Positions 1 through 64,000 of a DNA stretch of 64,000 nt are shown piece by piece. The position numbers and the translations under genes are program-made. The stretch spans positions 1-64,000 of the IMG/VR virus record IMGVR_UViG_3300045999_010033; one strand, 5' to 3'. Positions within the stretch are counted from its first letter, which is position 1; each line of letters starts with the position of its first letter. Below the pieces are notes generated by a model. That model did not search any database, was not told the origin of the DNA, and was given only the letters and a program-made list of their open reading frames with translations. This stretch comes from a virus.

Positions 1-48
1 TATTGTTAACCATAAATTTATGGTTAACAATAAACCAATAAAACTTTA

Positions 49-513
49 CTATTGTTTTCTAAACAAACCCTCTAAAGATGAAACCTTATTTCCGTTATTA
101 TCATTTAACTGCCTTTCGTAATACAATTGTTTGAGAGTTTGTAAATCTCGCGAGTTTTGATTAACAAGCCTATTATTTTGATAAGTTGCGTTTTGTAAAA
201 TATCAATTTTCTGATTTAATAGTCTTATAGAATCAAGTGTAGAGCCCGTAAAATTATATTGATTTTCTATAATGACATCAACCTTTTCATGCAAAAGGTT
301 TTGTCCAGTTTTTACACTATCTATTTTTTGGTCAATCGTAGAAACATTTGTTCTTATTGTACTTACATCAGTAAGCCCTTTTACGAAATTAGGAAATAGC
401 AGGTAAACCATTCCCAAAGTGATAAGTAATGTTGTAGTATATAGGATAATGGTATCCATAAACTCCTTCTTACTCATTTTAATAAAATCAAAATTAAAAG
501 ATTTCCAATTCAT
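49..513 (-). CDS. hypothetical membrane-anchored coiled-coil protein
   Basis: ORF track; N-terminal hydrophobic segment then Q/N/L-rich region; part of the minus-strand gene tiling. Confidence 0.5.
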   Translation of the reverse strand: MNWKSFNFDFIKMSKKEFMDTIILYTTTLLITLGMVYLLFPNFVKGLTDVSTIRTNVSTIDQKIDSVKTGQNLLHEKVDVIIENQYNFTGSTLDSIRLLNQKIDILQNATYQNNRLVNQNSRDLQTLKQLYYERQLNDNNGNKVSSLEGLFRKQ

Positions 514-546
514 AGAAGTGTGCGTTTTATATAAGTATTTAATTCT

Positions 547-1194
547 TTAAGAATTTTTCCATTGAGAATTTTCTTGTCTGCAAGACATGTGATCGGCCCA
601 ATGAATAATGTATGGCAATTCGGTTTTCAATCTAAAATCTTCGTTGTATACTATAAAATATTTTTCATTTGCTTTATTATAAAGTCCATCTGCCAAAAAG
701 ATTCCGAGCATTTCTTTTTCTGTGTAAGAGATACCATACTTGTTTAGTAACCAAACTGCGCGATGGGTAACATCAAGATAATGCAGTTCTGGATTGTGTA
801 TAAAATATTCATTTTTCTTTCTTTGTGCCCATTCATCAGTTTGAGGCAAATAATTTGGGTTAACACCATCTCCCAACTTTCCTAAATCGTGATGTAGTGC
901 GGCAAAAAATAATTCTTCATCTGTAAAATCCACAAATCCACCACCATCTTCAAATAATTTTTTCATCTTAAAGGCGTTTTTCGCAACATTCATCACATGG
1001 TCTACATATCCACCGATATATGCATTGTGAAAGTGTAATTTACCACTCGCAGGTGCAACCGCCAACTCTTTTCCCAATTCGGATTCACTGTACATGAACA
1101 GCAATCGTTCCAATCTCTCACCTTTAAATACTTTTTTTACGAATCCTATAAATCCTTCGTATGCCTCTAATAACTCTTTTTCTGTTTTTTTCAT
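547..1194 (-). CDS. HD-domain phosphohydrolase
   Basis: H..H and 'ALHHDLGK' HD motif followed by conserved D; 215 aa. Confidence 0.55.
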   Translation of the reverse strand: MKKTEKELLEAYEGFIGFVKKVFKGERLERLLFMYSESELGKELAVAPASGKLHFHNAYIGGYVDHVMNVAKNAFKMKKLFEDGGGFVDFTDEELFFAALHHDLGKLGDGVNPNYLPQTDEWAQRKKNEYFIHNPELHYLDVTHRAVWLLNKYGISYTEKEMLGIFLADGLYNKANEKYFIVYNEDFRLKTELPYIIHWADHMSCRQENSQWKNS

Positions 1195-1244
1195 TTTATA
1201 ACTTTTTATAGTACAATATACAAAAAATTTTTGAAAAAACCAAA

Positions 1245-1568
1245 TTATTGATATAGCTCTTTTTTGGTAAGTATTTGGTAAATAATCTCCACTTCTTCTT
1301 CGGTAGTTAATGCTGGAAGATCATCATCAAACATAAAAATAGAATATACGTGATTTCCATCATCATCTATAAATTCACCATTTTCGGAAGACCACATATG
1401 TGGATAGTAATCATCTACCTTTAGAAAGTCCTCTTCGCTGGCATCGACTAATGGTATAATCCAATACCAATAGTTTTCGCCTGATTCATCATCCTTTACA
1501 TCTATTTTGAAGCACTTCCATTTTCTAAAACTTGCATCAGTTATTGGAGTTTGTGGGACGGTTATCAT
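1245..1568 (-). CDS. hypothetical protein
   Basis: ORF track; tiles with neighbours. Confidence 0.45.
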   Translation of the reverse strand: MITVPQTPITDASFRKWKCFKIDVKDDESGENYWYWIIPLVDASEEDFLKVDDYYPHMWSSENGEFIDDDGNHVYSIFMFDDDLPALTTEEEVEIIYQILTKKELYQ

Positions 1569-1571
1569 ACA

Positions 1572-1790
1572 TTACCATTTACCTAATGGACACCCCTTTT
1601 CTGCGGGAGTGAAAACTTTTGATTTTAAAACGCAGCCACATTCGGAACACACATACACGCCAACCGAATTTTTCTTTTTCTTTTCGCATTTATTACAAAT
1701 TTCTAAACGTTTGGCCGCCAATTCGTTTTGCTCATCATTTGGGCTTAATTGGATTGCCCATGATTTTAGTATTTCTTCTACTTTGTTCAT
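1572..1790 (-). CDS. zinc-ribbon protein
   Basis: CNKC...CSECGC cysteine pairs. Confidence 0.5.
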   Translation of the reverse strand: MNKVEEILKSWAIQLSPNDEQNELAAKRLEICNKCEKKKKNSVGVYVCSECGCVLKSKVFTPAEKGCPLGKW

Positions 1791-2092
1791 ACAACTTTTT
1801 GTTTAATTGATTGAATACGTGCACATATTTCAAACATTTCTAATTCTATAAATTTTTCTTGCAACCAGCTCAATAGTTCTTTGTAATCATTGCGATGTAC
1901 AACTATGTAAGCCGGCAATCCATGTATTTTCATTAAAACTAATTCCTTTGCCGATTTATTTTTATAAAACCTTTCTATGATATCAACTATGGAAACCAAT
2001 ACACCGAATGGAATAGTTTGACGCTCTTTCAAGAAATCCCAATTATACTTTATCCACGCTCCTTCAATTTTTTCTAAGGCTTTTATATTCAT
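1787..2092 (-). CDS. hypothetical protein
   Basis: ORF track; 4-nt overlap with downstream gene. Confidence 0.45.
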   Translation of the reverse strand: MNIKALEKIEGAWIKYNWDFLKERQTIPFGVLVSIVDIIERFYKNKSAKELVLMKIHGLPAYIVVHRNDYKELLSWLQEKFIELEMFEICARIQSIKQKVV

Positions 2093-2216
2093 AAATGACT
2101 TTTATACAATTCCAATATGGATTCGGACTAGACCAATTTGAATACCCTGTACTTGTTACATACCAATTCATAGTAACCTATTTTATATTAAATATTTGAA
2201 ATTAAAAATTATTTGT

Positions 2217-3044
2217 TTATCTTCTTATTCTACCCTTCATCACAAATACTCTGATATCGGAATCATCTTCGGCAATTGTAACTTTGCCGGACACCATTGA
2301 CTTTAATTTAGATTTTACGTTCTTAACGATATTTTTATCAATTATATTATTTCTATCCCGTTCCGCACCCCATATAACATCTATCAATTTTATATCATTT
2401 AATAATAGTTCATCCCAAGAATCAGGATTATCATCAAACCCAAAATTAAATGCATCTGCCAATTCACTTTTATTTTGTTCAGCAAACTTTTCAGCAAGCT
2501 GTATATACCTTTCTACATATTTTCTTAAAATTTCACCACGATTTTTAACATTCTTTTTAGATTTATCTGATGTGTAGTATTTAAATAGTTTAGCTCCGTT
2601 TATATCATCTAAAATAGATTTTAATTTACTATCCTGCTCAAGAAACTCCCACCAATCCAAAAAAACATTACCAATCAATGATGCCCAACGTCTACCCTGT
2701 TCATCTGGTTCGGACATTATATCATCATCGCCTTTAATTAATAAAGTACCCTCCAAATAAAACATAACGCCAGAGTTCCAAATACCGGGTATATCTACTC
2801 GCATAGATGCATTTGGTACGCGGGTCATACAACTTATAGACTTTTTAGTACCCTGAAGTGAGTCCAATTGGTCTAACTTTTTTATACTTGTAATGTGAAA
2901 CGCCCGAACACGTTTACCTTCATTCAATATTTTTGCAATCTTTGGTGTAAATGGAAATTTACGTGAATACGCAAATGTATATGCTTTCGATACCCACTTC
3001 ACATCGGTTACTGTCTCACTCAATAAATCTTTCAGTCTTATCAT
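2217..3044 (-). CDS. hypothetical protein
   Basis: 275-aa ORF on coding strand. Confidence 0.5.
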   Translation of the reverse strand: MIRLKDLLSETVTDVKWVSKAYTFAYSRKFPFTPKIAKILNEGKRVRAFHITSIKKLDQLDSLQGTKKSISCMTRVPNASMRVDIPGIWNSGVMFYLEGTLLIKGDDDIMSEPDEQGRRWASLIGNVFLDWWEFLEQDSKLKSILDDINGAKLFKYYTSDKSKKNVKNRGEILRKYVERYIQLAEKFAEQNKSELADAFNFGFDDNPDSWDELLLNDIKLIDVIWGAERDRNNIIDKNIVKNVKSKLKSMVSGKVTIAEDDSDIRVFVMKGRIRR

Positions 3045-3200
3045 ACAAATAAATATAAGGGGGTTGGGGGAATTAATTCGTCGTTAGGATTACAACATTT
3101 TTTCAAACCGATATATATCGTCTAAACCAATCCATCGGCACAATCACTATCCATCCTCGCCAAAGCAACCATGCCAACACAAGGATACAAATTAAGGCTC

Positions 3201-4235
3201 TCATCGGCGAAACAATTTACGCAATCCGCGGAATATAAGCCCAACCGGAGTAGTGAGGCCCAGAAAACGAATTGCAGTATTTGCAACACCAACCGCACGG
3301 TCCACAATAGTACGACGACCTCCCTCATCAACCGGAGAGGCAGGAGCAGTATCTTCGGCAGCCGGTGGGGTCGTATCCGAAGTAGAATCGGCAGCCCCAA
3401 TGGCGGTCACCACATCGGCACCGGCATTGCCACGTTCGGTTGGTCCACTATCCACTCCCGCAAGACGAGTTTCCTTGCGTACCCTTTGGCGATTCGGGTC
3501 GGGGCCTTGCGCCGGCGGTACTTCCGTAATGGCGGAAACAATCAGGTCGGATTCCCCAACACCTTCGGGTAGTACACCATCAAAGTAGATATCGCCAATA
3601 CGATTAAAATCTACACGTAGGTCGGCAAGACGTTCCGACACACGCTTAACTATTTCGGCAATTCCATTGTAATCAATCCTGCCACCCTCGGCCGGTGGAG
3701 CAATCTTTAATGTGGCGTAGGAGTAATCCGCACCCAATCCCAAATCCGATAACCTCCACCTGTCAGCGGGCCTTTCGGCAGATGGGCTAATAGTCCAATT
3801 TATTTGCTCCAGAATCCCCTTTGGCACCGGACCAGGGTCATCATACGACCAATCCACTTCCGTCACCCCAGCGGTACGGAGAACGAATTCCTGTTGGGCC
3901 GCAAGCCCTTGTAGACCTGAAACATCTACCTTTATGATTGGTACGGCATCACCCATAGGGGCAGCCAGTCCGGATACTGTCTTTACTTCGCCATTGCGGG
4001 TGTACCAATAGTGTGGGTCACCGCCCTCTCGCGCAGCAGAAAGACTCGCGAGTGTTTTCGGGCTAACAAGCAGCCGCCCCGCGCACTCCACAATAATTCC
4101 ATCTGCCTCCAATAGGGGTAGGAGTTCACGTTCCGGCGAAAGACCGATGGCAAGTGGGGTTACTGCCGGAGGATTGGCAGCCACGAGCACTTCATCACCT
4201 ACCCGGCTATACCTTTGTGGATTTTGCCTTATCAT
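3201..4235 (-). CDS. hypothetical protein encoded in GC-rich island
   Basis: 344-aa ORF; local GC visibly far above genome background; Ala/Gly/Pro-rich. Confidence 0.5.
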   Translation of the reverse strand: MIRQNPQRYSRVGDEVLVAANPPAVTPLAIGLSPERELLPLLEADGIIVECAGRLLVSPKTLASLSAAREGGDPHYWYTRNGEVKTVSGLAAPMGDAVPIIKVDVSGLQGLAAQQEFVLRTAGVTEVDWSYDDPGPVPKGILEQINWTISPSAERPADRWRLSDLGLGADYSYATLKIAPPAEGGRIDYNGIAEIVKRVSERLADLRVDFNRIGDIYFDGVLPEGVGESDLIVSAITEVPPAQGPDPNRQRVRKETRLAGVDSGPTERGNAGADVVTAIGAADSTSDTTPPAAEDTAPASPVDEGGRRTIVDRAVGVANTAIRFLGLTTPVGLIFRGLRKLFRR

Positions 4236-4461
4236 TTCTTAACCATTTTAATGTTTCTCGGTAGCGTGCAGTTTCGCCCTTCCGCCCCCACTCACCTGTC
4301 AATACCCTCCTTTGCATGGCTGGATACACACCCATATCAATGGCTTGTAGTATGTATCGGGTTGGGTCTTCTTTTATACGTAATCCGGACGGAATGAACG
4401 TCGCGAGGCCGACCGTGCACCCAAAGCCGTTTGCTATCTTCTTATATTCTTCTTCTCTCAT
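4207..4461 (-). CDS. hypothetical protein (GC-rich island)
   Basis: ORF track; overlaps neighbours by a few codons. Confidence 0.35.
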   Translation of the reverse strand: MREEEYKKIANGFGCTVGLATFIPSGLRIKEDPTRYILQAIDMGVYPAMQRRVLTGEWGRKGETARYRETLKWLRNDKAKSTKV

Positions 4462-4931
4462 CCTTTTAATTTCATTACCACTTCGTTACCACTAATCTTT
4501 GTTACGGCTTTGGGAAACGCCCTTTTGATATACTGTCCATATAGCCGGGTACGGCGGTCATCGGCAATCCACCGTATAGTATCCGGCGCCCCGTCCTTTC
4601 GAATTTCGTCACGTAGTATCGCAACTATCGTAGCCATTACCCGGTATAGTTCACCACGGTTTGTATCTCCATACCTACTCATCTTCGGGTCCCCTGCAGA
4701 AACCGTATCTATTCTGAAATCCACATACCACTCAACCGTATTCTTCACCTTCGATACGGTTTTACGTTTCAAGCTAATCGTCATCGTATATTGCACACCC
4801 GAATCGGTGGTAAACTCCCAATCCTTCATAGTGCCTCCCGAATACACCATATCGTACTCGTATGGTTTGGCCGAACCCTCTCCGGTCTCCCATAGTATTC
4901 TAATTGGTATCAATCCTTTAAGCCGTATCAT
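4458..4931 (-). CDS. hypothetical protein (GC-rich island)
   Basis: 157-aa ORF; moderately GC-rich. Confidence 0.5.
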   Translation of the reverse strand: MIRLKGLIPIRILWETGEGSAKPYEYDMVYSGGTMKDWEFTTDSGVQYTMTISLKRKTVSKVKNTVEWYVDFRIDTVSAGDPKMSRYGDTNRGELYRVMATIVAILRDEIRKDGAPDTIRWIADDRRTRLYGQYIKRAFPKAVTKISGNEVVMKLKG

Positions 4932-5139
4932 CCCTTGCGTTTTCTATAAATATCTTCCTTATAGGTTTTTTACTCCCCAAAAAAATTTTAGCCCGGATGG
5001 GGTGTGAGCCGAAAGGGAATAGAAGCCAAAAACCTTTTGTTTCAAAAAGTGTTTCCATATGGGAAAAAATTACCCGAAATATTTTCACCGATTAGGCCCG
5101 GTTTATATTTATATTTATTTTTCCAGTTACATGAAATTC

Positions 5140-5290
5140 GGTTCAAGTAAATATAAGGGGTGCAAATGAATATAAGTGTTAGATTTATATAAATTAAATA
5201 TAAGGGGTGCAAATGAATATAAGCGGTGCAAATGAATATAAGGGGTGAAAATAAATATAAAAATCGCAAGTGAAAATCGTGGGCATAAGA
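5140..5290. repeat. iteron-like direct repeat array (unit AAATATAAGGGGTGCAAATGAATATAAG, 3 copies plus degenerate copies)
   Basis: 28-nt unit perfectly repeated at about 5148 and 5196, third partial copy at 5224, further GGTGAAAAT/GTGAAAATCG degenerate copies. Confidence 0.7.
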
Positions 5291-5355
5291 ATACCGCCAG
5301 CGTATTATGCCGGCGGTTCATCCCTATATGGGAGCATGTTATATGTAGTAGGATA

Positions 5356-5574
5356 TCACATATCCTTAATCATGTCCAGATACATTTGGTTAAGCTCTCC
5401 AGTATCGGTATAACTATATTGTCGCATCATATCCCTTGCCGTATCCAATGCTTCGGGTTTGGGTGCCGTCTTACCTATGTTATACTCCTTCATCCATTCT
5501 GCTTCGGAAAGGGTGATATCTGGCTCTATCGTTCGCATTATATTTAATTTCGCTTTATTTGTATCCGATTTCAA
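5356..5574 (-). CDS. hypothetical protein
   Basis: ORF track. Confidence 0.4.
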   Translation of the reverse strand: MKSDTNKAKLNIMRTIEPDITLSEAEWMKEYNIGKTAPKPEALDTARDMMRQYSYTDTGELNQMYLDMIKDM

Positions 5575-6214
5575 TTGATTCGAAATTTATTTTGTTTATT
5601 AATATATTACTTCTGATTGCCTGCCTTTTGCATCTATTCCATTCGAAGAGAGAATATGAATAGCCTCTCTTACTTCGTCCAGTTCTTTTGAGGCCGTCCA
5701 TTTTGGCTTTCCGTCCTGCAATCTTTTTATCTTTCTCATTAGAACTACTTCTGCTTCCTTTAGCTTTTTTAGTGCGTAAGTCTCTGTTACCATCTGGCTT
5801 GCCATTTAGTTTATTCTTAATATAGTCCCAGCAAGCTGGTCCGTGCAATGATTCGTTTTGTCGTGCTTCTAATTCATAGGGATTACTTTCATAGTCCGCA
5901 TCAGGGTCGTATTTGGTCAATAGTGGTTGTAATTGGTGTGTCCATTCGTGAATACAAGTGCTTATTAGGTCTGCCACAGTATCGAATGTGTCCCAATAGA
6001 TGTAAATTTCATTATCTACTGGGTCATATTCACCGTGATAATGATAGTCCGAGTCCAAGTCTATGGACTTTTGTATGTACCATTTTGGTAAGTGTTTCTT
6101 TCTTTTGTTTGTTCCGAGTGTACGTCTGCACCAACGCAGGGCCATATTGGCAATACTTACTGCCTTTCGGCGGCCTATTTTATCTATTTTTGTGTTAAGA
6201 TAAATTTTAGGCAT
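5555..6214 (-). CDS. putative zinc metallopeptidase (HExxH, SprT-like)
   Basis: 'CIHEWTHQL' HExxH motif; basic C-terminal tail. Confidence 0.5.
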   Translation of the reverse strand: MPKIYLNTKIDKIGRRKAVSIANMALRWCRRTLGTNKRKKHLPKWYIQKSIDLDSDYHYHGEYDPVDNEIYIYWDTFDTVADLISTCIHEWTHQLQPLLTKYDPDADYESNPYELEARQNESLHGPACWDYIKNKLNGKPDGNRDLRTKKAKGSRSSSNEKDKKIAGRKAKMDGLKRTGRSKRGYSYSLFEWNRCKRQAIRSNILINKINFESIEIGYK

Positions 6215-6337
6215 AACAAATATAAATTAAAAAGCGGCCGAACTAATAATATAGTCCGACCGCTTGTAGTAAATTGGACTGCCGTTATCGGAAGTAACAG
6301 CGTGTCCGTTGCCGGTCGATTAACGAGCGGGCTTTCA

Positions 6338-6498
6338 TCATTGTGCAATAGCGCCGGCAGGTAGAATGGTGTCAACTACAACTGAGTCTGTACCAGTGGT
6401 GTCCATTACTACTACTGCCGTGTCGGTTGCGGTTACGGCTTCACTTGATTGACCACATGATACGAAGGTCATAGATGCTACTGCGAAGATTGCGAAGA
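6338..6498 (-). CDS. small secreted lipoprotein (about 58 aa, below ORF-track cutoff)
   Basis: Manual translation MKTIFAIFAVASMTFVSCGQ...; signal peptide with lipobox-like FVSC. Confidence 0.4.
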
Positions 6499-6574
6499 TT
6501 GTTTTCATTTTCTTTCTTTTTTTTTTGTTTGTTAAATGTTTATAAATATACTAAAATTATTCCGATATTCCAAA

Positions 6575-6769
6575 TTAATGTTCTGCCCTATTATAGAATA
6601 GCCGTGGCTCATCGGGCGTAAGGGCCATTGCTTTGTTTCGTTGCATTTTATCGAGGAATGCTACCGCTTCATCCAGATCCATATCTACTGTCACCGGCTG
6701 ATTTGTATCTACTGCGGTGATTGTACAGCGTCCTTTTGAGTCTTGCTTAATATAAAATAGTGTATCCAT
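6575..6769 (-). CDS. hypothetical protein
   Basis: ORF track. Confidence 0.45.
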   Translation of the reverse strand: MDTLFYIKQDSKGRCTITAVDTNQPVTVDMDLDEAVAFLDKMQRNKAMALTPDEPRLFYNRAEH

Positions 6770-6772
6770 AGT

Positions 6773-7159
6773 TTAGGCTTTTGCGGGGTTTGCATTGTTA
6801 TCAATCCAATCTTCAACGTCAGCTCTTACTTGGTCAATAACATCATCAAACGAATAGTCGATACTATCTATTTCGATTTGCCTATCGTACCCCATACTCA
6901 ACTCAACTTCTGCCTCTCTTCTAAGGTCTATACGATTAAATTCATCATGCATAACACCAACCAATACATTCAAGAACGCTCCGCGTTTAAACGTTATCAG
7001 CCGATTGTCCTCATCATCTGGTGTTTCTTCTACTACATCTGCGATTTCATCTACCGCCGGCAGATCATCAATACCGTTGATAATCTTCACTACATCTTCC
7101 CGCGTAAAGATAGATGCGGGGCTTACATTTACTAATTCAATTGCGTTTTGCTTTGTCAT
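6773..7159 (-). CDS. hypothetical acidic protein
   Basis: D/E-rich 128-aa ORF. Confidence 0.5.
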   Translation of the reverse strand: MTKQNAIELVNVSPASIFTREDVVKIINGIDDLPAVDEIADVVEETPDDEDNRLITFKRGAFLNVLVGVMHDEFNRIDLRREAEVELSMGYDRQIEIDSIDYSFDDVIDQVRADVEDWIDNNANPAKA

Positions 7160-7237
7160 TGTTATATTTGTTTTATTTATTAAATTGGTTGCTCATTATA
7201 CCAATAATCATATTCATCATTCCACATTTATTCTAAT

Positions 7238-7483
7238 TTAGTCAGATTCGAACTGCATAGCAACGCCCGCCCAATACTGATGCCCTTCCGGTGTTTTGGC
7301 CCATGTGAACGATTCATTGATAAACGAATAGAACGAATTAAAATCACGATTTAAGTATTCCGATATGATATGGGGTTGGCCATAATCATCCGGCTTTGAC
7401 GATTCCGTTTCACTCAATCGTTTCAGAAACAATACTTGCAGTTTATATGGTATCATCTTCAACCATTCTAGTCCTTTCTTCAT
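7238..7483 (-). CDS. TPEGHxYW-family small protein (paralog 1 of 7)
   Basis: Shares WL..LPYKLQVLFLK...GF.W..TPEGH.YW with six tandem neighbours. Confidence 0.55.
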   Translation of the reverse strand: MKKGLEWLKMIPYKLQVLFLKRLSETESSKPDDYGQPHIISEYLNRDFNSFYSFINESFTWAKTPEGHQYWAGVAMQFESD

Positions 7484-7492
7484 ATCTTATAT

Positions 7493-7720
7493 TTATTTAT
7501 ATCTTTCATTCGCGATAAGACTCCAATAATCATGCCCTTCAGCTGTATCTGACCATGTAAACCCTCCACATATAAAATCATGAAACTCTGTAAATTCATA
7601 ATTTAAATATCCAGCGATGCTTTCCAGTCCGATGTACTTCCCGCATTCGGACAATCGTTTCAGAAACAATACTTGCAGTTTATATGGCATTGTTGCCAAC
7701 CATTCTACTCCGGTTTTCAT
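7493..7720 (-). CDS. TPEGHxYW-family small protein (paralog 2)
   Basis: Paralogy. Confidence 0.55.
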   Translation of the reverse strand: MKTGVEWLATMPYKLQVLFLKRLSECGKYIGLESIAGYLNYEFTEFHDFICGGFTWSDTAEGHDYWSLIANERYK

Positions 7721-7941
7721 ATCAATTGCGCATTATATATCTTATTCCAATATTCGTGTCCTTCCGGTGTATCACGCCATACAAACCCGGCATCTATAAA
7801 AGATTCAAACGTGTCAAAATCATAAGATAGAAAGGTAGCTATAGTCCCTTTATCTTTTGGTCGTTTGTGATTAACCCGATTCTTACAAAATAGGATTTGG
7901 TCCTCTTTACTTAATTTACCCAGCCATTCTACCGCTTTCAT
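7717..7941 (-). CDS. TPEGHxYW-family small protein (paralog 3)
   Basis: Paralogy. Confidence 0.55.
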   Translation of the reverse strand: MKAVEWLGKLSKEDQILFCKNRVNHKRPKDKGTIATFLSYDFDTFESFIDAGFVWRDTPEGHEYWNKIYNAQLI

Positions 7942-7950
7942 ATCTTATAT

Positions 7951-8190
7951 TTATTTATCTTTATGTGCAATCGTATCCCAATAATCGTGCCCTTCGGGGG
8001 TATCTTCCCACATAAATGCATGGTCAATAAACTGACTAAACGAATCATATTCAAGAATCAGATATTGCGCGATTGTCAATCCGCGCTTTGTAACCTCTCC
8101 ACGATTTCTGTGGTTTACTCTATTCTTACAAAATAGGATTTGGTCTTCTTTACTTAATTTACTCAGCCATTCTACTCCTAGCTTTCTCAT
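7951..8190 (-). CDS. TPEGHxYW-family small protein (paralog 4)
   Basis: Paralogy. Confidence 0.55.
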   Translation of the reverse strand: MRKLGVEWLSKLSKEDQILFCKNRVNHRNRGEVTKRGLTIAQYLILEYDSFSQFIDHAFMWEDTPEGHDYWDTIAHKDK

Positions 8191-8409
8191 AATATATGTT
8201 TTTATACTTTAATTAATATCCACATTGTATTGTCAAAGTCCATTGCCGATTGAACCAACCGTAAGATAATATAATCGCTTTAGTATAAACACCAGTTTCC
8301 AAAAAATGGTCTGAATGATATACAAGCTGAATATACGGAAGGATGTGCCATTCATCTCGCTTCCACACCGGCCGGCGGTAACGGCTGAAGCTTATTATAA
8401 TACCATTTT

Positions 8410-8622
8410 TCATATTCTAAAGATTTCGGCAATATCAAACCAATAATCGCCTCCTTCCGGCGTTGACTCCCAAATGAAATTTCCACTAACAAATTCGCTT
8501 ACATTATCAAATTCGGATGAAAGAATATCGGATATAGTTTTTCCTTGTGAAGCACAGTTCTTCAAAAATTGAACTTGGACTTTATACGATAGCATCTTTA
8601 AACAATCTATACCTTTTATCAT
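8410..8622 (-). CDS. TPEGHxYW-family small protein (paralog 5)
   Basis: Paralogy. Confidence 0.55.
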   Translation of the reverse strand: MIKGIDCLKMLSYKVQVQFLKNCASQGKTISDILSSEFDNVSEFVSGNFIWESTPEGGDYWFDIAEIFRI

Positions 8623-8626
8623 TTTA

Positions 8627-8848
8627 TTAACTATTTAATTTTTGATATTTGCTATGCATTCTAACCCAATATAGATGTCCTTCCGGTGTATCATTCCATC
8701 CGAATCCAGCAATTATAAAATGCGCCACATCATCAAACCCATATAGCAATTTATCCGATATATTGATATCTTGATTGGCCATATTTTTTAATATCTGAAC
8801 TTGCATCTTATATGGTAACTGCAGCAAACAATCTATTCCCTTCATCAT
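8627..8848 (-). CDS. TPEGHxYW-family small protein (paralog 6)
   Basis: Paralogy. Confidence 0.55.
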   Translation of the reverse strand: MMKGIDCLLQLPYKMQVQILKNMANQDINISDKLLYGFDDVAHFIIAGFGWNDTPEGHLYWVRMHSKYQKLNS

Positions 8849-9099
8849 TATATTCGGTATTTTGATAGTATATCACTCCAATATTGTCGGCCTTCGGGTG
8901 TGCTATTCCAAACGAATCCACGCTTCATAAAGACTTCAAAACTTCGACATTTACTTTGCAAAAAGAAAGAAATGGATCCGACATTATCAAGATTTTTTAA
9001 ATACTTAACCTGTACCGCATATGGTAATTTATTCAGATAATATAATCCGTTTTTCATTTTATATTCATTTTGCAGTCGGAGCGGGACTCGAACCCGCAA
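8848..9099 (-). CDS. TPEGHxYW-family small protein (paralog 7)
   Basis: Paralogy; N-terminus may overlap the tRNA-like element. Confidence 0.45.
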   Translation of the reverse strand: MRVRVPLRLQNEYKMKNGLYYLNKLPYAVQVKYLKNLDNVGSISFFLQSKCRSFEVFMKRGFVWNSTPEGRQYWSDILSKYRI

Positions 9100-9160
9100 C
9101 GCTAAACCGTATAGGATGAGATGACCGTTTCCTCATTATAAGCTATCCGACCGACCAGCC
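9072..9160 (-). tRNA. tRNA-like gene (T-arm GCGGG-TTCGAGT-CCCGC and acceptor GGTCGGA/TCCGACT clear; anticodon arm not resolved)
   Basis: Canonical T-loop and 7-bp acceptor pairing on minus strand; about 80 nt; anticodon undetermined. Confidence 0.45.
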
Positions 9161-9162
9161 GA

Positions 9163-9606
9163 TTACTTCAGTAATCCGGCGATTGCTTTCACTTTATCCA
9201 ACTTACTCATTGAGCCGTTTTCGATTGTAGTGAGAGCCTGCCATACCTTAAATTCATTTTCATCGTATTCCGTTACACCGGCTTCATCCATCCAAGCGAT
9301 TACGGCGTTGGCCTCGTCGATTTGGGCTTGATGTTCGGCAATCTCCTTTTGGTAATCTTCCCTAGTGATACCTACTACTTTAGCGTCATATTCTTGGAGC
9401 CAATTACCCTGCCATAATCCATCAAGCGTCTCGGCCGTTAGTACCTTACCTTTAATGGTTTTAACACGATATTTTTCTCCGATGGTATAATTTGCAGATC
9501 CCTCATTTCCAGTTACTACGATAATATCTCCTACTTTTGGCTTCTTACTCATTTTTAATTTGATTTTTAAGTTGTATATAAATTGTTTAATCCGATTTCG
9601 TTTCAT
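9163..9606 (-). CDS. paralogous protein family B, member 1 (conserved C-terminus IAWMDE.GV.EYDENEFKVWQALTTIEN.SMSKLDKVKAIAGLLK)
   Basis: Three tandem paralogs share the C-terminal 60 aa. Confidence 0.55.
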   Translation of the reverse strand: MKRNRIKQFIYNLKIKLKMSKKPKVGDIIVVTGNEGSANYTIGEKYRVKTIKGKVLTAETLDGLWQGNWLQEYDAKVVGITREDYQKEIAEHQAQIDEANAVIAWMDEAGVTEYDENEFKVWQALTTIENGSMSKLDKVKAIAGLLK

Positions 9607-9613
9607 AATTCGA

Positions 9614-10036
9614 TTATTTCAAGAGAGCGGCGATGGCCCTTACCTTGTCCATCTTACTCATTGATTCATTTTCAATTGTAGTAAGTGTCTGCCAAACCTT
9701 ATGTTCGTTTTCATCATACACATCCGTACCGGTCTCGTCCATCCAAGCAATAATGGATTGATTGTGCTCAATATCAGTTTTGAGTTTGCTAATCCTTCCG
9801 GTCAGCGTTTGGATTTCGGATTCGATTGCGGCTTTATCTACGGTGCCTGGATCACAATCTTTGTACTTCAGATTATTACCTTTCCATACTCCATCCAAGT
9901 CTCCGGCCATAAATGTGGTGGCGCCGGTATGGGCTAGGACTCGATACCTTTTACCAATAGTATAACTGTGTGAGTTTGAATTAGCCTTTACAAGTACAAT
10001 GTCTCCGACCTGAGGAAGTGCTTTTAACCTTGCCAT
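9614..10036 (-). CDS. paralogous protein family B, member 2
   Basis: Paralogy. Confidence 0.55.
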   Translation of the reverse strand: MARLKALPQVGDIVLVKANSNSHSYTIGKRYRVLAHTGATTFMAGDLDGVWKGNNLKYKDCDPGTVDKAAIESEIQTLTGRISKLKTDIEHNQSIIAWMDETGTDVYDENEHKVWQTLTTIENESMSKMDKVRAIAALLK

Positions 10037-10088
10037 ATTTGTTTTGTTTTATTTATTTAAGTTTTTGTTTTTAATTATAAGAATAGAA

Positions 10089-10487
10089 TTAACCCTTAAT
10101 CATTTGAGCAATTCGTTTCACTTTGTCAATCTTGCTGATATTCTCATCTTCCATAGCCGTCAGCACCTGCCATACCTTAAATTCATCTTCATTGAACACA
10201 TCGGAGCCGGTCATCGACATCCACGCAAGCATACTATGCCTATCTTCAATGAGTGCCTGTGCTTCGGAAATATCCTTCAAAAGTTCATCTTTGGTCATCT
10301 CCCAAATCTCTACCTGCGAAAACTTCAACCATCCACTCTCTGTTCCCGGTACAGCTGCCAATTCAGCTTTCAGAGTATTATCCGACCTATCTATACGTGT
10401 AATACTATATTTTATATCTTTACGATATCCATCCACGGTTGCGATAACTCTAATACATGCTCCGATTTTAACTTGGTCTGCTTTCAT
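10089..10487 (-). CDS. paralogous protein family B, member 3
   Basis: Paralogy. Confidence 0.55.
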   Translation of the reverse strand: MKADQVKIGACIRVIATVDGYRKDIKYSITRIDRSDNTLKAELAAVPGTESGWLKFSQVEIWEMTKDELLKDISEAQALIEDRHSMLAWMSMTGSDVFNEDEFKVWQVLTAMEDENISKIDKVKRIAQMIKG

Positions 10488-10622
10488 TTTATTTGTTTTT
10501 TGTTTGTTTTTATTTATTAGTTTTGCTCCTTATTCTCTTACCCTTTTATTTCGGAGCTGGCCTGCTTATCCTCGCCCTTTCGGACTGATACGAGTTTCTC
10601 AAGGGCACAGGTAGTTTTATAT

Positions 10623-11210
10623 TTACTCACTATCCGAGTACATAACTTTAGATTCCTTACGGTCGGACTTCGGGCCCAATTCAACATCGGCCAATTCAGC
10701 GGATGCCATTATATCGGCAGTTCCCCGCACTACATCACGCATACCAACGGGAGCGTGTCCTTTGCCGGCGATTGCTTTCACTTCACTAACCAGCTTATCT
10801 GCTTTACGAATGAAGTCACGGGCGGTTTCATCTGAAATAAACATACGCGGTTTATCAACACCCGGTCCAGTCACTTCATACAATTCATAGAAGTCCTTAC
10901 CACCAATATCCGCCGGCAAGTTCAATTCACGAACTACCTTTGTGATTTTGTAACCACGCGGAAGGCGAGAACTTACTGCTTTGGCCGTCGGCTTCTTAAC
11001 CGCCGGCTTTTTAGTGGCCGGCTTTTTAGTAGCAGCCTTTTTAGTTGCCGGTTTCTTAGCCGTAGCATTTTTAGTGGCCGCCTTCTTAGCCGCCGGCTTG
11101 ACCGCCTTCTTCGTAGCAGCCTTTTTAGTGGCCGTCTTTTTGGCCGCAGGTTTGGTAGCCTTCTTTGTAGCGGGCTTTTTAGTAGTCGTTTTTTTCACTG
11201 CTTTACTCAT
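10623..11210 (-). CDS. histone H1-like Lys/Ala-rich DNA-binding protein
   Basis: N-terminal 80 aa of (K)KPA(A/T)KKA repeats; encoded by tandem 15-nt DNA repeats at 10980-11200. Confidence 0.6.
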   Translation of the reverse strand: MSKAVKKTTTKKPATKKATKPAAKKTATKKAATKKAVKPAAKKAATKNATAKKPATKKAATKKPATKKPAVKKPTAKAVSSRLPRGYKITKVVRELNLPADIGGKDFYELYEVTGPGVDKPRMFISDETARDFIRKADKLVSEVKAIAGKGHAPVGMRDVVRGTADIMASAELADVELGPKSDRKESKVMYSDSE

Positions 11211-11227
11211 AGTAACTTTTTTATTTA

Positions 11228-11542
11228 TTAATCCATAGGAGATACCTTCGCTTCACCATCTAATGCTGCTTCATATCCTTCACGCCAAGAGATATCTTTT
11301 TCTTCCCAAATAGCATCAACCAATTCAATCATTTTCTCATCTTCAAGCTCCAATGAATAAAGCAAATCGGAAGTTTCTTTACTTACGTGCAGTATTCCAC
11401 CATCATCATCGGATTCGCCGGCACCATCGTTATATGCCTCATCCAATAGGGAATCAACGAGAATCATTACTTGTTCGGTTTCCTCACCAGTGAAACGTTG
11501 TCCAATAACCGTCTGCAATACATCGTACTTTTTACTATCCAT
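11228..11542 (-). CDS. hypothetical acidic protein
   Basis: ORF track. Confidence 0.5.
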   Translation of the reverse strand: MDSKKYDVLQTVIGQRFTGEETEQVMILVDSLLDEAYNDGAGESDDDGGILHVSKETSDLLYSLELEDEKMIELVDAIWEEKDISWREGYEAALDGEAKVSPMD

Positions 11543-12069
11543 TTTATTTGTTTTTATTTGTTTTCGTTTTTTCTGAAATCACCATACATTCCGACGAGTA
11601 TGATTGTCGGAATTATTATCACCCACCATTTCCAATTCATTACGGTGATGTTAGCAATGCTCATAGATGAGCCGAGCCATATGGACCATCCATACCTTTT
11701 AAGAAACTCTATCATTTATTTATTTTTTATTTCGTTATCAATATCTTCGAATGTAATGTCTTCATCCGCCGGCCGGAAGGTAGCAATCCATAACAGCCCC
11801 ATAAACACCGCTGGTAAAATTAGTTCACTCATTATTTTCTATTAATTCGGTTAGAGATAGCAATCAGTAAGAGGACGATTAGAAACAGAAGAAAGTTAGT
11901 CATATAGATTTATATTTGTTTTTATTAATCGGCCCAACCATCGTATTTGATGTGGGGAATTTCGGTAGCTTTCACTCTGCGAATCTTGCGGTTACGCATC
12001 TTTTTATACCACTTACCACTACGTTTAGTATTACCGTGTTTAGAAATTTGTTCAGCTTTTATTGCCATA

Positions 12070-12264
12070 TTATATTACGATTATTGTATCTTCAGCTTCA
12101 CTTTGTCCAAGCAGATAACCTGCTTTGAATCCTTTAACGAATGCCTCATAGGATATGATGCCATCATCTATTCGTTTGAATATCTCAAGCGCTTTCAGCT
12201 CTATGATATCATCACGCTTTGTGTTTCGTATGTACGTTTGTTTTTTTGATTTATCTTCACTCAT
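12070..12264 (-). CDS. hypothetical protein
   Basis: ORF track. Confidence 0.4.
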   Translation of the reverse strand: MSEDKSKKQTYIRNTKRDDIIELKALEIFKRIDDGIISYEAFVKGFKAGYLLGQSEAEDTIIVI

Positions 12265-12283
12265 ATGTTTTTATTTTTATTTG

Positions 12284-12376
12284 TAGTCAGGACAGGATTC
12301 GAACCTGTACAAAGTTATTTACTATTACCTTTGCCAGCTCGGATGCTGGTGTGTCTACCTATTTCACCACCTGACC
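12284..12376 (-). tRNA. class-II tRNA-like element (acceptor GGTCAGG/CCTGACT, D-arm, long V-arm, T-arm ACAGG-TTCGAAT-CCTGT; anticodon loop non-canonical 6 or 8 nt)
   Basis: Manual fold; one of three related copies (also 51344 and 52019). Confidence 0.5.
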
Positions 12377-12387
12377 GAACCATCCGA

Positions 12388-12765
12388 TTAGTTATCGGAG
12401 AAATCAATTCCACCGAGGATGCTATCCCCGTCGTTCATACGTGCAATCTTCTCTTTGGCATTCACACGCATTTGTTTCATAACTTCACGAAGTGACCCGC
12501 CATCTGTCATTTCATTAACACGTTCCCACGCGGCATCAATCTTCATTTGAAGAAACTCGCGAAGCGGTTTGTTTTGTGGTTCATCGTTGAGCTCCTCAAT
12601 GAAGTCCTCAAGTGATGCAACCGTTGCCATCCGAAGAGCGAGCGATTCCGTGCTATCCGGCGAATCGGCTGTAATAACGTTAGCGAGTACCATCGCCAGC
12701 TTTACACGTTGCTCATCCATTTCATTAATCAATCCCAGAATTCCACCAATGTTTTCGATATTCAT
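12388..12765 (-). CDS. hypothetical protein
   Basis: ORF track. Confidence 0.5.
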   Translation of the reverse strand: MNIENIGGILGLINEMDEQRVKLAMVLANVITADSPDSTESLALRMATVASLEDFIEELNDEPQNKPLREFLQMKIDAAWERVNEMTDGGSLREVMKQMRVNAKEKIARMNDGDSILGGIDFSDN

Positions 12766-12767
12766 AA

Positions 12768-13094
12768 TTAACCGTTTAATTTAGGTTTAAGTGTATTTAT
12801 TAATTCAGTTTCGATTCGGTGTGCTTCGGCTTTACCACGTACCACCTGAAGTACGTTCACTTCATATACTACATTCTCCTCGCCATCCCAACGTCTCATA
12901 TCACGATACAACGGCCAGTCCTTTTCCCATTCGATGCGGGCCCGGCTCACATGCTTATGGAAACGATTGATGGCTGACCATTTGAATGCCCTACCTTTAG
13001 CGACTGTAATACCAATGTATTGTTTGTTATTAATCGTATTGGTGATAAGGTATATCACGTGGTTTCTATCACTTCGTTTCTTCCTCATGCTCAT
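12768..13094 (-). CDS. GIY-YIG nuclease family protein
   Basis: 'VIYLITN...KQYIGIT' GIY-YIG signature near N-terminus; 108 aa. Confidence 0.6.
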   Translation of the reverse strand: MSMRKKRSDRNHVIYLITNTINNKQYIGITVAKGRAFKWSAINRFHKHVSRARIEWEKDWPLYRDMRRWDGEENVVYEVNVLQVVRGKAEAHRIETELINTLKPKLNG

Positions 13095-13279
13095 CCTAAT
13101 TTGATTTGTTTAGCTATCCACATCTTCCGATGAATCTTTCCGAACTTTGAACGTTCCGGCATATGTTTCAATCGACGGAAGTAGTAGTGTTTTCTTTCGC
13201 CCGTGTCGTATCGGGCACCGTTCCAATATTTACTCATAGTTACCTCGCATAGAACGCTACCCATTCTGCTTGTTTCCAA
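13091..13279 (-). CDS. hypothetical protein
   Basis: ORF track. Confidence 0.35.
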   Translation of the reverse strand: METSRMGSVLCEVTMSKYWNGARYDTGERKHYYFRRLKHMPERSKFGKIHRKMWIAKQIKLG

Positions 13280-13482
13280 GGGATATCATTTTGAGTACCT
13301 GCTCTCCATCCTGCACCTAATACCGATTTACGATTGGAGTGCCTCCCACGGATTTGGACGGCGGTTACACCATGCTCACGCTTCAACATTTCGCGGAACT
13401 CATTGATACCCTTCACATCATACATCGGAAAGGAACACAAATACTTTGAGGAACGATTCGGAATGTTTTTTGGAATATTCAT
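13240..13482 (-). CDS. hypothetical protein
   Basis: ORF track; overlaps previous ORF. Confidence 0.35.
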   Translation of the reverse strand: MNIPKNIPNRSSKYLCSFPMYDVKGINEFREMLKREHGVTAVQIRGRHSNRKSVLGAGWRAGTQNDIPWKQAEWVAFYAR

Positions 13483-13499
13483 ATATTATTTTTATATTG

Positions 13500-13736
13500 T
13501 TATTGATTACCACCTAACCACACCATAACACCAGCGTACATCTCAGCCCTCTGAAGTTCTTTCAAAACAAGGCGAGGAAGCCGTTTACGTTTCCACTTCC
13601 ATCTGAATCGGAACGCTTTAGTCCTTCGGAGTGCTTCAGCGGGTTGTTCATTCTCCACACATTCCCATACGGCCATAAGCTCTAACCACATTTGTTCGTT
13701 GGTATTCATATTTACTTTTTTAAAGGTTATCTTCAC
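13500..13736 (-). CDS. hypothetical protein
   Basis: ORF track. Confidence 0.4.
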   Translation of the reverse strand: MKITFKKVNMNTNEQMWLELMAVWECVENEQPAEALRRTKAFRFRWKWKRKRLPRLVLKELQRAEMYAGVMVWLGGNQ

Positions 13737-13951
13737 GCAGTAGCGGCGAGTGCCCTTTTAGCGGCGAGGAACGTTTTGGCCAGAGCCGTTTGATTCTTTA
13801 CGAATGTTTTGGCATCTTTCATAGATACGAAACGTTTAACAACTCCCTTAGCCACTTTCACTTCGTACACCCAATAACGATCGGGTACAAAGTTATTATC
13901 TGCGAGGCGGAGAGTGCGGATGGCTTTCTTAATATTCATTTTCGTGCTCAT
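13733..13951 (-). CDS. hypothetical basic protein
   Basis: ORF track. Confidence 0.4.
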   Translation of the reverse strand: MSTKMNIKKAIRTLRLADNNFVPDRYWVYEVKVAKGVVKRFVSMKDAKTFVKNQTALAKTFLAAKRALAATA

Positions 13952-14010
13952 AATCAGGAATTAATAATGTTATATAATAGTAATAGTAATAGAGAAAGAA
14001 AGGGAGTGGA

Positions 14011-14421
14011 TTAGATGTTAGCGATAATCCAATCGGCCTGAGCCTTATTCCGAACGTTGAAAAGTTCCTTCAAACCTTTACGAATTTCGGAATGGAATTT
14101 TTTCGGAATCACACCCATTTTAGTCGGGAACTCACGAATGAAGTCACGCATACCCAGTTCCTCATCACGGAACATATCAAAGAATTTGCGAGCCTTCACA
14201 ATCTCGCTCTTAGATTTACATTCGATTGTGGTTACACGGCCATTCCAATGTTTGAACGTAACCGTGGCGGATATCTTACCGCCCTTACGCTGCGGAATTT
14301 TTGAACCCGCGAAGTTTTTAACCGGATTAGCAGCGGCCCTCTCAAGGATAGAAGGCGAAGAAGTGGATAAGCGGAAATCTTGGAATTGTAACGTACCTTT
14401 CATATTAGAGTTTTTTATCAT
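14011..14421 (-). CDS. hypothetical protein (downstream of conserved promoter repeat copy A)
   Basis: ORF track; conserved upstream repeat at 14430-14570. Confidence 0.5.
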   Translation of the reverse strand: MIKNSNMKGTLQFQDFRLSTSSPSILERAAANPVKNFAGSKIPQRKGGKISATVTFKHWNGRVTTIECKSKSEIVKARKFFDMFRDEELGMRDFIREFPTKMGVIPKKFHSEIRKGLKELFNVRNKAQADWIIANI

Positions 14422-14429
14422 ATCACCAC

Positions 14430-14570
14430 CTCATTTGGGGATACTCCCCAAAGTTAAGGCTTATTTTTCATACTACAATGGGCTTTTTGATAAAAGTTTT
14501 CGAAATTTTTCGGGGTTTTGTTAGAAATTATCTAATGCCCCTTGATAATCAACGGCTTATGCTTCCCTGA
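14430..14570 (-). promoter_or_regulatory. conserved upstream repeat copy A (TAACTTTG -7-like element, GTTAGAAATTATCTAA and TTGATAATCAACG palindromes)
   Basis: About 130 nt conserved with 32505-32662 and 48945-49100, each immediately upstream of a minus-strand gene start. Confidence 0.6.
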
Positions 14571-14988
14571 ATATCAATGACTTACAAGGTTTTTTATAAC
14601 CAATTGATCCTCAATCTCTTATGTATGGTATCCATATAGTATAGATAAAGTATTCAATATCAACGCTTTGCGATTTTTGTTAGATATTTTCTAACTCAAC
14701 ACGATGTTTCATTGAATATTTTCTAACATTATATCCAAATCATTAAATATTTTCTAAACGGCCCATCCATTCACTTCGGCCGGTATGTATTCCTTTATAT
14801 TCATTTTGTGGCATGGCCTTATATTCATTTTTCATGTGAGGCAATCCCTTATATTTATTTTTTTTCAGCGATGGCGACGTGGGTGGGATTTTGGCTACAT
14901 ATCCCCTATCCTTTGATACCATAATTGTTTTATCTACGATTATGGAATATCACATTCGTTTTGATAGAGATGATTCGTTTTAACATGG

Positions 14989-15282
14989 TTATAGGAGTCT
15001 ATCCAATATCCCCTTAATACCTTCAGGTGTTATTTCGGATAGTTTCAATATAAATGTACGCGAAGGTATCACGTATCCATCTTTACTTGCCACTTCCATT
15101 TCGTACATAGAACCCCCATCCGCGGAGATTCTGCTCATCGCTATGTTCAACCAAACCCCGCTACTACCATGATATGCTGATATCCATTGGTATCGGTTAG
15201 GAGTTATTGTAAGTGTGGGTAGGGGAATGCCGATGGTATCATGTAGTATTAACTTATGTGGGTTATTTATAGTTAGTCTCAT
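14989..15282 (-). CDS. LTI-N-family paralog (family C, 1 of 11)
   Basis: N-terminal M..LTINN.HKL motif shared by 11 tandem genes. Confidence 0.5.
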   Translation of the reverse strand: MRLTINNPHKLILHDTIGIPLPTLTITPNRYQWISAYHGSSGVWLNIAMSRISADGGSMYEMEVASKDGYVIPSRTFILKLSEITPEGIKGILDRLL

Positions 15283-15392
15283 ATAATTGGGGGAGTATCT
15301 TGTATGTGTATTATATTATATGGGAGAGTATTCTTTTCTTATTACTACTACTATTACTATATAGATTGGAGGGGTTATTAATAGAATTATTA

Positions 15393-15950
15393 TTAGTGTA
15401 TTCCGAATCGCTGCTGCCAATAAGGTCGTAACACATTCAGCCCTATCGTATGTTCTAATGTATGCGTTGAGAATGCCGTCATTATATGCGATTTGAATGG
15501 AAGGGGTAGGGCATAGTTAGATGTTGGGTCCAGTTTCGGAATGTATCCATCATCGCTCATCAGTAGATACAGTTCCGATATCAGGGGTAACGGAGTGTCC
15601 AAATGGTGTAGCGGCATATTCCATTCCTTATAAACAGAAGTATGTGGTTGAGCCGCACCGTTGTGTATTCGGTGATGGGAAATGGATAGTCCTGCATAAC
15701 GTGTTCCATCGGAGTAGTAGAATGGTTCTCTGTTCATGTAAAGTTTATACATTACAACAGTTCCAGCTGCGGTTGGTTCGGATTCGAATATTATTATGTA
15801 ATATTGAGCGGCATCGGATTCGTATATCTTTAGATTGACTACCGGTCCTAATATTACATTTATTATGTGTCCTAGTTTATCTATATTATGTATTGTCAAT
15901 CTATTACTCATAAGTTTTTTTATTAGTGTATTCCGAATTGATTTTACCAA
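15393..15950 (-). CDS. family C paralog 2
   Basis: Paralogy (..LTIHNIDKL). Confidence 0.5.
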   Translation of the reverse strand: MVKSIRNTLIKKLMSNRLTIHNIDKLGHIINVILGPVVNLKIYESDAAQYYIIIFESEPTAAGTVVMYKLYMNREPFYYSDGTRYAGLSISHHRIHNGAAQPHTSVYKEWNMPLHHLDTPLPLISELYLLMSDDGYIPKLDPTSNYALPLPFKSHIMTAFSTHTLEHTIGLNVLRPYWQQRFGIH

Positions 15951-16351
15951 TAAGATGATAACATTTGTTTACTTATTCTATTTGGTAGGTAATCATCGTG
16001 CTTAACCAGTCTTGCAATCACTTCTGCTAATGGATTGGGTTTGGTTAAAGTAGTTAAGTACATTTTAAATTCTCTTATTTTAGGTAAGGGATTCAATTGG
16101 CCATCCTCAACATTATGTGTAGTGAATCGCATTCTAATATAAGGTTTGCCACTTGGGGATACCAATATGGTCCTTTCTATGTTTAAACTATGTTGCTTTG
16201 CGTATTTACCTTCTGCCGTATATTCGTTAAATGCTATCCAATATCTATCTTGGTCACTTCCGAAAAAAGGTGGTGATATCATGTCACCCATTTTAAAATA
16301 AATGGCACTTACCAATTTATCCATATTATATATGGTCAGCTTTTTACTCAT
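15944..16351 (-). CDS. family C paralog 3
   Basis: MSKKLTIYNMDKL. Confidence 0.5.
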   Translation of the reverse strand: MSKKLTIYNMDKLVSAIYFKMGDMISPPFFGSDQDRYWIAFNEYTAEGKYAKQHSLNIERTILVSPSGKPYIRMRFTTHNVEDGQLNPLPKIREFKMYLTTLTKPNPLAEVIARLVKHDDYLPNRISKQMLSSYW

Positions 16352-16353
16352 AC

Positions 16354-16785
16354 TTATTTAATTACATTTATTAATATGGGATGTTTACGCAAAAAGGATT
16401 TCTTATCGTATTCGATTGATGTTTTGCATTGTGGATAGTAATCATCGTCTATTATCATACTCCATATATCATCAATCAAATCGTATGGATATTTTAGTTT
16501 CAATAAAGCCATAGGCCATCGGTAGTTCAGAATGGGGTTTTGTTCTTTGAATATAGATAAAGTAATATACACACATGGTATCCCATCTATATCGGTCGGT
16601 TCTCTATCAATAGAAAATATATAAACCCGTCCATTTACCTTTTCCATAATAAATGCGTATTCCAACTCAGTCGTTTTTGAACGAATATCTAAAAGTTTGT
16701 CATCATCTTCGAAATAATAGTGCGACATTCCACCTAATATGTTAATCAAATACATTTTATTGTATATGGTTATTTTCTTACTCAT
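16354..16785 (-). CDS. family C paralog 4
   Basis: MSKKITIYNKMYL. Confidence 0.5.
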   Translation of the reverse strand: MSKKITIYNKMYLINILGGMSHYYFEDDDKLLDIRSKTTELEYAFIMEKVNGRVYIFSIDREPTDIDGIPCVYITLSIFKEQNPILNYRWPMALLKLKYPYDLIDDIWSMIIDDDYYPQCKTSIEYDKKSFLRKHPILINVIK

Positions 16786-16789
16786 ATCT

Positions 16790-17227
16790 TTATATTGAAA
16801 AACTATGACTGATATTATTCATTATTGGATTAGTATTGCCCAAATTTACTCTCATCTTCGGAATGTGGTCCTCACGACGCACCATAGTTAGTAAGTTAGC
16901 CGTAATGGGCCAATGGTCTTTTAATGATGGTAAGGCTATAGGGTATGTTCTCCTATTACGAAGTTTTGATAATACATCGGTTGTAGCTAGCTTGATATTG
17001 ATATACTTTATCGGGTGGGATGCCGATGCTGTATCTATTTGTATATTCCGAAATATAAAAAGTTCGTGTTTTTTGATTACAGTTCCCATATCATCTGCCT
17101 CTTCAAAGTATAACCAATAATACGTATCGCATTCGAGGGTACAGGTGTTATTAAACGTTAAAGGAAGTAGTGTCTTACCTTCGTCAAGTATTTTACTTAC
17201 ATTTAATATCGTCAACTTTTTACTCAT
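16790..17227 (-). CDS. family C paralog 5
   Basis: MSKKLTILNVSKIL. Confidence 0.5.
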   Translation of the reverse strand: MSKKLTILNVSKILDEGKTLLPLTFNNTCTLECDTYYWLYFEEADDMGTVIKKHELFIFRNIQIDTASASHPIKYINIKLATTDVLSKLRNRRTYPIALPSLKDHWPITANLLTMVRREDHIPKMRVNLGNTNPIMNNISHSFSI

Positions 17228-17769
17228 ATATTTTGTGTCAATGAACTATTGGGGTGTATATTTACACTACTCGTAACATTCATACTACCACTTATATTAC
17301 CATAATACGCGGGATTAACTATTTTTTTTGAATACCGCGAGGATACACTCTGTCTTGGTGTAAACGGTCCATTTAGTATTGTTGATATACTAGCAGATGT
17401 ACTCCCACTAAACATGGGTATGAAATTCTCATCATCAATCATTCCCTTTATTACATGTCCCAACACATCGGGGGCATACAATGATTCGATTGGCATTAAC
17501 CAAGTGCGTGGATTTTTAACGGTAAACGCCCGGTCTCTATATTCTAATCGAATTAGACAATTATCAGTATGATCAAATGGGTCTACACGAATTATCCTAT
17601 CTATTATAAGCCACCACTGTCCTAATACTTTATCATCATACGCACTCCAAAACAATTTATACTCATCCGGATAAACAATCACATTACGATTACGTCCATC
17701 TTCGACTGGAATAGTAGGGAATACTTTTTCTAGATTATTTATATTTAGTAACTTATTCATTGGTTTCAA
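17224..17769 (-). CDS. family C paralog 6
   Basis: MNKLLNINNLEKV. Confidence 0.5.
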   Translation of the reverse strand: MKPMNKLLNINNLEKVFPTIPVEDGRNRNVIVYPDEYKLFWSAYDDKVLGQWWLIIDRIIRVDPFDHTDNCLIRLEYRDRAFTVKNPRTWLMPIESLYAPDVLGHVIKGMIDDENFIPMFSGSTSASISTILNGPFTPRQSVSSRYSKKIVNPAYYGNISGSMNVTSSVNIHPNSSLTQNI

Positions 17770-17771
17770 AA

Positions 17772-18155
17772 TTAAACTCCACGTGGAATGTAGTCCTCTA
17801 CTCCTGCCATATTTAAAATTTCAGATACCAATCGGACGTAATTCTTTAATTTGGATATGGGTATATTAAATCGACGTGTATGAGCAATCGGATTTGTACT
17901 TCCATCTACGATTTCATTTGTATTGAAACCTATCGTAACACATCGTATCGAATCTGGACTTATATGCTGTATATACCTGCTTATGTTTACTCTACACTCT
18001 TTTATTTTAATCCCATCATTTGTTCGACATTCAAAGTATATCCAATAGAAATCTCTATCTTCTCCGCAATGGAAATTGTAAAAGTTGTCATGTGCATATG
18101 TTCGACAGGCGTGACATGCCTTCTCTATATTATTTATAGTCAATATATTGCTCAT
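17772..18155 (-). CDS. family C paralog 7
   Basis: MSNILTINNIEKA. Confidence 0.5.
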   Translation of the reverse strand: MSNILTINNIEKACHACRTYAHDNFYNFHCGEDRDFYWIYFECRTNDGIKIKECRVNISRYIQHISPDSIRCVTIGFNTNEIVDGSTNPIAHTRRFNIPISKLKNYVRLVSEILNMAGVEDYIPRGV

Positions 18156-18160
18156 ATCCT

Positions 18161-18595
18161 TTAAAGTCTTTTTAATGTTTTTAAGGCTACCTTACGAGAG
18201 AGATTGAGGTGGTCGTATTCCGTTTTCACTTTGGATTTGGGATTGATATCGTATGACGTATCCATTTTAATTAAATCCATTACTAATTCAAATGGGTCAT
18301 TCAATAGGTGCAATCCTAGTTTCCATTCTCTCACAAATTGAGGTTGCATCTGCGGTTTAGTAAGTAACCGTAACCATATACATGGGTGGCCGGTATCAAC
18401 ATCCATTTCTATGAATCTATATATGCGCAATACATAATCAATGGTCTCCCTATTGTTATTAGACATGAATATCATTCTGTATGAATCGTGTTCATCAATG
18501 ATTGGCCCAACCGTTATACCGCCTCTCATGCTGTTCATCAGTGCCAACAGTTTATGTGGATTGTTTATAGTTATTAACTTTTTCATTGGTGTCAA
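18161..18595 (-). CDS. family C paralog 8
   Basis: MKKLITINNPHKLL. Confidence 0.5.
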   Translation of the reverse strand: MTPMKKLITINNPHKLLALMNSMRGGITVGPIIDEHDSYRMIFMSNNNRETIDYVLRIYRFIEMDVDTGHPCIWLRLLTKPQMQPQFVREWKLGLHLLNDPFELVMDLIKMDTSYDINPKSKVKTEYDHLNLSRKVALKTLKRL

Positions 18596-18597
18596 AA

Positions 18598-18954
18598 TTA
18601 AAATGGCAGATCAACATTCCATTCCAAATATTCTTTTATAGCGATAACAAATGCATATGGGTTTAATATGTTTTTTGTTTGGATATCAAGTGCTGCTAAC
18701 TTTTTGGCATCATTTGCATTGTATCCATTGAATCTTATTTTTGCGGGCATTGTTGGTTCGAAGGTATGGGGCTCGATACACCATGGTCCTAACTTTGTTG
18801 AAAAGCGATTCATTCGTATAATGTAATGCTCATTTTTATACTCCACTTTAAACACATAATCTTTATCTTCTTCTATTAAGAATTGCACTATTACATTATC
18901 CGTCCAATATTGTCCTATCTTTCCTACACCATCTATAATCACTCGCGTTTTCAT
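18598..18954 (-). CDS. family C paralog 9 (divergent)
   Basis: Position in array; weak N-terminal similarity. Confidence 0.4.
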   Translation of the reverse strand: MKTRVIIDGVGKIGQYWTDNVIVQFLIEEDKDYVFKVEYKNEHYIIRMNRFSTKLGPWCIEPHTFEPTMPAKIRFNGYNANDAKKLAALDIQTKNILNPYAFVIAIKEYLEWNVDLPF

Positions 18955-18970
18955 AAACTTTTGAATATTA

Positions 18971-19291
18971 CTATTTACTACAATCTTCCATAAACTTTTC
19001 CAAGCAAGTGATAAAACCTTCCGGCCGGTGCATTAATATCATATAATTTAGAACTATGGTCTTTCCTGCTATAAATGTACCCAATTTTATTTTGTATGGG
19101 TGACGGTGCAGAAAGAGAGCTGGTGCTATTTCTACATCACGCATTAACGATACATTGTATAGTGTGCCTTTCCATTTCAGAAAGATGTCATAGGAACGTT
19201 CCATTTCTACTACCTCAATTACAGATAAGTTTTCTGTCCAAAGTTCGGAATATTTAAGTTTACGTATTCCATTTATTGTTAGCTTCCCCAT
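18971..19291 (-). CDS. family C paralog 10
   Basis: MGKLTINGIRKLK. Confidence 0.5.
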   Translation of the reverse strand: MGKLTINGIRKLKYSELWTENLSVIEVVEMERSYDIFLKWKGTLYNVSLMRDVEIAPALFLHRHPYKIKLGTFIAGKTIVLNYMILMHRPEGFITCLEKFMEDCSK

Positions 19292-19294
19292 ATC

Positions 19295-19588
19295 TTATAT
19301 ATTCGGCATCATTTCAGCAATTGTGTTTACAACCCCTGCTAATTTATCCGGTGATAATAATTCTGATTTAGAAATTTTATCCTGCCATAGACCACAAGAT
19401 ACATTATACGTTTCATCTATGTTTGGCGCTCTACTCAATTTCAATTCATACCACTTATTCCTATGCCCTTTTAGATAAAAAAGAATAATATAACAATCAT
19501 CCTTTATTTGAACTGCGGAAGTTACTACATTACTATGATTAATCCTGTCGGTAATACTCCCGATGTTTTCTATTGTAAGCATAATCAA
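19295..19588 (-). CDS. family C paralog 11
   Basis: MIMLTIENIGSI. Confidence 0.5.
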   Translation of the reverse strand: MIMLTIENIGSITDRINHSNVVTSAVQIKDDCYIILFYLKGHRNKWYELKLSRAPNIDETYNVSCGLWQDKISKSELLSPDKLAGVVNTIAEMMPNI

Positions 19589-20910
19589 TATTTGAATCCA
19601 ATTCGTGTAGGTTCTTCACTCTTATACTCTGCTTCGTTTATATTATAAATTTCGGTAAGGGTCATTGGTGTAGTAGTCGTATGACTGATACCCAAATGAT
19701 TTATCAAATTTTGTGCATCATCAGCAGGAAGTGCATCAAATTTGTGTTCAGCAATCAAACGACCTTTACGAAGTAGTGCCGTATCAATTTTTCGTTTATC
19801 CATATTGAATGTTGCTACAATCTGAATGTTAAGAATGTCAGAAAGAATACCATCGGTTAGGTTTAGGATATTAGATACACCCGTCGAACCATTTGTGTTC
19901 CTATCGGTAATAACACGTTCCGCATCTTCGATAAACAGAACGGAGTCCGAGTTCTGAATAAGAAACGGAGTCATTTCCGGCGATGTAATGAAGTCCGCAA
20001 GGTATGGTGGAATAAATAGGACACGCTTACCTTCTATCTTAGAAGCAAGATATTTAAGGTAGTGAGTCTTTCCAGTGCCAGGTACACCATGCAGTAGAAC
20101 CAGCCCTTTACCTTTTGTTTTGTTTAACTGTGTAATAATCTTTGTATGGATTGGAACGAAGTCCTTCCCATAGTTCAATTGAATATCCAATGTAGTTTGG
20201 GGTAGTTCAAATGGTGCAGTAGTATAACCACGTTGGGTTGACATAACCAAATGTACATTGTTAATTTTAACCTTTAGCTTTCTGAAGGCTGATTTCATAA
20301 TATCAACTGCCTTTTGATATTCGGCAACATCTCCATTAGAATGTACATAACAATATCCATTATCTCTATCAACTCGATTAGTGTTTTTGTATTCAATTGG
20401 ACTGAGTGATATTACAATATAACCCGATTTTGTTTTCTTTTCTAAAATATACTCAGTTGTCCAGTGCTTTTTATCAATAGCACAATCCTTTGAAAATATA
20501 ACATTGTAACCATTAGCTATTAATCCATCGTATGCTTTTGCACTATCGAAGCCGGTATCCATATCCGATTCGGCTTCAAAGAAGTGTGTTATAACATTGC
20601 CGGTTTCAGTATAAATGTAATTGCTTATTGGGAACGACCCGGCCTCTACTGGTTTATAAAATGTACTATTAGTAACGGGCAATGTTGTCATTGAATGTAG
20701 TTTTTCTTCCAACCTAAATAATTTGCTTGACTCTTCTCCACTTTCTATCATTGATTCCATTTTACTCAAATTTTTTATAAACTCACGCGTATCGGTTCTA
20801 TCGAGATGTGGCTCGGTATGTATTTTCTCAGCTAAATTCATCGTATCCATAATGATTGATTTACTCAAAGATACGAAAATTTCCGTAAAAAACAAAATCC
20901 CTTTATTCAA
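19585..20910 (-). CDS. classic AAA-family ATPase
   Basis: Walker A 'GVPGTGKT', Walker B 'LFIED', second region of homology 'ALLRKGRL'. Confidence 0.6.
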   Translation of the reverse strand: MNKGILFFTEIFVSLSKSIIMDTMNLAEKIHTEPHLDRTDTREFIKNLSKMESMIESGEESSKLFRLEEKLHSMTTLPVTNSTFYKPVEAGSFPISNYIYTETGNVITHFFEAESDMDTGFDSAKAYDGLIANGYNVIFSKDCAIDKKHWTTEYILEKKTKSGYIVISLSPIEYKNTNRVDRDNGYCYVHSNGDVAEYQKAVDIMKSAFRKLKVKINNVHLVMSTQRGYTTAPFELPQTTLDIQLNYGKDFVPIHTKIITQLNKTKGKGLVLLHGVPGTGKTHYLKYLASKIEGKRVLFIPPYLADFITSPEMTPFLIQNSDSVLFIEDAERVITDRNTNGSTGVSNILNLTDGILSDILNIQIVATFNMDKRKIDTALLRKGRLIAEHKFDALPADDAQNLINHLGISHTTTTPMTLTEIYNINEAEYKSEEPTRIGFKY

Positions 20911-21004
20911 AGGGATTCATTTTACTTTTTTCTATTTATACGTTTGGATATTTTTGCCATACGTTTTCTACTTTTAGCCTTTCGTTGGCGATGGGTAAGC
21001 GTTT

Positions 21005-21343
21005 TCATATCATGTATGGTTTAGCGTGTTTATTAACTATCATTTGCTCATTAACGTTTAACCCATCTTTGTATATAGTTGCTATCGGACGTTTATATTT
21101 ATCTAAATTTCTTGAGGATATTTTCACTTTATCGCCGGGTTTCAATATAGTTTCAAGATAAGCCTTAGCCTTTTGGGCCGATTCTTTTAAAATAGGGTCT
21201 TCCGACTTAAGTTCATCAGAATTTATACCATAGAAACGTATATTCGTTTCCCATGTCATATAAAATCCCAAATCAATTTTAGCTTTAATCGTATCGCCAT
21301 CTATTACTTTAATGATTTCTGCGTTGTAATTGTATAATTCCAT
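21005..21343 (-). CDS. staphylococcal-nuclease-like (thermonuclease) protein
   Basis: 'VIDGDTIK' SNase signature; 112 aa. Confidence 0.5.
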   Translation of the reverse strand: MELYNYNAEIIKVIDGDTIKAKIDLGFYMTWETNIRFYGINSDELKSEDPILKESAQKAKAYLETILKPGDKVKISSRNLDKYKRPIATIYKDGLNVNEQMIVNKHAKPYMI

Positions 21344-21364
21344 TTACGTTTTAGTATAAATATC

Positions 21365-21550
21365 TTATTCAACTACTTTTTGATATAGTTTTTGAATTAA
21401 TACCGTCGGAAGCATCATGGGCCATAAGAGCACCCATCCCAAAGGAAGAAGCCAATCGCCATCGGTATCAATCTTTCTGATTGCTCCATTTACAAAGGCG
21501 TATACAATACCACCTATAAACCAAATCATTGCTAATGTTTCTGTTGACAT
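21365..21550 (-). CDS. small membrane protein
   Basis: Two hydrophobic helices. Confidence 0.4.
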   Translation of the reverse strand: MSTETLAMIWFIGGIVYAFVNGAIRKIDTDGDWLLPLGWVLLWPMMLPTVLIQKLYQKVVE

Positions 21551-21560
21551 AATTTTTATT

Positions 21561-21800
21561 TTAATCGTTTATCGTTTCTAATTCTTCTATCTTGTTTACA
21601 AATATATATTCGTTTGTTTGTGTATTCTTAAATATGTGTTCTGCATTGTAGCACTTTTTTAATAGTTCTATCCCATCACTATCTAATTCTTTTTTTAGTT
21701 TTTCTGCTTTCAATACGTGGACCACTTCGTAAAGTATATCGTTTATCTTTGTAAGATTTGGTTTTCTCATTTCCAAAATATTTGTATAAGAATAATACAC
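21561..21800 (-). CDS. hypothetical protein
   Basis: ORF track. Confidence 0.4.
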   Translation of the reverse strand: MYYSYTNILEMRKPNLTKINDILYEVVHVLKAEKLKKELDSDGIELLKKCYNAEHIFKNTQTNEYIFVNKIEELETIND

Positions 21801-22108
21801 ACTGCTAAAAACAAAGTAAGTAATGTTTTTATAGTGAACGGCTCTTTAAAAAATATCTCTGTCAGAATTGTAAAGACAAATATACCAATAGCGAAACCTA
21901 TAAGACGAGATGGCCACACCTGTCCATCAAATGATAGGACAAAGCATTCAACTGATTTGATGTATAAGAATGTAAGTGGCAGAGATAGTAAGTATACTGC
22001 TATCGGATAGCGTTCATACCAATTCCATTTGATATTCCCTTGTAATTGGAAATATGTTAGTATTTGGGCAAGTATTGCGTAGCAAATGCCCACTCCTAAT
22101 TTACTCAT
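21767..22108 (-). CDS. integral membrane protein
   Basis: Multiple hydrophobic segments. Confidence 0.45.
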   Translation of the reverse strand: MSKLGVGICYAILAQILTYFQLQGNIKWNWYERYPIAVYLLSLPLTFLYIKSVECFVLSFDGQVWPSRLIGFAIGIFVFTILTEIFFKEPFTIKTLLTLFLAVCIILIQIFWK

Positions 22109-22124
22109 AACCTTTTTTATTTTA

Positions 22125-22310
22125 TTATTCGAAGTCTTCCTCTTCTTCTATGCCGTATCCACTATTAATGTCATCATTGTAAATGATATCTTCAATTTGT
22201 TCCGCATCTTCAAAAACACTATCTAACAATTTGTGATAAATGCCATCATCGTCAATGGACTTTAGATTTTCTTTTATTTTGCCCACTATCTTTAGTATTT
22301 CTTTTTTCAT
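22125..22310 (-). CDS. hypothetical acidic protein
   Basis: ORF track. Confidence 0.35.
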   Translation of the reverse strand: MKKEILKIVGKIKENLKSIDDDGIYHKLLDSVFEDAEQIEDIIYNDDINSGYGIEEEEDFE

Positions 22311-22635
22311 CCGTTTTAGATTTTTCTATAAGTATTTGCAAATCACGAATTTTCGCGCATAGTTCATATTCCTCTATCGAAAGAAAATAATTCATAGCTT
22401 TATCAAGTGTGATATCGGCGTTTTCTTTCCGAACAATAAGAACAATGTTTTCTACAAAATTTGTGATTAGAATAGCTTGTGTAAAATCTAAATTTTTGTT
22501 TATTAGTATTTCTATGTAACGAACTAACTCGGAATGTATAATATACCTATTGGCCTTCAACCAACTTGATATTGGTTGATTACCCAAATCAATGTGCAAC
22601 ACGGCCGGGTCATTTACTTCATCCGATTTTTTCAC
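22252..22635 (-). CDS. hypothetical protein
   Basis: ORF track; overlaps previous ORF, one of the two may be mis-called. Confidence 0.4.
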   Translation of the reverse strand: MKKSDEVNDPAVLHIDLGNQPISSWLKANRYIIHSELVRYIEILINKNLDFTQAILITNFVENIVLIVRKENADITLDKAMNYFLSIEEYELCAKIRDLQILIEKSKTDEKRNTKDSGQNKRKSKVH

Positions 22636-22855
22636 TACGTTTACTTTTTGAATTTAAGTATAAATAAGATAAAAAGAATAGAATTGAAATGGAATAAAAA
22701 ATTATATCGGTTTTCCAATATGACCCTGTCCAATCCAAAACAATTTTGAATAGTATATCGAACCCGAATGGATTGAAAAACATTGCTAACATCAGAAACG
22801 ATGTCTTTAACAATTCCATGTAATTTGTTTTTATTTGTTTTATTTTTACTCTCAC
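22619..22855 (-). CDS. small membrane protein
   Basis: Hydrophobic. Confidence 0.4.
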   Translation of the reverse strand: MRVKIKQIKTNYMELLKTSFLMLAMFFNPFGFDILFKIVLDWTGSYWKTDIIFYSISILFFLSYLYLNSKSKRSEKIG

Positions 22856-22930
22856 CCTCGTCCATTTGATTTGCGTTTCGTGAATAATACTATAACTTTA
22901 GTATAAGTATAATACATTATACAATACTAT

Positions 22931-23167
22931 CTATATTCCATCGGACGAATCATCTTCTCGCATTTCTTCTTCGTAAAGATTTGCCATTTGTATAACACCA
23001 TCTCTCCAAGTTTCTTCGGAAAACTGACATCCAATTGCCAATCTACGAAATACCTCCAGCAATTCATTTATATCCATATCTGAATATGCTTTTGTAATTT
23101 TAATTTCTTCGCCATATACATTTGCTGAAAATTCAGCTGGTGGATTCGGAAATCTATTTAAAATCAT
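22931..23167 (-). CDS. hypothetical protein
   Basis: ORF track. Confidence 0.45.
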   Translation of the reverse strand: MILNRFPNPPAEFSANVYGEEIKITKAYSDMDINELLEVFRRLAIGCQFSEETWRDGVIQMANLYEEEMREDDSSDGI

Positions 23168-23218
23168 AGTTTTGTTTTTTGTGGGGTCGGCGATATTACC
23201 GACCCCATTGTTATTGTA

Positions 23219-24169
23219 TTACTTATTCAAGTTCAAAATAAACCCACCACCATTATCCGATGTTACAACGCTTGGTACATTACTACCGCCTGCCCTCCAA
23301 GCTTCAATCCATTGTTGTTGGATAAGCATCGGTGTAAGAGTTTGCTGCTTCAATCGGTTTGATTCCGCTTCGGCCTTTGCTCGGGTCAGCATAGATTGTG
23401 CTTCACCTTCTGCTTGCGCCACTTTAATTTTGGCTTCAGCCTCAGCGGTTTTCACATCGTTCTCTGCTTTGAGAGCGGCTTGTACTGCATTGTTTTTAGC
23501 ATTGATTGCGTTTTTGAAAGTTTCAGGATAAATAAGGTTAGATGTAAACTGATTAACAATAAATCCTTCATTCAATAATTGTGTTTCCAAAATACGTCTT
23601 ACTTCAACTTCATAGTTTTGACGGTTTCCAATAAGCTCATCCGCCGTATATTTGTTAGTAGCCAGTCGGAACGCATCAAATACTGCGGTTTTCAAAAAGC
23701 CTTCTTCGATTTGATCCAAGCTTCTACGATACTTTGAAAAGATTTGAGGAACTTTCTCACGTTTTACCGAATAGTTAATAATAGGTGATACGTGGAACTC
23801 CGAACCATCCTTTGAGTTTACGATAAATGAATTATCACCGGTATATTCTTTGTGTTGAATAAATGTAGGGAACTCATAGATATTATGCGTAATCGGATTA
23901 TAGAATACCATACCGGTTACTTCGGTGACATCACTTACGCCTTTGTTATCACCATACAAATTCACTTTAACACCAACATGCCCTGCATCAATTCGTTCAC
24001 ACGATGCAAAAAGCAAAATAGAAATCAAAATACCAAGTACTGCTGCGAAAATAACCTTTACCATTTTTTTAATTTTTAATTGTTGTTTTAATTTTTCTTG
24101 TTTTATTTCTTCTTCTTGCTCTTTTTGTCGGCGAGCATACCTTTGTTCGAAACTTTCATAATTAGCCAT
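23219..24169 (-). CDS. SPFH/band-7 (prohibitin/HflK-like) membrane protein
   Basis: N-terminal TM helix, band-7 core, C-terminal coiled coil 'KVAQAEGEAQS...AKAEAESNRLKQQ'. Confidence 0.65.
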   Translation of the reverse strand: MANYESFEQRYARRQKEQEEEIKQEKLKQQLKIKKMVKVIFAAVLGILISILLFASCERIDAGHVGVKVNLYGDNKGVSDVTEVTGMVFYNPITHNIYEFPTFIQHKEYTGDNSFIVNSKDGSEFHVSPIINYSVKREKVPQIFSKYRRSLDQIEEGFLKTAVFDAFRLATNKYTADELIGNRQNYEVEVRRILETQLLNEGFIVNQFTSNLIYPETFKNAINAKNNAVQAALKAENDVKTAEAEAKIKVAQAEGEAQSMLTRAKAEAESNRLKQQTLTPMLIQQQWIEAWRAGGSNVPSVVTSDNGGGFILNLNK

Positions 24170-24171
24170 AA

Positions 24172-24453
24172 TTAACTTTCTTTAACGTTTTCTTCTTTTT
24201 TGTTTTTTATTTGGTTTAATTCTGCTTCAACTGTACTATGGATTCCATCCGAACTCCATATATCATATGCAAATAAGTAGACGGTATAGAATATCAGTAT
24301 AATGCCCAAAAAGGCACTGATGCTATTAAGTGCAGTATCACTTGCAGTTAGGCCGGGGAAAATCACAAACTCAAACATAATGAGTATTGCGAATATTTTC
24401 AATACCGTGCTAATAACTTTCTGCACTGCTTTTCTTTTTAAGAATTCTTTCAT
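24172..24453 (-). CDS. small membrane protein
   Basis: Two TM helices. Confidence 0.45.
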   Translation of the reverse strand: MKEFLKRKAVQKVISTVLKIFAILIMFEFVIFPGLTASDTALNSISAFLGIILIFYTVYLFAYDIWSSDGIHSTVEAELNQIKNKKEENVKES

Positions 24454-24459
24454 TGTTTT

Positions 24460-24660
24460 TTATTTTCTTTTACGATTATCAATACTCATAGGAAAATATG
24501 GAATACCATCCAATACGATAGAGTGTACCACGTGACCAGTTTCTTCATTTTTGAATACGTTTGCCTTTTCAGGGTATGCTGTCCATATCAATCCATCCAA
24601 AGCCACTTTATCTTCGGACAATCTTTTGAATGTTTTTAGTTCAATAGTTTCTTGCGCCAT
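24460..24660 (-). CDS. hypothetical protein
   Basis: ORF track. Confidence 0.4.
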   Translation of the reverse strand: MAQETIELKTFKRLSEDKVALDGLIWTAYPEKANVFKNEETGHVVHSIVLDGIPYFPMSIDNRKRK

Positions 24661-24673
24661 TTTTTTTGTTTTG

Positions 24674-24883
24674 TTATATAAAAAGTTTAATTAATAAAAT
24701 AAAGTATATAAAGTTCGTTGGGCCAATAAACCAAAAGAACACATCCCTTCGGTTTTGGCGTTGTTCGGGTGTTTTAGAATCCAACATCCATTCTGCTATT
24801 TCACCAAAGTAAAATACTGAAATTATTGGAATCCACCAAATCCATTTTGTATTGTATAGTTCTTCATACATTTGATTTACCAT
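24674..24883 (-). CDS. WWIP-motif small membrane protein (paralog of 26464..26661)
   Basis: 'KWIWWIPIISVFYFGE' vs 'KWYWWIPIIGLYFIEE'. Confidence 0.5.
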   Translation of the reverse strand: MVNQMYEELYNTKWIWWIPIISVFYFGEIAEWMLDSKTPEQRQNRRDVFFWFIGPTNFIYFILLIKLFI

Positions 24884-25449
24884 TTAATTCGTGTCTTCAC
24901 TTCGGTAATATGTTTACAAGTCTTCGGAGTTTGTTTTGAGAACATATACCCCGGACAACTACATTCCCAATATTCGTCCGCAGTAAGTGTTACCGTATAA
25001 TAGTCCGTGCCATTTGAAGATTTGACTATATATGGTCTATTTTCCGAAACGACGAGTGGTATATTACTCAAATCCATCGTAGATTTATTTAGCTTTACAT
25101 AGTTTGGATAGTCGGTATTTCCTTTTAAGAAATTGATAAACATATTGTATAATCCACAAACTTCAGAATAAAACAGTCCTACCGACTGGACATTACTTTT
25201 ATAAAAGGGTAGATAAGTATCGTGCCATATACCGGAGTGCCCCGCCCCTCTAAGGCACACTCTAATATGAAGTTTTTCATTTTTCCAATCCATTGCACAT
25301 AAAAGCGCATCCACACGTTCATCTTCAGGAAAAATCCAAAATGAATCAGGAGCCGCATTCCGGTCTGCGATTACAATACGAAACCCATTTTGTGTCTTTT
25401 TTGGTTCGGCGTAATCTGCCAACTTTTGAAATCCTATCGGTTTGTTCAT
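24877..25449 (-). CDS. SWIM zinc-finger protein
   Basis: 'CSCPGYMFSKQTPKTCKHITEV' CxC...CxH SWIM signature at C-terminus. Confidence 0.55.
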   Translation of the reverse strand: MNKPIGFQKLADYAEPKKTQNGFRIVIADRNAAPDSFWIFPEDERVDALLCAMDWKNEKLHIRVCLRGAGHSGIWHDTYLPFYKSNVQSVGLFYSEVCGLYNMFINFLKGNTDYPNYVKLNKSTMDLSNIPLVVSENRPYIVKSSNGTDYYTVTLTADEYWECSCPGYMFSKQTPKTCKHITEVKTRIKW

Positions 25450-25691
25450 ACATTGTTATTTTTTACCGAGTTCATAAAACGTGCTTTCGGGTCGTCAAAC
25501 ATATTGGAAAATTCACTATCTAACTTTCCAGCTTCATATGCCGCATCGGCCAATTCCATACGTTGGTCTTCCTCCATTTGTTTGGCGTGTTCAAAGATGT
25601 TAGGCCTTTCTCCTTGTGGAGTACCGTACTCTACTTTGTAAAGATGTTCGAATAACCATTCAACTGCCGTTTGCTTTTTAATTTCTGACAT
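25446..25691 (-). CDS. hypothetical protein
   Basis: ORF track. Confidence 0.4.
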   Translation of the reverse strand: MSEIKKQTAVEWLFEHLYKVEYGTPQGERPNIFEHAKQMEEDQRMELADAAYEAGKLDSEFSNMFDDPKARFMNSVKNNNV

Positions 25692-25705
25692 AAAAAATAT
25701 TTTAA

Positions 25706-26035
25706 TTATAAAAGTTTATTCCATACCAATCTTTCTGCTATGAATTTAAGGAAAGCGATAAATGTATCCGATGTCTTTATACTATCGAGATCAATAGATG
25801 CATCCTGAACAACATACGTTCCAACATTTCCGCTGCCTCTCTCACATTTTTTTACATTAAAAGAATTTACCTTCCAGTTAAACTCAAACCATAAAGCGTG
25901 TCCGTTAAATATATCATGCACATCTTCATATACCCATACATTATTATTCCATGTCTCTGCTTCAATACGGCATTCTACATTATCAATTCGGAATCTAGCA
26001 TCATGTATCTTGTTAAAGTTGTTAATAGTCACCAT
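25706..26035 (-). CDS. hypothetical protein
   Basis: ORF track. Confidence 0.45.
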   Translation of the reverse strand: MVTINNFNKIHDARFRIDNVECRIEAETWNNNVWVYEDVHDIFNGHALWFEFNWKVNSFNVKKCERGSGNVGTYVVQDASIDLDSIKTSDTFIAFLKFIAERLVWNKLL

Positions 26036-26119
26036 AGTGTTAATTTTTTAATATTAAATACGTTAACATAGTCACCAATGCAATTAATCCCCAAAACGAT
26101 TGGTCTTTTAGATATCGTT

Positions 26120-26464
26120 TCATTTACGTTTCTTTTTAGATTTTGCTTCTATAATATGTTTACAATCTCTGCCTCGTCCGAAAGCATGGGCGGGACAGTT
26201 ACAAGTCCAAAAATCATCATCGGATTTCACTTCATAGATTTCACCTTTACTACCAACATAATGCCATTCGCCATTTGGTTTACGTTTCGGTGTTTCTGGT
26301 TTCGGTTGGATAGTTTCTTTAATCCACAATTTTTCCAATTCATTCCAACTATACTGCCGACTAACCTCAATCCACTTTCCATTTGCGATGATGTACCATC
26401 TCCCACTTACGGGGCCCTGAACACAAGTGGGAGGATAAAAACTTTTGAACTTTTCCATAAACAC
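26120..26464 (-). CDS. SWIM zinc-finger protein (second copy)
   Basis: 'CNCPAHAFGRGRDCKHIIEA'. Confidence 0.55.
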   Translation of the reverse strand: MFMEKFKSFYPPTCVQGPVSGRWYIIANGKWIEVSRQYSWNELEKLWIKETIQPKPETPKRKPNGEWHYVGSKGEIYEVKSDDDFWTCNCPAHAFGRGRDCKHIIEAKSKKKRK

Positions 26465-26661
26465 TATTTAGATACTAAAAGAATTATTAGAACCAATCCC
26501 AATACGTGATATGCCATATTGAAATAAGCGATTAACATTCGTTTTACATAAACAGATGTTTCGATGGAATCAAATACCCATCCGGACATTTCCTCAATGA
26601 AGTATAGCCCGATTATGGGAATCCACCAATACCATTTAGTATTTAGTATTTCCGTTTTCAT
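26464..26661 (-). CDS. WWIP-motif small membrane protein
   Basis: Paralog of 24674..24883. Confidence 0.5.
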   Translation of the reverse strand: MKTEILNTKWYWWIPIIGLYFIEEMSGWVFDSIETSVYVKRMLIAYFNMAYHVLGLVLIILLVSK

Positions 26662-26824
26662 ATAATTTATTATTTAATCCTTTTAAGATATTCCTTTTTA
26701 ATATGGATTTGTTTGATTGATTCGGTTTGATTTGCTAATTGTGCCACCTTTGAAAAGGAGATACCCTTCAGTTGAAAGGTATCTCCGTTCATAGTGGTTA
26801 CTACGATATCAAATAGTGTTTTCA

Positions 26825-27073
26825 TTAGTTATGCTTCATTCCCTTCATAACTCCATACCCTTGCCGAGCGGCCAATCTATTGATATTGTCAGCAATGTCT
26901 TTTGGTACGACTTGAATTGTGTTACCGGTTTTGTGATTGGTGACCGGAATACCACCAACTTGTTCAACGGTAGAACAATTAACGCAGGATTTGTAGCCAT
27001 ACTTAACGAGTCGAAGTTTGGGCATCTTACCACCACATTTGATGCACGTAGTCATTTCAAGTTTTACTTTCAT
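26825..27073 (-). CDS. C4 zinc-finger protein (DksA/TraR-like)
   Basis: CIKCGG...17 aa...CVNC. Confidence 0.45.
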   Translation of the reverse strand: MKVKLEMTTCIKCGGKMPKLRLVKYGYKSCVNCSTVEQVGGIPVTNHKTGNTIQVVPKDIADNINRLAARQGYGVMKGMKHN

Positions 27074-27104
27074 ACAAAAAGATTTATAAGTTTTATAAAA
27101 TAAT

Positions 27105-28598
27105 TCACTTCAATTTAGAACGAATCTCATCGAAGGTAATCCGATTGTGGAATGTACCATCTTTGTAGATAGTATTCAACGCACCATGTCGTTCTTCTTC
27201 CCAAGATACTTTATCCTTCAGTTCATAGTTTTTATGATGAAGTTTACCCAATGAATCGGATTCCATTACTTCAACTACCTGCAACAAACCAGTAGCAGAT
27301 TTCTTTGTACCATCATCGGTGATAGGGTCTTTGAAGATTTCTCTACCTTCTTCGTTCACTTCAACATAAGTAGCCTTCATAGCGAAACCGAATGTATCGC
27401 GTGTGTTGTACTGATATGTGAATGAACCCACACCGAACACAATGTTAGTCGAAGCGAATCCCTTACTAGCGAGCCTTTGGCAAATTTCCTCAGCCCTCTC
27501 AAGCGTAATAGAGTCACCATAGATTGCTCCAATGTGAGGGTCTAATACTTTGTAACCCTGCTCATTGATTGTACCGCCAAACACATCCCAAAGCAATTCA
27601 ATCACACCTTTATATGAAGGATGTGTTGCTTGTTCCGCCGAGTACATATCAGGCTTTGTGTTTAAACCACACACAATATCGGTAGGATTACCACTATCAG
27701 GTCTGATTACCAATTTACCATCACGTGCCATAATCTTATCTTTCAGTACAACAACGTGCTCCGTACATACTTTCCACAAGTCCCAAGTATCGGATACAAC
27801 CGAAAGGATACCGGTGGGATATGTGTCCAACAATCTACTGAACGTTCCGATTTCATCATCTTTACTACCTGCACACATTACACTATGTTCGGTTGCATTT
27901 ACACTACCAACAACCATACCTTTTGCTCCATAGAATTTGCGAGCACCGTGAATTACTGGAAGACTATCCGACCCCAAGAACGATGTGGCATGTCCAAGAC
28001 CAGAACTGATTGTTACATCAATACTATCAAGACCACGCATTGAGAAGTCATGTGCCTGCCAATCAACAAACCACGCACGTTCCTTGTCCGTTTTATCCTG
28101 CCACTTCGTCAATACTTTACGATATTGATGTGCTATGGTAGCGGATGTCATAGGCTTCCAAAGCAAGTTAGAAATAATAGTTTCCAAATAGTTCGTAATC
28201 CAATAGAAATCGGGGTGAGTATTACGAATGGTCAGAACCGGCACCTTAATAGGAACGGTAGTACCTTCGGTGATTGCTTTCACTTCAATCGGAAGATAAC
28301 CCAAATCGTGCAACCTTTCAAAGTGCGAAACATCATAGTCAGTACCAAGGTAAAGACTCAGTTCCTCTTTGATTTCAGCGATAACTACATCCTTTGGCTG
28401 ACTGAAAAATTCCTTTTCAAAAGCCTCGTGGATTTCCATCATAACCATTTGCTGTCCAAACGATACGACTTCATCACATCCTTTAGGAGCGTGTTTGTTA
28501 CTACGCGGTGTGAAGTTTGAATATACCATAGTCGTACCTTTGGGATATTGTTGATGGTGTCCTGTCTTGTAACCGTCAGTAAGAAGAAGCGGATTCAT
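27105..28598 (-). CDS. nicotinamide phosphoribosyltransferase family protein (NAMPT/NadV-like; candidate Namat of NARP1)
   Basis: 497 aa; N-terminal 'LLTDGYKTGHHQQYP' matches the NAMPT 'DSYK.THYKQYP' signature. Confidence 0.8.
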   Translation of the reverse strand: MNPLLLTDGYKTGHHQQYPKGTTMVYSNFTPRSNKHAPKGCDEVVSFGQQMVMMEIHEAFEKEFFSQPKDVVIAEIKEELSLYLGTDYDVSHFERLHDLGYLPIEVKAITEGTTVPIKVPVLTIRNTHPDFYWITNYLETIISNLLWKPMTSATIAHQYRKVLTKWQDKTDKERAWFVDWQAHDFSMRGLDSIDVTISSGLGHATSFLGSDSLPVIHGARKFYGAKGMVVGSVNATEHSVMCAGSKDDEIGTFSRLLDTYPTGILSVVSDTWDLWKVCTEHVVVLKDKIMARDGKLVIRPDSGNPTDIVCGLNTKPDMYSAEQATHPSYKGVIELLWDVFGGTINEQGYKVLDPHIGAIYGDSITLERAEEICQRLASKGFASTNIVFGVGSFTYQYNTRDTFGFAMKATYVEVNEEGREIFKDPITDDGTKKSATGLLQVVEVMESDSLGKLHHKNYELKDKVSWEEERHGALNTIYKDGTFHNRITFDEIRSKLK

Positions 28599-28621
28599 AA
28601 TATATGTGTTTATTGTTTGAA

Positions 28622-29524
28622 TTAAATTAAGAAATTGGTAAATACATTGAACTGGTGTGTTATGATTTCATCAGCTTCAATATCTTTGTAAGAGTTTGTT
28701 GTTATAATTTTATTAAAATGTGGAGTAAGTACGTCCAAACCGGCGGAGAAGATACCGTGAGTAACTACCAAATAGATTTGAGCCGTAGGTAATTGTTCAC
28801 GTATTGCTTTAGCCAATTCAATAAAGGTACGTCCTCCATCACAAATATCATCAATGATAACATACTTTAATGGTACATCTGTCTTACTAATCGGTAGATT
28901 CGGTACTTCCGTTTTTATGATTTGCCCCGTCTTTATATCACGGATTTTATTCGCCGTAGCAATTGATTGAACTCCCAATGCTTTAGCTACATCAAATGTT
29001 TTTTTGTATGCGCCGGAATCGGGGCTTATCAAACATAATTCGTCTGGATTAAAGGTTGAGCCTGATATTTTGGATACAGCGAAGTTGATAAATTGATAGT
29101 ATGTATTGGTTGCTTTTTTAAGTCCATTCACACACGCTTCAATTACATCCGAATGTGGATCTAATACCTTAACCCTATCAAAGTCCAAAGAGTTGATAAC
29201 TGGAGAAATAACATCTTTTACATAATTGATTCCACCCTCAACAAATTTTCTATCGGAACGAGCTCCTATAAAGTAAGGAACTGATAAATCAATCTTCATT
29301 GTTTTGTTCAATCCTCTAATTGCTTTCACTCCACAAATAATCAATTCCAAATCGGAAAAGTTATTTAGACGAGATACTATCGTTACATTAGATGTACCAT
29401 GTCGGATTTTATCATGTTCGGAATTGGGAATTTCTAAACTTTGCTGCCCATCGGGGAATTTTGATACCTTATATAAAAGGTTTTCTATTCTATTTGCTGT
29501 GGGATTTGTAAGGTCTAATTTCAT
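28622..29524 (-). CDS. ribose-phosphate pyrophosphokinase family protein (Prs-like; candidate ADP-ribose pyrophosphokinase Adps)
   Basis: 300 aa; 'VIIDDICDGGRTF' PRPP-binding motif; immediately upstream of the NAMPT-like gene. Confidence 0.6.
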   Translation of the reverse strand: MKLDLTNPTANRIENLLYKVSKFPDGQQSLEIPNSEHDKIRHGTSNVTIVSRLNNFSDLELIICGVKAIRGLNKTMKIDLSVPYFIGARSDRKFVEGGINYVKDVISPVINSLDFDRVKVLDPHSDVIEACVNGLKKATNTYYQFINFAVSKISGSTFNPDELCLISPDSGAYKKTFDVAKALGVQSIATANKIRDIKTGQIIKTEVPNLPISKTDVPLKYVIIDDICDGGRTFIELAKAIREQLPTAQIYLVVTHGIFSAGLDVLTPHFNKIITTNSYKDIEADEIITHQFNVFTNFLI

Positions 29525-29529
29525 AACTT

Positions 29530-29733
29530 TTATTTTTGTTTGTTTTTACCAAGTAATCGAACTCCTGTCACTTCATCGGTCCCAACACACGAAACCGGCA
29601 TGCCATCATCGTAGACAGTGCCTATATTGAACTGGACATTATCTATATCGTATTTGTCCGAAAAATGGTCTTTCAATATTTTTCTAACTTCGGTCGCTGT
29701 TAGTTCGATTGTTATATCTTCTCTGATTTTCAT
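29530..29733 (-). CDS. hypothetical protein
   Basis: ORF track. Confidence 0.4.
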   Translation of the reverse strand: MKIREDITIELTATEVRKILKDHFSDKYDIDNVQFNIGTVYDDGMPVSCVGTDEVTGVRLLGKNKQK

Positions 29734-29912
29734 AAACTATCTTTAATTGTATTTATAAGGAATGTAATTAATAACCATATTAAAAGAATAAGGAGTACAC
29801 CAAGAACTGCTATTATAACCATACCTAATACTCTCGGACTAGTTAATCCAAGTATTAAGAGTATTACCATTATAATTGCTGCTAATACGCCGGAGTTTTT
29901 GAGTAGTTTCAT
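29730..29912 (-). CDS. small membrane protein
   Basis: Two TM helices. Confidence 0.4.
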   Translation of the reverse strand: MKLLKNSGVLAAIIMVILLILGLTSPRVLGMVIIAVLGVLLILLIWLLITFLINTIKDSL

Positions 29913-29918
29913 AATTGT

Positions 29919-31145
29919 TTATTTTTCGTGTTTCAATAAAAAAGTATTTGATATTACTTTGAATGAGATAGTTCTATCTAAACTACGAATCACTACACCC
30001 TCCCTATCAAAGTTTGGATTAAGTACCGATTTAGCATCAGCGTAACTCAACAATTCACTCACATCATTCGGTAAGATAAAGTTTGTATCTAAAACCGGCA
30101 CAGTCTCCAACCCAAAGGTATGTTCCATCGTAGCCATAAACATCGGAAGGCCATAATAGGTTTGGTTATCAATATCAAAGATGTTAAAGAACCTTACGGT
30201 CTGACCTTTTATCTTATATGGATTACCCTGAATACCCTCACCGATTAACTCACCCTGAATGGAAAGGTTCTTACCATAACTCCTAAGTTTGTTTTCCAAG
30301 TCAAGCTCTCTAGCCACCTTCCAAAATGTGTTTTCCGTTTTAGGTCGTTCAATGCCATCATCACACATAACCATACCGGGTACGAATGGTTCAGGTTCAC
30401 TCAATTCCAAATTACGGCTACACACTCCAAACACACCATCTTTGTAATAGAACGTTGCTGAACTACCATCAAGCTTTTCCGTTACATAGAACTGATGCTT
30501 TGATTGTAATCTCCAGCCTTCATATTCTTTTGTTAAGTTTTGTACACGCTCTTCATCGGTCTTTCTAATGAATGATGGGAACAACCCTTTCACTTTGCCG
30601 GATAGTTCGGCCGGTATTGGTGGCTCATATTTAGTGATACCCAACCTTTCAGTTACATCTTCACCGTCTACTATGGTGATAAGTCCTTTATATAATGTAC
30701 TATCTAACATAGTAAGTGGTAACAACAAACCTTGTGAAACCTGTCCACGCAATCGAATCGTTTTCAATCTGAATCCCTCACTACCATCTTTCATTTTCTT
30801 ATATGAAGATTTACGAAGAAACTCAAACTCATCACAAATCGGTAAGAACGAATCAACTTCACAATAAACACAAAGGTCACCCGGCTTATACTCGCCCTTT
30901 TTAGTTACTACCTTCCATCCGCCAACAACGGCAACTTCGATAGCATCCGCACCATCAATCGGTTGGATATCGGTAATCGTTCTTATACTTGCTAACTTCC
31001 TATCGGTCATAATTACGGAATTTTGTTCGTTTACAAATCTATCATTTTCGGTGAATCCGGCTGAATCGTATTCCGGCACATCATCTTCACTCATTGCTTG
31101 TAAGGCCATATCTTGCCATTCTTTCATTTCATCTTTCATATCCAT
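29919..31145 (-). CDS. ATP-dependent RNA ligase family protein (KxDG nucleotidyltransferase)
   Basis: Motif I 'TEKLDGSSATFY'; 408 aa. Confidence 0.55.
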   Translation of the reverse strand: MDMKDEMKEWQDMALQAMSEDDVPEYDSAGFTENDRFVNEQNSVIMTDRKLASIRTITDIQPIDGADAIEVAVVGGWKVVTKKGEYKPGDLCVYCEVDSFLPICDEFEFLRKSSYKKMKDGSEGFRLKTIRLRGQVSQGLLLPLTMLDSTLYKGLITIVDGEDVTERLGITKYEPPIPAELSGKVKGLFPSFIRKTDEERVQNLTKEYEGWRLQSKHQFYVTEKLDGSSATFYYKDGVFGVCSRNLELSEPEPFVPGMVMCDDGIERPKTENTFWKVARELDLENKLRSYGKNLSIQGELIGEGIQGNPYKIKGQTVRFFNIFDIDNQTYYGLPMFMATMEHTFGLETVPVLDTNFILPNDVSELLSYADAKSVLNPNFDREGVVIRSLDRTISFKVISNTFLLKHEK

Positions 31146-31330
31146 TATTTTATTTTTGAAGCGTTGTTATCTAATGGATGTATTGTGTTGCAATTTTGAC
31201 AACCTATATAAACAATCTGATATTTTTCATTGGTATCATCATCTACTTCGGTTGAAATTTTGTAATCAAACATATCGTTTTGACCACAATTACCACATAT
31301 GATGTGTAATTTAGAATGTGCCATAATAAT

Positions 31331-31681
31331 TTATTTTCCATAACCAACAAAACCAATTTCAAGTTCTTTTACATAACCTTTTTTCACTAGGTGCGGATAT
31401 ACATCATTCAACCAAAAGTTTTGAACTCTATCCAATTCCTTACTTATTTGGGCATGCATTTCATCCATTCCGAATCCAAATCCGAATCCATATCCAGATA
31501 CCGATTTACCGATTTCTTTCAGAGCCGTTTCATCATCATCGTTATACGCTTTATTGATAGCCTGAAATATATTCTCTTTCATTTCACTTGCTACCTTATC
31601 GTTATGTTCATACATTTTATCATTCCACGGCCTCGTAATCTCAATACCATACTGATTACCCAATACTTTTACCTTACTCAT
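31331..31681 (-). CDS. hypothetical protein
   Basis: ORF track. Confidence 0.45.
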   Translation of the reverse strand: MSKVKVLGNQYGIEITRPWNDKMYEHNDKVASEMKENIFQAINKAYNDDDETALKEIGKSVSGYGFGFGFGMDEMHAQISKELDRVQNFWLNDVYPHLVKKGYVKELEIGFVGYGK

Positions 31682-31692
31682 ATTTTTATATT

Positions 31693-32520
31693 TTATTTTT
31701 CGTAAACACTAAATGTACTATTCATAGGAATGATGAACGGATTGTTAGCCGTATCAATTTTGTTGCGAACCTTTTTGAATTTCAGTCCAACAATAACACC
31801 CGGCTCATCAATGTATCTCATATCGTATTCATCGCCATCAATTACTTTGTAACCCATAAATGTGGAAGGGAGTCGTTTACCTTCAAACACCATAGCTACA
31901 CGCCCTTTCCTTTCACTCAACAATCTTTCACAATCAATCATATTGTATCCGCTGAACGAATATGTGAGGTCATAGTTCGAATATTGATTTAACAAACGAA
32001 AACGTTTAGCCACCTTTGTATAATCATAAAAGGTAACGTTAGAAAACCACTCCAATATATTCTTACCATCCAATTTGAAAGATTGAGGGTCAATATCAGA
32101 TGTACCATTTATCCTTACCGAAAAACGATACCCAAGTGTATTGGCTTCCAAATGTGCTTTGGTGATTTCGGTAACCAACCATTTCATAAAAAACTCACGA
32201 TGTTCAAAGAACAATTTTGTTTTAGCGATACGAGATTTATTGATACGATTTTCTTTCACATCAATACGATTGTGACCAGATTCGGCCAAACACGCATCAC
32301 GACATTCTTTCGTACTCATTGGACACACATTGTATCCACTCACAGACGCGGGAGCAAGATACAGAATATAGGTACGTTCATTGTACTTTAATCCTTTAGC
32401 GATTTTAGATGAAGATGCTACTGAACCAAGATAGGAAAGGGCAGTCAGTTTTTTAGCTTGAGAAATGTTTGTAAATACCATATTCATAATGTGTGATTTT
32501 TTAGACATAGTGGGTCTCAT
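31693..32520 (-). CDS. hypothetical protein (likely true start at second Met, MSKKS)
   Basis: First 4 codons lie inside the conserved promoter repeat; 275 aa. Confidence 0.5.
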   Translation of the reverse strand: MRPTMSKKSHIMNMVFTNISQAKKLTALSYLGSVASSSKIAKGLKYNERTYILYLAPASVSGYNVCPMSTKECRDACLAESGHNRIDVKENRINKSRIAKTKLFFEHREFFMKWLVTEITKAHLEANTLGYRFSVRINGTSDIDPQSFKLDGKNILEWFSNVTFYDYTKVAKRFRLLNQYSNYDLTYSFSGYNMIDCERLLSERKGRVAMVFEGKRLPSTFMGYKVIDGDEYDMRYIDEPGVIVGLKFKKVRNKIDTANNPFIIPMNSTFSVYEK

Positions 32521-32662
32521 TGTGTGTTACCACACAAAGTTAGGGCATTTTGGGGACATTTCAATGGGCGTTTTGTTAAAAGTTTTCGAAATTTTTGGGG
32601 ATTTTGTTAGAAATTATCAAATAGCCATTGATAATCAACGTGTTATAACTGGTTGATTTTGG
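32505..32662 (-). promoter_or_regulatory. conserved upstream repeat copy B
   Basis: See copy A. Confidence 0.6.
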
Positions 32663-32756
32663 GGAAAATAGGATTTTTATTGAGAATCAATTGATTACAT
32701 ATGTAAAAATACTATAATAAAAAACGGATGAGCATTTACGCCCATCCGTCACATAG

Positions 32757-32990
32757 TTAGTTTTCGATCTGTTCATCTTTTGAGAATAATTCCTCATGGT
32801 ATTTTTTAAATGAATCTCTTTTATTCAAAGGATGATCATCGTGCCATTCACCAATTTCTCTATGTTCCATCTTTACAACATGGGGTGATATACAATAATT
32901 CGGATAACGTTGATTTTCTATCACTACGGGAATATCATCGCCCACTTCATCGAAATCCACAATCATAAGTTCAACCTTGTAAACTCTCAT
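32757..32990 (-). CDS. hypothetical protein
   Basis: ORF track. Confidence 0.4.
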   Translation of the reverse strand: MRVYKVELMIVDFDEVGDDIPVVIENQRYPNYCISPHVVKMEHREIGEWHDDHPLNKRDSFKKYHEELFSKDEQIEN

Positions 32991-33005
32991 AATTTATATT
33001 TTTAA

Positions 33006-33503
33006 TTAAACGTTTTGTTCTAGCTCATCAATGTAATTATCCCAACGTTTCAATTCAGCCACTTTTTTTATTCTACAATTTTTCAAATAATTGTTTATGT
33101 ATCCGATAATGTTACCAGCTCCAATCGGATTGGCGGAATGAACATAAATATCTGGGATGGGAATACCAGTATCCATACTATATTTAACCAACCACTTTGC
33201 GCAATCGTATCCGGTCTTTTCAATTATGTTATCGTAATCAATTTTGTAATTATCTTTCACGTTTCTATAATATTCCAAAATAGCGGATTCACCCAAATCG
33301 TGGTCAAAAGAAATCCTTTCAATATTTTCCAAACCATACTGATGTACTGCCATACAAAATTCATCATAACTACGAACAACAATCCAATTTTGATCCATTG
33401 GTGTTCTCATATCATCAAGATATAACCAAAATGTTTTTTTCATATAACTGTTTTTATTTTTACATATGAAACTCCAACTCCGCAGTATCAAAGTTGTAGT
33501 CAA
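33006..33503 (-). CDS. hypothetical protein
   Basis: ORF track; 3' end overlaps next gene. Confidence 0.45.
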   Translation of the reverse strand: MTTTLILRSWSFICKNKNSYMKKTFWLYLDDMRTPMDQNWIVVRSYDEFCMAVHQYGLENIERISFDHDLGESAILEYYRNVKDNYKIDYDNIIEKTGYDCAKWLVKYSMDTGIPIPDIYVHSANPIGAGNIIGYINNYLKNCRIKKVAELKRWDNYIDELEQNV

Positions 33504-34245
33504 AATTTATCGGAGGATTAACACATTCGTATCTGATATTAAGATTACTTGAATTGAACGTTTGGCAATCGTACCAATCTTTCAGTCCGATTACTTTGTG
33601 CCCCATGCCCTCATGAATATGTCCACAAAAATGTAAATGGGGTTTCACTTCACGCACTCTATGATAAAGATCGGCGCATCCAACATTTTCATTCGTGTTC
33701 AATGTTCGGTCGTTGTATCCATACATCGGAGTATGTGTTATGAGTATGTGAGTATCCATAGGAATCAAATTCCAATGTTCATTCATATCATATCCTCTAT
33801 CCGAATTAAATCCCCATCCACTTCCGAAGCTTGGTGAGTATGGAGAGCCCCATATGTTTATTCCTTCAATACAAACTGAACTATTTTCTAAATAGTGTAC
33901 ACCATTTTTCAGATTACCGAGTAATGTTTTTAACCAATGCGGCTTATCATGTTGAGCAAGTTTAACCCATTCAGTATTGTATCCATTGAATATGTGTCTA
34001 TCAATCCATTCCGACTTAACACGAAACTTTCTTTCACTATCGAACACAATGTCGTGATTACCGGCTATGAATACTTTGTATTTGTATGGTTGGTCGGATA
34101 ACCAACCGATGAAATCTTCTACTTCATCTTTTCTACCGATACTAGTGAAGTCGCCGGAATGAATAAGTATATCGCCACCGGGCAACGTCAACTCACGATG
34201 ATATGTGTGAGTATCGGATATTGCTGTTATGCGAAACTTTTTCAT
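33460..34245 (-). CDS. calcineurin-like metallophosphoesterase
   Basis: 'ISDTHTYH', 'GDFTS', 'GNHD' motifs. Confidence 0.6.
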   Translation of the reverse strand: MKKFRITAISDTHTYHRELTLPGGDILIHSGDFTSIGRKDEVEDFIGWLSDQPYKYKVFIAGNHDIVFDSERKFRVKSEWIDRHIFNGYNTEWVKLAQHDKPHWLKTLLGNLKNGVHYLENSSVCIEGINIWGSPYSPSFGSGWGFNSDRGYDMNEHWNLIPMDTHILITHTPMYGYNDRTLNTNENVGCADLYHRVREVKPHLHFCGHIHEGMGHKVIGLKDWYDCQTFNSSNLNIRYECVNPPINFDYNFDTAELEFHM

Positions 34246-34371
34246 AATTTATAATTTCATTAAATGATTTCACTCATAAATATACATTTAATTTATAGTG
34301 TTACCAAACTTGTCTAAATAAAAAAAGCAGGGAAGCCGAAGCCTCCCTGCGTATATGAATCACCAAACCTA

Positions 34372-35667
34372 TTACCAAGTAATAACCGTATCATCGGCCT
34401 GCTCTTCGGTAAAGAGAGCCTCTTCTTTTTGTTCAGCCTCTTCCGTCTTGATGTACTTCTGAATGAGCTGTTTCATAAACACACGCTCACTATCGAGTCC
34501 ACCATCGTTACTGAAGTATGGAAGGATTGCGATTTCAGCCGCCTCCATAAGAGAGAAGCCATCGTAAATCAAACCAGCTGCCTCCACATTCACACGCGAA
34601 GAAACGATAGTCGATACTTTACTCATATCGGTCTTAATCATTTCACGAGTGGTGCTAGCGATTTCAGCGAGAGCGTTCAGAGAATACTCATCGGCTTCAG
34701 GGAATTTGAACTTCAAAAGAGCAAGTTCGTTTTCCTTATCCAACAGGTCCATCTCAATCGTAACGAAACGGTCCATAATGGCACGGTCCATAATACGAGT
34801 CGAGGTGTATTCGTTACCGATGTTAGCGGTAGCGATGAAGGTAACACCATTAGCAACTTTGATAACCGGTGAACCTTCTGCCTCATCAAGACGAAGATAA
34901 CGCTGACCGGAATCAAGAACCGTCATAAGGATGTTCCACGCTTCGGGGTGAGCACGGCTAATCTCGTCAAGCAGGATGATTGCGTTCGGAGTGCTGATAG
35001 CCTTCACAAAGGCGGATTCGCTGAAGAACGTTCCATTCTCTTTGTTGAAGTGCGTATTACCTACAAGTGTTGCGCGTGGGTCCTGCGTAGCACCAAGGTT
35101 GAAATAAAAATCGGGACGTTTCAGAGAACGAACCAATGATTGAGCTGCAAGTGTCTTACCACAACCGGTAGGTCCGACCATCATAATGTTCTTACCACGA
35201 ACGGCAGAACGAATAAGATACTTCCATTTCAATTCGGTAATGAAAAGACCGGCGGGTTTAAGTTCCTTACCGGCTTCATGGATGAACTGCTTCAACTGCT
35301 CATGCGTTTCAAACGCCTCACTCACGGAGTTAACTTCGTTTTCCTGAATAGAAACTGCGGCACGTTTGAACTCATCCATATCAACAAGTTTGTAAGCAAT
35401 CTTGCCACTCGCTGTAACGTACCCACGAAGTGCCTTGCCTTCATCATGTGCTTGCTTCATTTTGGCTTTGGAAATACCGGGCACTTTAGCGGCAGGTTTA
35501 CCATTGGTATTCATCAACGCAAACGATTCTCCGAACTCAACGACCTGATAGAAATCATTCGTGTACTCAATCGATTTTTTAGCAGTTACACGCTTAGTGG
35601 TTGAACGCTTAACACTCTTTGCTGCAGTTTTACGAGATGCAGTGCTACGATTTTTTCTGATTGCCAT
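34372..35667 (-). CDS. CobS-like AAA+ ATPase (MoxR family) with basic N-terminal tail
   Basis: Walker A 'GPTGCGKT', Walker B 'ILLDEISRA'; adjacent to vWA protein. Confidence 0.6.
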   Translation of the reverse strand: MAIRKNRSTASRKTAAKSVKRSTTKRVTAKKSIEYTNDFYQVVEFGESFALMNTNGKPAAKVPGISKAKMKQAHDEGKALRGYVTASGKIAYKLVDMDEFKRAAVSIQENEVNSVSEAFETHEQLKQFIHEAGKELKPAGLFITELKWKYLIRSAVRGKNIMMVGPTGCGKTLAAQSLVRSLKRPDFYFNLGATQDPRATLVGNTHFNKENGTFFSESAFVKAISTPNAIILLDEISRAHPEAWNILMTVLDSGQRYLRLDEAEGSPVIKVANGVTFIATANIGNEYTSTRIMDRAIMDRFVTIEMDLLDKENELALLKFKFPEADEYSLNALAEIASTTREMIKTDMSKVSTIVSSRVNVEAAGLIYDGFSLMEAAEIAILPYFSNDGGLDSERVFMKQLIQKYIKTEEAEQKEEALFTEEQADDTVITW

Positions 35668-35709
35668 AAAATAACTGTTTATTGGTTGGTGATTATAATT
35701 TTATTTATA

Positions 35710-37863
35710 TTATTTTTTAAGAAACATTTCATTCATTGTCTTTGCTACTTCAAACATATTTTCAACGTTCACAAATTTAGCACCATCGCTGTAGGAACGT
35801 TTGAATATATCCCAATCTTCACTTGATTCAAATCGAGATGAGCGAATATCAGTGATGAAGTAGGATAGTACTTGAATACCCATTTCCCCCATACGCTTTA
35901 CTTGCTCGCGAGTGTGTACTGCCGCAGTATTACCTCCATAGTTCAGTTGGTTTTCACCATTGGAAATACTAAAGCAAGGTTGTCCATCGGAGAAATTCAG
36001 AAAATAACTATCCATATCATTCGATTGTGGAATAAGATACTTTTGAATCGCCTCAAAACAAAGTCCTTCCGGCGTAGTTCCATGTGGACGAAGAATTGAC
36101 ATGTACTTACAAAGCTTTTTCAAGCTATCGTAACGGCTATTGTATACCATACATACCCACGGCAATTCGGGGCTACCCGATGTAGTACGAATGGATATTT
36201 GTACATCAATGTTTCTAGCCATAATACATGCTTTGGCAATGGCGACAACTGCGGTGACGGTACGACGCATTTTTTCTCCCTGCATTGAGCCGGAGTAGTC
36301 AATTGATATGTGTAAGTTCACTTTTTTGTATTGGTCAATATGATGATTGAAAAATACACTCTCATTATCATACCCCAATGATGCAATCATACGTTTATCA
36401 ATCCTACCACTTTTAAGGCGACTGAATATAGTCTCACGGCTTTCGGCACGAACTTGTAGTTTCTTACCGAGTAATGTACCGAGTTGAATACCACGTTGAA
36501 CTTCTGCTTCATACTTTTTGTGAATCGCACCATCATACCCACGTGTTGAACATGGGAAATCTGAAGATTCAATCATATTATCGGTAAGACGTTTCACTAC
36601 GATACAATCTACACCTTTACCAACAATACGACCATCTTCGGTCAACTTCATACCAACTTTGGTCAGTTCGGTATCCGATTCTTCGATGTTCTCAAGACTT
36701 TTCAGTTCGGTCTTGCTTACATATTTTTTCTTAATTTTCCCATTCAGAAATTCTTTTTGTTTTTGAATCTTCTTTTTGAGTTGTTCAAGTGCTTTGGGGC
36801 TCAGACGAACTTGCTTACCTTTGGTATCACCATCGGATTCAACTACATCATATCCATCCAAATCATCAATAGTTTCACCATCACCACCTTCACCATCACC
36901 TTCACCATCTTCATCTTCTCCTTTTACTTTTTGACCATCTGCTGGTTTTGTATATTTCAACATTTCTGCAGTAACATCAATGGCCAAGCTCAAAGAATCG
37001 GCGGATGATTTGAGTCTACTGATGTTTTTAAGGTCAAGCAGTTGTGCAATCGTGCGAAGACCTTTCAGTTTACTCAAACTCGTTTTCTCATTGAGAAGGT
37101 TTACGATGCGGAACAAATACGAATCAATCGTTTCGTCGGTGAACTCATCGGAATCGATGCCTTTCGTAACAATTTTATCGTTGAAATAATGTTCATACAT
37201 AGATACATAGTAATCACGATACCCCGGCGCAGTTTTGTAAATCCAACTATCAATACGTCGGTCTTCAATCCAATTACTAAGATTCATAATGAATTGATAC
37301 AATTCCTCCGTCAGTTTAGCACGGGTACGAATCTTACCATTCGGATGGAACATCGCGTATTTTTGTTTGGAATACGCTCCACCGTCAAATCTAGGATTTG
37401 ATTGAAACTTGGTCACATTATCTGCCTCACCTTTGTGATCGAGTACCGAATACGCCATTTTGCTATCCGAAAATTCTCTCAACATTTTGAAATCAGAAAG
37501 AACGATATGTGAACCTTCGTGCAGTGCCAAACCCACCGATACATCGAAGTTATCATCAACATCGGCAGAAAGAATAACCTGCTGGCCATCGGTTTTGCTA
37601 TCCGATTTGGTAGCGAACGTTACTGGGATTTTCTTTCCGGTTACAATCTGAACAAAGTTTGCGATTGCTCTACGAACCGAAGCGAGTTTGTAAAGGTTAG
37701 CAGATTTTTTCATAATCTGAACTTCATCCTTTTTGTACCCCCAATCGGTGTACCGGTCATAATAGTCAAATGACCTTTCATAATCATCATACCAATAAGA
37801 TGAAGCATAAGATTTACTCCACTTATCGGTTGCCTTTTGTTTCAGGCGCGTGTAATATCCCAT
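35710..37863 (-). CDS. CobT-like von Willebrand factor A domain protein
   Basis: 717 aa; MIDAS motif 'DYSGSM' in C-terminal third; acidic linker. Confidence 0.6.
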   Translation of the reverse strand: MGYYTRLKQKATDKWSKSYASSYWYDDYERSFDYYDRYTDWGYKKDEVQIMKKSANLYKLASVRRAIANFVQIVTGKKIPVTFATKSDSKTDGQQVILSADVDDNFDVSVGLALHEGSHIVLSDFKMLREFSDSKMAYSVLDHKGEADNVTKFQSNPRFDGGAYSKQKYAMFHPNGKIRTRAKLTEELYQFIMNLSNWIEDRRIDSWIYKTAPGYRDYYVSMYEHYFNDKIVTKGIDSDEFTDETIDSYLFRIVNLLNEKTSLSKLKGLRTIAQLLDLKNISRLKSSADSLSLAIDVTAEMLKYTKPADGQKVKGEDEDGEGDGEGGDGETIDDLDGYDVVESDGDTKGKQVRLSPKALEQLKKKIQKQKEFLNGKIKKKYVSKTELKSLENIEESDTELTKVGMKLTEDGRIVGKGVDCIVVKRLTDNMIESSDFPCSTRGYDGAIHKKYEAEVQRGIQLGTLLGKKLQVRAESRETIFSRLKSGRIDKRMIASLGYDNESVFFNHHIDQYKKVNLHISIDYSGSMQGEKMRRTVTAVVAIAKACIMARNIDVQISIRTTSGSPELPWVCMVYNSRYDSLKKLCKYMSILRPHGTTPEGLCFEAIQKYLIPQSNDMDSYFLNFSDGQPCFSISNGENQLNYGGNTAAVHTREQVKRMGEMGIQVLSYFITDIRSSRFESSEDWDIFKRSYSDGAKFVNVENMFEVAKTMNEMFLKK

Positions 37864-38025
37864 AATTTAATAGATTTTTTTGGTTTGTGTGTCGATACAC
37901 AAATTTACGACAATTTTTTCAAATAACAATGGCTTTTTAAAAATATTTTTTAAGGCACTGAGAATCAATGAGTTATGTATATAACCCTGATGTAATGTAT
38001 AACTCGTTGATTTCCAATAAGCGGG

Positions 38026-38214
38026 TTATAGTGTGAAGTCCTCGTCGGAATCCACACCTTTTACCTTCATAGTTTTTTGAGGACGATTTCCAATCACTGT
38101 AATTTTTGTTGTTGGTGTAGAATTTGTTTTGTTACGCGTGTTGATGATATCTTTCAATTCAAGAATTTCTTTTTTGATTTCATCTAACAATTCTAAAACT
38201 CTTTGTTCGTTCAT
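38026..38214 (-). CDS. hypothetical protein
   Basis: ORF track. Confidence 0.4.
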   Translation of the reverse strand: MNEQRVLELLDEIKKEILELKDIINTRNKTNSTPTTKITVIGNRPQKTMKVKGVDSDEDFTL

Positions 38215-38729
38215 TTTGTATCGTTTAATTCGTTTAAGATGGAAATGATAAATTCGTAACCTTTGTTCACTTCATCTGCCCAATCATCTTTAATATCATT
38301 CCGAATGATTTTAGCCAAATGTCTTACATTACTACTATCTCCAAAATCGTACATACGTCCAGATCCGATTACTTTGCTCTTCATCATCTGCCCTCCCATC
38401 AATATCGCCATATAGTTTAAGTATATGTGTGGTTGCGCAGATTTGTAGTCCAAGCCACGTAGATAATCACAATACAATCTTGCGTTCGGCCCCAGTGTAG
38501 TGATATCAATAACACCAAGTTCTGTCAAATCATCCAATATCAAATCCGCTCTGAATAAATCAGTACGTGGTAGTCCGAATTTAGACTCGATTGTATCAAA
38601 TATATTGTATTGTACCGTCAGATATCGACCATACTCTTCGTGAGTCAATTCACCTCGCATTAACCTTTGATTGAATGGAACGGATTCTGCCTCTTTATGT
38701 TTGGCCGTAGTTGCTTCTCTTAAATTCAT
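38211..38729 (-). CDS. heme-oxygenase-like protein
   Basis: 'LREATTAKHKEAESVPF' N-terminal region and 'YLNYMAILMGGQMMKSK' resemble HO-1 proximal helix and GG distal-helix motifs. Confidence 0.5.
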   Translation of the reverse strand: MNLREATTAKHKEAESVPFNQRLMRGELTHEEYGRYLTVQYNIFDTIESKFGLPRTDLFRADLILDDLTELGVIDITTLGPNARLYCDYLRGLDYKSAQPHIYLNYMAILMGGQMMKSKVIGSGRMYDFGDSSNVRHLAKIIRNDIKDDWADEVNKGYEFIISILNELNDTK

Positions 38730-38730
38730 A

Positions 38731-39147
38731 TTATGTTGTCTGTTTTTTGTGATTAGTAACTAACTCTATTCTCACCGTTCCATCGGGATTAAACCATCCA
38801 CGTATTTGATACCGATGTTTATCTGCGTCAGATGCAGATTGTAGGTATCCTTTCAAATGTGGTGCTTCGTTTACGTCTACACTATGACCAGAATTGAATG
38901 TAAGAACATTGGTTATACGCTTGAATGGAGGAAATACGGCGATTCCATTAGGGTGTTCTTCTTCTTTGGTTTCCAAACCTTCGAATCCAATAACCCGCAT
39001 ATGGCCCGCTGCTTTGAGGTCACCCAATGCGAATTGTAAATATTCAGGCGTAACTCCTTCACGTTTAGGTTTAATCTTCTTTAAACGTTCTCTCATACCT
39101 TTAACGTGCTCTCGTGTGTAGTAGTTTCTTTTTGCTGCAAATTTCAT
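38731..39147 (-). CDS. hypothetical protein
   Basis: ORF track. Confidence 0.45.
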   Translation of the reverse strand: MKFAAKRNYYTREHVKGMRERLKKIKPKREGVTPEYLQFALGDLKAAGHMRVIGFEGLETKEEEHPNGIAVFPPFKRITNVLTFNSGHSVDVNEAPHLKGYLQSASDADKHRYQIRGWFNPDGTVRIELVTNHKKQTT

Positions 39148-39327
39148 ATTTAATTATTTAGTCCATTCTTCAATACCAAATGTAATTGCATCTTCAACGG
39201 ATAGACTCGGAGTGTCTTTCATATACTTCAATGCGTATAAAACTACTTCCGCTTGGACGCCCCATTCTTTTGCTTGCGATAGAACTTCATTTACATACTC
39301 TAATTGCTCATCCATTTTATTTATGTT

Positions 39328-39633
39328 TTAATATGATTTTTTACCAAATATATTATCGAGTCGCGTTTTAAATAACTTATACGCGTTATCAATATTGAAC
39401 CACTCCGCGGATACATAGCTGCTATCTTCATACTTATACATGAATTTTCCCAAATCATCATCCCAGTGGTGTGGAGTTCGTTCTAAATGTAATTTCAGTA
39501 CGGAATCACAAGTTTGCATGGAAATGAAATCAAACGTATAGACATCGGGTGTAGTTGTAATCCGACACATACACGCACCAAAGTCTTTTGTAGTAAAGGC
39601 TTCGATATTTTTGATTGTAAGTCTATGTTTCAT
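39328..39633 (-). CDS. hypothetical protein
   Basis: ORF track. Confidence 0.45.
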   Translation of the reverse strand: MKHRLTIKNIEAFTTKDFGACMCRITTTPDVYTFDFISMQTCDSVLKLHLERTPHHWDDDLGKFMYKYEDSSYVSAEWFNIDNAYKLFKTRLDNIFGKKSY

Positions 39634-39815
39634 CGGCTATATATTGTAAATTCTATGAATAATACCCCAATCATCCATTTGTTTCTAAATTTTTCTATAC
39701 GAAGCAGTGCTCTGACATTCAAAGGCGTTTCAATGGAAAAGATGGAAAGTCCACCCCATTCACCTAACATAATTTCGAATAAGCTGAATCTCATATTAAT
39801 CTTACCATTTATTGT

Positions 39816-40160
39816 TTATATTTTTATTAAATCAAAAACTCTATCAATGACATCTTTTGATTCTTTCAATCCTAATCCGGTCGCATCTTTCAATTCTTTA
39901 ACCGCTTGTAGCTTATGGCCAGATTTAGCATACGACATAATGGTGGTTATGGTAGAACGACTGATAACATCGTACCCCACAAACGAATGAAAATCAAATG
40001 CGGATTTCAATATAGCATCATCACTATTCGGTAGATTATCTTTTGTATCTATCAAAGTTTTCAAAATCCAAATGATTGCCGAATTATGCCCAATCTCCTT
40101 ATCGTTTGTAGGATGGGTGTATAGTGCATTAATCAAAGTTTCTTTTGTTATTTGCGCCAT
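39816..40160 (-). CDS. hypothetical protein
   Basis: ORF track. Confidence 0.45.
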   Translation of the reverse strand: MAQITKETLINALYTHPTNDKEIGHNSAIIWILKTLIDTKDNLPNSDDAILKSAFDFHSFVGYDVISRSTITTIMSYAKSGHKLQAVKELKDATGLGLKESKDVIDRVFDLIKI

Positions 40161-40161
40161 A

Positions 40162-40530
40162 TTATATTGTTTTTACTATTTCAATGAGTTTTTTGAGACA
40201 CGCTAACTCTGCTTCTTCGTATGTGTAAAAATCATACTCTCCACCTTCGTTGGGAATGTGATACCTCCAAGCGTTTCCAAGTTCGGAGTAACAAGTAATG
40301 ATTGGACTTGCTTTATACTTCTCACGAAAGAATCTGAATGCTTGTTGGTATAGCGGTGCTTCGATGTAATCGATAGAATCCCCATGGATTCTTGAATCCA
40401 ATTTCCACTCACCGCTATATTCAAACAAGTTCCAAAACCCAAAATAATCATCTGCATCAAACCCAAGTTGTTTGAGTTCATATGCTAATTCGTAAGGAAC
40501 AAAGTCTTTCATTACTTTATAATTTTTCAA
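40162..40530 (-). CDS. hypothetical protein (paralog of 46883..47278)
   Basis: Shared MKDF.P...ELKQLGFD...EAELACL.KLIEIVK. Confidence 0.5.
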   Translation of the reverse strand: MKNYKVMKDFVPYELAYELKQLGFDADDYFGFWNLFEYSGEWKLDSRIHGDSIDYIEAPLYQQAFRFFREKYKASPIITCYSELGNAWRYHIPNEGGEYDFYTYEEAELACLKKLIEIVKTI

Positions 40531-40765
40531 TTTCTTGTTTTACTTCTTGCCAATACTCTATATCAATAACATACGATTTGTCGGCAACATAAGGAACGGC
40601 AATACGTTTATATTCTTTGAGAATTGTATTAACTACAACCAATCCTTTTCTTTTCAATTCGAACTTCATCCATGCTGGCGCGCCATCCCACTCCGATAAT
40701 GTTATAGTCGCAGATGCATTGTTCATCTGTGAAATGATATCAATAGCTTGTTCTTTTGGTGTCAT
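40517..40765 (-). CDS. hypothetical protein
   Basis: ORF track. Confidence 0.4.
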   Translation of the reverse strand: MTPKEQAIDIISQMNNASATITLSEWDGAPAWMKFELKRKGLVVVNTILKEYKRIAVPYVADKSYVIDIEYWQEVKQEIEKL

Positions 40766-41064
40766 TGTTTTTCTATTTCAATTTTTACTTTTTGCCAAGC
40801 TAATAAAGATCCTGCAATAAGACCTTTAGCATGGGGGTGAAAATCTCCTGCTATTTCAAGTGATTCCTTCAAATCGTTTAATATCTCATCCACCGCTATT
40901 AATGCACACTCCTTAGCGTATTTGTTCTTTGGTACAGAATATAATTCCATAAGTTCAAGACTACCATTGAACTCCTCTCCCATTGACATTTTTTCAACCA
41001 GCTCTTTCGCTTTTTCTTTTGGTGTCATAATTTGTTTATTTTTACTCGTATGAATTTCTATCAA
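40762..41064 (-). CDS. hypothetical protein
   Basis: ORF track. Confidence 0.4.
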   Translation of the reverse strand: MIEIHTSKNKQIMTPKEKAKELVEKMSMGEEFNGSLELMELYSVPKNKYAKECALIAVDEILNDLKESLEIAGDFHPHAKGLIAGSLLAWQKVKIEIEKQ

Positions 41065-42154
41065 TGTTTACAACAAACGGAAAACGAGGTATGCCGTCCG
41101 GCGTTAAATTGAAATACTTTACAGTTGCCTGCTTACCTATGAGCTGTTTTCGGTTCTTCAACATTTCGGCAGTTTCTTCCCACGTTCCCTTTACATTTGA
41201 TTTGAAGCGTTTACCATCTTCCGTTTGGAATACAAAGTACCCAGCAGTTCCTGCTCTATTACCTTCACCCTCACAAATATCAATGATTTGGTATTCTTCA
41301 TCAATAAATGATTTGTGCTTCAATAGGTTCTTACTACGTTTGTTTTCATACTTACCATCCAAACGTAGCATCTGTCCTTCATATCCGGCTTCCACATATT
41401 GACCATACATAGCCATCAGCACTTCTTCGGTTAAGCATACGGTAGTTTCAACTCTAACACAATGCTTTTCAAAGGCATTTTTGAAATCATCAAACAAATC
41501 AACCAAAGTAATAGAACGATTCACAAACACGTCATTTACACTTGGTACATCGTAAATCCAATACTGAATGTTCTTCTCACTTTCTTCTAAATCTTCTTCG
41601 GTTGGTTTGGTTTTCTTCACTAACGAAACAATCTTATTGAAATCGTTGGCGAACTTATCGGCATACAACTCACCATCCAATATCAAATCGGGTTTGTTCT
41701 GAAATAGTTTATCCAATGATTGGCGGATATGTGGTGCGGATATAATCTCTTTACCATTACGGCTGAACATTCCATCCTTTGTAACTATACAGCGAATACC
41801 GTCCAGCTTCGGTTGAGAGTAGATAGGGTATTCGACCTTATCTTTGTAGTCCTCCCATTTTGCGGCCAACATCGGTTCAAAGTATTGCTTCTTATTTATA
41901 TGTTTGATGTTCTCAAAGTAACCACGTTCCAATTTCAATTTACGTTTAGCTTCAGCTTCTTTGAGTGCCTGCTCGTTATCCGTAGTGGCGTTTGCTCGCC
42001 CTTCATTCTTACCATACACTTCTGTCCACTCACTAATTACTTTTTTACCATCGGTTTGGCCTGATATGGTACGATACCGATTCTTTACTACTTCAATAGT
42101 CCACTCCTGCACCTTACCGCCCTTCGTGGATTTGTAAATTGTTTCTAACTTCAT
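41042..42154 (-). CDS. ATP-dependent DNA ligase (small T7-type)
   Basis: Motif I 'PKLDGIRCIV' (KxDGxR); 370 aa. Confidence 0.7.
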   Translation of the reverse strand: MKLETIYKSTKGGKVQEWTIEVVKNRYRTISGQTDGKKVISEWTEVYGKNEGRANATTDNEQALKEAEAKRKLKLERGYFENIKHINKKQYFEPMLAAKWEDYKDKVEYPIYSQPKLDGIRCIVTKDGMFSRNGKEIISAPHIRQSLDKLFQNKPDLILDGELYADKFANDFNKIVSLVKKTKPTEEDLEESEKNIQYWIYDVPSVNDVFVNRSITLVDLFDDFKNAFEKHCVRVETTVCLTEEVLMAMYGQYVEAGYEGQMLRLDGKYENKRSKNLLKHKSFIDEEYQIIDICEGEGNRAGTAGYFVFQTEDGKRFKSNVKGTWEETAEMLKNRKQLIGKQATVKYFNLTPDGIPRFPFVVNIDRNSYE

Positions 42155-42313
42155 ATGTGTCTGTATTATTATAGGCAGAATTATCCCAAACTTTGTTACA
42201 CAAAGATACGTAAAGTTGCCGATATAACCAAATAATTTTGTAACCCATTGAAAATCAATGAGTTACACTAAAAAGTAAAGTTATACCTTGACTTTTTGGG
42301 TATAAAAGTAAAG

Positions 42314-42769
42314 TTATACCTTTACCAAATGATCTGCTGCGTATGTGGCTATCGGACCAAGAGACTTGAATCTGCAGCGATATCCCATACCTTCCACAAG
42401 TCCAACGGCTTGACGGAATACTTCATTGGATTTGAATTTGGGATCTGGGTTGATGTCAATATCAATGAATTTCACTTTGGGCAAACCGGCCACTTTCAAT
42501 TCTTCGGCAGCTTCAATCGCATACCAAACTTCATTCAACAATCGAATGGAACGTGTAGGTTCTTTATCAGCTTTCCATCTACGAAAAATGACATGAGCAC
42601 CTTTACCTGGCGTATGCATCGCAACTACGATAGCATAGATTGTTCGGTCGGTAAAGTTTTGTGAGTCGCATCCAATTAGAATATCCACATCGGTATGTTC
42701 TTTAAGGTATTCTTTCATATATGGAACTAACTCGAATTCGTCTTTCTGATAAAGTTTTTTGAATTTCAT
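42314..42769 (-). CDS. hypothetical protein
   Basis: ORF track. Confidence 0.5.
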   Translation of the reverse strand: MKFKKLYQKDEFELVPYMKEYLKEHTDVDILIGCDSQNFTDRTIYAIVVAMHTPGKGAHVIFRRWKADKEPTRSIRLLNEVWYAIEAAEELKVAGLPKVKFIDIDINPDPKFKSNEVFRQAVGLVEGMGYRCRFKSLGPIATYAADHLVKV

Positions 42770-42828
42770 ACAACACGTTTTTACATTGTTACAAAGTTTT
42801 AAATTTTACATAATACAAATACTAATAG

Positions 42829-42910
42829 TACCCCGAATCGGACTCGAACCGATACGCCTTTCGGCACCGCATCCTAAGTGCGGCGTGACTGCCAATTCCA
42901 CCACCAGGGC
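42829..42910 (-). tRNA. tRNA-Leu(TAG)
   Basis: Manual fold: AC stem CCGCA/TGCGG, loop CTTAGGA, long V-arm, T-arm ATCGG-TTCGAGT-CCGAT. Confidence 0.7.
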
Positions 42911-43006
42911 AATTAAGCGGAGAGTGATGGTAACGATCCATCTTGAGTTTTACCCCAGCCTCGGTTTAGCAAACCGGCCCCTTACCTTTCGGGCAACTCT
43001 CCATTG

Positions 43007-43087
43007 TACCTCGAATCGGACTCGAACCGATACGTCTTTCGACACTTGATTTTGAGTCAAGCATGTCTACCATTCCATCACCAAGGC
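43007..43087 (-). tRNA. tRNA-Leu(CAA)
   Basis: AC stem CTTGA/TCAAG, loop CTCAAAA, long V-arm. Confidence 0.7.
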
Positions 43088-43198
43088 GAATCCTGCTCTT
43101 TTATCTACAACTTAATGTAGTCGAACATCCAACACTATAACATACGTTTTATAGTTGCTACCATTGGAGGCAGGCAGAATTGAATCTATGTTCACTGC

Positions 43199-43357
43199 TG
43201 ACAGGGTTGGATTCGAACCAACAAACCGAGATTCAGTAACGAGCACATAGTGCTGCAGCATTGTGGTCAACCCATACTCATTACCTATTTCTATATCGGC
43301 GACTGCGAGACGAGCAGCTGTGTTTGCCAAGATATTACATCGTTTCACCACCTGTCA
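43199..43357 (-). ncRNA. 159-nt tRNA-like gene with large internal insertion (acceptor TGACAGG/CCTGTCA, T-arm GTTGG-TTCGAAT-CCAAC)
   Basis: 3' half canonical; only complementary 5' acceptor strand lies 159 nt upstream, exactly 7 nt after tRNA-Ser 3' end. Confidence 0.4.
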
Positions 43358-43364
43358 ATCTATG

Positions 43365-43447
43365 CGGAGAGGAAGGGAATCGAACCCCCAAGGCTTTTAC
43401 ACCCGACTGTTTTCAAGACAGCGTCCTCGTCCATTCGGACCCTCTCC
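43365..43447 (-). tRNA. tRNA-Ser(TGA)
   Basis: Acceptor GGAGAGG/CCTCTCC, AC loop CTTGAAA, long V-arm. Confidence 0.7.
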
Positions 43448-43455
43448 ATTATAAG

Positions 43456-43528
43456 AGCGGAAGGCCGGGTACGATCCGGCAACCTCAGCCTTGGCAAGGC
43501 TGCGCTCTACCAATTGAGCTACTTCCGC
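43456..43528 (-). tRNA. tRNA-Gly(GCC)
   Basis: Acceptor GCGGAAG/CTTCCGC, D-arm AGCTCAATTGGTAGAGC, AC loop TTGCCAA. Confidence 0.75.
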
Positions 43529-43742
43529 AGTTTCCCCACCTTGAGATTACAGATGAGTAGTTATTTCGGTTTTCTATTTCTTAAAACCCGCGAGGCATCC
43601 CTCATTAAAACAGCCAACACTACTGGGAGAGATTGTGTCAGTCTCTTTATCCCACGATGTCTCACTCTAGCCGCAGACATTCTGCTAACCTATTGTTAAA
43701 TGAGTCTTAGGTCAAAGACTACTGAGTATCTCTTACTCATTG

Positions 43743-43814
43743 AGCGAGAAGTCGGAATCGAACCGACATATCCAGCTTGGAAGGCTGGAGTAATAACCGT
43801 TATACTATTCTCGC
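43743..43814 (-). tRNA. tRNA-Gly(TCC)
   Basis: Acceptor GCGAGAA/TTCTCGC, AC loop CTTCCAA. Confidence 0.75.
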
Positions 43815-43820
43815 AGTTAG

Positions 43821-43894
43821 TGGAGATGGAGGGATTCGAACCCCCGACTTTTAGAATGCAAATCTAACGCTCTAGCCAACTGAGCTACATCCCC
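43821..43894 (-). tRNA. tRNA-Ala(TGC)
   Basis: Acceptor GGGGATG/CATCTCC, AC loop TTTGCAT. Confidence 0.75.
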
Positions 43895-43933
43895 ATTGAT
43901 TATCGTTCTATGGACGTTTTTAATTTTTAATTA

Positions 43934-44323
43934 TTATAATACTTTTTCTGATTTTAGTTTTGTTTCAAATTTGTCAAATCGGGAATCAATATAAGAACGA
44001 TTTTCATCAATTCTTTTATGAATTTCCGGCTCAACCTGATCATGAACATTTTTCTGAAATTCATCAATACGTTTATGGATTTCACCCGAAACTGAATCAA
44101 TATCGCGATGTACATCAGGTAGTATGTGTTCATACACATCCCTTTTAAATTCATTGAGTTCTCTATTTGTATTTTCAAACATTGAATGCGTGTTTGAATA
44201 CACATCATCGAATCTCTTAACGTGCTTACTTACCATTATATTTGCCCTCACGATGCCGATAACCATACCAATTAGTATGACTGTAGCTATCCCAAGAACA
44301 TAGGCAATATACATTTGTTCCAT
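43934..44323 (-). CDS. membrane-anchored protein with internal repeats (start trimmed to MEQMYIAY)
   Basis: Listed ORF extends N-terminally over a tRNA-like gene; TM helix then repeated 'IHKRIDE/HRDIDS' units. Confidence 0.5.
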   Translation of the reverse strand: MEQMYIAYVLGIATVILIGMVIGIVRANIMVSKHVKRFDDVYSNTHSMFENTNRELNEFKRDVYEHILPDVHRDIDSVSGEIHKRIDEFQKNVHDQVEPEIHKRIDENRSYIDSRFDKFETKLKSEKVL

Positions 44324-44360
44324 AGTTTGTTTTCTCCTATATGTCAAAGAACGATAATCG

Positions 44361-44471
44361 TGCCCCAGGCGGGGGTCGAACCCGCACTCGCTTTCAGCGA
44401 ACAAGATTAACGCCGCGACGTGTTGAAGCTTGCGTTAAGTCTTGCATGTCTACCTATTCCATCACCAGGGC
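44361..44471 (-). tRNA. tRNA-Leu(TAA)-like gene with 26-nt insertion in the anticodon loop
   Basis: Acceptor, D-arm, AC stem CAAGA/TCTTG, V-arm TCGC-TGAAA-GCGA and T-arm all fold; loop is 33 nt CTTAA[..]AA with internal 7-bp hairpin TTAACGC/GCGTTAA. Confidence 0.5.
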
Positions 44472-44526
44472 CCATACCTACCTTAATAGGTATGTTTGTC
44501 TATAATGTAAATATAGTAAAAGTTTT

Positions 44527-45594
44527 TTAATTATCCAAATCTTTCCGAAAAGGTTTTGCGTATTTAGGGCGAATACATTTCCATATAATAGAATCGTAAT
44601 CCCTCCCATCTAACATAGAAAATAATATTGATGCATGATTATAACGGATTGCTTTGATTGCAAACTCTTTTCTGCTCAAATTTTCACTACGAATGATTGA
44701 GAATATTTCCAAATAATCACGTTTAATATTTTCAAATCTAACTACCAAGTCTTTTACGGTATCCTTTACCCACGTATCAAATTCGTCCGGCACTCTTTCC
44801 AATAACTCATTCAAATCACCACCGGTCCGCAACAATTCCCAGATATCTACATTCGAAACATTGGTGATTATCTTATGAAGTCTTACATACTCTTCACCTT
44901 TGATTTTCATTCTCTTCCCACCTTTGAAACGTATTACATAACCTTCGGCATCATTTGAAATCATATCCTTCAACTTAGTGAAGTCAGTAACACCATTGTA
45001 CTTTCTAACAACTCTTACATCGGTAAAAAGTGCTACTGATTTAGTCAAAGTTTCAAATTCAATTTCGTCCAAAGTATCTCTATCATATGCACCCAACAAT
45101 ACCAAACCCTCAAATGGGTAGCGGCAGACTATCCGATTCTCATCATATATGATTTCAAAAAGGTAAGTCCAATTTTTTCTCAATCCAGTTGTAGGATAGT
45201 TTTTCAATATAGATAATCCCTTCAACATTTCAGTTGCCTTAACGGCTTGCTCTGAAACGAATGAACCTCTCGTTGCTACTATCCAATCTCCGTTATAGTA
45301 AAATGCAATTCCTAAAGAACCGTCCATCTTTTCAAAGACTTCAAATGATTCGTTTGGAATTTCACTATTGGATAATTCTTCCATATTGAAAAATTTTGGA
45401 AATGGTTTGGCTACCACAGTGCCTTCATTATCCAAAACCAATCCACGGCAATCCAATGTAACTGCATCCCACAATCGGTCGTATTGGCACGTTCTGCTGT
45501 AATTGTAGATTGATAAAGGTAACGTTGGATGGTCTTGCTTAACTATCAATCCTCGTCCGATATAATCGTTCAATATGTTTAATGGATATTTCAT
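44527..45594 (-). CDS. RNA ligase family protein (KxDG; Rnl2/DRB0094-like)
   Basis: 'FEKMDGSLGIAFY' motif I; 355 aa; upstream of Pnk-like kinase. Confidence 0.6.
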   Translation of the reverse strand: MKYPLNILNDYIGRGLIVKQDHPTLPLSIYNYSRTCQYDRLWDAVTLDCRGLVLDNEGTVVAKPFPKFFNMEELSNSEIPNESFEVFEKMDGSLGIAFYYNGDWIVATRGSFVSEQAVKATEMLKGLSILKNYPTTGLRKNWTYLFEIIYDENRIVCRYPFEGLVLLGAYDRDTLDEIEFETLTKSVALFTDVRVVRKYNGVTDFTKLKDMISNDAEGYVIRFKGGKRMKIKGEEYVRLHKIITNVSNVDIWELLRTGGDLNELLERVPDEFDTWVKDTVKDLVVRFENIKRDYLEIFSIIRSENLSRKEFAIKAIRYNHASILFSMLDGRDYDSIIWKCIRPKYAKPFRKDLDN

Positions 45595-45995
45595 AATTTT
45601 ACACTAAAACGTTTCCGCATTTTTTCCAAAGTCTCATCCGGTACACCATGTACGGATTTATTACCATGTCTATTTTCTACAATCAATGATACAACGGTGT
45701 ATCCATAGCTCTTTGCTAACTTCAAATATGGTTCAAGTTCCCTTTCGGTAGTTGCCGTATTGGATACTACAATCTCTTGTCCATACTGAGTCGTTTCACT
45801 CATTTGCATCAATTCCTCAACACGCTTTTGACAATCCAAATGGGCTTCATGCAATTTCGAAGCGTCAAAATTGTAGTTACCGTTTGAATCGTAAAAGTAT
45901 TGGTCTGCCTCAAACACATTATTTGAAAACATATATTTAGCAAATGAGCTTTTACCACTACCGGGTAAACCACGTAATATGATTAATGTTTTCAT
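45591..45995 (-). CDS. polynucleotide 5'-kinase (T4 Pnk kinase-domain-like)
   Basis: 'MKTLIILRGLPGSGKSSFA' closely resembles T4 Pnk N-terminus 'MKKIILTIGCPGSGKSTWA'; 134 aa. Confidence 0.65.
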   Translation of the reverse strand: MKTLIILRGLPGSGKSSFAKYMFSNNVFEADQYFYDSNGNYNFDASKLHEAHLDCQKRVEELMQMSETTQYGQEIVVSNTATTERELEPYLKLAKSYGYTVVSLIVENRHGNKSVHGVPDETLEKMRKRFSVKL

Positions 45996-46009
45996 ATGCT
46001 CTTTTTATA

Positions 46010-46348
46010 TTATTGTATAGATAAAAGATAAGTTTTTAATTTTTTCAAAACAACTTCGATGTTAAATGCTATTCGATATGGTCGTTTTAAACGGTGTTCA
46101 TCTATATTAATGTAAGTCACACGATGCCATCCCATAGCAAATAGCTGATATGTTCCATCGGAAAGGGGAGTTTTATATAAGATAACTTCCACAATCGGTC
46201 CGAAGGAGTTATTCTGTGCGTATGGTATATTTCTAAACCTAAATGCATAGCTAGGTCTACCTGCTACAAGCACTTCACCTACACTTTCTATTACGTGCCC
46301 ATCGCACTCCATTCCAACTGCCCTATCAATATTTTTTATGATTAACAT
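46010..46348 (-). CDS. hypothetical protein (paralog pair D, member 1)
   Basis: ML.IKNIDR..GM.C.G...YQLFAMGW..V. Confidence 0.5.
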   Translation of the reverse strand: MLIIKNIDRAVGMECDGHVIESVGEVLVAGRPSYAFRFRNIPYAQNNSFGPIVEVILYKTPLSDGTYQLFAMGWHRVTYINIDEHRLKRPYRIAFNIEVVLKKLKTYLLSIQ

Positions 46349-46357
46349 TTGTGAAAT

Positions 46358-46687
46358 TTATTTGTGTGATTCAATCCAATGTTGTAACTTCTTCAATACA
46401 GTTTTAATTCTACCAGCCAAACAATGGGCATGACGTATGTCGGATTCATCAACGTAAATAAACGTTACTTTCTGCCATCCCATAGCAAATAGTTGATACT
46501 TTCCATCAGAATTAGGAACTCTCTCCAATACAACTTCAACGATTGGACCACGAAGGCTACTCTGAACCCAAGGTATATCAAATTTAAATGTGTATCTAGT
46601 TTTGGATGCGTTTTGTCCAGCATCCATTACATCAATCCCATTACAAAACATTCCGATAATCCTATCAATATTTTTTATAACTAGCAT
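46358..46687 (-). CDS. hypothetical protein (paralog pair D, member 2)
   Basis: Paralogy. Confidence 0.5.
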   Translation of the reverse strand: MLVIKNIDRIIGMFCNGIDVMDAGQNASKTRYTFKFDIPWVQSSLRGPIVEVVLERVPNSDGKYQLFAMGWQKVTFIYVDESDIRHAHCLAGRIKTVLKKLQHWIESHK

Positions 46688-46703
46688 TTTTGCAATTTAT
46701 TTA

Positions 46704-46886
46704 TCAGATGTACTTACTAATATCTTCTTTCTCAATCTCCACTATCGAGTCATCAAGGATTTCTTTGTTATCGTGTCCGACTACAATGGCGGTATAGAAC
46801 TTGCCATCCAGTTCATAGACTTGATAAGCTGAGTCTTTTACCCATTCCCCTTCTCCAATTAAGGTTGCTTTATCTAGGTTTATCAT
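46704..46886 (-). CDS. hypothetical protein
   Basis: ORF track. Confidence 0.4.
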   Translation of the reverse strand: MINLDKATLIGEGEWVKDSAYQVYELDGKFYTAIVVGHDNKEILDDSIVEIEKEDISKYI

Positions 46887-47278
46887 TGTTTTTGTTTTAC
46901 TATTTCAATGAGTTTACGGAGACAAGCAAGTTCTGCTTCTTCTTGTCCATCAAAACTCCCAACCCAAATAGATTCATCTTTATTTTCATCTTGAATCCAT
47001 ATTTCGTACACCTTAGAAAAGGTATCAGGCATTTCAATTACTACTGATTTTCTATACCTAACAAAACTAATAAATAGCCCATAGTTCTTACGAAAGAATC
47101 TGAATGACTGTGAAAATGTTGGACTGAGAGTTATACCATCGCCTTGTCTATCAAAAGACTTTGAATAAAACTTTTTGTTTAGGAAATGTGCAAAACACGG
47201 TTCATCAAACCCAAGTTGCTTCAACTCAAACGCATCTTTGAATGGGATAAAATCTTTCATTGTTTTTGTTTTAGTCAA
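46883..47278 (-). CDS. hypothetical protein (paralog of 40162..40530)
   Basis: Paralogy. Confidence 0.5.
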   Translation of the reverse strand: MTKTKTMKDFIPFKDAFELKQLGFDEPCFAHFLNKKFYSKSFDRQGDGITLSPTFSQSFRFFRKNYGLFISFVRYRKSVVIEMPDTFSKVYEIWIQDENKDESIWVGSFDGQEEAELACLRKLIEIVKQKQ

Positions 47279-47449
47279 TTAAATTTAAAATCGCTACATA
47301 AAGAGCGTAAACGATAACACATAAAACTAAAATCACAATAATCATCATCGTTTCATACGGATATGTTTTTTCACTAATAAGCAATAACCCAAACACTAAT
47401 AATACCAAAAATGTGTAAAATGCTGCTTTAAGTTTCTTTTTCATAACTT

Positions 47450-48112
47450 TTATTTATATTTTTCTACTGATTCATGATGGTCGAAACTCATTAGGCTTTT
47501 GATTGGTTGCCTTCTCATACGGGTAGCAATTTCACTTACCGAAATCGGCCTCAAACCATTACCGTCCACACCAACATCCATCATTTTACCTGGTCCAATT
47601 CTACTAGCCATAGGTAAATGAACGTGTCCATGCAAATGAATTGCACCATTGGCCATTTGGTCCCAACTGGCAATAGGAAAGTGCATCAGTACAAACAATT
47701 CACTACTAACAAGCGGAGTACCCACATTCCGTTTTACAGTTAAATGTAAGTATTTGTTTACGGAACTGAAATGTGATTGACATCCTTCTTTGTTTCTCTC
47801 AATATGATGGTCGTGGTTTCCGGTGATGATGTGAATGTTCTTACATACGATACGATTACGGAAGGCTTCGATTTGCTCAAACCCACCAAAACTCCAATCG
47901 CCCAAATGAAAAAGAATATCATCTTGTCCGACTTCGGCGTTGATGTTATTCACCAATGTATCGTTCATTTCATCCAATGATTTGAAATCTCTACACGTCA
48001 CCGGGTCTTTCCATTGTGTTGTAGTGGAACAGATGTTGGCGTGATTGTAGTGTGTATCAGATGTGAACCACAATTGTTGACCTTTATTTAAACTTATTTT
48101 CATTTGTTTCAT
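47450..48112 (-). CDS. calcineurin-like metallophosphoesterase
   Basis: 'FTSDTHYNH', 'GDWSFGG', 'GNHDHH' motifs. Confidence 0.6.
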   Translation of the reverse strand: MKQMKISLNKGQQLWFTSDTHYNHANICSTTTQWKDPVTCRDFKSLDEMNDTLVNNINAEVGQDDILFHLGDWSFGGFEQIEAFRNRIVCKNIHIITGNHDHHIERNKEGCQSHFSSVNKYLHLTVKRNVGTPLVSSELFVLMHFPIASWDQMANGAIHLHGHVHLPMASRIGPGKMMDVGVDGNGLRPISVSEIATRMRRQPIKSLMSFDHHESVEKYK

Positions 48113-48296
48113 CTTTTAATACAATGATTTCTTTTACTTTCACCGGCCAAATAGGCATCCTATCAATCGTTACCTGCATATGCCCATGTAACGGATTCAC
48201 TCCGCACGATTGGCAGATACCAGTGATTCTTTGACCGGGCCACTTTGGATGGAGTACACTAATACGTTTACCAACCAAATTCAAATCGTTTCTCAT
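48084..48296 (-). CDS. hypothetical protein
   Basis: ORF track. Confidence 0.4.
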   Translation of the reverse strand: MRNDLNLVGKRISVLHPKWPGQRITGICQSCGVNPLHGHMQVTIDRMPIWPVKVKEIIVLKDETNENKFK

Positions 48297-48306
48297 AATA
48301 ATGTGT

Positions 48307-48960
48307 TTATCGCTCTTTAAGTTCTAATGAATCTAAGCTGAAGGGGCAGTACAGCAAAGTTGGATTCTTTTTCTGAATATCAACATTAGGATACTTCTTT
48401 TTGAACTCTATAACATCAAATCTATTAGTAATAAGATGAAATCCATTTTTAGTTGGAATTTCCGCAATACATTTATATCCTTCCGGTCTTAATACGTTGA
48501 TAAATGCCCGGATATCTTCTCTAACAATTTCATCCTTTGTATCAATATCGATAATCCAACGCTTCTCATAAGTTTTCAGTTGCCCAACAACCGAATCAAA
48601 TAAGTTGTTTTGAACGAACTGACCATCTTTGAGTCTTTGTGCCAAAGCCATCATCATATCCAATGAAACATCTTTATGATTTTGTTTCTGAATATGGATG
48701 TAGGCACGTGCTTTAAACATCTCACAAAGTTGGATTATTTCATCATAACGTTTTTCCAAATATTGAATACTGGAAACGCAATATGTTTTTATTGTACGAA
48801 CCGATTGGTGATTATCCCTTTCACCTTCGGGCTGGTCCTTCTTTCTTTTGAAGATATACAACATATAAAAGTCACCCTCGTTATCGAAGTTCAGCAAAGG
48901 TTTGATTAATTCGATATTGTTTATCATACTATACGATTTTTTAGACATAGTGGGTCTCAT
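48307..48960 (-). CDS. hypothetical protein (likely start at MSKKS)
   Basis: N-terminal codons in promoter repeat copy C. Confidence 0.5.
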   Translation of the reverse strand: MRPTMSKKSYSMINNIELIKPLLNFDNEGDFYMLYIFKRKKDQPEGERDNHQSVRTIKTYCVSSIQYLEKRYDEIIQLCEMFKARAYIHIQKQNHKDVSLDMMMALAQRLKDGQFVQNNLFDSVVGQLKTYEKRWIIDIDTKDEIVREDIRAFINVLRPEGYKCIAEIPTKNGFHLITNRFDVIEFKKKYPNVDIQKKNPTLLYCPFSLDSLELKER

Positions 48961-49100
48961 TGTGTATTACTACACAAAGTTAGGGCATTCTGTGCTAATA
49001 AACAAACCTATTTGTTGAATTTTTTCTAAATTTTTGAGGACTTTGTTAGAAAAAATCTAATAGTCATTGATTATCAACGAGTTATAACTCATTGATATTC
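48945..49100 (-). promoter_or_regulatory. conserved upstream repeat copy C
   Basis: See copy A. Confidence 0.6.
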
Positions 49101-49145
49101 TATGAATTATAACGTCTATTGATAATCAATGACTTACGTGGAGAA

Positions 49146-49604
49146 TTATCCCAAATAATCGAATTTTTTGATTATCTTTTTTAAGATTGCCGAATATCCA
49201 CTTGACTGGGAATATATTTTATCTAAATAGGATAGATACTCGGTTCGATTGGATATACTACGTTTTTGTATAAAACGGTCTTGCCACATTTTGTAATCCT
49301 TAACAGAATCTTTCCAACTGAAAAATGTAGCGTATCCACGATTAGATCCAGTGGCCAACGTCTCCCTCACTTTCGGATACTTCATTCCGAATAGATTGTT
49401 ATTTAATTTGAAGACTGTAGATTTAAAATGCCCACTTTCTAAAACAGCTTGTGCAAATACTACTTCGGGATATTTAATCCCATTTGCTATCAATTCACTC
49501 CACAATAATTCATAATTAGGAGGAGTATTCCGCGAGTTGTTCGCAGCGAAGCTCGTAAACAATAAAGGTAAGACGAGCAAACAAACAGTGATGATTTTTT
49601 TCAT
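49146..49604 (-). CDS. mannosyl-glycoprotein endo-beta-N-acetylglucosaminidase-like peptidoglycan hydrolase (candidate endolysin)
   Basis: Signal peptide; 'FAQAVLESGHFKS...NNLFGMK' glucosaminidase (FlgJ-type) signature. Confidence 0.6.
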   Translation of the reverse strand: MKKIITVCLLVLPLLFTSFAANNSRNTPPNYELLWSELIANGIKYPEVVFAQAVLESGHFKSTVFKLNNNLFGMKYPKVRETLATGSNRGYATFFSWKDSVKDYKMWQDRFIQKRSISNRTEYLSYLDKIYSQSSGYSAILKKIIKKFDYLG

Positions 49605-49656
49605 GCGCTTTTTGTTTTGATTAAAAATATGCCATCATTGTGACATTTATATTGAG

Positions 49657-49731
49657 TTGGGTGTGCCAGATTCGAACTGGCGATTTCTTGCTCCCAAAGC
49701 AAGCGCGATAACCGGACTACGCTAACACCCA
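49657..49731 (-). tRNA. tRNA-Pro(TGG)
   Basis: AC stem CTTGC/GCAAG loop TTTGGGA; T-arm GCCAG-TTCGAAT-CTGGC. Confidence 0.7.
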
Positions 49732-49780
49732 GTGTTTAAGTATTAAATATAAGTATTTTTTTGGATTAAACCAAAACTGA

Positions 49781-50515
49781 TTACCATTGTTTTTGAGATG
49801 TAACCAGGAATTGGTGAGCCGGTTGACCCGTGTTGGGGCTAACCCACGATAACCAAGATCCAGTTATTTGTTGAGGAGCCGGGCCTATTACTGATTTATA
49901 TGGAATACGTGCAATCAACGGCCCTTTAATTGTCAAACTACCCGTTGACCAAATGTATAATACAGAATTAGCAGGTAGTATATCTATTGGTGCTTTCCTT
50001 ATTAGGAATACACGCGTATCAGTTCCGGCAGTTGGGAAGCGGTTCATCTGTCCAATTCTTTCACCAACTGCGGTAGAGGCGGTTGCATTAGATGCCGTTG
50101 TATAATATAATGCGTAACTTTGTGTTACTGCACTTCTGGCTACAAGCGAATATCCAATAATATAATTGCCTTGTGGTATTACCGATGCTGTCATAGCAAA
50201 CGCAAATGGTGCACCCCAACTCGTACTACCAGTAGTAGGACCGGTTATTTGTGCATCGGTGTGACCATACTTCACCATACCATTCAATGCCGAAAATACT
50301 GCATTATACGATGCCGAGTTCACTTGAACAAAATCACCAACACTTGCCGAATCATAACTTGCGGTATTTGCCGACGAAAGTGCTGCACGAATTGCATCAG
50401 ATACTACCGATTGTGTTGCAGCCGCCCCTACGTTCATCACCATTCTGCCGATTCCGCTTTGATTATTCATTGATAATCCGCCGCCGGCTCCAGTATTTGA
50501 AAACTTTATGGGCAT
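49781..50515 (-). CDS. Gly/Ala/Ser/Thr-rich protein (possible structural/fibre-like)
   Basis: 244 aa, low complexity. Confidence 0.45.
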   Translation of the reverse strand: MPIKFSNTGAGGGLSMNNQSGIGRMVMNVGAAATQSVVSDAIRAALSSANTASYDSASVGDFVQVNSASYNAVFSALNGMVKYGHTDAQITGPTTGSTSWGAPFAFAMTASVIPQGNYIIGYSLVARSAVTQSYALYYTTASNATASTAVGERIGQMNRFPTAGTDTRVFLIRKAPIDILPANSVLYIWSTGSLTIKGPLIARIPYKSVIGPAPQQITGSWLSWVSPNTGQPAHQFLVTSQKQW

Positions 50516-50560
50516 CTCTTTTCCTTTATAATAGGTATAATGGAATTGAGAAAAAATGGT

Positions 50561-50633
50561 AGTCCCATCGTGATTCGAACACGAAACCTACGCTTTAGAA
50601 GAGCGTCGCTCTAATCCTGTTGAGCTATGGGAC
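50561..50633 (-). tRNA. tRNA-Arg(TCT)
   Basis: AC stem ACGCT/AGCGT loop CTTCTAA. Confidence 0.7.
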
Positions 50634-50653
50634 CATAAAAGATAATTATCTTT

Positions 50654-50727
50654 TGGCGGTTCGTAGGGGTTACGCTCCCCTGCCTTCGCAGTGACAGTGC
50701 GATATTCTACTATTATACTAACGAACC
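50654..50727 (-). tRNA. tRNA-Asp(GTC) with non-canonical T-loop (AGCGTAA) and encoded CCA
   Basis: Acceptor GGTTCGT/ACGAACC perfect, AC stem TCGCA/TGCGA loop CTGTCAC. Confidence 0.6.
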
Positions 50728-50734
50728 AAAACTG

Positions 50735-50817
50735 AGCCGAGAGCCGGATTCGAACCGGCGTGTCCTTGCGGATCCTGATTACAAGTCAGGTGCAATCGGC
50801 CACTATGCGACCTCGGC
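50735..50817 (-). tRNA. class-II (long V-arm, Tyr-like body) tRNA with anticodon TGT
   Basis: Perfect AC stem CCTGA/TCAGG, loop CTTGTAA; D-arm GCA-TAGTGGCCGAT-TGC nearly identical to tRNA-Tyr at 55439. Confidence 0.6.
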
Positions 50818-51027
50818 TTATATTATCTTACAATACTATATACAACCGTCAACATCCAACCATCTCCATTGCTGTTGGTATGTACTGATTCAATCTTTAT
50901 TGTGTTTGGTCCAAATTCTGCAACCCATGCATCAAATTGCCGATTCAATTCATCACCAGCAAAGGTGCCGCGTTTTCCACTTGTAAATACTTTAATCATA
51001 TACTTTTATTTTTATTTTCTGCGTCAG

Positions 51028-51152
51028 GGTGGGGAATCGAACCCCACACTCTCATACCAGGAGCTATGCCTAGAGTTACATCACGTATAGTGTTTTCACA
51101 CATCCCCTATATTATGCGACGGCCTTAACGTTTACCCATTACGTCACCTGAC
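51028..51152 (-). ncRNA. 125-nt tRNA-like gene with internal insertion
   Basis: 5' GTCAGGT-GA-CGT-AATGGGTAA-ACG (acceptor + D-arm) and 3' TGGGG-TTCGATT-CCCCA-CCCTGAC separated by about 50 extra nt. Confidence 0.4.
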
Positions 51153-51343
51153 TACCACTTCTATTTAATTTTGAATAGCCTATCGAAGAATCGTTTTAGA
51201 GTCGGTTTTAGTTTTCGATTTCTTTTTAGCTCTTCTTGATACGCTATTACTTCCAATACCTCATCAAACCTAATTGGAGTTCCTCTACGGACATCATCGG
51301 ATAACTTTTCTAATCTTTCGTTTTTCATTTTTTTATTGTTCAG

Positions 51344-51439
51344 TAGTCAGGACACGAATCGAATCTGTATTTAGGATTGTTTAATCGGGCTTCATACCGT
51401 ACCTACCTTTCGGTGCGTCTACCGTTCCGCCACCTGACT
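51344..51439 (-). pseudogene. degenerate copy of the AGTCAGG class-II tRNA-like element
   Basis: Acceptor AGTCAGG/CCTGACT and D-arm intact, T-stem and AC arm disrupted. Confidence 0.4.
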
Positions 51440-51446
51440 ATTTTAT

Positions 51447-51701
51447 TTATATCCACTTAATACGATTTTCTGTGTCCATCCATTGTTGGAATTGATTTTT
51501 GTTAACCAAACACGTTCTCTTTTCTTCACCAAACATATTATTCATTGTAATTGATGTATCAGGGACAGAAATCAAACACTCAACAATCAAATGATCCCCT
51601 ATCTCACCATGTTCATCATCATAATCTTTTTCTTTCCATCCTAAAATTTCCAAAACGTATTTATTATCTATTCTAATGAATTTTAAAAGACTTTTTTCCA
51701 T
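51447..51701 (-). CDS. hypothetical protein
   Basis: ORF track. Confidence 0.45.
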   Translation of the reverse strand: MEKSLLKFIRIDNKYVLEILGWKEKDYDDEHGEIGDHLIVECLISVPDTSITMNNMFGEEKRTCLVNKNQFQQWMDTENRIKWI

Positions 51702-51702
51702 G

Positions 51703-52011
51703 TTATTTAGTTTTTGCGATTTCTACATTCAAAGCATTATTGAGCAATGAATACAATTTTGATGTAAAATCTCTCGAAAAGATTGACATCCAATTCATCT
51801 CTGTTTCCAACTCCTCAATAGATTCACGAATACTATCTTGATATCCTTTATGGTTAGTCACAATCCACAATGCAAGATTATTAATTCTTACTTTAAGTGA
51901 CTCGGATAAACATCCGTTATTTTGCATCATACAAAAAACTTGGTCTGCCCATTCATTACCACCAGTATCAAACAACTTGTTTTTGTCAGTGTATTTTTTC
52001 ATAATAATCAA
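51703..52011 (-). CDS. hypothetical protein
   Basis: ORF track. Confidence 0.45.
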   Translation of the reverse strand: MIIMKKYTDKNKLFDTGGNEWADQVFCMMQNNGCLSESLKVRINNLALWIVTNHKGYQDSIRESIEELETEMNWMSIFSRDFTSKLYSLLNNALNVEIAKTK

Positions 52012-52018
52012 TTTTTAG

Positions 52019-52096
52019 TAGTCAGGACAGGATTCGAACCTGCATGGTCACTCCTTTGTGTACACCGCGAGCTGCGTTACCATTCGCCACCTGACT
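52019..52096 (-). tRNA. AGTCAGG class-II tRNA-like element (no canonical anticodon stem found)
   Basis: Acceptor AGTCAGG/CCTGACT, D-arm GCG-AATGGTAA-CGC, T-arm GCAGG-TTCGAAT-CCTGT. Confidence 0.45.
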
Positions 52097-52240
52097 AACC
52101 ATAGGAAAGAAGAAGATGGTCGCGTGGACAACTTCTTTTACGATTGGCGTTACTTAGGTGAATACCTCCCAACTCCGATTATATCAGCCGGTATTCACTC
52201 TCGTGCTGTTGATATAATCATTCCCCAATCAACCTATTTG

Positions 52241-52313
52241 TACTCCCGACCGGAATCGAACCGGCATCTTCAGATCGAAAATCTGACGAACTCAACCATT
52301 ATTCGACGGGAGC
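52241..52313 (-). tRNA. tRNA-Glu(TTC)
   Basis: AC stem TCAGA/TCTGA loop TTTTCGA. Confidence 0.65.
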
Positions 52314-52362
52314 AATTGTTATACAATGATAAGGAATTTATTTGTATATTCCAAATCTATGT

Positions 52363-52438
52363 GGGTAACTAATGGGGTACGATCCCATAATCTTCTGCTT
52401 CACAAACAGACGCTTTATTCCATTTAAGCGATAGCTAC
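52363..52438 (-). tRNA. tRNA-His(GTG) with extra 5' G(-1)
   Basis: AC stem TCTGT/GCAGA loop TTGTGAA; T-loop ATCGTAC. Confidence 0.7.
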
Positions 52439-52447
52439 CATATAAAG

Positions 52448-52519
52448 AGGCGGGAGTAGGAATCGAACCTACCTAAGAGGGGTTGCAGTCCTCCACCTGA
52501 GCCACTCGGCCATCCCGCC
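52448..52519 (-). tRNA. tRNA-Cys(GCA)
   Basis: Acceptor GGCGGGA/TCCCGCC; AC loop CTGCAAC. Confidence 0.65.
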
Positions 52520-52525
52520 AGCCTA

Positions 52526-53086
52526 TTACCTATCCATTATGATTTTAGCAAAATTCGTATCAACCTTCACTCTCTCTATCAATTGCTGCGATGTCATATT
52601 TTTAGCTTCTTCCAATATCTTGTCCTTTTGGCTTGCTATACCCAAATCCACCTGTGCTTCCTTTGCCATTGATTTCAATTCAGTAACTACAAAGGTAGAA
52701 AGTTCATGCGGTATTTGTTTAGCCGCCGAATCCGTAGTAAGGAATTGCATCGTACCACCGCCGGCTATGATTAGTAATGTTTCTTTCTTTGTAGGAGTAA
52801 ACATATAACCCGCCCAAGTAATCAAAGATAAAACCAAAGTAACATAAAATATACTTGAGATGTATCGTTTTAACATTTTTGCCGAACGAACCTCAGGATG
52901 TGTTTTTTCTTCTTCTTCGGTTTTACAATTACCATCAGAAATTTGACTCATTAAATGCATCGCCGCACCTATCATCGCAATAAATGCAAAAATAGCCATC
53001 CACGTAAAAATATCACTTGCTACATCGAAGAAAGTCCTAACAGAATCTGCACGAGTTACCCAATAAAAAATAGAATACCAATTCAT
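52526..53086 (-). CDS. integral membrane protein
   Basis: Three predicted TM helices. Confidence 0.5.
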   Translation of the reverse strand: MNWYSIFYWVTRADSVRTFFDVASDIFTWMAIFAFIAMIGAAMHLMSQISDGNCKTEEEEKTHPEVRSAKMLKRYISSIFYVTLVLSLITWAGYMFTPTKKETLLIIAGGGTMQFLTTDSAAKQIPHELSTFVVTELKSMAKEAQVDLGIASQKDKILEEAKNMTSQQLIERVKVDTNFAKIIMDR

Positions 53087-53105
53087 AACATTTGATTTTA
53101 AAAAA

Positions 53106-53348
53106 TTAAACTAATTTATTTGCGATTTTCAAAATTGTTTCCTCATCTTCTTTTGTTAGTTTCCACGCATTTCCAATGAGTTTGCTTACTTGCGCATCAA
53201 ATTCACTAACGGATACATCATCCGGATGAACTCCACCCATTTGCTTTGGAACATATCCATCTTCATACAATGCGTCTGCTAACTCTTGCTTTTCATATCG
53301 GGCTAAACCGAAAATAAGGTCATCAACATCAATTTCAATACTTGCCAT
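53106..53348 (-). CDS. hypothetical protein
   Basis: ORF track. Confidence 0.45.
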   Translation of the reverse strand: MASIEIDVDDLIFGLARYEKQELADALYEDGYVPKQMGGVHPDDVSVSEFDAQVSKLIGNAWKLTKEDEETILKIANKLV

Positions 53349-53358
53349 AACTTTTATT

Positions 53359-53880
53359 TTATTTATTTAGTTTACTAATACACTCATCAACTTTGTCACG
53401 CAACCTACCACCATTTCCGTGGTCACCATTCACCTGAACGTGTCTCCATTGTGGAACACGCATCCATTTGAATTGGCCGGCGAGATTCAAATCATCAATG
53501 GCAATCCAATTTTTCACTCCGTTATCCTTTACCCATTTACGAATTTCTGCCGCACGTTCCCATTCGATTGGTGGACGGCTCATTTTCTTCCATAGGTCTT
53601 GATGTGTGGTGATATCAATCAACAAGTGACCAGGTATTCCAAAGTGTTCAAATACTCGTTTCATTTGGATAAAACTGAAATGCTTTCTCCAATCCGAGCT
53701 CAATACAAGTCGTGCATCAGTCTCACGAAGAACTTTGTGTAGAGCCTGGCAATCTTCCTCTACCCATCTGTATGGGATTTTGAACAATTGTGAACCGGCG
53801 TGCAGTTCAACACGGCCCGTTCCCCATGTTCCCCATGCCAATGGGCCATCAACATCAATGAATATGATTTTATTGTTCAT
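53359..53880 (-). CDS. HAD-family phosphatase (T4 Pnk 3'-phosphatase-domain-like)
   Basis: 'IIFIDVDGPLA' DxDG(T/P) motif I at N-terminus. Confidence 0.55.
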   Translation of the reverse strand: MNNKIIFIDVDGPLAWGTWGTGRVELHAGSQLFKIPYRWVEEDCQALHKVLRETDARLVLSSDWRKHFSFIQMKRVFEHFGIPGHLLIDITTHQDLWKKMSRPPIEWERAAEIRKWVKDNGVKNWIAIDDLNLAGQFKWMRVPQWRHVQVNGDHGNGGRLRDKVDECISKLNK

Positions 53881-54559
53881 CTTTTTTAGTTTTTAATCTC
53901 AAGTCACCAAACTTACTATTGGCGAGCAAGTCATCGTAATCTTTGTATCCTTGCTCTCTCGCCCATTCATCGCTTTTCTTTTGGCGATACTCTTTTACTT
54001 TCTCCGGGTCTTTCATTTGCTCAACACTCTCAAACCCTAAATCACGTGCACATTCCGATTCGCACCATCCATGTGAACCGATTTCTATATTGATTGGAAG
54101 GTCGGTTTCCAATGATTCGATGAAATTTTCAAATTGATTTGCAGCTACAAATGGCATTGAGTAACTACCTTCGGAAACAGCGTATCCGCTTTCATCTTCA
54201 CTATCGAATATCTCAATCCTACCCATACGATACCTTTCACCGAATAATGAAAATACACCATAGCCAACGGTAGAGTAACTGAACCGACCCGGATGACTTA
54301 CCCCTTCGTTATCAATACAACCGGGGTTCACTTCCATCCAATTGGCCAATTCATTAATCAATTCTTCATCGGATAATTCTGGCGATTTACGCCTGATGTT
54401 TTTGAGAAACCATCCTAACTTACTTCTATCCACTTTCATAACAATTCGTTTTAATGTAGCCTCTGAGCGAATCGAACGCCCACCAATTGATCCGTAGTCA
54501 ATCATTCTATCCGTTAAACTAAAAGGCCGGTTAGCACGGGTTGTAAGAATCGAACTCAC
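53870..54559 (-). CDS. hypothetical protein
   Basis: ORF track; N-terminus may overlap tRNA-Arg by a few nt. Confidence 0.45.
   Translation of the reverse strand: MSSILTTRANRPFSLTDRMIDYGSIGGRSIRSEATLKRIVMKVDRSKLGWFLKNIRRKSPELSDEELINELANWMEVNPGCIDNEGVSHPGRFSYSTVGYGVFSLFGERYRMGRIEIFDSEDESGYAVSEGSYSMPFVAANQFENFIESLETDLPINIEIGSHGWCESECARDLGFESVEQMKDPEKVKEYRQKKSDEWAREQGYKDYDDLLANSKFGDLRLKTKKDEQ
54457..54528 (-). tRNA. tRNA-Arg(ACG)
   Basis: AC stem ATTGA/TCAAT loop CTACGGA; G-U-rich acceptor. Confidence 0.65.
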
Positions 54560-54603
54560 TCCTAGGGATTTGGAGTCCCATTGGCTACCATAGCCTAACC
54601 CGT
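54535..54603 (-). tRNA. tRNA-Trp(CCA) (short D-arm)
   Basis: Acceptor ACGGGTT/AACCCGT; AC loop CTCCAAA. Confidence 0.6.
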
Positions 54604-54608
54604 GTATG

Positions 54609-54682
54609 TGTTTGGAGTGAGACTCGAACTCACATCCTCTTCGGTATCAGCGAAGTGCTCCAACCAATTGAGCTATCCAAAC
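54609..54682 (-). tRNA. tRNA-Ile(GAT)
   Basis: Acceptor GTTTGGA/TCCAAAC; AC stem CTTCG/CGAAG loop CTGATAC. Confidence 0.75.
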
Positions 54683-54686
54683 ATTG

Positions 54687-54760
54687 TGACCCCGCTGCGA
54701 CTCGAACGCAGGACTCCTAAATTAAAAGTTTAGTGCTCTAACCAACTGAGCTACGAGGTC
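54687..54760 (-). tRNA. tRNA-Lys(TTT)
   Basis: AC stem CTAAA/TTTAG loop CTTTTAA. Confidence 0.75.
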
Positions 54761-54766
54761 AACTAT

Positions 54767-55291
54767 TCATTCTATATCAGAATTAGAATTGTACTGAAAC
54801 GTTATAAACGTATGTTCCAAGTACATATCATGTTCTATCTTTATATTTTCCGGAGAGATATCATAAGAACACATATCACAATTCCACAATGCTTCCCACA
54901 ATCCGGCTTTGAATTGGGCCTCATCGTTGTATTTGGTCAAACCCAATATACATCCCAACGTCGGCGGTAAATACTTTCTTTCCAATTCTTTACAATGTTC
55001 TCTATACGCTTTCCAATTCTCCGGATTTTCCATATCACTCGTCCATGCATCATGCAGTTTTTTATTCATATCCGTATCCTCTTCGCTTACCTGAATCAGG
55101 TTATTAGAGTGTAGGTATTCGGTGGACAGTGTAGGCAAATTGTTTGTTACAATGTATTCACCTACATACATTCCGAGCATATAATCAACACTAACGGAAT
55201 CAAACCACTTTTGAGTTTGGGCGATTTGCTCTTCCCTATATTCGGGCGTCTTCACTCTACGAAACAATTCATCCAATGATATTTTACGCAT
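54767..55291 (-). CDS. hypothetical protein
   Basis: ORF track. Confidence 0.5.
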   Translation of the reverse strand: MRKISLDELFRRVKTPEYREEQIAQTQKWFDSVSVDYMLGMYVGEYIVTNNLPTLSTEYLHSNNLIQVSEEDTDMNKKLHDAWTSDMENPENWKAYREHCKELERKYLPPTLGCILGLTKYNDEAQFKAGLWEALWNCDMCSYDISPENIKIEHDMYLEHTFITFQYNSNSDIE

Positions 55292-55308
55292 ATTATTATT
55301 TTTTAGTG

Positions 55309-55383
55309 GTGGAGCCTCAGGGAATCGAACCCCATCCTCCCGCTCTTCAGGCGGGCGTACGCACCAGCTATACGAAAGCTCCT
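55309..55383 (-). tRNA. tRNA-Phe(GAA) with encoded CCA
   Basis: AC stem CCCGC/GCGGG loop CTGAAGA. Confidence 0.7.
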
Positions 55384-55438
55384 GGCGGCCGCCTCTTACT
55401 ATTTCATAAGATATTTACTCAGGCATTTGGCCATGTTG

Positions 55439-55520
55439 TTGGGGTAGACGGACTCGAACCGCCGGACTCCGAAGAGAGAGCATTTACAGTGCCCCGCAAT
55501 TGCCGCTATGCGATACCCCA
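55439..55520 (-). tRNA. tRNA-Tyr(GTA)
   Basis: Class II; AC loop CTGTAAA; V-arm CTC-TTCG-GAG. Confidence 0.7.
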
Positions 55521-55526
55521 TTGTAG

Positions 55527-55598
55527 TAGAAGGTGGGAATTACGATATCCCGACCTCTTGGATGTAAACCAAGTGCTCTGCCTCTGAGCTAACCTTCT
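55527..55598 (-). tRNA. tRNA-Val(TAC)
   Basis: AC stem CTTGG/CCAAG loop TTTACAT. Confidence 0.7.
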
Positions 55599-55628
55599 CC
55601 GTTTTCCATATGTCAAAGAACATACCTG

Positions 55629-55700
55629 CGCTGATGGAGAATTACGATATCCCGACCTGAGTCTTAACAGGACCCTGCTCTACCTCTGAGCTACATCAGC
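55629..55700 (-). tRNA. tRNA-Asn(GTT)
   Basis: Acceptor GCTGATG/CATCAGC; AC loop CTGTTAA. Confidence 0.7.
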
Positions 55701-55717
55701 AAATGACAATAACGAAA

Positions 55718-55752
55718 ATACCCCCGAAACAATCAGGGGTATTTTACGCTAT
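55718..55752 (-). terminator. stem-loop (ATACCCC...GGGGTAT, 7 bp) followed by T-run on minus strand
   Basis: Seen in sequence between tRNA at 55915 and tRNA cluster. Confidence 0.35.
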
Positions 55753-55914
55753 CACAGTCTACTTATATGTTCACTATGCCCCTGCTATACATTTGTATCG
55801 AACACGCAGACTCCTTCCCACTTAATGATGGGATACGTGCGATTGATATGTTTATTAAACAGGTTCATAATTGTTTTGTTATAAGTATAAAGTATTTTCA
55901 AAAAAAGTTACCAG

Positions 55915-55985
55915 AGCGAAGCCAGAGAGTCGAACTCCATCCTGCGACCTGGAGGGCCGCCGTGCTACCGTTACACTAACTCCAC
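55915..55985 (-). tRNA. tRNA with anticodon TCC (Gly-like; loop CCTCCAG, C33)
   Basis: D-arm GTG-TAACGGTAG-CAC; G-U-rich acceptor. Confidence 0.5.
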
Positions 55986-55989
55986 TTAT

Positions 55990-57060
55990 AAAGGTGAGAT
56001 TACCCTTTGTTGAGAACAGCCTTTAGAAAGATTATTAGTTCCTCTCTTATCCACCACCTTTTGAGCGGTATCCGTTCAGTGTCGGTTAGTAATGCTAACC
56101 ACTCATTAAGTTACTGACTACTCTCTTATTACTCCCCTTCTTCTACCCTGCCGAGCAGATTCACACTTGCGGTGTTAGAAGCTTTTCGTAAGAATCACAG
56201 ACCTCTTGCGGAGGTATCGTGGCTGGGAACAACTCCCAACTATGTAGACACCTTTCATCCGTAACTGATGGGCACTTATGCTTCATTTTGATTTTATAGT
56301 TTTGCTACCAAATGCAAGTATAAAGTTGGTTTGTAGATTGATTCAGGTAGTGGCCCATCTGCCAGCTCCCTCACCTTTTGAGTGAGGAAATACTAAACTA
56401 CCCGATGTGATATCCCTATCACCATATTTTAAGTCTGCTTCATAACTCATGCTTTGGTAAGCGAAGGTTAAGGGCAACAACGACACCACTCGTACTTTAC
56501 CATACCTTTCGGTTTTAAGTGAACTCTAATATTGGATAACGAAATGATACGAAGGGATTAAGTTCGTACTTCTCACATATACCCTATGGGTTATTCCTAT
56601 TATCCTTCCGGATTCAAATGAACTATCTACTTAGCCCATTCACCCAGACACCTCACCTACAGCCTTGCCGTCAGTTACTAAGTCCGAGTGGTATCCCACT
56701 TGCCTACTCAACCTCTTTTGGGAGGCGCATCGGTGCTTAACCAAACACCAACACTTTATCCTACTTTCGTAGTTTATTTAACGACCATAGGCGGCCGATT
56801 TGTACTATGTAACGCGAGGTTACTATGTACTCATTTCGTAATGTAAAAGAACTTTAATGTGAACCAAACTTACGCCCTATTAAGGATACTCCGTTTATAC
56901 TACTTTCACATCTGAATCGGTAGTGCGATTTTACTAAAGATAAGTAAAGTTTTTCAAATTACCAAATCTTTATTCGTTGAACATTTTCGGTTATGTTTAT
57001 TTACACCATATAATACTTCCTACTTCTGAACAAGTTTATAAAGTTAAGTAAAGTTTTTCA
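55990..57060. ncRNA. about 1.07-kb ORF-free region flanked by tRNAs; candidate large structured ncRNA
   Basis: No ORF of 60 aa or more in any frame of ORF track; internal short repeats (CACCTTTTGAG, AAGTAAAGTTTTTCAA). Confidence 0.35.
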
Positions 57061-57079
57061 ACTTTCCAAATCTTTATAG

Positions 57080-57151
57080 TTGCGGGGGGTGGAATCGAAC
57101 CACCGTAGGCGAGGCTTATGAGACCTGCGGATAACCAACAATCTCCCCACA
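57080..57151 (-). tRNA. tRNA-Met(CAT) (or Ile-lysidine) copy 1
   Basis: AC loop CTCATAA with 4-bp stem; T-arm GGTGG-TTCGATT-CCACC. Confidence 0.55.
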
Positions 57152-57186
57152 ATGTATAAATATATATAAAGAACTATTTTTTTAGA

Positions 57187-57256
57187 TGCCCTTTTAGGAT
57201 TCGAACCTAAACTAACAGAATCAAAATCTGTTGTGCTAACCGTTACACTAAAGAGC
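57187..57256 (-). tRNA. tRNA-Gln(TTG)
   Basis: AC stem ACAGA/TCTGT loop TTTTGAT. Confidence 0.65.
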
Positions 57257-57359
57257 AATTTTCAAATCTCATTTTCGTTTGATAACTCAAAGTTAAGGAA
57301 AATTTTCCAATCTACCAAATTTTTTTGTTATCCATTGAAAATCAACGAATTGATTATAA

Positions 57360-57450
57360 TAACACATCCATCTCTTATTGACTACCATAAACACATTCTG
57401 TATGGTTTACCACATCTATAATCTATGACACATAGGAGATGGATGTGTTA
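57360..57450. repeat. 15-bp perfect inverted repeat TAACACATCCATCTC / GAGATGGATGTGTTA with about 60-nt spacer
   Basis: Seen in sequence. Confidence 0.7.
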
Positions 57451-57583
57451 AAATTTGCTCGTCTATTCCGAGCCGCCAATCAGTATCGAGTAACTAATAC
57501 GTAGCATACCACTACACTATCTGTCGAGGGAGGTGATTCCCCACAGACCTTGTGGCTTCTTTATCACCCATACCACAATAGTG

Positions 57584-57657
57584 TGGACTCTCACGGGCTC
57601 GAACCGTGGACCTAATGATTATGAGTCATTTGCTCTAACCAACTGAGCTAAGAGTCC
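57584..57657 (-). tRNA. tRNA-Met(CAT) copy 2
   Basis: Acceptor GGACTCT/AGAGTCC; D-arm AGCTCAGTTGGTTAGAGC; AC stem AATGA/TCATT loop CTCATAA. Confidence 0.75.
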
Positions 57658-57659
57658 AA

Positions 57660-57810
57660 AGTGGACGTGGTGGGAGTCGAACCCACGTCTTGATAAGAAA
57701 TCCTACCACCAACGTATCACAAGTTTATTCCTACATTCGGGTTGGACACCTATCTAACATTCTCACACCGTGTTAGCCGACGGTGATAGTGGTTCGATTC
57801 GGCCACTATG
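57660..57810 (-). pseudogene. tRNA-like remnants (T-arm GTGGG-TTCGACT-CCCAC at 3' side; class-II D-arm-like GCATAGTGGCCGAAT at 5' side)
   Basis: Fragments resemble the class-II tRNAs elsewhere but no consistent acceptor pairing. Confidence 0.3.
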
Positions 57811-58132
57811 CCACATAGAGAATCACATTCTATTTTAATCCCACGATGTGTGCGGGAGCGGTTACGCAGCTACTGCGTACTCAGCGTTGGCGTATGTGTT
57901 GCCAGTTATTCTTCGATACAATATTAAGGGATAGTATCATTTCCCTACTTGTGATGGTAACACTCACATACCAATCAATTACCAATACACGCCCATATTT
58001 ATAAGAACTATATATCTCCCATTTTTGGTCGATAACCAAAGTTACTACTTTTTTTTGGATTTACCAAACATTTCGGAAAATATTTTTTAAATCGTTGAAA
58101 ATCAACCGATTACGTATTAAAAAAAGAAATAT

Positions 58133-58873
58133 CTATCGGTTTTTCCTCAAAATTAGGGCCGTTTCCATCCACTTTTTTCCTATCGGATTGACCACCGGGG
58201 CATCAACAAATCGGCGAACGACTCGTTTTACATCTGAATCCGGATTAGAAGACTCTGAGTTTTCAACAATATACAATCGGTTTCCAAATATCGTGCGATA
58301 TTCACCCAATGCAGACTGGCATTTATTCCATAACCCTTCAACAAGCTCGTTTGATATGGAACGTTCCCGCTCACTATTACGTTTCAATGCAACTTCTAAT
58401 GTAGTATTAACGAACACCATTGCCGCATCATAACCGGCGGCTTCCATTTCAGATTTACGGCCGGCAATGTAAGCCGGATTGGCACCGGTACTATCCATTA
58501 TCATTCCCAGTCGCCCTTCCATATACATCTTACGTGTCGCAGATACCATACGAAATGCCTTTTGTCGTATACCGGAGCCAGTTTTATCTCGGCCGGTATC
58601 TATTACTGATGAATAAAACTCCGGGTCTTCATCTCGTATCTTACCCAACTCCTTTGGATTGATACCATTTTTTTGTAGAAACGCCTCAAAAGCATGATCC
58701 GAATTTATTACCTTCAATCCCATGCCGGTAAGGCTTGAACGCTTCGGCAATCCAAATATCTGGTCTATGATATACGATTTACCCGAACCGGGTCCACCTG
58801 CAGTAAACACACATTTGAGTACACCACGATTGAATACTCCTTCGTTTAATAAGGGTTTTAATAGGATAGCCAT
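58133..58873 (-). CDS. P-loop nucleoside/nucleotide kinase-like protein
   Basis: 'FTAGGPGSGKSY' Walker A; 246 aa. Confidence 0.5.
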   Translation of the reverse strand: MAILLKPLLNEGVFNRGVLKCVFTAGGPGSGKSYIIDQIFGLPKRSSLTGMGLKVINSDHAFEAFLQKNGINPKELGKIRDEDPEFYSSVIDTGRDKTGSGIRQKAFRMVSATRKMYMEGRLGMIMDSTGANPAYIAGRKSEMEAAGYDAAMVFVNTTLEVALKRNSERERSISNELVEGLWNKCQSALGEYRTIFGNRLYIVENSESSNPDSDVKRVVRRFVDAPVVNPIGKKWMETALILRKNR

Positions 58874-58892
58874 ATCTTTTACATAACTATTC

Positions 58893-59045
58893 TACATCTC
58901 GTCTTTTTTGCTTTCCTTTCGGCTTAGATTTCGGGACATATCCATCATCCCATTCCTTTTTCGGTTTAGCCGGTTTAATCTTCTTTACCTTTACACGAAT
59001 TGGGGTTTCATCATCCATCCAATCCTCATAATTCCTAATTTTCAT
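58893..59045 (-). CDS. small Lys-rich protein (about 50 aa, below ORF-track cutoff)
   Basis: Manual translation MKIRNYEDWMDDETPIRVKVKKIKPAKPKKEW... Confidence 0.3.
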
Positions 59046-59094
59046 TTCTTTTCTTTGTTAAACAAATCTAATAAACTTTAATGGTATTTCAAAC

Positions 59095-59733
59095 CTATTC
59101 ATTCTCTGTAACTTGGTAATTAAAGCGGTCATCATCAGACAGACGCCATTTCGCCGTATCTTCCACAGTCCATACATGGGTGTTTATACTACGTTTGGCG
59201 GCACTTCCATATGGTTTTGTCGTAAAAAATGGAGTGAAAACCCGACAACGATTGTTCGGTTGTATCGCATAGTTACCGGAATCCAATTCAATAATGTGCC
59301 CGCATTTATGTTGGTCGGGCGTTTCGCTAAATCCATAATCGCCCGCATTGGGGTCCGCGGCTGCCCAATCAAGTGTCATTAGGTATCTCCCCCATTCCCA
59401 TTCCCCATCCCTACGACGGTATCCCATACGGCTTCCTGCCAATAGGGTGAACACCGTAACTGCCGGGTGGTATGAGAATGAATCCCAAAGCACCAGCTCA
59501 TGCAATGGGGATTGTGGGGTGTCAGGACGGCTCGCAAACGCGTGTATGGGCATCCTCCACCATAGACCTTCATCTTCCATCATGAAGTGAAATAGTGGGA
59601 CACGACCGGGTATGGATGCCATTCCAAAGACCACACACGGTAGAAGTTCGTGAGGACCATCGGGCCGGTTATCCAAAAACCCACTTCGAATCCAACATTG
59701 AATGGGCGGAATGTTTATATTAAGATATGCCAT
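59095..59733 (-). CDS. hypothetical protein
   Basis: ORF track; slightly GC-richer. Confidence 0.5.
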   Translation of the reverse strand: MAYLNINIPPIQCWIRSGFLDNRPDGPHELLPCVVFGMASIPGRVPLFHFMMEDEGLWWRMPIHAFASRPDTPQSPLHELVLWDSFSYHPAVTVFTLLAGSRMGYRRRDGEWEWGRYLMTLDWAAADPNAGDYGFSETPDQHKCGHIIELDSGNYAIQPNNRCRVFTPFFTTKPYGSAAKRSINTHVWTVEDTAKWRLSDDDRFNYQVTENE

Positions 59734-59753
59734 AATCCGATATAAATATAAGA

Positions 59754-60131
59754 TTAATCGGAATCTTCATCAATAAATGTCTTGGCATATGGGTCTGCTT
59801 TATATGGAAGTGGCTCCATGCGTTGGGGTGCAGGTGTGCCGGTGAATGGGCAGTAATTCACACGTGTTTCATATTCGCCATTGCCAATCCACATCTTTCC
59901 ATCCTCTCCCACTCGTACATATTCTACGGCCGGGCCCCATAGCCCTTTTGGTGCATGGTATGTAATGTTTTGTTGCATAGTTTCGTATTCGTTTATATTT
60001 TCGTTTGATTGTTCCCCTTGTCGAAGCCGCCTTAATTGGCCTTGGCGTTGGCTTTGTTGATTTAGTATATATTGTGTTAATAAAAAATTTTGGTTCGTTA
60101 CGACGTTGAGTATCCCCGGGCCCCTTCCCAA
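59754..60131 (-). CDS. hypothetical protein
   Basis: ORF track. Confidence 0.45.
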   Translation of the reverse strand: MGRGPGILNVVTNQNFLLTQYILNQQSQRQGQLRRLRQGEQSNENINEYETMQQNITYHAPKGLWGPAVEYVRVGEDGKMWIGNGEYETRVNYCPFTGTPAPQRMEPLPYKADPYAKTFIDEDSD

Positions 60132-60146
60132 TTTCTGAAAATCATA

Positions 60147-60404
60147 TTAATGATGTTTTTTAATTTTAAGGAGTGTTGTCAAAATTTCTTGTAATTCTTT
60201 TTCTTCAATCGAATCTAATGCGTTTCCGAGTTTACTTCCTTTTGCTAACCAAGCATATGGTTCATATTGTTCACCATCTAAATCGAAATGATATTGAAGT
60301 ATTAAATGCCATTTATCTACATCATAGTAGAATGCATCGTTATCCCGATTTGCGAACCTTTGCATCCACGCTTGTATTGCGTTTACCAGTTGTTGTTTTT
60401 GCAT
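60147..60404 (-). CDS. hypothetical protein
   Basis: ORF track. Confidence 0.4.
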   Translation of the reverse strand: MQKQQLVNAIQAWMQRFANRDNDAFYYDVDKWHLILQYHFDLDGEQYEPYAWLAKGSKLGNALDSIEEKELQEILTTLLKIKKHH

Positions 60405-60609
60405 CTTTTTTATGTGTTTTTACTCTTACCGATTTTAATGATTTACCTTCTTTCCATTCTTTTATGATATGTGGTTTCCAATTTGTTTCAACTGATATTG
60501 GGCCATTTGGAAATTTTATCAAATCATATTTCCAAATCTGCTGACAATCATCATCTGAATAAATTACTTCCCATTTGGAAGGTTGCTTGATTTGTTTCTC
60601 CGTGCTCAT
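60340..60609 (-). CDS. hypothetical protein
   Basis: ORF track; overlaps neighbour. Confidence 0.35.
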   Translation of the reverse strand: MSTEKQIKQPSKWEVIYSDDDCQQIWKYDLIKFPNGPISVETNWKPHIIKEWKEGKSLKSVRVKTHKKDAKTTTGKRNTSVDAKVRKSG

Positions 60610-61408
60610 GATTAGGTGATGGTAATTCTATTTTATCTAATATACTTAAATTATCTGCCGCAGATTGCCTCCACTTTAACGCTACCCATATCAATATTAT
60701 TATGGTTGCCGAAACTACTCCTGCTACAACTCCCTTTTTAAGGGTATTTTTCCAAGAAAATGATTCTTCAGTATCTGAATTTTCCCAATGTAAAATTGTT
60801 TCTTGTTTTTGCTCTTCGTGGTTAGCCCTTTGCTCAATTTCATCAAGTTTTTTAACAATACGTTCAAGTATTTCAGTACTCTTATCTATCGATTCTTTTG
60901 TGGATTGTCCACTTTGGAATTTCGGCTCTTCTTTTTTTATTTCAGAACGAACATCCATATTTTTTAGGGTATCATTTTCTTGCGTTGCTTTTAGCATTGC
61001 TTTATTCATAAGTGGAGTAAAGTAGACATCATCGCTATAAACTCCACATATGGCTTCGTAGATGGTTTCGGGCATGTCTCCCTTTGTTAGGTATGAATTC
61101 GCTCCCAACGCAAGCATTTTTGAAATCATCGATGCGTTATTGTGCATTGAAACGATTACTATTTTAATATCAGGATACTCTTGTTTTAATTTTGGTAGAG
61201 TTTCTATACCATCCATTATGGGCATGTTAATATCCAATAGGATAACATTGGGTGTCATATGTTTTAGTAAATGCATAAGTTGCACACCATCTCCTGCTTC
61301 TCCTATCACATCTATATTTTGATAGAACGATAATGTTGATTTTATACCCTGTCTAAATAATACATGGTCATCACATATAATAACCTTAATTTTTGATGCC
61401 GATTCCAT
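60551..61408 (-). CDS. response-regulator receiver (CheY-like REC) domain protein with C-terminal coiled coil and transmembrane helix
   Basis: 'KVIICDDHVLFRQGI...ILLDINMPIMDG...IVIVSMHNN' receiver signature (DD, phospho-acceptor D, K); C-terminal 'VVAGVVSATIIILIWVALKW' TM segment; no HTH output. Confidence 0.6.
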   Translation of the reverse strand: MESASKIKVIICDDHVLFRQGIKSTLSFYQNIDVIGEAGDGVQLMHLLKHMTPNVILLDINMPIMDGIETLPKLKQEYPDIKIVIVSMHNNASMISKMLALGANSYLTKGDMPETIYEAICGVYSDDVYFTPLMNKAMLKATQENDTLKNMDVRSEIKKEEPKFQSGQSTKESIDKSTEILERIVKKLDEIEQRANHEEQKQETILHWENSDTEESFSWKNTLKKGVVAGVVSATIIILIWVALKWRQSAADNLSILDKIELPSPNHEHGETNQATFQMGSNLFR

Positions 61409-61440
61409 TTTATAACTTCATTTTAATAAATGTACTCAAA

Positions 61441-61800
61441 TTAATTGGAATTTCCAAATTTTCTTATTGGAGCACGGTTATCTCCGGGAATTTGCTTTGG
61501 ATTAGATTCTTTTGGTTGATATATTTTGCGTGGTCCATCTGAATAATTTGGTCGGTTTGGTTGTACCGGAACTACGATGACGGGTGATCTATTCCAATAC
61601 CAGCTATTATTCCAATTCGGATATGGTTGGTTGTAATAGTAATTCGATAGTGTATTCCATCTACGATTTTTGTATATCGGTGATGAATAATATACATCAT
61701 CGGGAAAAGTATATTGACCACATCCTATGAGTCCGATTAAGATAATAAATAATATAATTTTTTTCATCTTACCTTTACATATAAATATTTCGGAATCCAA
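61441..61800 (-). CDS. predicted lipoprotein
   Basis: 'MKKIILFIILIGLIGC' signal peptide plus lipobox; Tyr/Asn/Pro-rich. Confidence 0.5.
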   Translation of the reverse strand: MDSEIFICKGKMKKIILFIILIGLIGCGQYTFPDDVYYSSPIYKNRRWNTLSNYYYNQPYPNWNNSWYWNRSPVIVVPVQPNRPNYSDGPRKIYQPKESNPKQIPGDNRAPIRKFGNSN

Positions 61801-62033
61801 ATATCAATAATAATATTGCCGTCCACAACCGATACATCATATGTGTTGTAACGATTATCATTTATCCAACCATATTCCTTAAAATAAAATATAATTATTT
61901 GTTGCTGTGTATGTTCATGCACGGCATAAAGAGCATTATCTGCATAATCAATTGTTGGATTCCAAATTAATCCTGCTTTCCAATCATTTATAAATTCCGG
62001 TAATAGTTCTTCCGGATGAATAATGATTTTCAT
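61764..62033 (-). CDS. hypothetical protein
   Basis: ORF track. Confidence 0.4.
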   Translation of the reverse strand: MKIIIHPEELLPEFINDWKAGLIWNPTIDYADNALYAVHEHTQQQIIIFYFKEYGWINDNRYNTYDVSVVDGNIIIDIWIPKYLYVKVR

Positions 62034-62169
62034 ACCAATAGTTATTTTTTACTATCATTCTCGTTTTTAGTATGGATATAATCCATTCCACCATATTTCA
62101 ACCACAATACCGATAGGGCCATTGCGGAGATTAGTATTACAATTCCTAACATAGTTATTAATATTTTAT

Positions 62170-62739
62170 CTATTTTATAATTTCATCAATGATACCAAGT
62201 TTCAAAGCTTCATCTGAACTAATAAACCAGTCCTTTTTATCTTTGTAGTTTTTATCCAACATTTCTCTTGTCATCTTTGTGTATTCCAATGTATGCTCCT
62301 CAATCATTGATTGTAGCCTCTTTGCTTCCTCCACATCTTCTTCTATATCTTTCAACTTTCCCCATACGGCGCTGCTTACTTGATGATACATATGGGTTGC
62401 TTTTTCATATGAATAACGTCTATGTCCAGTTATTGCTATCATAAATCCGCAACTCATAGCTGCACCGGTTACGACCGTATGTACTGGAACTTTTGATTTA
62501 TCCATAACACTTAATAGTCCAAAGCACTGATATACTGCACCGCCATATGAATCTATATAAAGCATAATCGGTTTGGGTTTGTAAGTCATACCATATAATT
62601 CTGCTAACTTAGCCAAGTCAGCATCTTCATCATTAATATCAATAATTGCCTTTGTGATTTCGTTAATCGAATCTTGGTCTACTTGTTTGGCCAAGTATAA
62701 GTTTCTTTCTTTTGGGATTGGTAATTGTGGTAATGCCAT
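62170..62739 (-). CDS. clpP: ClpP-family serine protease
   Basis: 'GAAMSCGFMI' Ser motif and 'MYHQ' His region of ClpP fold; 189 aa. Confidence 0.65.
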   Translation of the reverse strand: MALPQLPIPKERNLYLAKQVDQDSINEITKAIIDINDEDADLAKLAELYGMTYKPKPIMLYIDSYGGAVYQCFGLLSVMDKSKVPVHTVVTGAAMSCGFMIAITGHRRYSYEKATHMYHQVSSAVWGKLKDIEEDVEEAKRLQSMIEEHTLEYTKMTREMLDKNYKDKKDWFISSDEALKLGIIDEIIK

Positions 62740-62764
62740 AACTTTTGTTTTAATTTATTTCGTA

Positions 62765-62908
62765 AGCTTTTGGTGAAGGTAATCCGCTATATTCACAGAA
62801 TAGTTCTTCTCTTTGTTTTTCCAGCTCAGTTTTGATGTGTTCAGGAAAATACACACCATCGCTTTCCATATCTGATAATGCTAGGTTGTTCGTATTTTGA
62901 TTTTTCAT
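62765..62908 (-). CDS. small hypothetical protein (about 48 aa)
   Basis: Manual translation MKNQNTNNLALSDMESDGVYFPEH... Confidence 0.3.
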
Positions 62909-62920
62909 TTTAGTTTTTAT

Positions 62921-63083
62921 TTATTAGCGAATCCGTAAATACCCATCCGAAAAATAAAATTCCGATGGGCAGATTTACCGAATAACCTAATGCTACGGAT
63001 AATCCCAGCCCAATGACAAGTTTACAAGATTTTAATCCATCTTTAATAATTCGTTTGTACCAATACTCGTAATGGTTTTGCAT
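62921..63083 (-). CDS. small membrane protein (about 54 aa)
   Basis: Manual translation MQNHYEYWYKRIIKDGLKSCKLVIGLGLSVALGY... Confidence 0.3.
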
Positions 63084-63095
63084 AACTTTTGTTTT

Positions 63096-63983
63096 TTAAT
63101 TTGAAAGGGGAAGTTTAATTGCCGGATGTGATTGGTAATTTAATATCTTAATATCGTTTGGTTTATAACACTCCCAATTATCTTTCTTGCAAAGGTAATC
63201 AGGTAATTTATCCAATTTAGGCAAATCATACGGCGTTCTTGTCAATTGCTCTTTCAATCCATCTATGTGATTGAGATAGATGTGACAATCTCCCAAATTA
63301 CCAATCACTTCTTCGGGAATCATATTGACTTCTTTGGCGATAATTTCTAATAGAAGTGCGTAGGATGCGATGTTGAATGGGAGCCCCAATCCCACGTCCA
63401 CTGACCTCTGTGACCAAATTAAAGAGATTGCTCTGGTTGGTATATTATGTTCTGATAATTGTTTTTCTGTGTAATAGAACCTGTAATCTTGAGGTAGCTT
63501 ATCTTTATCAATTACTCCTAAATGCTTATCCATCAACTTCACTCTCTCTGTCTCGTCTAACTCTCTCGTATAAAATTGAAACGAGTAGTGACACGGTGGC
63601 AAGACCATCTGGTCGAGTTCTCCAACATTCCAAGCACTCACAAGTATCCTCCTACTATCAGGGTCTGTCTTCAGTAGGTGAATCGCGTTTGCGATTTGGT
63701 CTGTATATTCGCCCGAACCATTATAATAATCTGCCCAGCTTCTCCATTGGTTACCGTAGATTGGTCCTAATTCTCCCCACATCTTTGCAAACTCATCATC
63801 GGTTTTGATTTTGTTGATGAATTGTTCTTTTGTAAAATGGACATAATTAGGATACCCACTATTAAACTCTAATCCATCAACTTTAAAGTGTTTCTCTCTA
63901 TCATAGAAGGTAATTGATGATATTTGAGTATTTTTATACCGTTTATAAGCATCCCCATCCCAAATATGGCATCCATTATCCAC
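63096..63983 (-). CDS. thyA: thymidylate synthase
   Basis: 'LPPCHYSFQFY' active-site Cys motif, 'WNVGELDQM', length 295 aa. Confidence 0.85.
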   Translation of the reverse strand: MDNGCHIWDGDAYKRYKNTQISSITFYDREKHFKVDGLEFNSGYPNYVHFTKEQFINKIKTDDEFAKMWGELGPIYGNQWRSWADYYNGSGEYTDQIANAIHLLKTDPDSRRILVSAWNVGELDQMVLPPCHYSFQFYTRELDETERVKLMDKHLGVIDKDKLPQDYRFYYTEKQLSEHNIPTRAISLIWSQRSVDVGLGLPFNIASYALLLEIIAKEVNMIPEEVIGNLGDCHIYLNHIDGLKEQLTRTPYDLPKLDKLPDYLCKKDNWECYKPNDIKILNYQSHPAIKLPLSN

Positions 63984-64000
63984 AAGATACTTAATGTTTG

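Follow-up and report, generated by a model that had tools for sequence, protein, structure and literature searches.

Known tRNAs and tRNA-Like RNAs

tRNA bodies are thought to tolerate only small changes in length. In the class II tRNAs (tRNA-Ser, tRNA-Leu, bacterial tRNA-Tyr, and tRNA-Sec), the extra arm between the anticodon and T arms measures 13–25 nt, and tRNA-Asp is normally a class I tRNA. Aspartate identity depends on five strong determinants (G73, G34, U35, C36, and C38) and on the minor determinant G2-C71 (PMC9976931). The pairs G1-C72 and G2-C71 are strictly conserved in bacterial tRNA-Asp, and G1-C72 contributes to identity as well (PMC9976931).

Mimicry of tRNA by larger non-coding RNAs is known from tmRNA and from the YrlA family, which is encoded by some phages (PMC4201824). 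tmRNA lacks an anticodon arm and contains a tag ORF and pseudoknots, while the tRNA-like module of YrlA is internal and its ends form a Ro-binding stem. The species 1 RNA of phage T4 (rnaC, 139 nt), an orphan for 50 years, is a stable small RNA that lies in the phage tRNA cluster a few bases past its neighbors. It has a large structured insert between its 5′ end and its T arm; the T arm is perfect (CCGGG-UUCGAAU-CCCGG), and the nucleotides after it, at the 3′ end, form pairs with the 5′ end. In a different group of RNAs, which comprises OLE, ROOL, GOLLD, HYER1/5, and HIV-1 DIS, palindromes are used for intermolecular pairing; GOLLD is also associated with phage tRNA clusters. Self-complementary sequences that are kept by covariation serve intermolecular RNA pairing (PMC12990946; PMC12286853), and natural RNAs are documented to form homodimers by palindromic pairing (PMC12990946).

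The element described here lies in a 64,000-nt stretch of viral DNA (IMG/VR record IMGVR_UViG_3300045999_010033, positions 1 to 64,000; hereafter, the window). It forms a class-II-style cloverleaf of tRNA-Asp derivation, in which the tRNA core is retained in full and two expansion segments are added: (i) an optional D-loop hairpin; and (ii) a structured variable arm of ~76 nt. The reading favored here, with a probability of roughly 0.6, is that its RNA is a processed, non-decoding tRNA-Asp mimic, which may be aspartylated and would self-associate. The combination of a full tRNA core with rRNA-style expansion segments is conserved in the genomes of more than 100 uncultivated phages, and all members of the family are missed by standard tRNA finders and by Rfam. 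The family is a testable candidate for a new class of tRNA mimics, with two predictions, namely recognition by aspartyl-tRNA synthetase (AspRS) and homodimerization through a palindrome.

The Element and its Parts

The features of the window copy are as follows (all coordinates are on the minus strand).

43197..43357, minus: whole RNA gene, a 159-nt tRNA-shaped body plus discriminator G43198 and C43197
43351..43357, minus: acceptor stem 5′ strand UGACAGG (positions 1–7), partner of 43199-43205
43346..43350, minus: U8, G9, and the D-stem 5′ strand G10 U11 G12; U8 and G9 in 87/87 homologs
43323..43345, minus: D loop, with A13, A14, A15, a mini-hairpin insert, and then UUGGCAAA
43331-43341, minus: the D-loop mini-hairpin insert, 11 nt
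43327-43328, minus: equivalents of G18 G19 in the D loop, in 87/87
43320..43322, minus: D-stem 3′ strand CAC, covarying with positions 10–12
43302..43318, minus: anticodon-like arm, with a 5-bp stem GCUGC/GCAGU (43318-43314 / 43306-43302)
43313-43307, minus: anticodon-like loop UCGUCUC, 7 nt, with G34 U35 C36 at 43311-43309
43225..43300, minus: giant variable arm, 76 nt, whose base stem (43300-43297 / 43228-43225) has covarying pairs; inner pairs A66-U129, G67-C128, and A68-U127 follow, then P4, P4a, and P5
43291-43285, minus: invariant GAAAUAG, opened by G67 and A68
43234-43230, minus: invariant GAAUC, closed by U127 and C128
43235..43285, minus: P4, a 12-bp helix (43285-43274 with 43246-43235) enclosing P4a and P5
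43263..43273, minus: P4a, invariant GGGUUGACCAC, a predicted small hairpin with a UWGA tetraloop and a bulged A
43251..43260, minus: P5, apical perfect palindrome UGCUGCAGCA, a putative intermolecular (dimerization) duplex
43206..43224, minus: U47, U48, and the T arm GUUGG-UUCGAAU-CCAAC
43197..43205, minus: acceptor 3′ strand CCUGUCA, G73 (43198), and C74 (43197); CCA is not encoded

A first-pass annotation of the sequence had proposed a tRNA-like gene at 43199–43357, built from a perfect T arm, the 3′ acceptor strand CCTGTCA, and TGACAGG as the only matching 5′ strand, with a start 7 nt past tRNA-Ser as is usual for the tRNAs of this cluster. This outline stands. The minus strand from 43222..43199 reads GTTGG-TTCGAAT-CCAAC-CCTGTCA, followed by G43198 and C43197, and TGACAGG is found at 43357..43351; within ~480 nt upstream of the T arm there is no other partner for CCTGTCA, even with G-U pairs allowed. 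The upstream tRNA-Ser(tga) ends at 43364, and after six bases the element starts at the seventh, 43357. The 7-mer TGACAGG is not significant on its own, as its 4 occurrences on that strand of the 64-kb window match the 3.9 expected. The proof of pairing is comparative: all 7 acceptor pairs are kept in 87 homologs (99.8% of cells), and each of the 7 changes on both sides in at least one sequence. The minus-strand span and the acceptor stem formed by its ends are supported.

Other parts of that annotation did not survive the comparison. It had recognized no anticodon arm, but a 5-bp stem with a 7-nt loop is present at 43302..43318 and its stem pairs covary. Of the three identities that it offered, an intron-containing tRNA, a split tRNA, or a tRNA-derived structured RNA, the last is correct: the additional nucleotides of the window copy (~85 nt and 11 nt) lie at the variable-arm position and in the D loop, respectively, rather than in the anticodon loop.

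A Family of Homologs in Uncultivated Phages

Searches of IMG/VR with nhmmer and the model R1 returned more than 130 loci matching the element (97–185 bits, most above 115), and the homologs come from more than 100 contigs of uncultivated phages. R1 scores the window copy at 156 bits (E=8e-42) over the full model length. The family ranges from 145 to 177 nt; 89 distinct sequences were aligned (alignment A3), and the conservation counts given throughout refer to 87 distinct full-length homologs. In A3, 96.8% of cells are paired and 32/37 pairs show double-sided change. None of 500 shuffles reaches the real value, and slid controls give 41–53%. Since A3 was fitted to the model, its pair counts are inflated; the MAFFT alignment A2 is free of that bias and has 96.7% of cells paired, with double-sided change in 20/37 pairs. 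RNAalifold, which shares this freedom from bias, recovers the same architecture independently from the MAFFT alignment, including P4a, P5, and the N-N′/G-C/A-U extension. Covariation places the D stem, anticodon-like arm, and T arm in canonical order. G-U pairs are frequent, and the fold is thus specific to the minus strand. That this is a conserved phage RNA gene with the secondary structure described is close to certain, and the alignment with related phages that the first-pass annotation had suggested as a check supplies covariation in every helix.

The family matches no Rfam model. At the locus, cmscan reported no match, either across 42000-58500 at E<=1 or across 43080-43370 at E<=10, and neither tmRNA (RF00023) nor YrlA (RF02553) was matched there. 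Default ARAGORN made no call at the locus and detected 0/87 of the intact family members. In blastn against isolate phages, a 501-nt region around the element was matched only through its neighboring tRNAs and a typical member was unmatched, so the family is known only from metagenomes. A scan of a genome collection with a 17-base pattern gave 120 matches, of which the only true members were on 4 short contigs from Bacteroidota MAGs; nearly all of the others were chance. The family is not described in the full-text literature searched, although a 2023 catalog of ~8,500 candidate structured RNAs from IMG/VR (PMC10690425) may contain fragments of it.

Escape from default ARAGORN and Rfam would also be expected of a decayed tRNA remnant whose 7-nt complement is there by chance, and folding the window copy on its own gives a minimum free energy of unexceptional stability (z = -1.03), which is uninformative. 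A small protein gene is a related reading, because the ORF noted at 43112..43351 can indeed be called (minus strand, 79 aa, GTG start). The ORF is not conserved, however: 84/87 homologs have stops in its frame and no frame is open across the family, which, with the variation in length, shows that the element is not protein-coding. Decay is likewise at odds with the size of the family (more than 130 homologs) and with the compensatory changes seen in every helix, and the comparative data have already refuted both forms of this explanation.

The tRNA Core and Aspartate Identity Nucleotides

The element resembles class II tRNAs in its 7-bp acceptor stem, 3-bp D stem, G18 G19, A15-U48 pair, 5-bp/7-nt anticodon arm, extra arm between the anticodon and T arms, and UUCRANY T loop; the order of its arms is common to class II tRNAs and tRNA-Asp(GUC). 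U8, G9, A14, A15, G18, G19, and U48 are each present in 87/87 homologs, and U48 can in principle pair with the invariant A15 (Levitt pair). The D-stem pair 10-25 is G-C, A-U, or U-A, and the pair 11-24 is U-A (62) or C-G (25). In the anticodon-like stem, 5/5 pairs covary and 99.8% of cells are paired. The T loop carries UUCRA in 87/87; all but one of the T-stem pairs vary, the two middle pairs covarying strongly, and in roughly half of the members a U is bulged out of the 5′ strand of the T arm.

With GUC and C38 in its anticodon loop and G73 as its discriminator, the element also resembles bacterial tRNA-Asp. The family loop is YN-GUC-YC, in which GUC (G34 U35 C36) is found in 87/87 and C38 in 84/87, while positions 32, 33, and 37 vary. 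G2-C71, G73, and C74 each occur in 86/87. All five strong Asp determinants are therefore near-invariant. When both expansions are trimmed in silico, default ARAGORN calls tRNA-Asp(GUC) for 84/87. In contrast to the G1-C72 pair of bacterial tRNA-Asp, the 1-72 pair of the family is U-A (86/87), which speaks against the proposed aspartate mimic.

As an elongator, the element is only partly canonical. The cloverleaf is complete, with covariation support for every helix, but the family length lies outside the ~70–95 nt of elongator tRNAs and intact members escape both ARAGORN and the Rfam tRNA model (RF00005). U33 and a purine at position 37 are not conserved, unlike in canonical tRNAs: the counts at position 33 are 41 U, 34 C, 11 A, and 1 G (not U in 46/87), and those at position 37 are 74 U, 11 C, and 2 A (pyrimidine in 85/87). 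Because of these two positions and the huge arm, the RNA would not be expected to decode on the ribosome.

Judged from conservation, the two invariant sites at opposite ends of the predicted L are what a synthetase reads. According to the mechanism proposed here, the element would be co-transcribed with the tRNA array and undergo tRNA-like maturation (RNase P cleavage at U1, 3′ trimming, and CCA addition), after which the RNA would fold into an L shape. By displaying the AspRS recognition set (G73, G2-C71, G34 U35 C36, and C38), it could bind the host AspRS and possibly be aspartylated. AspRS is one of the class II synthetases, which reach tRNA from its variable-loop side, and the 76-nt variable arm may sterically block the enzyme. 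Alternatively, GUC, C38, and G73 could in part be a legacy of descent from tRNA-Asp, or a different protein (an anticodon nuclease or a modification enzyme, for instance) could recognize them. That AspRS binds or charges the RNA is on balance a tentative proposal, a little on the doubtful side.

If such a protein is the target, the element might instead be an uncharged decoy or sponge, which by imitating the anticodon stem-loop and L shape of tRNA-Asp would titrate a host protein acting on that tRNA. Candidate targets include a colicin E5-like anticodon nuclease (YGUN specificity) and a modifying enzyme acting on G34, such as TGT, and the large arm would add stability, dimer avidity, or resistance to cleavage. 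The invariant GUC preceded by a pyrimidine at position 33 in 75/87 would suit such targets, and the non-canonical positions 33 and 37 speak against decoding. These phages also carry a separate canonical tRNA-Asp. In T4 biology, RNA ligases are the classic tRNA-repair toolkit against anticodon nucleases, and in the window the gene for a T4 Rnl1-type RNA ligase directly adjoins the tRNA array, with a second RNA ligase also encoded. On the other hand, a target in the anticodon loop would not need invariant U1-A72, G2-C71, G73, and C74; no tRNA-Asp-specific nuclease is known in the presumed Bacteroidota hosts; and the invariant motifs of the arm are left unexplained. This reading is considered unlikely, though credible.

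The class II position of the arm, the 3-bp D stem, and the A15-U48 pair would also fit charging by seryl-tRNA synthetase (SerRS), an enzyme that recognizes its tRNAs chiefly by extra-arm length and makes no use of the anticodon. Bacterial tRNA-Ser conserves G73 and G2-C71, and the element usually follows a tRNA-Ser gene. SerRS would leave the invariant GUC and C38 without explanation, and the trimmed element is typed as Asp by ARAGORN. The SerRS coiled-coil binds an arm of 5–7 bp, a size far exceeded by the irregular ~76-nt arm of the element. Serylation is accordingly judged highly improbable.

The Variable Arm and its Palindrome

The extra arm of the element differs from the short arms of class II tRNAs in being branched, in carrying invariant motifs (GAAAUAG, GAAUC, and GGGUWGACCAC), and in ending in an apical palindrome. 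Within the arm, A3 columns 86-160 are 100% Watson-Crick over four pair types. P4 shows double-sided change in 11/12 pairs and has many G-U pairs, which tie the structure to this strand, and the closing pair of P4a (A3 columns 108-120) covaries between G-C (63) and U-A (9). A candidate pseudoknot between GACCACC and G6-G12 (GGUGGUG) was dropped, as the 5′ partner varies while GACCACC is invariant.

These observations bear on the proposal of an intron-containing or split tRNA, from which an insert of ~85 nt would be excised to leave a functional decoder. A scan allowing long introns does yield such a model: ARAGORN with -ps90 and -i reports tRNA-Lys(ctt) with an 86-nt intron. The two phage RNA ligases could in principle seal the exons, and another tRNA-like gene in the window has an anticodon-loop insertion. 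The D and anticodon pairings of the ARAGORN model, however, are not the ones kept by the homologs, whereas the D stem, anticodon-like arm, and variable-arm base described above are kept in 87 sequences, and the model was rejected. The insert lies in the variable region, not in the anticodon loop where tRNA introns sit (canonically at 37/38, or as group I introns within the loop) with a group I core or a bulge-helix-bulge motif, and it combines invariant single-stranded motifs with covarying helices, as in a functional domain. It has no group I or group II match in Rfam and, at ~76 nt, is too short for a group I core; moreover, once it was removed, the variable loop would have only 3 nt, and the anticodon loop would still lack both U33 and a position-37 purine. 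Splicing to a decoder is extremely improbable.

P5 is a perfect palindrome of 8–12 nt in 82/87 homologs and is absent in 5/87. About 20 different palindromes occur, with a self-complementary tetramer at the center in every case (UGCA, GGCC, AGCU, CCGG, UCGA, CGCG, or GCGC), that is, self-complementarity is kept while the sequence changes. One palindromic form is GCUUGCAAGC, for which a palindrome-broken counterpart is, e.g., GCUUCCAAGC. Full-length two-copy RNAcofold was uninformative, as any hairpin can swap strands, and was replaced by a comparison of hairpin and duplex for P5 only. The P5 hairpin has 0 to -1.6 kcal/mol, compared to -17 to -24 kcal/mol for the two-strand duplex, and for P5 of the AGCCGGCU class an intramolecular hairpin cannot form. 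The apical palindrome would thus pair with that of a second copy to give a homodimer, and self-association through P5 is considered probable. The D-loop insert, a feature of neither class II tRNAs nor tRNA-Asp, varies in length between members, from ~0 to 27 nt, and is often perfectly palindromic as well, which would make larger assemblies possible.

In an extended form of the tRNA-Asp mimic, the expanded tRNA would be both aminoacylated and self-assembling, and the phage would make an aminoacyl-carrying RNA assembly outside normal decoding. AspRS would charge the RNA through its complete Asp identity set, and copies would be linked, as dimers or longer arrays, through the palindromes of the variable arm and the D-loop insert. 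U1-A72 is the single determinant used by bacterial GatCAB to amidate Asp-tRNA (PMC1635274), and the invariant U1-A72 of the element could even route the bound Asp to Asn. If true, such an assembly might, for instance, donate amino acids, trap a synthetase or an amidotransferase, or act as a scaffold. The combination is decidedly speculative and is given a low probability.

Comparison with T4 Species 1 RNA and Other Structured RNAs

The nearest known analog of the element is the T4 species 1 RNA, with which it shares its place in a phage tRNA cluster a few bases past its neighbors, the perfect T arm and pairing end strands, and the large structured insert. There is no detectable homology between the two: R1 gives only 10.5 bits (E=0.019) over part of rnaC. 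The acceptor-like stem of rnaC is mismatched, no D arm or anticodon-like arm could be placed in it, and GAAAUAG, GGGUWGACCAC, and the palindrome are missing. T4 rnaD was considered as a relative and set aside, as it is not tRNA-like. With the present family, the T4 orphan gains a much larger group of structural analogs, which suggests that RNAs of this long tRNA-like kind recur in phage tRNA arrays and are functionally important there.

tRNA mimicry by a larger RNA is shared with tmRNA and YrlA, but the element is a full cloverleaf, unlike tmRNA, and its ends form the acceptor stem, unlike those of YrlA. Intermolecular pairing through a palindrome, as proposed from sequence for the element, is shared with OLE, ROOL, GOLLD, HYER1/5, and HIV-1 DIS; the element is far smaller than these homo-oligomeric RNAs and its body is a tRNA.

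Genomic Context

Where a preceding same-strand tRNA was found, it was tRNA-Ser in 42/56 loci. In 18 of the 32 loci preceded by tRNA-Ser(tga), the element lies 4–10 nt downstream. Clustering of neighboring genes across 86 loci revealed no universally linked protein partner, and an RNaseH-like DUF458 protein adjoins the element in only 15 of 86. A promoter and terminator scan gave no excess over shuffles, Bacteroidota-type promoters being outside the coverage of the tool. tmRNA is also present in these phages, and GOLLD is encoded within the same window. The phage tRNA arrays of this lineage hold several further unannotated long tRNA-like genes.

Structure and family of the element

Comparative analysis places the RNA gene at 43357..43197 (minus strand, which carries every tRNA gene of the window) in a large phage RNA family without an Rfam match, in which a tRNA-Asp-like cloverleaf bears expansion segments. 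Its sequence is UGACAGG-UG-GUGA-AAC[GAUGUAAUAUC]UUGGCAAA-CAC-A-GCUGC-UCGUCUC-GCAGU-C-[76-nt arm]-UU-GUUGG-UUCGAAU-CCAAC-CCUGUCA-G-C. The first-pass annotation was exact in its placement of the 3' acceptor strand, the T arm and the 5' strand TGACAGG, and the first base of the element is the 7th past tRNA-Ser(tga), which ends at 43364. As had been claimed, TGACAGG at 43357 is the sole partner for CCUGUCA within ~480 nt upstream, with G-U pairs allowed; the 7-mer itself occurs in the window at chance frequency (4 observed, 3.9 expected). The sequence by itself is not decisive: neither ARAGORN at default settings nor Rfam, with hits up to E<=10 admitted, makes a call at the locus, and the single-sequence fold of the window copy is unremarkable (z = -1.03).

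Fifteen related IMG/VR loci were retrieved with the RNaseH-like protein that flanks the element (42314-42769, minus strand), and the 276-nt inter-tRNA gap was run against them as an nhmmer query. The matches coincide with the proposed 159-nt span, full-span matches running from query position 4/5 to 168-173; in these loci the 111 nt that follow the span were unmatched. Alignment of related phages, one of the checks originally suggested, revealed compensatory changes: in a MAFFT alignment of nine homologs these affect the acceptor stem (e.g., UGACAGG/CCUGUCA, UGUAAGG/CCUUACA, and UGUGGUA/UACCACA) and five further helices. A hand-written structure imposed on this alignment has 96.7% of cells paired and both-sided change in 20 of 37 pairs; it was equalled by 0/500 shuffles, and slid controls gave 40-53%. 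An independent RNAalifold run on the same alignment returned the identical architecture plus two small hairpins. In a model-guided alignment of 89 distinct sequences (A3), 96.8% of cells are paired and 32/37 pairs show both-sided change (shuffles equalling this, 0/500); A3 is biased towards R1, the covariance model of the family, a bias from which the MAFFT and RNAalifold results are free. The many G-U pairs tie the fold to the tRNA-sense strand. Covariation thus establishes the secondary structure with a probability of about 0.95, and the original observation is both real and more interesting than was proposed. The proposed span is correct. The extra sequence, however, is no anticodon-loop intron and does not point to a split gene. 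Relaxed ARAGORN settings yielded a "tRNA-Lys(ctt) with an 86-nt intron," which was rejected because its helices are not conserved across the family. The overlapping ORF (43112..43351, minus strand) is disrupted in 84 of 87 homologs.

Family size was gauged with R1 and the degenerate pattern GAAATAG-N10-14-GGGTNGACCAC. Viral contigs hold at least 120 pattern loci and, among the matches listed, all but four contain a full-length R1 match (~100-185 bits). Among the pattern matches listed for the genome collection, only four are true members, each on a short contig assigned to a Bacteroidota MAG (Cytophagales, "Bacteroidetes," Bacteroidia, and Algoriphagus), and GenBank isolate phages gave no match to the family.

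The tRNA core and aspartate identity

Parts of the tRNA core (tRNA numbering; counts among 87 distinct full-length homologs)
Acceptor stem: 7 bp; U1-A72 in 86/87, G2-C71 in 86/87
U8, G9: invariant
D stem: 3 bp; pair 10-25 is G-C, A-U or U-A, pair 11-24 is U-A or C-G
D loop: A14, A15, G18 and G19 invariant; insert of ~0-27 nt between N16 and G18
Anticodon-like arm: 5-bp stem, covariation at every pair; 7-nt loop; single linker nt 3' of the arm
N47, U48: between large arm and T arm; U48 invariant, pairing in principle with A15 (Levitt pair)
T arm: loop UUCRA; covariation at middle pairs; bulged U in about half of the family
3' end: acceptor 3' strand, then G73 (86/87) and C74 (86/87)

The covarying 5-bp stem and its 7-nt loop contradict the statement that no anticodon arm can be recognized. 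CCA is unencoded, as in the neighbouring tRNAs. When the D-loop insert was deleted and the arm interior swapped for GAAA, default ARAGORN called 84/87 members tRNA-Asp(GUC), as opposed to 0/87 intact members.

The loop consensus is Y32-N33-G34-U35-C36-Y37-C38, with GUC in 87/87 and C38 in 84/87. Position 32 is U or C, position 33 is U (41 sequences), C (34) or A (11), and position 37 is U (74), C (11) or A (2). The element's G34, U35, C36, C38, G73 and G2-C71 are the identity determinants of tRNA-Asp, all strong except the minor G2-C71 (PMC9976931). Both tips of the L are invariant beside freely varying neighbours, a pattern that speaks for selection through a protein reading the two ends together, as a synthetase does. 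Class II synthetases approach the tRNA on its variable-loop side, where the 76-nt arm projects, a point against simple aspartylation. Pair 1-72, U-A in the element, also counts against it; G1-C72 is kept in bacterial tRNA-Asp (PMC9976931). Recognition or charging by AspRS is possible but doubtful; the main rival reading is an RNA that stays uncharged and would act as a decoy for some protein targeting tRNA-Asp. For a charged element, U1-A72 offers a speculative lead, as this pair allows bacterial GatCAB to amidate Asp-tRNA (PMC1635274); the window's own tRNA-Asn has G1-C72. A third point against simple aspartylation lies in the non-canonical positions 33 and 37 and in the separate normal tRNA-Asp (loop CUGUCAC) of each phage, which make ribosomal decoding by the element unlikely.

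The large variable arm and its palindromes

The large arm occupies exactly the position of the class II tRNA extra arm.

Parts of the large variable arm
Base: 4 bp, covarying, then a bulge
Beyond the bulge: covarying N-N' pair, G-C and A-U; the G and A open invariant GAAAUAG, the U and C close invariant GAAUC
P4: 12-bp helix, covariation at 11 pairs
Apex: three-way, holding P4a and P5
P4a: invariant GGGUWGACCAC, closing pair covarying

Apical P5 is a perfect 8-12-nt palindrome in 82/87 distinct sequences and occurs in ~20 versions, among them GCUUGCAAGC, GCCGGCCGGC, GCUAGCUAGC, GCAUGCAUGC, AGCCGGCU, GCUCGCGAGC, and GUGCGCAC; that of the window is UGCUGCAGCA (43260-43251). Its central four bases are self-complementary in all cases, with seven different tetramers. 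A hairpin does not explain this centre, because P5 folded on itself reaches only 0 to -1.6 kcal/mol (and a hairpin is impossible for the AGCCGGCU class), whereas the two-copy duplex reaches -17 to -24 kcal/mol. Many short D-loop inserts are also perfect palindromes (e.g., GCGUACGC, GCUUAAGC, UGUGCACA, and GACCUAGGUC), one of them 20 nt long. RNA homodimers such as those of HYER1/5 are known to form through palindromic pairing (PMC12990946), and larger homo-oligomers, among them OLE, ROOL, and GOLLD, were visualised recently (PMC12990946; PMC12286853). The element RNA probably self-associates through P5. Among the steps beyond structure, confidence falls from tRNA-like maturation through this self-association to AspRS recognition or charging.

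Position 32 correlates with the W of GGGUWGACCAC (A3 columns 63 and 113, window 43313 and 43269), C occurring with A in 47 and U with U in 34 of 87 sequences. The relation is not Watson-Crick and may stem from lineage or from a contact, either tertiary or intermolecular. One phage contig (L120) carries two tandem copies, at 3960-4107 and 4114-4271; in the downstream one P4a and P5 have been lost, with the tRNA core, GAAAUAG, and GAAUC retained.

Genomic context and comparison with known RNAs

The window, from an uncultivated phage, is rich in tRNA genes, with 24 ARAGORN tRNA calls and 4 further ones from Rfam. It also encodes a DNA ligase, NAMPT, and the following.

Other features of the window
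29919-31145, minus: second RNA ligase (OB-fold domain, PHA02142 type)
44527-45594, minus: T4 Rnl1-type RNA ligase, immediately adjoining the tRNA array
55991-56405, minus: full-length GOLLD RNA (Rfam RF02032; 296.6 bits, E=2e-84), within the tRNA array, few bases from tRNA-Gly(tcc)
57661-57994: phage tmRNA

The two RNA ligases suggest a capacity for tRNA repair. Across the fetched loci, the same-strand tRNA preceding the element is tRNA-Ser in 42/56 cases, 18 of the 32 elements after tRNA-Ser(tga) sit 4-10 nt downstream of it, and the element is usually the final gene of the array. This spacing and position fit co-transcription and tRNA-type end processing, so that the element would mature as a tRNA does. 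No protein consistently linked to it was found.

The kind of molecule is a known one, the tRNA-like non-coding RNAs of phage tRNA arrays. The nearest described analogue is T4 species 1 RNA (rnaC), a stable RNA of 139 nt without a known function that lies at the end of the T4 tRNA cluster; its T arm is perfect, and an imperfect acceptor-like closure surrounds a large insert. However, R1 scores it at only 10.5 bits, so analogy rather than family membership is claimed. The element shares its layout with class II tRNAs, but its arm is far longer; its anticodon and discriminator carry the tRNA-Asp signature, but U33/R37 and G1-C72 are not kept. tmRNA and YrlA are also tRNA mimics, but their topologies differ, and their Rfam models do not match the locus. 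Literature searches returned no description of the family, fragments of which may be included in a bulk IMG/VR structured-RNA catalogue (PMC10690425).

Other tRNA-like genes

The gene of the window that looks really intron-like is a class II tRNA-Leu(UAA)-like gene (44361-44471, minus strand), with a 26-nt insertion, CGCAAGCUUCAACACGUCGCGGCGUU, in the anticodon loop after A36 that lengthens the anticodon stem by 7 bp. It scores 38.4 bits over 111 nt with Rfam tRNA and receives no ARAGORN call; in five relatives from the fetched loci the loop, CUUAAAA, is uninterrupted.

Second and third tRNA-like families were also found. The second (window 12283-12376 and 52019-52096, minus; L119, with 4 copies, L120, L106, and L108) has a common acceptor stem, (A/G)GUCAGG...CCUGACU-A-C, and T arm, CAGGUUCGAAUCCUG, around very different middles. 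Full-pattern matches are 88-162 nt long, and the window copy at 52019-52096 is 78 nt. The copy at 12283, labelled "tRNA-???" by ARAGORN, combines a CCG anticodon-like loop with a D arm near-identical to the main element's (R1 47.9 bits). The third family (108-117 nt; GCCGGUGUGGCGGAA...CACCGGC-AC), found as weak R1 matches at L073 9367-9474, L032 658-767, L012 8462-8570, and L109 40-156, has an atypical T loop. Rfam, unlike ARAGORN, called tRNAs at 50657-50727, 55629-55700, and 52019-52096 (minus strand). Among them are the canonical tRNA-Asp of the phage (loop CUGUCAC) and its tRNA-Asn (GUU), whose T loops are both unusual, e.g., GGGGAGCGUAACCCC.

What the first reader, a model, noticed from the sequence alone, without database searches (positions are those of the whole stretch)
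44361..44471. tRNA-Leu(UAA)-like gene carrying a 26-nt insertion inside the anticodon loop
All canonical elements fold: acceptor GCCCTGG/CTGGGGC, D-arm, anticodon stem CAAGA/TCTTG, Leu-type variable arm and T-arm. The anticodon loop is 33 nt instead of 7, reading CTTAA[26 nt]AA. Removing the insert gives the canonical Leu(UAA) loop CTTAAAA. The insert forms its own 7-bp hairpin (TTAACGC/GCGTTAA). This position is the classical site of the cyanobacterial/plastid tRNA-Leu(UAA) group I intron, but that intron is about ten times larger. A 26-nt insertion would need a different, possibly protein-dependent, removal mechanism. Otherwise it yields a non-decoding tRNA-like RNA.
Basis: seen in the sequence. 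Interest (0 to 1): 0.7.

Follow-up and report, generated by a model that had tools for sequence, protein, structure and literature searches.

The report
Conserved 26-nt mini-intron in phage tRNA-Leu
The only tRNA-Leu(UAA) gene seen in this phage window is interrupted just after its anticodon by a 26-base hairpin that recurs in other phages with compensating mutations, so it looks like a real tRNA intron that proteins must remove, a kind I found no description of for bacteria or their viruses.

Summary
Window 44361-44471 (minus strand) is a tRNA gene: Rfam tRNA scores 38.4 bits against a cut-off of 29. Exactly 26 nt (44409-44434) lie between A36 and A37 of the anticodon loop. Seven relatives carry the same gene uninterrupted, with loop CTTAAAA, two of them at the same genomic position.

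The insert is not a one-off. The identical 111-nt allele occurs in several independent assemblies with different gene order. Two other phage lineages carry a 26-nt insert at the same site with a different sequence. Across the three variants the insert helix and the tRNA stems keep pairing through compensatory changes, so decay and artefact are very unlikely. In all three lineages it is the only Leu(UAA) gene in the DNA available.

It is not a group I intron, not a bulge-helix-bulge intron, and not the 79-114-nt Lak megaphage type. The two splice points lie in one helix, offset to leave 2-nt 3' overhangs, which is RNase III product geometry. An Rnl1-type RNA ligase, a kinase and a phosphoesterase lie just upstream.

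Best reading: an intron removed by proteins through cutting and re-ligation (about 0.5). Splicing itself is not shown. The main rival is a functional RNA that stays unspliced.

The parts
44361..44471 (-). Interrupted tRNA-Leu(UAA) gene, 111 nt. CCA is not encoded.
   Evidence: Rfam tRNA 38.4 bits. ARAGORN with introns allowed finds it. Aligned with uninterrupted orthologues.
44435..44471 (-). Exon 1 (37 nt): acceptor 5' strand, D arm, anticodon stem 5' strand, C32 U33 and the anticodon U34 A35 A36. The anticodon TAA is at 44435-44437.
44409..44434 (-). 26-nt intervening sequence CGCAAGCTTCAACACGTCGCGGCGTT, between A36 and A37.
   Evidence: Absent from 7 orthologues. Unique in the window. Same length and site in two other sequence variants.
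44361..44408 (-). Exon 2 (48 nt): A37 A38, anticodon stem 3' strand, long variable arm, T arm, acceptor 3' strand and discriminator A73.
44432..44438 (-). 5' arm of the junction helix, TTAACGC (U33-A36 plus intron nt 1-3). The 5' splice point lies inside it, after A36.
   Evidence: MFE folds. RNAalifold consensus. Covariation at intron pairs i2-i23 and i3-i22.
44407..44413 (-). 3' arm of the junction helix, GCGTTAA (intron nt 22-26 plus A37 A38). The 3' splice point lies inside it, before A37, offset 2 bp from the 5' splice point.
44527..45594 (-). Rnl1-family RNA ligase (355 aa). It ends 55 nt upstream of the tRNA. Candidate sealing enzyme (inferred).
   Evidence: PF09511 E = 1.8e-19. The adjacency is not conserved: two ORFs intervene in L112.
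45591..45995 (-). P-loop kinase (134 aa, AAA_33), overlapping the ligase start. Candidate 5'-OH polynucleotide kinase (inferred).
   Evidence: PF13671 E = 4.8e-10.
47450..48112 (-). Calcineurin-like metallophosphoesterase (220 aa). Candidate 3'-end healing enzyme (inferred; the match is weak).
   Evidence: PF00149 E = 2.5e-4, just above the cut-off. Lies directly upstream of the kinase-ligase gene pair in L102 and L103.
44473..44494 (.). 8-bp palindrome between the ligase stop codon and the tRNA 5' end. A similar palindrome precedes the uninterrupted orthologue in L109. Role unknown; possibly a processing or terminator hairpin.
44321..44360 (-). Conserved element CGATTATCGTTCTTTGACATATAGGAG...ATG directly 3' of the tRNA. 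It leads into the 129-aa membrane-protein gene (43934-44323) and marks the orthologous position in relatives.

Best explanation
This is the phage's working tRNA-Leu(UAA) gene carrying a genuine, evolutionarily maintained 26-nt intervening sequence between A36 and A37.

In the transcript, the intron ends pair with the anticodon-loop bases. This prolongs the anticodon stem into an interrupted rod of roughly 15 base pairs: the 5-bp stem, a bulged C32, a 7-bp helix, two small internal loops and a 5-nt cap. The anticodon is buried in this rod, so the RNA cannot decode until the intron is removed.

The intron is far too small to be a ribozyme, so proteins must remove it (inferred). An endonuclease would cut both strands of the junction helix and an RNA ligase would re-seal the 7-nt loop. 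The two cut points are staggered so that both products carry 2-nt 3' overhangs, which is the signature of RNase III-type cleavage. That chemistry gives 5'-phosphate and 3'-OH ends that the phage's Rnl1-type ligase could join directly. If the nuclease instead leaves 2',3'-cyclic phosphate and 5'-OH ends, the neighbouring kinase and phosphoesterase could heal them first, as in T4 repair of PrrC-cut tRNA.

Shown here: the insert, its conservation and covariation, its exclusive occupancy of the Leu(UAA) slot in the DNA held, and the presence of repair enzymes. Inferred: that it is excised, by which nuclease, and by which ligase.
For: 1. The insertion is derived and precise. Seven orthologues have loop CTTAAAA; L109 and L113 carry the uninterrupted gene at the same genomic position.
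2. It persists. The identical 111-nt allele is found in L098, L111 and L112, and partly in L101. These come from different samples, with flanking SNPs and a different gene order.
3. It is a family. Whole-IMG/VR pattern scans found two further 26-nt variants at the same site, in L242/L247 and in L225/L243.
4. Structure is selected. 96% of cells pair. Nine pairs changed on both sides, against a shuffle mean of 3.0 (0 of 500 shuffles reach it) and 0-2 in the slid controls. These include intron pairs i2-i23 (GC/AU), i3-i22 (CG/GC) and i7-i19 (CG/UA). The tRNA stems also covary, so the tRNA body stayed under selection. RNAalifold finds the same helix independently.
5. The exon and junction pairs U33-A38, U34-A37, A35-Ui26, A36-Ui25 and Ci1-Gi24 never vary, as expected if CUUAAAA must be regenerated.
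6. The in-silico spliced products of all three variants are called tRNA-Leu(taa) by default ARAGORN.
7. No other Leu(taa) gene is found in the window or in L242/L243. In contrast, 69 of 79 related tRNA-cluster loci carry an intronless one. TTA makes up 23.5% of Leu codons in the window's ORFs.
8. The splice points are staggered by 2 bp within the helix.
9. An Rnl1 ligase, a kinase and a metallophosphoesterase lie next to the gene, and further RNA-repair genes are in the window. A metallophosphoesterase lies about 1 kb from the tRNA in L243 and a 2H phosphoesterase about 2 kb from it in L242.
10. T4 Pnkp and Rnl1 are known to restore anticodon loops cut by PrrC (PMC3400036).
Against: There are no RNA data: neither a spliced nor an unspliced species has been seen.

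No RNase III motif appears in the six-frame translation. No EndA or RNase III family hit was found among about 77 window ORFs, so the nuclease would have to come from the host, lie outside the window, or be novel.

No protein gene is linked to the intron across lineages except DUF458, which is a general tRNA-cluster gene. Ligase adjacency is not conserved, and Rnl1 plus kinase are common in relatives without the intron.

The rod has only about 15 interrupted base pairs. From my own knowledge, engineered tRNA-scaffold chimeras with comparable stems accumulate uncut in E. coli.

Only three distinct sequences underlie the covariation. The window and the related loci are partial genomes, so a second Leu(UAA) gene elsewhere cannot be excluded.

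These phages also carry many tRNA-like RNAs with non-tRNA centres, which shows that tRNA-shaped RNAs that do not decode are tolerated or used here.
Confidence: 0.5

Rival explanations
1. The RNA functions without being spliced, as a natural tRNA scaffold. The tRNA body gives stability, processing and probably leucylation. The prolonged anticodon arm is the working part, for example a decoy or binding site for a host anticodon nuclease or another RNA-binding factor, or a charged Leu-tRNA-like molecule kept out of decoding.
For: The whole 111-nt structure, including the hairpin and two bases of its apical loop, is conserved. The same phage group is full of tRNA-like genes with a conserved acceptor, D and T arm but unrelated centres (window 12283-12376 and 52019-52096). 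No splicing nuclease was identified. From my own knowledge, bacterial LeuRS does not read the anticodon, so the unspliced RNA could still be charged, and engineered tRNA scaffolds with such stems are stable in E. coli.
Against: It occupies the Leu(UAA) slot that is otherwise filled in 69 of 79 related clusters. It keeps every anticodon-loop base invariant while the adjacent helix pairs covary. It derives from an ordinary decoding tRNA at the same locus. A payload would not need to regenerate CUUAAAA precisely or to keep a constant 26-nt length.
Confidence: 0.27
2. The insert is mainly a selfish or protective DNA element. It splits the highly conserved anticodon-arm DNA of tRNA-Leu(UAA), which is the target of a free-standing homing endonuclease. 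This makes its carrier immune, and the insert is copied into intronless alleles together with the nuclease gene (collaborative homing). This explains why it spreads. It does not replace the need for removal at the RNA level.
For: Each intron-bearing allele is closest in exon sequence to an intronless allele: 90.7%, 88.5% and 93.2%, against 77-86% among the intron alleles. This is a patchy pattern typical of gain or loss by gene conversion. In L243/L225 a GIY-YIG (SegE-like) endonuclease gene starts about 50 nt downstream of the interrupted tRNA, and three HNH genes lie nearby. A 46%-identical GIY-YIG gene lies about 650 nt from an intronless Leu(UAA) in L156, and a Leu(UAA) 5' half broken in the anticodon loop lies in L230, which also carries endonuclease homologues.
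Against: There is no homing-endonuclease gene next to the tRNA in the window, in L112 or in L242. tRNA sequences are short, so the exon tree is noisy. The conserved RNA structure and constant length are not explained by DNA-target disruption alone.
Confidence: 0.15
3. The gene is a recently inactivated tRNA pseudogene. A chance insertion or palindromic slippage destroyed the anticodon loop, and the host supplies tRNA-Leu(UAA).
For: Phage tRNA sets turn over quickly. A close relative (L100) lacks the whole module of tRNA, membrane-protein gene and tRNA-Ala, so the module is dispensable at least in some strains. Identity among near-identical strains alone has little statistical power.
Against: Three divergent variants share the same site, the same length and compensatory changes in both the insert and the tRNA stems. 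All tRNA hallmarks are intact. The 7-bp helix that reaches flush into the exon bases is unlikely for a random 26-mer.
Confidence: 0.04
4. It is a degenerate or miniature member of a known intron class, either a group I intron (self-splicing) or an archaeal/eukaryal bulge-helix-bulge intron.
For: It lies in the anticodon loop of the tRNA best known for a group I intron. Exon 1 bases pair with the intron 3' end, which is the same topology as in bulge-helix-bulge substrates.
Against: It is 26 nt against roughly 200 nt or more for a group I intron. No Intron_gpI match was found even at E <= 10 or in related loci. The Leu-restoring junction has A at -1 and U as the last intron base, not U and G. 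There are no 3-nt bulges flanking a 4-bp helix: the fold is one continuous helix with a single bulged C. No EndA-like protein was found.
Confidence: 0.02

Closest known systems
Group I intron of cyanobacterial and plastid tRNA-Leu(UAA)
   Same: Same tRNA and same loop. It interrupts the gene's only functional form and has a patchy distribution.
   Different: That intron is self-splicing, hundreds of nt long and lies at CUU/AAAA (34/35) with U-1 and omega-G. The intron here is 26 nt, lies at 36/37 with A-1 and a terminal U, and has no ribozyme core.
Archaeal and eukaryal tRNA introns (bulge-helix-bulge, EndA/TSEN plus RtcB or Trl1)
   Same: Short and dependent on proteins. The intron pairs with anticodon-loop bases, and exon 1's 3' end pairs with the intron's 3' end. 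Removal by cutting and re-ligation is the logic proposed here. PMC4090602 appeared in my literature search but I did not read it; the rest is my own knowledge.
   Different: The canonical site is 37/38. Those introns need two 3-nt bulges around a 4-bp helix, which are absent here. No EndA was found. The setting is a bacteriophage.
The 'enigmatic' tRNA introns of Lak megaphages and other jumbo phages (PMC6784885; PMC13037316)
   Same: These are introns in phage tRNA anticodon loops that are not group I, have identical sequence across samples and have no known removal mechanism. A Lak-type intron also sits in a Leu(UAA) gene in L129.
   Different: Lak introns are 79-114 nt, are predicted at 37/38 and contain a tRNA-like T arm. 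This family is a plain 26-nt hairpin at 36/37, in a different phage group that carries GOLLD RNA and tmRNA.
RNase III-excised intervening sequences of bacterial 23S rRNA
   Same: An extra helix inserted into a conserved RNA, which a double-strand-specific nuclease is expected to cut on both strands with a 2-nt 3' stagger (my own knowledge of RNase III).
   Different: rRNA intervening sequences are longer and the fragments are not re-ligated. A tRNA would need sealing. Cleavage here is only inferred from geometry.
T4 PrrC / Pnkp / Rnl1 anticodon-loop repair
   Same: The same enzyme families (Rnl1 ligase, polynucleotide kinase, phosphoesterase) are encoded next to the tRNA. The substrate is a broken anticodon loop (PMC3400036).
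   Different: In T4 the break is host-inflicted damage at 33/34 of tRNA-Lys. Here the break would be a programmed double cut that releases 26 nt.
Engineered tRNA scaffolds (RNA inserted in the anticodon stem for stable expression; my own knowledge)
   Same: The same architecture: a tRNA body with a foreign hairpin replacing the anticodon loop.
   Different: Those are artificial, and the anticodon-loop bases are not preserved.

Membership tests
tRNA (Rfam RF00005) | Covariance-model score at or above the gathering score over the full model | tested here: met
   38.4 bits against 29, model positions 1-71. The L243 variant scores 45.1 bits.
tRNA-Leu(UAA) | Long variable arm (type II body), A73, and anticodon UAA in a 7-nt loop once the insert is removed | tested here: met
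   Alignment with 7 uninterrupted Leu(UAA) genes. The spliced sequence is called Leu(taa).
tRNA-Leu(UAA) | Decodes UUA/UUG on the ribosome | not testable with these tools
   This needs RNA and translation data. As transcribed, the loop is 33 nt and the anticodon is paired.
Group I intron | Catalytic core (P3-P9) detectable by Intron_gpI; length of roughly 200 nt or more | tested here: not met
   26 nt. No match at E <= 10.
Group I intron | U before the 5' splice site and G as the last intron base | tested here: not met
   The Leu-restoring junction has A36 and U26. The only placement that gives U and G yields a nonsensical Lys(UUU) anticodon in a Leu body. The rule is quoted.
Bulge-helix-bulge tRNA intron | Two 3-nt bulges on opposite strands separated by a 4-bp helix and carrying the splice sites | tested here: not met
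   The MFE and consensus folds give a continuous 7-bp helix with a single 1-nt bulge (C32).
Bulge-helix-bulge tRNA intron | A splicing endonuclease (EndA/Sen family) available | tested here: inconclusive
   No such Pfam hit among about 77 window ORFs. The host and the rest of the phage genome were not seen.
Lak-type phage tRNA intron | 79-114 nt, with an embedded T-arm-like element and a conserved 5' motif | tested here: not met
   Compared with Table S6 of PMC6784885. The insert here is 26 nt with no T-arm element.
RNase III substrate | Both scissile bonds lie within one double helix, offset to leave 2-nt 3' overhangs | tested here: met
   The cuts A36|Ci1 and Ui26|A37 lie in the helix U33-A38 ... 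Ci3-Gi22, 2 bp apart. This is met in silico only.
RNase III substrate | Actually cleaved by RNase III; about two helical turns of duplex | not testable with these tools
   The rod is about 15 bp with interruptions, which is borderline. No RNase III gene is seen in the window.
Rnl1/Pnkp-type heal-and-seal system | An Rnl1-family ligase with a polynucleotide kinase and a 3'-phosphoesterase encoded together | tested here: met
   PF09511 1.8e-19 and AAA_33 4.8e-10. Metallophos 2.5e-4, a weak match.
Rnl1/Pnkp-type heal-and-seal system | Acts on this tRNA | not testable with these tools
   Inference from proximity only. The proximity is not conserved.

The most novel reading that the evidence does not exclude
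Bacteriophages possess a third route of tRNA splicing. A 26-nt hairpin intron pairs with the anticodon. It is excised by an RNase III-type staggered double-strand cut, made by a host enzyme or an unrecognised phage enzyme. The loop is then re-sealed by the phage's own Rnl1-type repair ligase. On this reading the 'RNA repair' cassettes of large phages double as a splicing machine. The intron keeps the U-rich anticodon hidden from host anticodon nucleases until maturation, and it spreads between phage tRNA-Leu genes with the help of homing endonucleases.
Probability: 0.2. Interest if true: 0.9.

Novelty: new variant of a known kind. Interest (0 to 1): 0.78.

Why it matters
[quoted passage not shown] Enzyme-dependent tRNA splicing is treated as an archaeal and eukaryal trait.

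A conserved intron far too small to be a ribozyme, sitting in the only Leu(UAA) gene found in each of three phage lineages, implies one of two things. Either a cut-and-ligate tRNA splicing pathway operates in infected bacteria, or there is a new class of non-decoding tRNA-shaped RNAs.

It also offers a small, testable model for the unexplained Lak and jumbo-phage tRNA introns. It suggests a second job for the widespread phage Rnl1/kinase/phosphatase cassettes.

There is a practical consequence as well. Default tRNA finders miss such genes, so phage tRNA repertoires and codon-usage inferences are incomplete.

Tried and rejected
1. **Is the insert repeated or mobile within the window?** No. It occurs only once, allowing up to 3 mismatches.

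2. **Close relatives in GenBank phages.** None; only tRNA-Ala hits.

3. **First gapped patterns tied to the window's exact stem.** They found nothing in IMG/VR. JGI metagenomes gave one chance hit and GTDB genomes gave six chance hits, none in a tRNA. A looser pattern mostly matched ordinary Leu(UAA) genes through the AATC in their T loop and had to be filtered. The refined pattern found the family.

4. **DUF458 / PF04308 RNase H-like protein (42314-42769) as an intron-specific nuclease.** It was the only protein shared near all three intron alleles. However, 76 of 79 loci carrying a homologue contain tRNA genes (1,401 in all), and 69 of the 79 have an intronless Leu(UAA). It is rejected as intron-specific. 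Its invariant D, E, D and D residues still suggest an active nuclease with some role at tRNAs.

5. **RNase III or EndA encoded in the window.** No motif and no Pfam hit.

6. **Homing endonuclease next to the window's tRNA.** None. One is present only in the L243/L225 lineage.

7. **L094 and L095 tRNA-like genes as further examples.** L094 looks like Phe(GAA) with a 26-nt insert at 33/34, but its geometry is different (an internal loop, not a staggered helix) and I had no intronless orthologue, so it was left unresolved.

8. **Group I intron in L230, L129 or L243.** None found by Rfam.

9. **The neighbouring 129-aa protein as a route to relatives.** No hits in IMG/VR. It was productive through the protein database instead.

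10. **Statistical test of conservation among near-identical strains.** Not informative: at about 97% identity, 26 unchanged nt are expected by chance.
Full report
**What is there**

The finding lies on the minus strand of a phage region packed with RNA genes. Across the window ARAGORN and Rfam find about 28 tRNA genes, a tmRNA (57661-57994) and a GOLLD RNA (55991-56405, 296 bits).

The Rfam tRNA model matches 44361-44471 over its full length at 38.4 bits (cut-off 29), with 29 nt where 3 loop nt are expected. ARAGORN misses the gene by default and finds it once introns are allowed. The minimum-free-energy fold of the 111 nt is a cloverleaf whose anticodon arm is prolonged. It consists of the 5-bp stem, a bulged C32, a 7-bp helix TTAACGC/GCGTTAA, two small internal loops and a 5-nt cap. 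The arm alone is more stable than 199 of 200 shuffles.

**Identity and exact site**

ARAGORN calls the gene Lys(ttt), because the TTAA...TTAA repeat allows another intron placement. That placement is wrong. The body has the long variable arm of Leu, and the window already has a normal Lys(ttt). It has Leu(tag) and Leu(caa) but no Leu(taa).

Seven uninterrupted tRNA-Leu(UAA) genes from related phages align base for base with it and all have loop CTTAAAA. The window has 26 extra nt exactly between A36 and A37.

L109 and L113 carry the uninterrupted gene at the same genomic position. In both it lies directly upstream of the conserved element ...GTTCTTTGACATA...ATGGAA that also follows the window's gene. 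The insertion is therefore derived and precise.

Exon 1 is 44435-44471, the intron 44409-44434 and exon 2 44361-44408. The joined exons are called tRNA-Leu(taa).

**Not an artefact and not a private mutation**

The identical 111-nt allele occurs in several independent assemblies.
- L098 is a Logan assembly identical to the window.
- L101 is a JGI contig with 97% DNA identity; the contig ends inside the insert.
- L111 is an ENA contig with two SNPs in the 60 nt upstream of the gene.
- L112 is a strain with a different gene order: ligase, 163-aa ORF, 92-aa ORF, tRNA, membrane protein.

A close relative, L100, lacks the whole module.

**It is a family, and its structure is selected**

Scans tied to the window's own stem sequence found nothing. 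A broader scan of IMG/VR then found two further versions:
- L242/L247, with insert CACAAGTTTCTATTCGTCACGGTGTT;
- L225/L243, with insert CGGGGTTAGCCACTCGCTTCTCCGTT.

Both are 26 nt, both lie at A36|A37 of a tRNA-Leu(UAA), and both fold the same way.

On the three-way alignment, 96% of cells in the proposed structure pair. Nine pairs changed on both sides, against a shuffle mean of 3.0 (0 of 500 shuffles reach it) and 0-2 in the slid controls. Within the intron, pair i2-i23 is G-C or A-U, i3-i22 is C-G or G-C, and i7-i19 is C-G or U-A.

The acceptor, D, anticodon and variable stems also show compensatory changes. The tRNA body has therefore stayed under selection while carrying the intron. RNAalifold predicts the same junction helix on its own.

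The five pairs that involve exon bases or the junction (U33-A38, U34-A37, A35-Ui26, A36-Ui25, Ci1-Gi24) never vary. Three sequences are few, and the tool's own caveats apply. Even so, the pattern is what is expected if the loop CUUAAAA must be regenerated, and it is hard to reconcile with a decaying pseudogene.

**Is it the working Leu(UAA) gene?**

No other Leu(taa) gene is present in the window or in the 14-kb loci L242 and L243. By contrast, 69 of 79 related phage tRNA clusters carry an uninterrupted one. TTA is 23.5% of the Leu codons in the window's ORFs, and the phage's Leu(CAA) tRNA cannot read it. The caveat is that all of these are partial genomes.

**What it is not**

- *Not a group I intron.* It is 26 nt and gives no Intron_gpI match even at E <= 10. 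The junction bases are A and U rather than U and G. The classical Leu(UAA) intron lies at CUU/AAAA, two nt upstream.
- *Not a bulge-helix-bulge intron.* There is one continuous helix with a single bulged base and no 3-4-3 motif.
- *Not the Lak megaphage type.* Those introns are 79-114 nt, contain a T-arm-like element and are predicted at 37/38. One of that type does sit in a Leu(UAA) gene in L129.

My searches of the held literature found phage tRNA introns described only as 'enigmatic' predictions. They found nothing on a short hairpin intron or on a bacterial protein-dependent tRNA splicing pathway.

**How it probably works (inference)**

The anticodon is base-paired, so the transcript cannot decode. 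Removal must be enzymatic.

The two splice points lie in the same helix and are offset by 2 bp. Exon 1 would end with a 2-nt 3' overhang (A35 A36) and the released hairpin would also carry one (U25 U26). That is the product geometry of RNase III-family enzymes, which leave 5'-phosphate and 3'-OH. These ends are what an Rnl1-type ligase joins.

Such a ligase is encoded 55 nt upstream (PF09511, E = 1.8e-19). It is overlapped by a P-loop kinase, and a metallophosphoesterase lies two genes further on.

The window holds more RNA-repair genes:
- a HAD 'Swiss Army Knife' phosphatase (53359-53880);
- a second RNA ligase (29919-31145);
- a cyclic-phosphate-processing receiver domain (33006-33443);
- a further phosphoesterase (33460-34245).

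So ends of either chemistry could be healed and sealed, as T4 does for PrrC-cut tRNA-Lys (PMC3400036). From my own knowledge, T4 Pnkp plus Rnl1 can even replace the yeast tRNA-splicing ligase. A phosphoesterase also lies within 1-2 kb of the interrupted gene in L243 (metallophosphoesterase) and in L242 (2H family).

**Weaknesses of that model**

No nuclease was identified. There is no RNase III motif in the six-frame translation, and no RNase III or EndA hit among about 77 ORFs.

The only protein shared near all three intron alleles is the DUF458 RNase H-like protein. It turned out to be a general resident of phage tRNA clusters, nearly all of which have intronless Leu(UAA).

Ligase adjacency is not conserved, and the ligase-kinase pair is common in phages without the intron. 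The rod of about 15 interrupted base pairs is short for RNase III. The 2-nt stagger could arise by chance, at very roughly one in ten by my estimate.

**Rivals**

The serious alternative is that the RNA works unspliced, as a natural tRNA scaffold or decoy. These phages carry many tRNA-like genes with a conserved AGTCAGG.../...CAGGTTCGAATCCTGTCCTGACTA frame and unrelated centres. From my own knowledge, LeuRS ignores the anticodon. Against this reading stand the invariant anticodon-loop bases, the constant length and the vacant Leu(UAA) slot.

A complementary DNA-level reading concerns how the element spreads. Each intron allele's nearest exon relative is intronless. In L243/L225 a GIY-YIG homing-endonuclease gene abuts the interrupted tRNA. 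The insert may therefore also protect the conserved anticodon-arm DNA from such nucleases and spread with them. No such gene adjoins the tRNA in the window.

**Verdict**

This is a conserved, structured 26-nt intervening sequence at position 36/37 of phage tRNA-Leu(UAA) genes. It is neither group I, nor bulge-helix-bulge, nor Lak-type. The most likely reading (about 0.5) is an intron removed by proteins through cutting and re-ligation, with an RNase III-type cut plus Rnl1 sealing as the specific and still weakly supported mechanism (about 0.2). A functional unspliced RNA is the main rival (about 0.27). RNA-level data would decide between them.

Noticed in passing
window 12283-12376 (-) and 52019-52096 (-); also L100:343-438, L104:122-224, L106:1511-1610, L108:882-1007 and 3839-3963, L113:3158-3261, L272:7891-8012, L283:7836-7955, L277:5089-5208: A family of tRNA-like genes. 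They share a strongly conserved acceptor stem (AGTCAGG/CCTGACT), a Leu/Tyr-like D arm and a T arm (CAGGTTCGAATCCTG). In place of the anticodon and variable region they have unrelated centres, giving total gene lengths of 78-125 nt. Some centres are conserved between phages. Members often sit at the position that tRNA-Leu(UAA) occupies upstream of the membrane-protein gene. They look like natural tRNA scaffolds. Function unknown.
   Followed up: partly
window 55991-56405 (-) and 57661-57994 (-): A full-length GOLLD RNA (296.6 bits) and a phage-encoded tmRNA (tag GNTYANAEYAVAA) embedded in the tRNA cluster. The same trio of GOLLD, tmRNA and tRNAs occurs in L094.
   Followed up: no
window 42314-42769 (-): A DUF458 / PF04308 RNase H-like protein with invariant D, E, D and D residues. 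Of 79 IMG/VR loci carrying a homologue, 76 contain tRNA genes (1,401 tRNAs in 980 kb). It is a hallmark gene of phage tRNA clusters with unknown function, possibly a tRNA-processing nuclease.
   Followed up: partly
L129:6371-6536: A tRNA-Leu(UAA) gene with an intron of about 79 nt of the Lak-megaphage type (5' motif TTAGCAGAGTAAACTGT plus an embedded T-arm-like GGTTCAAATCC). This intron class therefore occurs in IMG/VR contigs beyond the Lak genomes in which it was described.
   Followed up: no
L243:6770-7414 (-) = L225:7716-8360 (+); L156:967-1602; L230 around 1411 (-): A GIY-YIG (SegE-like) homing-endonuclease gene abuts the interrupted tRNA-Leu in L243/L225, with three HNH genes nearby. A 46%-identical homologue lies near an intronless Leu(UAA) in L156. 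L230 has a Leu(UAA) 5' half that ends in the anticodon loop and is followed by an ORF. The Leu(UAA) anticodon arm may be a homing target.
   Followed up: partly
L094:7291-7391 (-) and L095:10947-11048 (+): Two homologous 101-nt tRNA-like genes (Rfam tRNA 42-44 bits). L094 reads as tRNA-Phe(GAA) with a 26-nt hairpin insert between U33 and G34. This may be a second short-intron family with a different junction geometry.
   Followed up: partly
window 29919-31145, 33006-34245, 34372-35667, 53359-53880, 58133-58873 (all -): An unusually rich set of RNA-repair genes besides the Rnl1-kinase pair: a second RNA ligase (PHA02142 OB fold plus PF09414), a cyclic-phosphate-processing receiver domain, a metallophosphoesterase, a MoxR-type AAA ATPase, a HAD 'Swiss Army Knife' phosphatase and a Zeta-toxin/AAA_33 kinase.
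   Followed up: no
window 27105-29524 (-), 38211-38729 (-), 39816-40160 (-): Auxiliary genes: nicotinamide/nicotinate phosphoribosyltransferase plus a PRPP-synthetase-like protein (NAD salvage), a heme oxygenase, and a small protein with a ribosomal L7/L12 C-terminal domain.
   Followed up: no
window 44335-44352 (-); L225:7525-7551; L296 near 3830; L113 near 475: A recurrent motif, GTTCTTTGACAT(A/T)..., lies directly before tRNA genes or before the RBS of small genes in this phage group. It also gives a weak partial match to the 5' end of Rfam's DUF2693 RNA (14.6 bits). It may be a phage-specific promoter or processing signal.
   Followed up: no
window 12768-13094 (-) and 21005-21343 (-): A small GIY-YIG domain protein (108 aa, just below the Pfam cut-off) lies one gene (ORF 12388-12765) upstream of the odd tRNA-like gene at 12283-12376. 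A 112-aa staphylococcal-nuclease homologue lies further along. Neither was examined as a candidate RNA-processing enzyme.
   Followed up: no

Follow-up and report, generated by a model that had tools for sequence, protein, structure and literature searches.

A tRNA-Thr(UGU) with a class-II body in a phage tRNA array belongs to a conserved family found in phages and Cytophagales chromosomes

We examined a 64-kb stretch of viral DNA, here called the window, which carries on its minus strand an array of tRNA genes, accompanied by a GOLLD RNA and by a tmRNA gene. Inside this array lies a gene for a tRNA that combines the anticodon UGU with a long variable arm. This gene, its parts and other features of the array used in the analysis are as follows.

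42828–57994, minus strand: array of about 26 tRNA genes for all 20 amino acids that also holds a GOLLD RNA and a tmRNA gene (ARAGORN, Rfam, sequence)
50657–50727, within the minus-strand array: tRNA-Asp (read from the sequence)
50735–50817, minus strand: complete class-II-bodied tRNA-Thr(UGU), 83 nt through the discriminator, CCA not encoded, CA next (ARAGORN, Rfam, sequence)
50811–50817, minus strand: 5' strand of the acceptor stem, GCCGAGG, positions 1–7, with the Thr-type pairs G1-C72, C2-G71, C3-G70 and G4-C69
50792–50810, minus strand: U8, C9 and the D arm, with a 3-bp GCA/UGC stem, the 11-nt loop UAGUGGCCGAU and a U13·U22 mismatch; near-invariant across the class-II tRNA-Thr family
50774–50790, minus strand: anticodon arm CCUGA-CUUGUAA-UCAGG, of which 15 of 17 positions agree with the E. 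coli thrU arm; covariation in the family extends to all five pairs
50781–50783, minus strand: anticodon UGU, positions 34–36, with U33 before and A37 after (ARAGORN, sequence)
50760–50773, minus strand: long variable arm A-UCC-GCAA-GGA-CAC, 14 nt, made up of 1 nt, a 3-bp stem, a GNRA-type tetraloop and 3 nt; the three stem pairs covary
50743–50759, minus strand: T arm GCCGG-UUCGAAU-CCGGC (sequence, family covariation)
50735–50742, minus strand: acceptor stem's 3' strand, UCUCGGC, positions 66–72, and the discriminator U73 at 50735 (sequence)
55439–55520, minus strand: tRNA-Tyr(GUA) (ARAGORN, Rfam)
55629–55700, within the minus-strand array: tRNA-Asn (read from the sequence)

The gene runs from its 5' end at 50817 to the discriminator at 50735. 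ARAGORN called it as tRNA-Thr(tgt) at 50734–50817(-), and the Rfam tRNA covariance model RF00005 matched 50735–50817(-) with 55.7 bits (E=1e-9; gathering score, 29). The tRNA reads GCCGAGG UC GCA UAGUGGCCGAU UGC A CCUGA CUUGUAA UCAGG A-UCC-GCAA-GGA-CAC GCCGG UUCGAAU CCGGC UCUCGGC U, with a standard 7/5 acceptor/T branch (7-bp acceptor stem, 5-bp T stem), and it falls into class II, which we define here by two features, a 3-bp D stem and a stem-loop variable region no shorter than 10 nt. A preliminary description made from the letters alone had proposed a class-II, Tyr-like body with a Thr anticodon, and the sequence, ARAGORN and Rfam bear this out, down to the GCA/UGC D arm, the perfectly paired anticodon stem CCUGA/UCAGG, the 7-nt loop that yields UGU, and the tRNA-Tyr(GUA) gene further along the array to which it had compared the body. 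The loop reads CUUGUAA and not CTGTAAA, a realignment that had also been considered. Another early suggestion, that of an annotation trap, finds no support, since both finders call a tRNA and GenBank records of T5-like phages already label homologues as tRNA-Thr.

In this set, which has tRNAs for all 20 amino acids, Thr is represented by the class-II tRNA alone. Neither ARAGORN nor Rfam found another Thr tRNA in the 64-kb window (none in positions 1–40000); another may lie outside the window. The combination envisaged earlier as fatal to the proposal, a class-I tRNA-Thr(TGT) elsewhere and a pseudogene-like score here, did not materialise: the 64 kb yielded no class-I tRNA-Thr, and the tRNA score is good. 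The proposed codon-usage check showed that Thr makes up 5.6% of codons in the window and that ACA is the commonest Thr codon (ACA 31%, ACU 28%, ACC 22%, ACG 19%). This ordinary usage and the Thr signature at the acceptor end speak against the further suggestion of a recoding tRNA. Among window ORFs of at least 150 aa, we found no phage-encoded ThrRS or other aminoacyl-tRNA synthetase; the window does encode an RNA-repair kit comprising two RNA ligases, a cREC domain, a SAK-HAD domain and a kinase-like protein. No close phage relatives of the window were found in INPHARED, where matches were only tRNA-sized, and the best matches of its DNA ligase and Rnl1 were huge uncultured phages (595–735 kb), at about 48% identity.

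To define a family around this gene, we used the pairs G1-C72, C2-G71 and Y3-R70, the nucleotides U8-C9, the D arm GCA-UAGNGGNNGAU-UGC, A26, the loop YUUGUAA, a variable arm of ~14 nt (1 nt, 3 bp, tetraloop, 3 nt), and U73 or A73, all of which are present in the window tRNA. IMG/VR was scanned twice, with an anticodon-arm pattern and with an anticodon-blind D-arm pattern, each scan reaching at least 119–120 contigs. Combined, the scans yielded at least 108 distinct class-II Thr(UGU) sequences at no fewer than 164 loci, placing this tRNA in well over a hundred phage contigs. Among the matches listed for the anticodon-blind scan, this D arm occurs in 82 distinct tRNAs, 52 of which have both UGU and the long arm. 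A likeness of the anticodon stem to that of class-I tRNA-Thr, apparent in the first data set, was discarded as circular because the scan pattern had fixed that arm, and was replaced by the anticodon-blind scan.

An ungapped alignment of 49 sequences had 99.1% of cells paired, compared with 69.3% in shuffles, with double-sided changes in 18 of the 23 pairs and a covariation score of 0.752 (0.155 in shuffles). Compensatory changes are seen in every stem; all three pairs of the variable stem covary in these sequences, and the family contains at least 51 distinct variable stems. RNAalifold, independently of the covariation count, recovered this same class-II cloverleaf for the family. The single-sequence MFE fold of the window tRNA (z = -2.5) shows an alternative D/anticodon pairing in place of the D and anticodon arms; the predicted cloverleaf is supported by the family covariation. 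The window gene is a real tRNA, chance being excluded by the covariance-model score and the covarying homologue family. The loop YUUGUAA is present in 106 of the 108 family members listed, and conservation is likewise strict for the Thr acceptor signature, for G18-G19 and for the T loop UUCGAAU. The family is under purifying selection.

In the phage arrays, a class-I Thr(UGU) gene accompanies the class-II gene at just 9 of 165 loci, among the matches listed. Of the Thr isoacceptors in these arrays, UGU alone is class II, GGU and CGU having class-I bodies. Phage arrays also contain, sporadically, tRNAs for Asn(GUU), Gly(UCC) and Met(CAU) with a long arm.

The family extends to cultured phages and to bacterial chromosomes. 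The window tRNA is 77% identical to a chromosomal class-II tRNA-Thr from Spirosomataceae, 72% to the one homologue in a Pseudomonas phage and 68% to the T5-like homologue. The latter, 87 nt long, is present in about 100 T5-like phage records, where it is mostly labelled tRNA-Thr and occupies the same relative place as the T5 gene, just ahead of the Ile and Met tRNA genes; T5's own tRNA-Thr(UGU) is a 75-nt class-I molecule. In one of these phages, Bas33/HildyBeyeler, no Thr tRNA other than the class-II one occurs in the tRNA region examined (62–92 kb of the record), which also encodes an 86-nt long-arm Asn(GUU). Five Cytophagales MAGs carry the class-II tRNA-Thr as a lone gene adjoining a DUF349 gene, in a syntenic neighbourhood with housekeeping genes such as RpiB and PdxH, and the identity of the neighbouring DUF349 proteins across these MAGs falls from 77% down to 34%. 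Judging from these MAGs, the class-II tRNA-Thr is probably a vertically inherited chromosomal gene in Cytophagales. The premise of the preliminary description that bacterial tRNA-Thr is class I is thus broken by a class-II tRNA-Thr(UGU) lineage in phages and Cytophagales chromosomes. Because the family is large and spans both, the long arm would be a stable trait of this lineage and no recent accident.

We then asked which amino acid the sequence of this tRNA specifies. Threonine identity resides in the acceptor pairs 1-72, 2-71 and 4-69 and in positions 35 and 36 of the anticodon, the discriminator being dispensable (PMC9976931, PMC13433404). The window tRNA has the full set (G1-C72, C2-G71, G4-C69, G35, U36) together with the 7-nt loop C32 U33 U34 G35 U36 A37 A38. 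Among the 108 class-II Thr members listed, G1-C72 is found in 104 and C2-G71 in 107, pair 3-70 is C-G or U-A, and the discriminator is U73 in 91 (84%) and A73 in 16; class-I Thr(UGU/CGU/GGU) tRNAs at the same loci carry the same acceptor signature, and the acceptor stems nearest to that of the window tRNA all belong to class-I tRNA-Thr. The window tRNA shares its loop and these identity elements with the class-I tRNA-Thr(UGU) of E. coli (thrU) and T5 (T5t03), has acceptor pairs 1–5 and 15 of 17 anticodon-arm bases identical to thrU, and occupies the same role in phage arrays. It differs from them in its body, having a 3-bp D stem, U8-C9, U13·U22 and a 14-nt stem-loop arm where thrU and the T5 tRNA, at 75–76 nt, have a 4-bp D stem and a 4–5-nt variable loop. 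This class-I body is customary in tRNA-Thr and is no known identity determinant.

The other long-armed isotypes fit less well. Leu tRNAs listed from the same loci have A73 (101 of 104) and U8-G9 (99 of 104), unlike the U73 and U8-C9 of the window tRNA. For Ser we looked for G2-C71 with A3-U70, a variable stem of 5–7 bp and G73, the discriminator alone not being decisive since U73 occurs in 29 of the 114 Ser tRNAs listed from the same loci; these have G2-C71 with A3-U70 (112 of 114) and variable stems of 5–6 bp, as opposed to C2-G71, C3-G70 and a 3-bp stem in the window tRNA. With bacterial tRNA-Tyr(GUA) the window tRNA shares U8-C9, the 3-bp D stem and the variable-arm geometry (1 nt, 3 bp, tetraloop, 3 nt), and differs from it in having UGU instead of GUA, C2-G71 instead of G2-C71 and U73 instead of A73; Tyr tRNAs listed from the same loci have G2-C71 in 34 of 45, with G3-C70, and A73 in 43 of 45. 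The preliminary description had called the tRNA almost identical to the window's tRNA-Tyr, which holds for the D arm (0.80 similarity over positions 8–26) and the variable-arm geometry but not for the whole molecule, at 51% identity. With 52–55% identity to the window's Leu tRNAs and 40–52% to its Ser tRNAs, the tRNA is no closer to Tyr than to these.

Taken together, these features make it highly probable that the gene encodes a functional elongator tRNA-Thr(UGU) with a class-II body, charged by the host ThrRS and reading ACA and ACG. Such a tRNA would be transcribed within the minus-strand array, and its CCA would be added enzymatically because the gene encodes none. The host threonyl-tRNA synthetase would recognise G1-C72, C2-G71, G4-C69, G35 and U36, all present in the sequence, and would charge the tRNA with threonine; the charged tRNA would then decode ACA and ACG, and with a modified U34 it might read ACU as well. 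In the array, the class-II tRNA fills the Thr slot of a 20-amino-acid phage tRNA set. The reading assumes that ThrRS tolerates the long arm. ThrRS is a class-II synthetase and approaches its tRNA on the variable-loop side. Indirect evidence that a class-II tRNA-Thr works in E. coli comes from Bas33: PARIS destroys host tRNA-Thr(UGU), and Bas33 escapes when given T5 tRNA-Lys alone, whereas T7 needs both the Lys and the Thr tRNA to escape (PMC12409363). We set aside the PARIS experiments with "T5 tRNA-Thr" as direct evidence on the class-II type; since the T5 tRNA used is the 75-nt class-I molecule, they are no direct test of the class-II family.

A refinement of this explanation, compatible with it, holds that the molecule is a true tRNA-Thr whose class-II body was selected as refractory to host tRNA-targeting nucleases while a host-like anticodon arm was kept. 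tRNA-Thr(UGU) is a favoured target of the anticodon-arm nucleases PARIS AriB and P2-OLD, according to two recent studies (PARIS: PMC12409363). The restriction of the class-II body to the UGU isoacceptor would fit such selection, as would the pairing in Bas33 of the class-II Thr(UGU) with a long-arm version of Asn(GUU), another AriB target, and the presence of the RNA-repair kit in the same window. The window tRNA retains the cleavage-site sequence U36-A-A-U-C|A41 and the C28-U29-G30 motif, so resistance, if any, would have to stem from the body. However, the PARIS and OLD papers map resistance to anticodon-arm substitutions, the variable arm being mentioned in neither; Bas33 is naturally PARIS-sensitive; and Cytophagales have this body fixed in their chromosomes, a setting in which escape from the cell's own nucleases is a less obvious driver. 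The window tRNA resembles the anti-defence tRNA-Thr(UGU) molecules of T5, phage 21 and the coliphage library, which counter PARIS AriB and P2-OLD, in being the same isoacceptor in a phage tRNA array. It differs from them in having a host-like anticodon stem and an altered body, the characterised anti-defence tRNAs having anticodon-stem substitutions on class-I bodies. We regard this refinement as possible but, on balance, doubtful.

In its fullest form, the long-armed body would be an adaptive disguise, in which threonine identity and a host-like anticodon arm are mounted on a Tyr-type scaffold that blocks nuclease docking and leaves ThrRS and the ribosome undisturbed; phages would have spread the design over enterobacteria, Pseudomonas and uncultured hosts, and Cytophagales would have fixed it as their chromosomal tRNA-Thr(UGU). 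We offer this as speculation that is rather unlikely to hold in full. If it did, the long-arm Asn(GUU), Gly(UCC) and Met(CAU) tRNAs would be further cases of the same strategy.

Long variable arms can also serve miscoding. In nematodes, nev-tRNAs that have a long variable arm and the anticodon of a class-I amino acid (Gly or Ile) are charged with Leu (PMC3333845, PMC4033280), and by analogy an anticodon-blind SerRS or LeuRS might charge the window tRNA through its long arm, so that ACA would be read partly as Ser or Leu. A long variable arm with U73, the discriminator also of those 29 Ser tRNAs, has been read as a SerRS signature in allo-tRNAs (Mukai 2017, PMC5389517). These (8/4) tRNAs likewise have a non-canonical long V arm and, in some, U73, and come from metagenomes and phage tRNA clusters, but they have 8/4 or 9/3 branches and Sec-like D arms and are inferred to accept Ser, unlike the 7/5 branch and Thr-type acceptor stem found here. 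The near-universal C2-G71 of the family stands against the G2-C71 of Ser, and its variable stem of 3 bp with 3 unpaired 3' nucleotides is Tyr-like, compared with 5–6 bp and 1 nt in Ser; the predominance of U73 excludes the Leu signature, and position 9 is C where Leu and Ser have G9. Moreover, nev-tRNAs carry Leu identity elements, are weakly expressed and act on rare codons as missense tRNAs, whereas the identity elements of the class-II tRNA-Thr match its anticodon and a common codon is decoded mainly or solely by it. Because it is usually the sole UGU tRNA in complete arrays and is also a conserved chromosomal gene, proteome-wide miscoding is unlikely, and Ser-tRNAThr is reported to be hydrolysed by ThrRS editing (PMC4041444). 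We therefore judge a missense role to be improbable.

A non-translational role, in which a tRNA-like RNA keeps the tRNA shape as a nuclease decoy, primer or regulator, is very improbable. The GOLLD RNA and tmRNA in the same array, and the possibility raised in the PARIS paper that overexpressed viral tRNAs act as competitive inhibitors (PMC12409363), lend it some plausibility. Against it stand the strict conservation of the YUUGUAA loop, the T loop, G18-G19 and the Thr acceptor signature, the occupation of the Thr slot of otherwise complete arrays by the class-II gene, and its occurrence as a single chromosomal gene in Cytophagales.

The idea that the gene is a recently mutated tRNA-Tyr copy or pseudogene, in which a one-nucleotide loop change from CUGUAAA to CUUGUAA shifted the register from GUA to UGU, draws on the likeness to the window's tRNA-Tyr in D arm and variable-arm geometry and is extremely improbable, given the higher identity to class-II Thr homologues (68–77%) than to that tRNA, the un-Tyr-like acceptor stem (C2-G71), discriminator and anticodon stem, and the at least 108 distinct, covarying family members; the same features dispose of the Tyr isoacceptor altered at a single loop nucleotide that had been proposed at first. 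At the 23 loci with both genes, D-arm similarity between the class-II Thr and Tyr tRNAs is 0.60 within a locus and 0.58 between loci, which rules out repeated local origin from, or gene conversion with, the Tyr gene of the same genome. An ancient origin from a Tyr-type body is possible.

Reviews confine the long variable arm to tRNA-Leu, tRNA-Ser, Sec and, in bacteria, tRNA-Tyr (PMC4033280, PMC7609411), a rule that this conserved, covarying tRNA-Thr(UGU) lineage breaks. We found no description of a class-II tRNA-Thr in the full-text literature searched, all of it from outside the subscription journals. The finding is relevant to annotation, because classifiers that compare isotype model with anticodon may flag such genes as conflicts. 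The class-II tRNA-Thr is also a natural test case for the handling of a class-II body by ThrRS, EF-Tu, modification enzymes and the ribosome. Moreover, it bears on the phage–host arms race over tRNA-Thr(UGU), and since Bas33 is a cultured E. coli phage, this question is directly testable.

The gene at 50735-50817 (minus strand) scores 55.7 bits against the Rfam tRNA model (E=1e-9, gathering score 29), and ARAGORN calls it tRNA-Thr(tgt) at 50734-50817(-). From 5' to 3' it reads GCCGAGG UC GCA-UAGUGGCCGAU-UGC A CCUGA-CUUGUAA-UCAGG A-UCC-GCAA-GGA-CAC GCCGG-UUCGAAU-CCGGC UCUCGGC U, and forms the following cloverleaf.

Cloverleaf of the window tRNA
Acceptor stem, 7 bp, and T stem, 5 bp: both normal
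D arm: 3-bp stem, 11-nt loop
Anticodon stem: 5 bp, no mismatch
Anticodon loop: 7 nt, U33, anticodon U34-G35-U36
Variable arm: 14 nt, 3-bp stem, GCAA loop
Discriminator: U73; CCA not encoded

The class-II body, D arm, paired anticodon stem and UGU loop of the preliminary description are all present in the sequence. Its further claim, near identity to tRNA-Tyr, stands for the D arm (0.80 over positions 8-26) and the arm geometry, but not overall: identity to the Tyr, Leu and Ser tRNAs of the window is 51%, 52-55% and 40-52%, respectively, so that Tyr is no closer than Leu or Ser. Single-sequence minimum free energy folding yields an alternative D/anticodon pairing. Such misfolds are frequent when one tRNA sequence is folded alone, and we set this one aside because covariation in the family overrides single-sequence folding.

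A blastn search of phage records with the window tRNA recovered class-II tRNA(UGU) genes in two cultured-phage groups, namely Pseudomonas phage vB_PpS_SYP, with an 83-nt copy unannotated in its record, and T5-like phages (~100 records), with an 87-nt copy that includes CCA and is annotated "tRNA-Thr". IMG/VR was scanned with an anticodon-arm pattern and, blind to the anticodon, with a D-arm pattern only; each scan matched at least 119-120 contigs, and the fetched loci were processed with ARAGORN and a cloverleaf parser. Among the matches listed, class-II Thr(UGU) tRNAs account for at least 108 distinct sequences at 164 loci. UGU and a long arm go together in 52 of the 82 distinct tRNAs with the same D arm listed from the D-arm scan, the remainder being Gly(UCC), Tyr, Ser, Met and a few others.

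Consensus of the class-II tRNA-Thr(UGU) family
G1-C72: 96%
C2-G71: 99%
3-70: C-G or U-A
U8-C9: 87%
D stem: GCA/UGC plus U13·U22
A26: 91%
Anticodon loop: YUUGUAA
T loop: UUCGAAU in most
Discriminator: U73 84%, A73 15%
Variable arm: usually 14-15 nt, that is, 1 nt, 3-4 bp, GNRA-like tetraloop, 3-4 nt

The class-II structure is under selection. When 49 distinct 83-nt members were aligned without gaps and the class-II cloverleaf was supplied, 99.1% of paired cells were complementary compared with 69.3% after shuffling (a level attained in 0 of 500 shuffles), and sliding the 3' partners by 1-3 columns reduces pairing to 28-42%. Changes on both sides occur in 18 of the 23 pairs, and the covariation score is 0.752 vs 0.155 in the comparison. 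Each of the three pairs in the variable stem covaries, showing four to six pair types, and 51 different sequences of this stem occur in the family; RNAalifold predicts the identical class-II cloverleaf when no structure is given.

Published Thr identity consists of G1-C72, C2-G71, G4-C69 and anticodon positions 35 and 36, with the discriminator not essential (PMC9976931; PMC13433404), and every element of this set is present in the window tRNA. Across the same loci, the identity positions separate Thr, Ser, Tyr and Leu cleanly.

Identity positions by tRNA group
Class-I Thr (UGU, CGU, GGU): 1-72 G-C; 2-71 C-G; 3-70 C-G or U-A; N73 U > A
Class-II Thr (UGU): 1-72 G-C 104/108; 2-71 C-G 107/108; 3-70 C-G or U-A; N73 U 91, A 16
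Ser: 1-72 G-C; 2-71 G-C 112/114; 3-70 A-U; N73 G 80, U 29, A 5
Tyr: 1-72 G-C; 2-71 G-C; 3-70 G-C; N73 A 43/45
Leu: 1-72 G-U or G-C; 2-71 mostly C-G; 3-70 mostly C-G; N73 A 101/104

The three acceptor stems nearest to that of the window tRNA belong to class-I Thr tRNAs, and E. coli thrU, a class-I tRNA-Thr(UGU), has identical acceptor pairs 1-5 and shares 15 of 17 bases in the anticodon arm. The body, in contrast, is of Tyr type: U8-C9 is present, and the variable arm consists of 1 nt, 3 bp and 3 nt, unlike those of Leu (0, 4 bp, 1-2 nt) and Ser (1, 5-6 bp, 1 nt). The window tRNA thus joins a Thr-type acceptor end and anticodon to a Tyr-type core.

The window (G+C 37.5%; 80 of 87 long ORFs on the minus strand) carries a minus-strand array at 42.8-58.0 kb with ~26 tRNA genes, a GOLLD RNA and a tmRNA.

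Features of the window
50657-50727, minus: tRNA-Asp(GUC), found by Rfam, missed by ARAGORN
55629-55700, minus: tRNA-Asn(GUU), found by Rfam, missed by ARAGORN; unusual T loop AUCGUAA
55991-56405, minus: GOLLD RNA (Rfam RF02032, 296.6 bits, full length, model positions 1-416), between tRNA-Gly(UCC) 55914-55985 and tRNA-Gln 57185-57257
57661-57994, minus: tmRNA (Rfam 68 bits; ARAGORN tag peptide GNTYANAEYAVAA), immediately upstream of tRNA-Met
29919-31145, 33006-33503, 44527-45594, 53359-53880, 58133-58873, all minus: RNA-repair genes interleaved with the tRNA array, respectively for Rnl1-type RNA ligase, cyclic-phosphate-processing cREC domain, second RNA ligase, Swiss-Army-Knife HAD domain, and kinase-like P-loop protein (Zeta/AAA_33)
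27105-28598, 34372-35667, 35710-37863, 38211-38729, all minus: auxiliary metabolic genes for nicotinamide phosphoribosyltransferase (PHROG E=1e-191), porphyrin/cobalamin-chelatase-like ATPases and a heme-oxygenase-like protein

Counting Asp(GUC) and Asn(GUU), every one of the 20 amino acids is represented in the tRNA set. A check of the ORFs of at least 150 aa revealed no aminoacyl-tRNA synthetase. The tRNA-Val(UAC) at 55526-55598, a neighbor of tRNA-Asn(GUU), has a similar T arm, and the window tRNA-Tyr starts with U1-A72. No close relative of the window was found among sequenced phages; uncultured huge phages of 595-735 kb give the best matches to the DNA ligase and Rnl1 (~48% identity) and, likewise, the best protein matches among sequenced phages.

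The class-II gene is the sole Thr tRNA in the 64-kb window: a search across it for a conventional class-I tRNA-Thr, which the preliminary description had set against its reading, found none. Of the Thr codons in the window, ACA is used most (31%), and the frequency of Thr is ordinary (5.6%). Only 9 of 165 loci with the class-II tRNA have a class-I Thr(UGU) alongside; in arrays of 10-37 tRNAs, the class-II tRNA is normally the sole UGU tRNA, and Thr(GGU) and Thr(CGU) are class I.

T5 proper has a 75-nt class-I tRNA-Thr(UGU) directly ahead of the Ile and Met tRNA genes (L123 4668-4742), whereas ~100 relatives have at that place an 87-nt class-II gene of unrelated sequence (L002, a T5-like phage, 1492-1578; L124, Bas33, 16775-16861). 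This shared place points to gene replacement, rather than insertion, as the probable origin of the class-II tRNA-Thr in T5-like phages, and experiments with 'T5 tRNA-Thr' do not apply to the class-II type because T5 proper has the class-I version. In Bas33 (HildyBeyeler), the 87-nt gene is the only Thr tRNA within the tRNA region fetched, and Lys(CUU) takes the place of Lys(UUU). T5 tRNA-Lys on its own suffices to rescue Bas33 from PARIS, whereas T7, without tRNAs, requires Lys and Thr (PMC12409363), which gives indirect evidence for ACA decoding by the class-II tRNA in E. coli. The long arm passed unremarked, as the word "variable" is absent from both PMC12409363 and the P2-OLD paper PMC12445682.

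The gene, its selected structure, the identity signature, the occupancy of the Thr slot and the wide distribution are direct observations. The gene is probably a true tRNA-Thr(UGU) built on a class-II body: CCA would be added to the transcript, host ThrRS would charge it through the acceptor and anticodon determinants, and the charged tRNA would read ACA and ACG. A doubtful but compatible refinement is that the class-II body is favored since tRNA-Thr(UGU) is a preferred nuclease target. The RNA-repair toolkit interleaved with the array is consistent with conflict with host tRNA nucleases; the window tRNA retains the host-like U36-A-A-U-C|A41 site and C28-U29-G30 motif used by AriB, the PARIS nuclease, and OLD (PMC12409363; PMC12445682), so any resistance would need to come from the body.

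Missense charging by SerRS or LeuRS is unlikely. A long arm plus U73 was taken as a SerRS signature in allo-tRNAs (Mukai 2017, PMC5389517), so U73 alone cannot exclude serine, but C2-G71 and the arm geometry are unlike Ser and argue against that identity. A non-translational RNA is still harder to credit for a gene that normally supplies the only UGU tRNA of its array, and a recent Tyr mutant or pseudogene, despite the Tyr-type core, is highly improbable for a family with this distribution and selected structure.

Reviews hold the V-arm to be specific to Leu, Ser and bacterial Tyr, with nev-tRNAs and allo-tRNAs as exceptions (PMC7609411; PMC4033280; PMC5389517). We found no description of a class-II tRNA-Thr in the full-text literature, older subscription-journal papers lying outside that search. 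Class-II genes are already in GenBank as plain "tRNA-Thr", and the window gene adds one more to a family whose representatives had in part been sequenced before.

Across phage arrays, other tRNAs also join a long variable arm to a class-I anticodon (loci L124, L003, L018, L190, L206, L246, L188, L201 and L257), for example an 86-nt Asn(GUU) in Bas33 (L124 11551-11636), Asn (85 nt) and Glu (89 nt) in Klebsiella phage phi1_175008 (L003 1766-1850, 2551-2639), a Gly(UCC) group with the D arm of the Thr family and U73, and a Met(CAU) group. Conversely, loci L001-L258 include 47 distinct Leu-anticodon, A73 tRNAs with a variable loop of class-I length (4-7 nt), two of them annotated 77-nt genes of Bas33 (L124 9603-9679 and 14565-14641). 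The window also has an isolated odd class-II tRNA at 12284-12376(-) (Rfam 44 bits; ARAGORN 'tRNA-???') with A73, a Leu-like D arm GUG-AAAUAGGUAGA-CAC, a variable arm of 24 nt and, between CCAGC and GCUGG, the 6-nt anticodon loop AUCCGA; scanning IMG/VR for its exact arm gave only unrelated coding matches.

In a scan of bacterial and archaeal genomes, the class-II tRNA turned up in Cytophagales MAGs as a tRNA gene standing by itself (L125 4796-4880; L136; L137; L149; L130; L143; L147). These MAGs are Spirosomataceae (4.28-Mb contig), Fibrella, two Cytophagales and Hymenobacter, whose 2.9-Mb contig has two copies; the same pattern also matched archaeal and Saprospiraceae tRNAs, which are class I. 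The Spirosomataceae copy and the window tRNA share 77% identity. A DUF349 gene adjoins the tRNA in five MAGs, with protein identity from 77% down to 34%, and other neighbors include RpiB, PdxH and response regulators, in a setting of housekeeping genes. Pair 4-69 is A4-U69 in Hymenobacter and G4-C69 in Spirosomataceae-type copies, a compensatory change. By its sequence and neighborhood, the Cytophagales tRNA has the pattern expected of a chromosomal gene passed on vertically rather than of a prophage array, and these MAGs suggest that the class-II gene is a candidate for the cellular tRNA-Thr(UGU) of Cytophagales.
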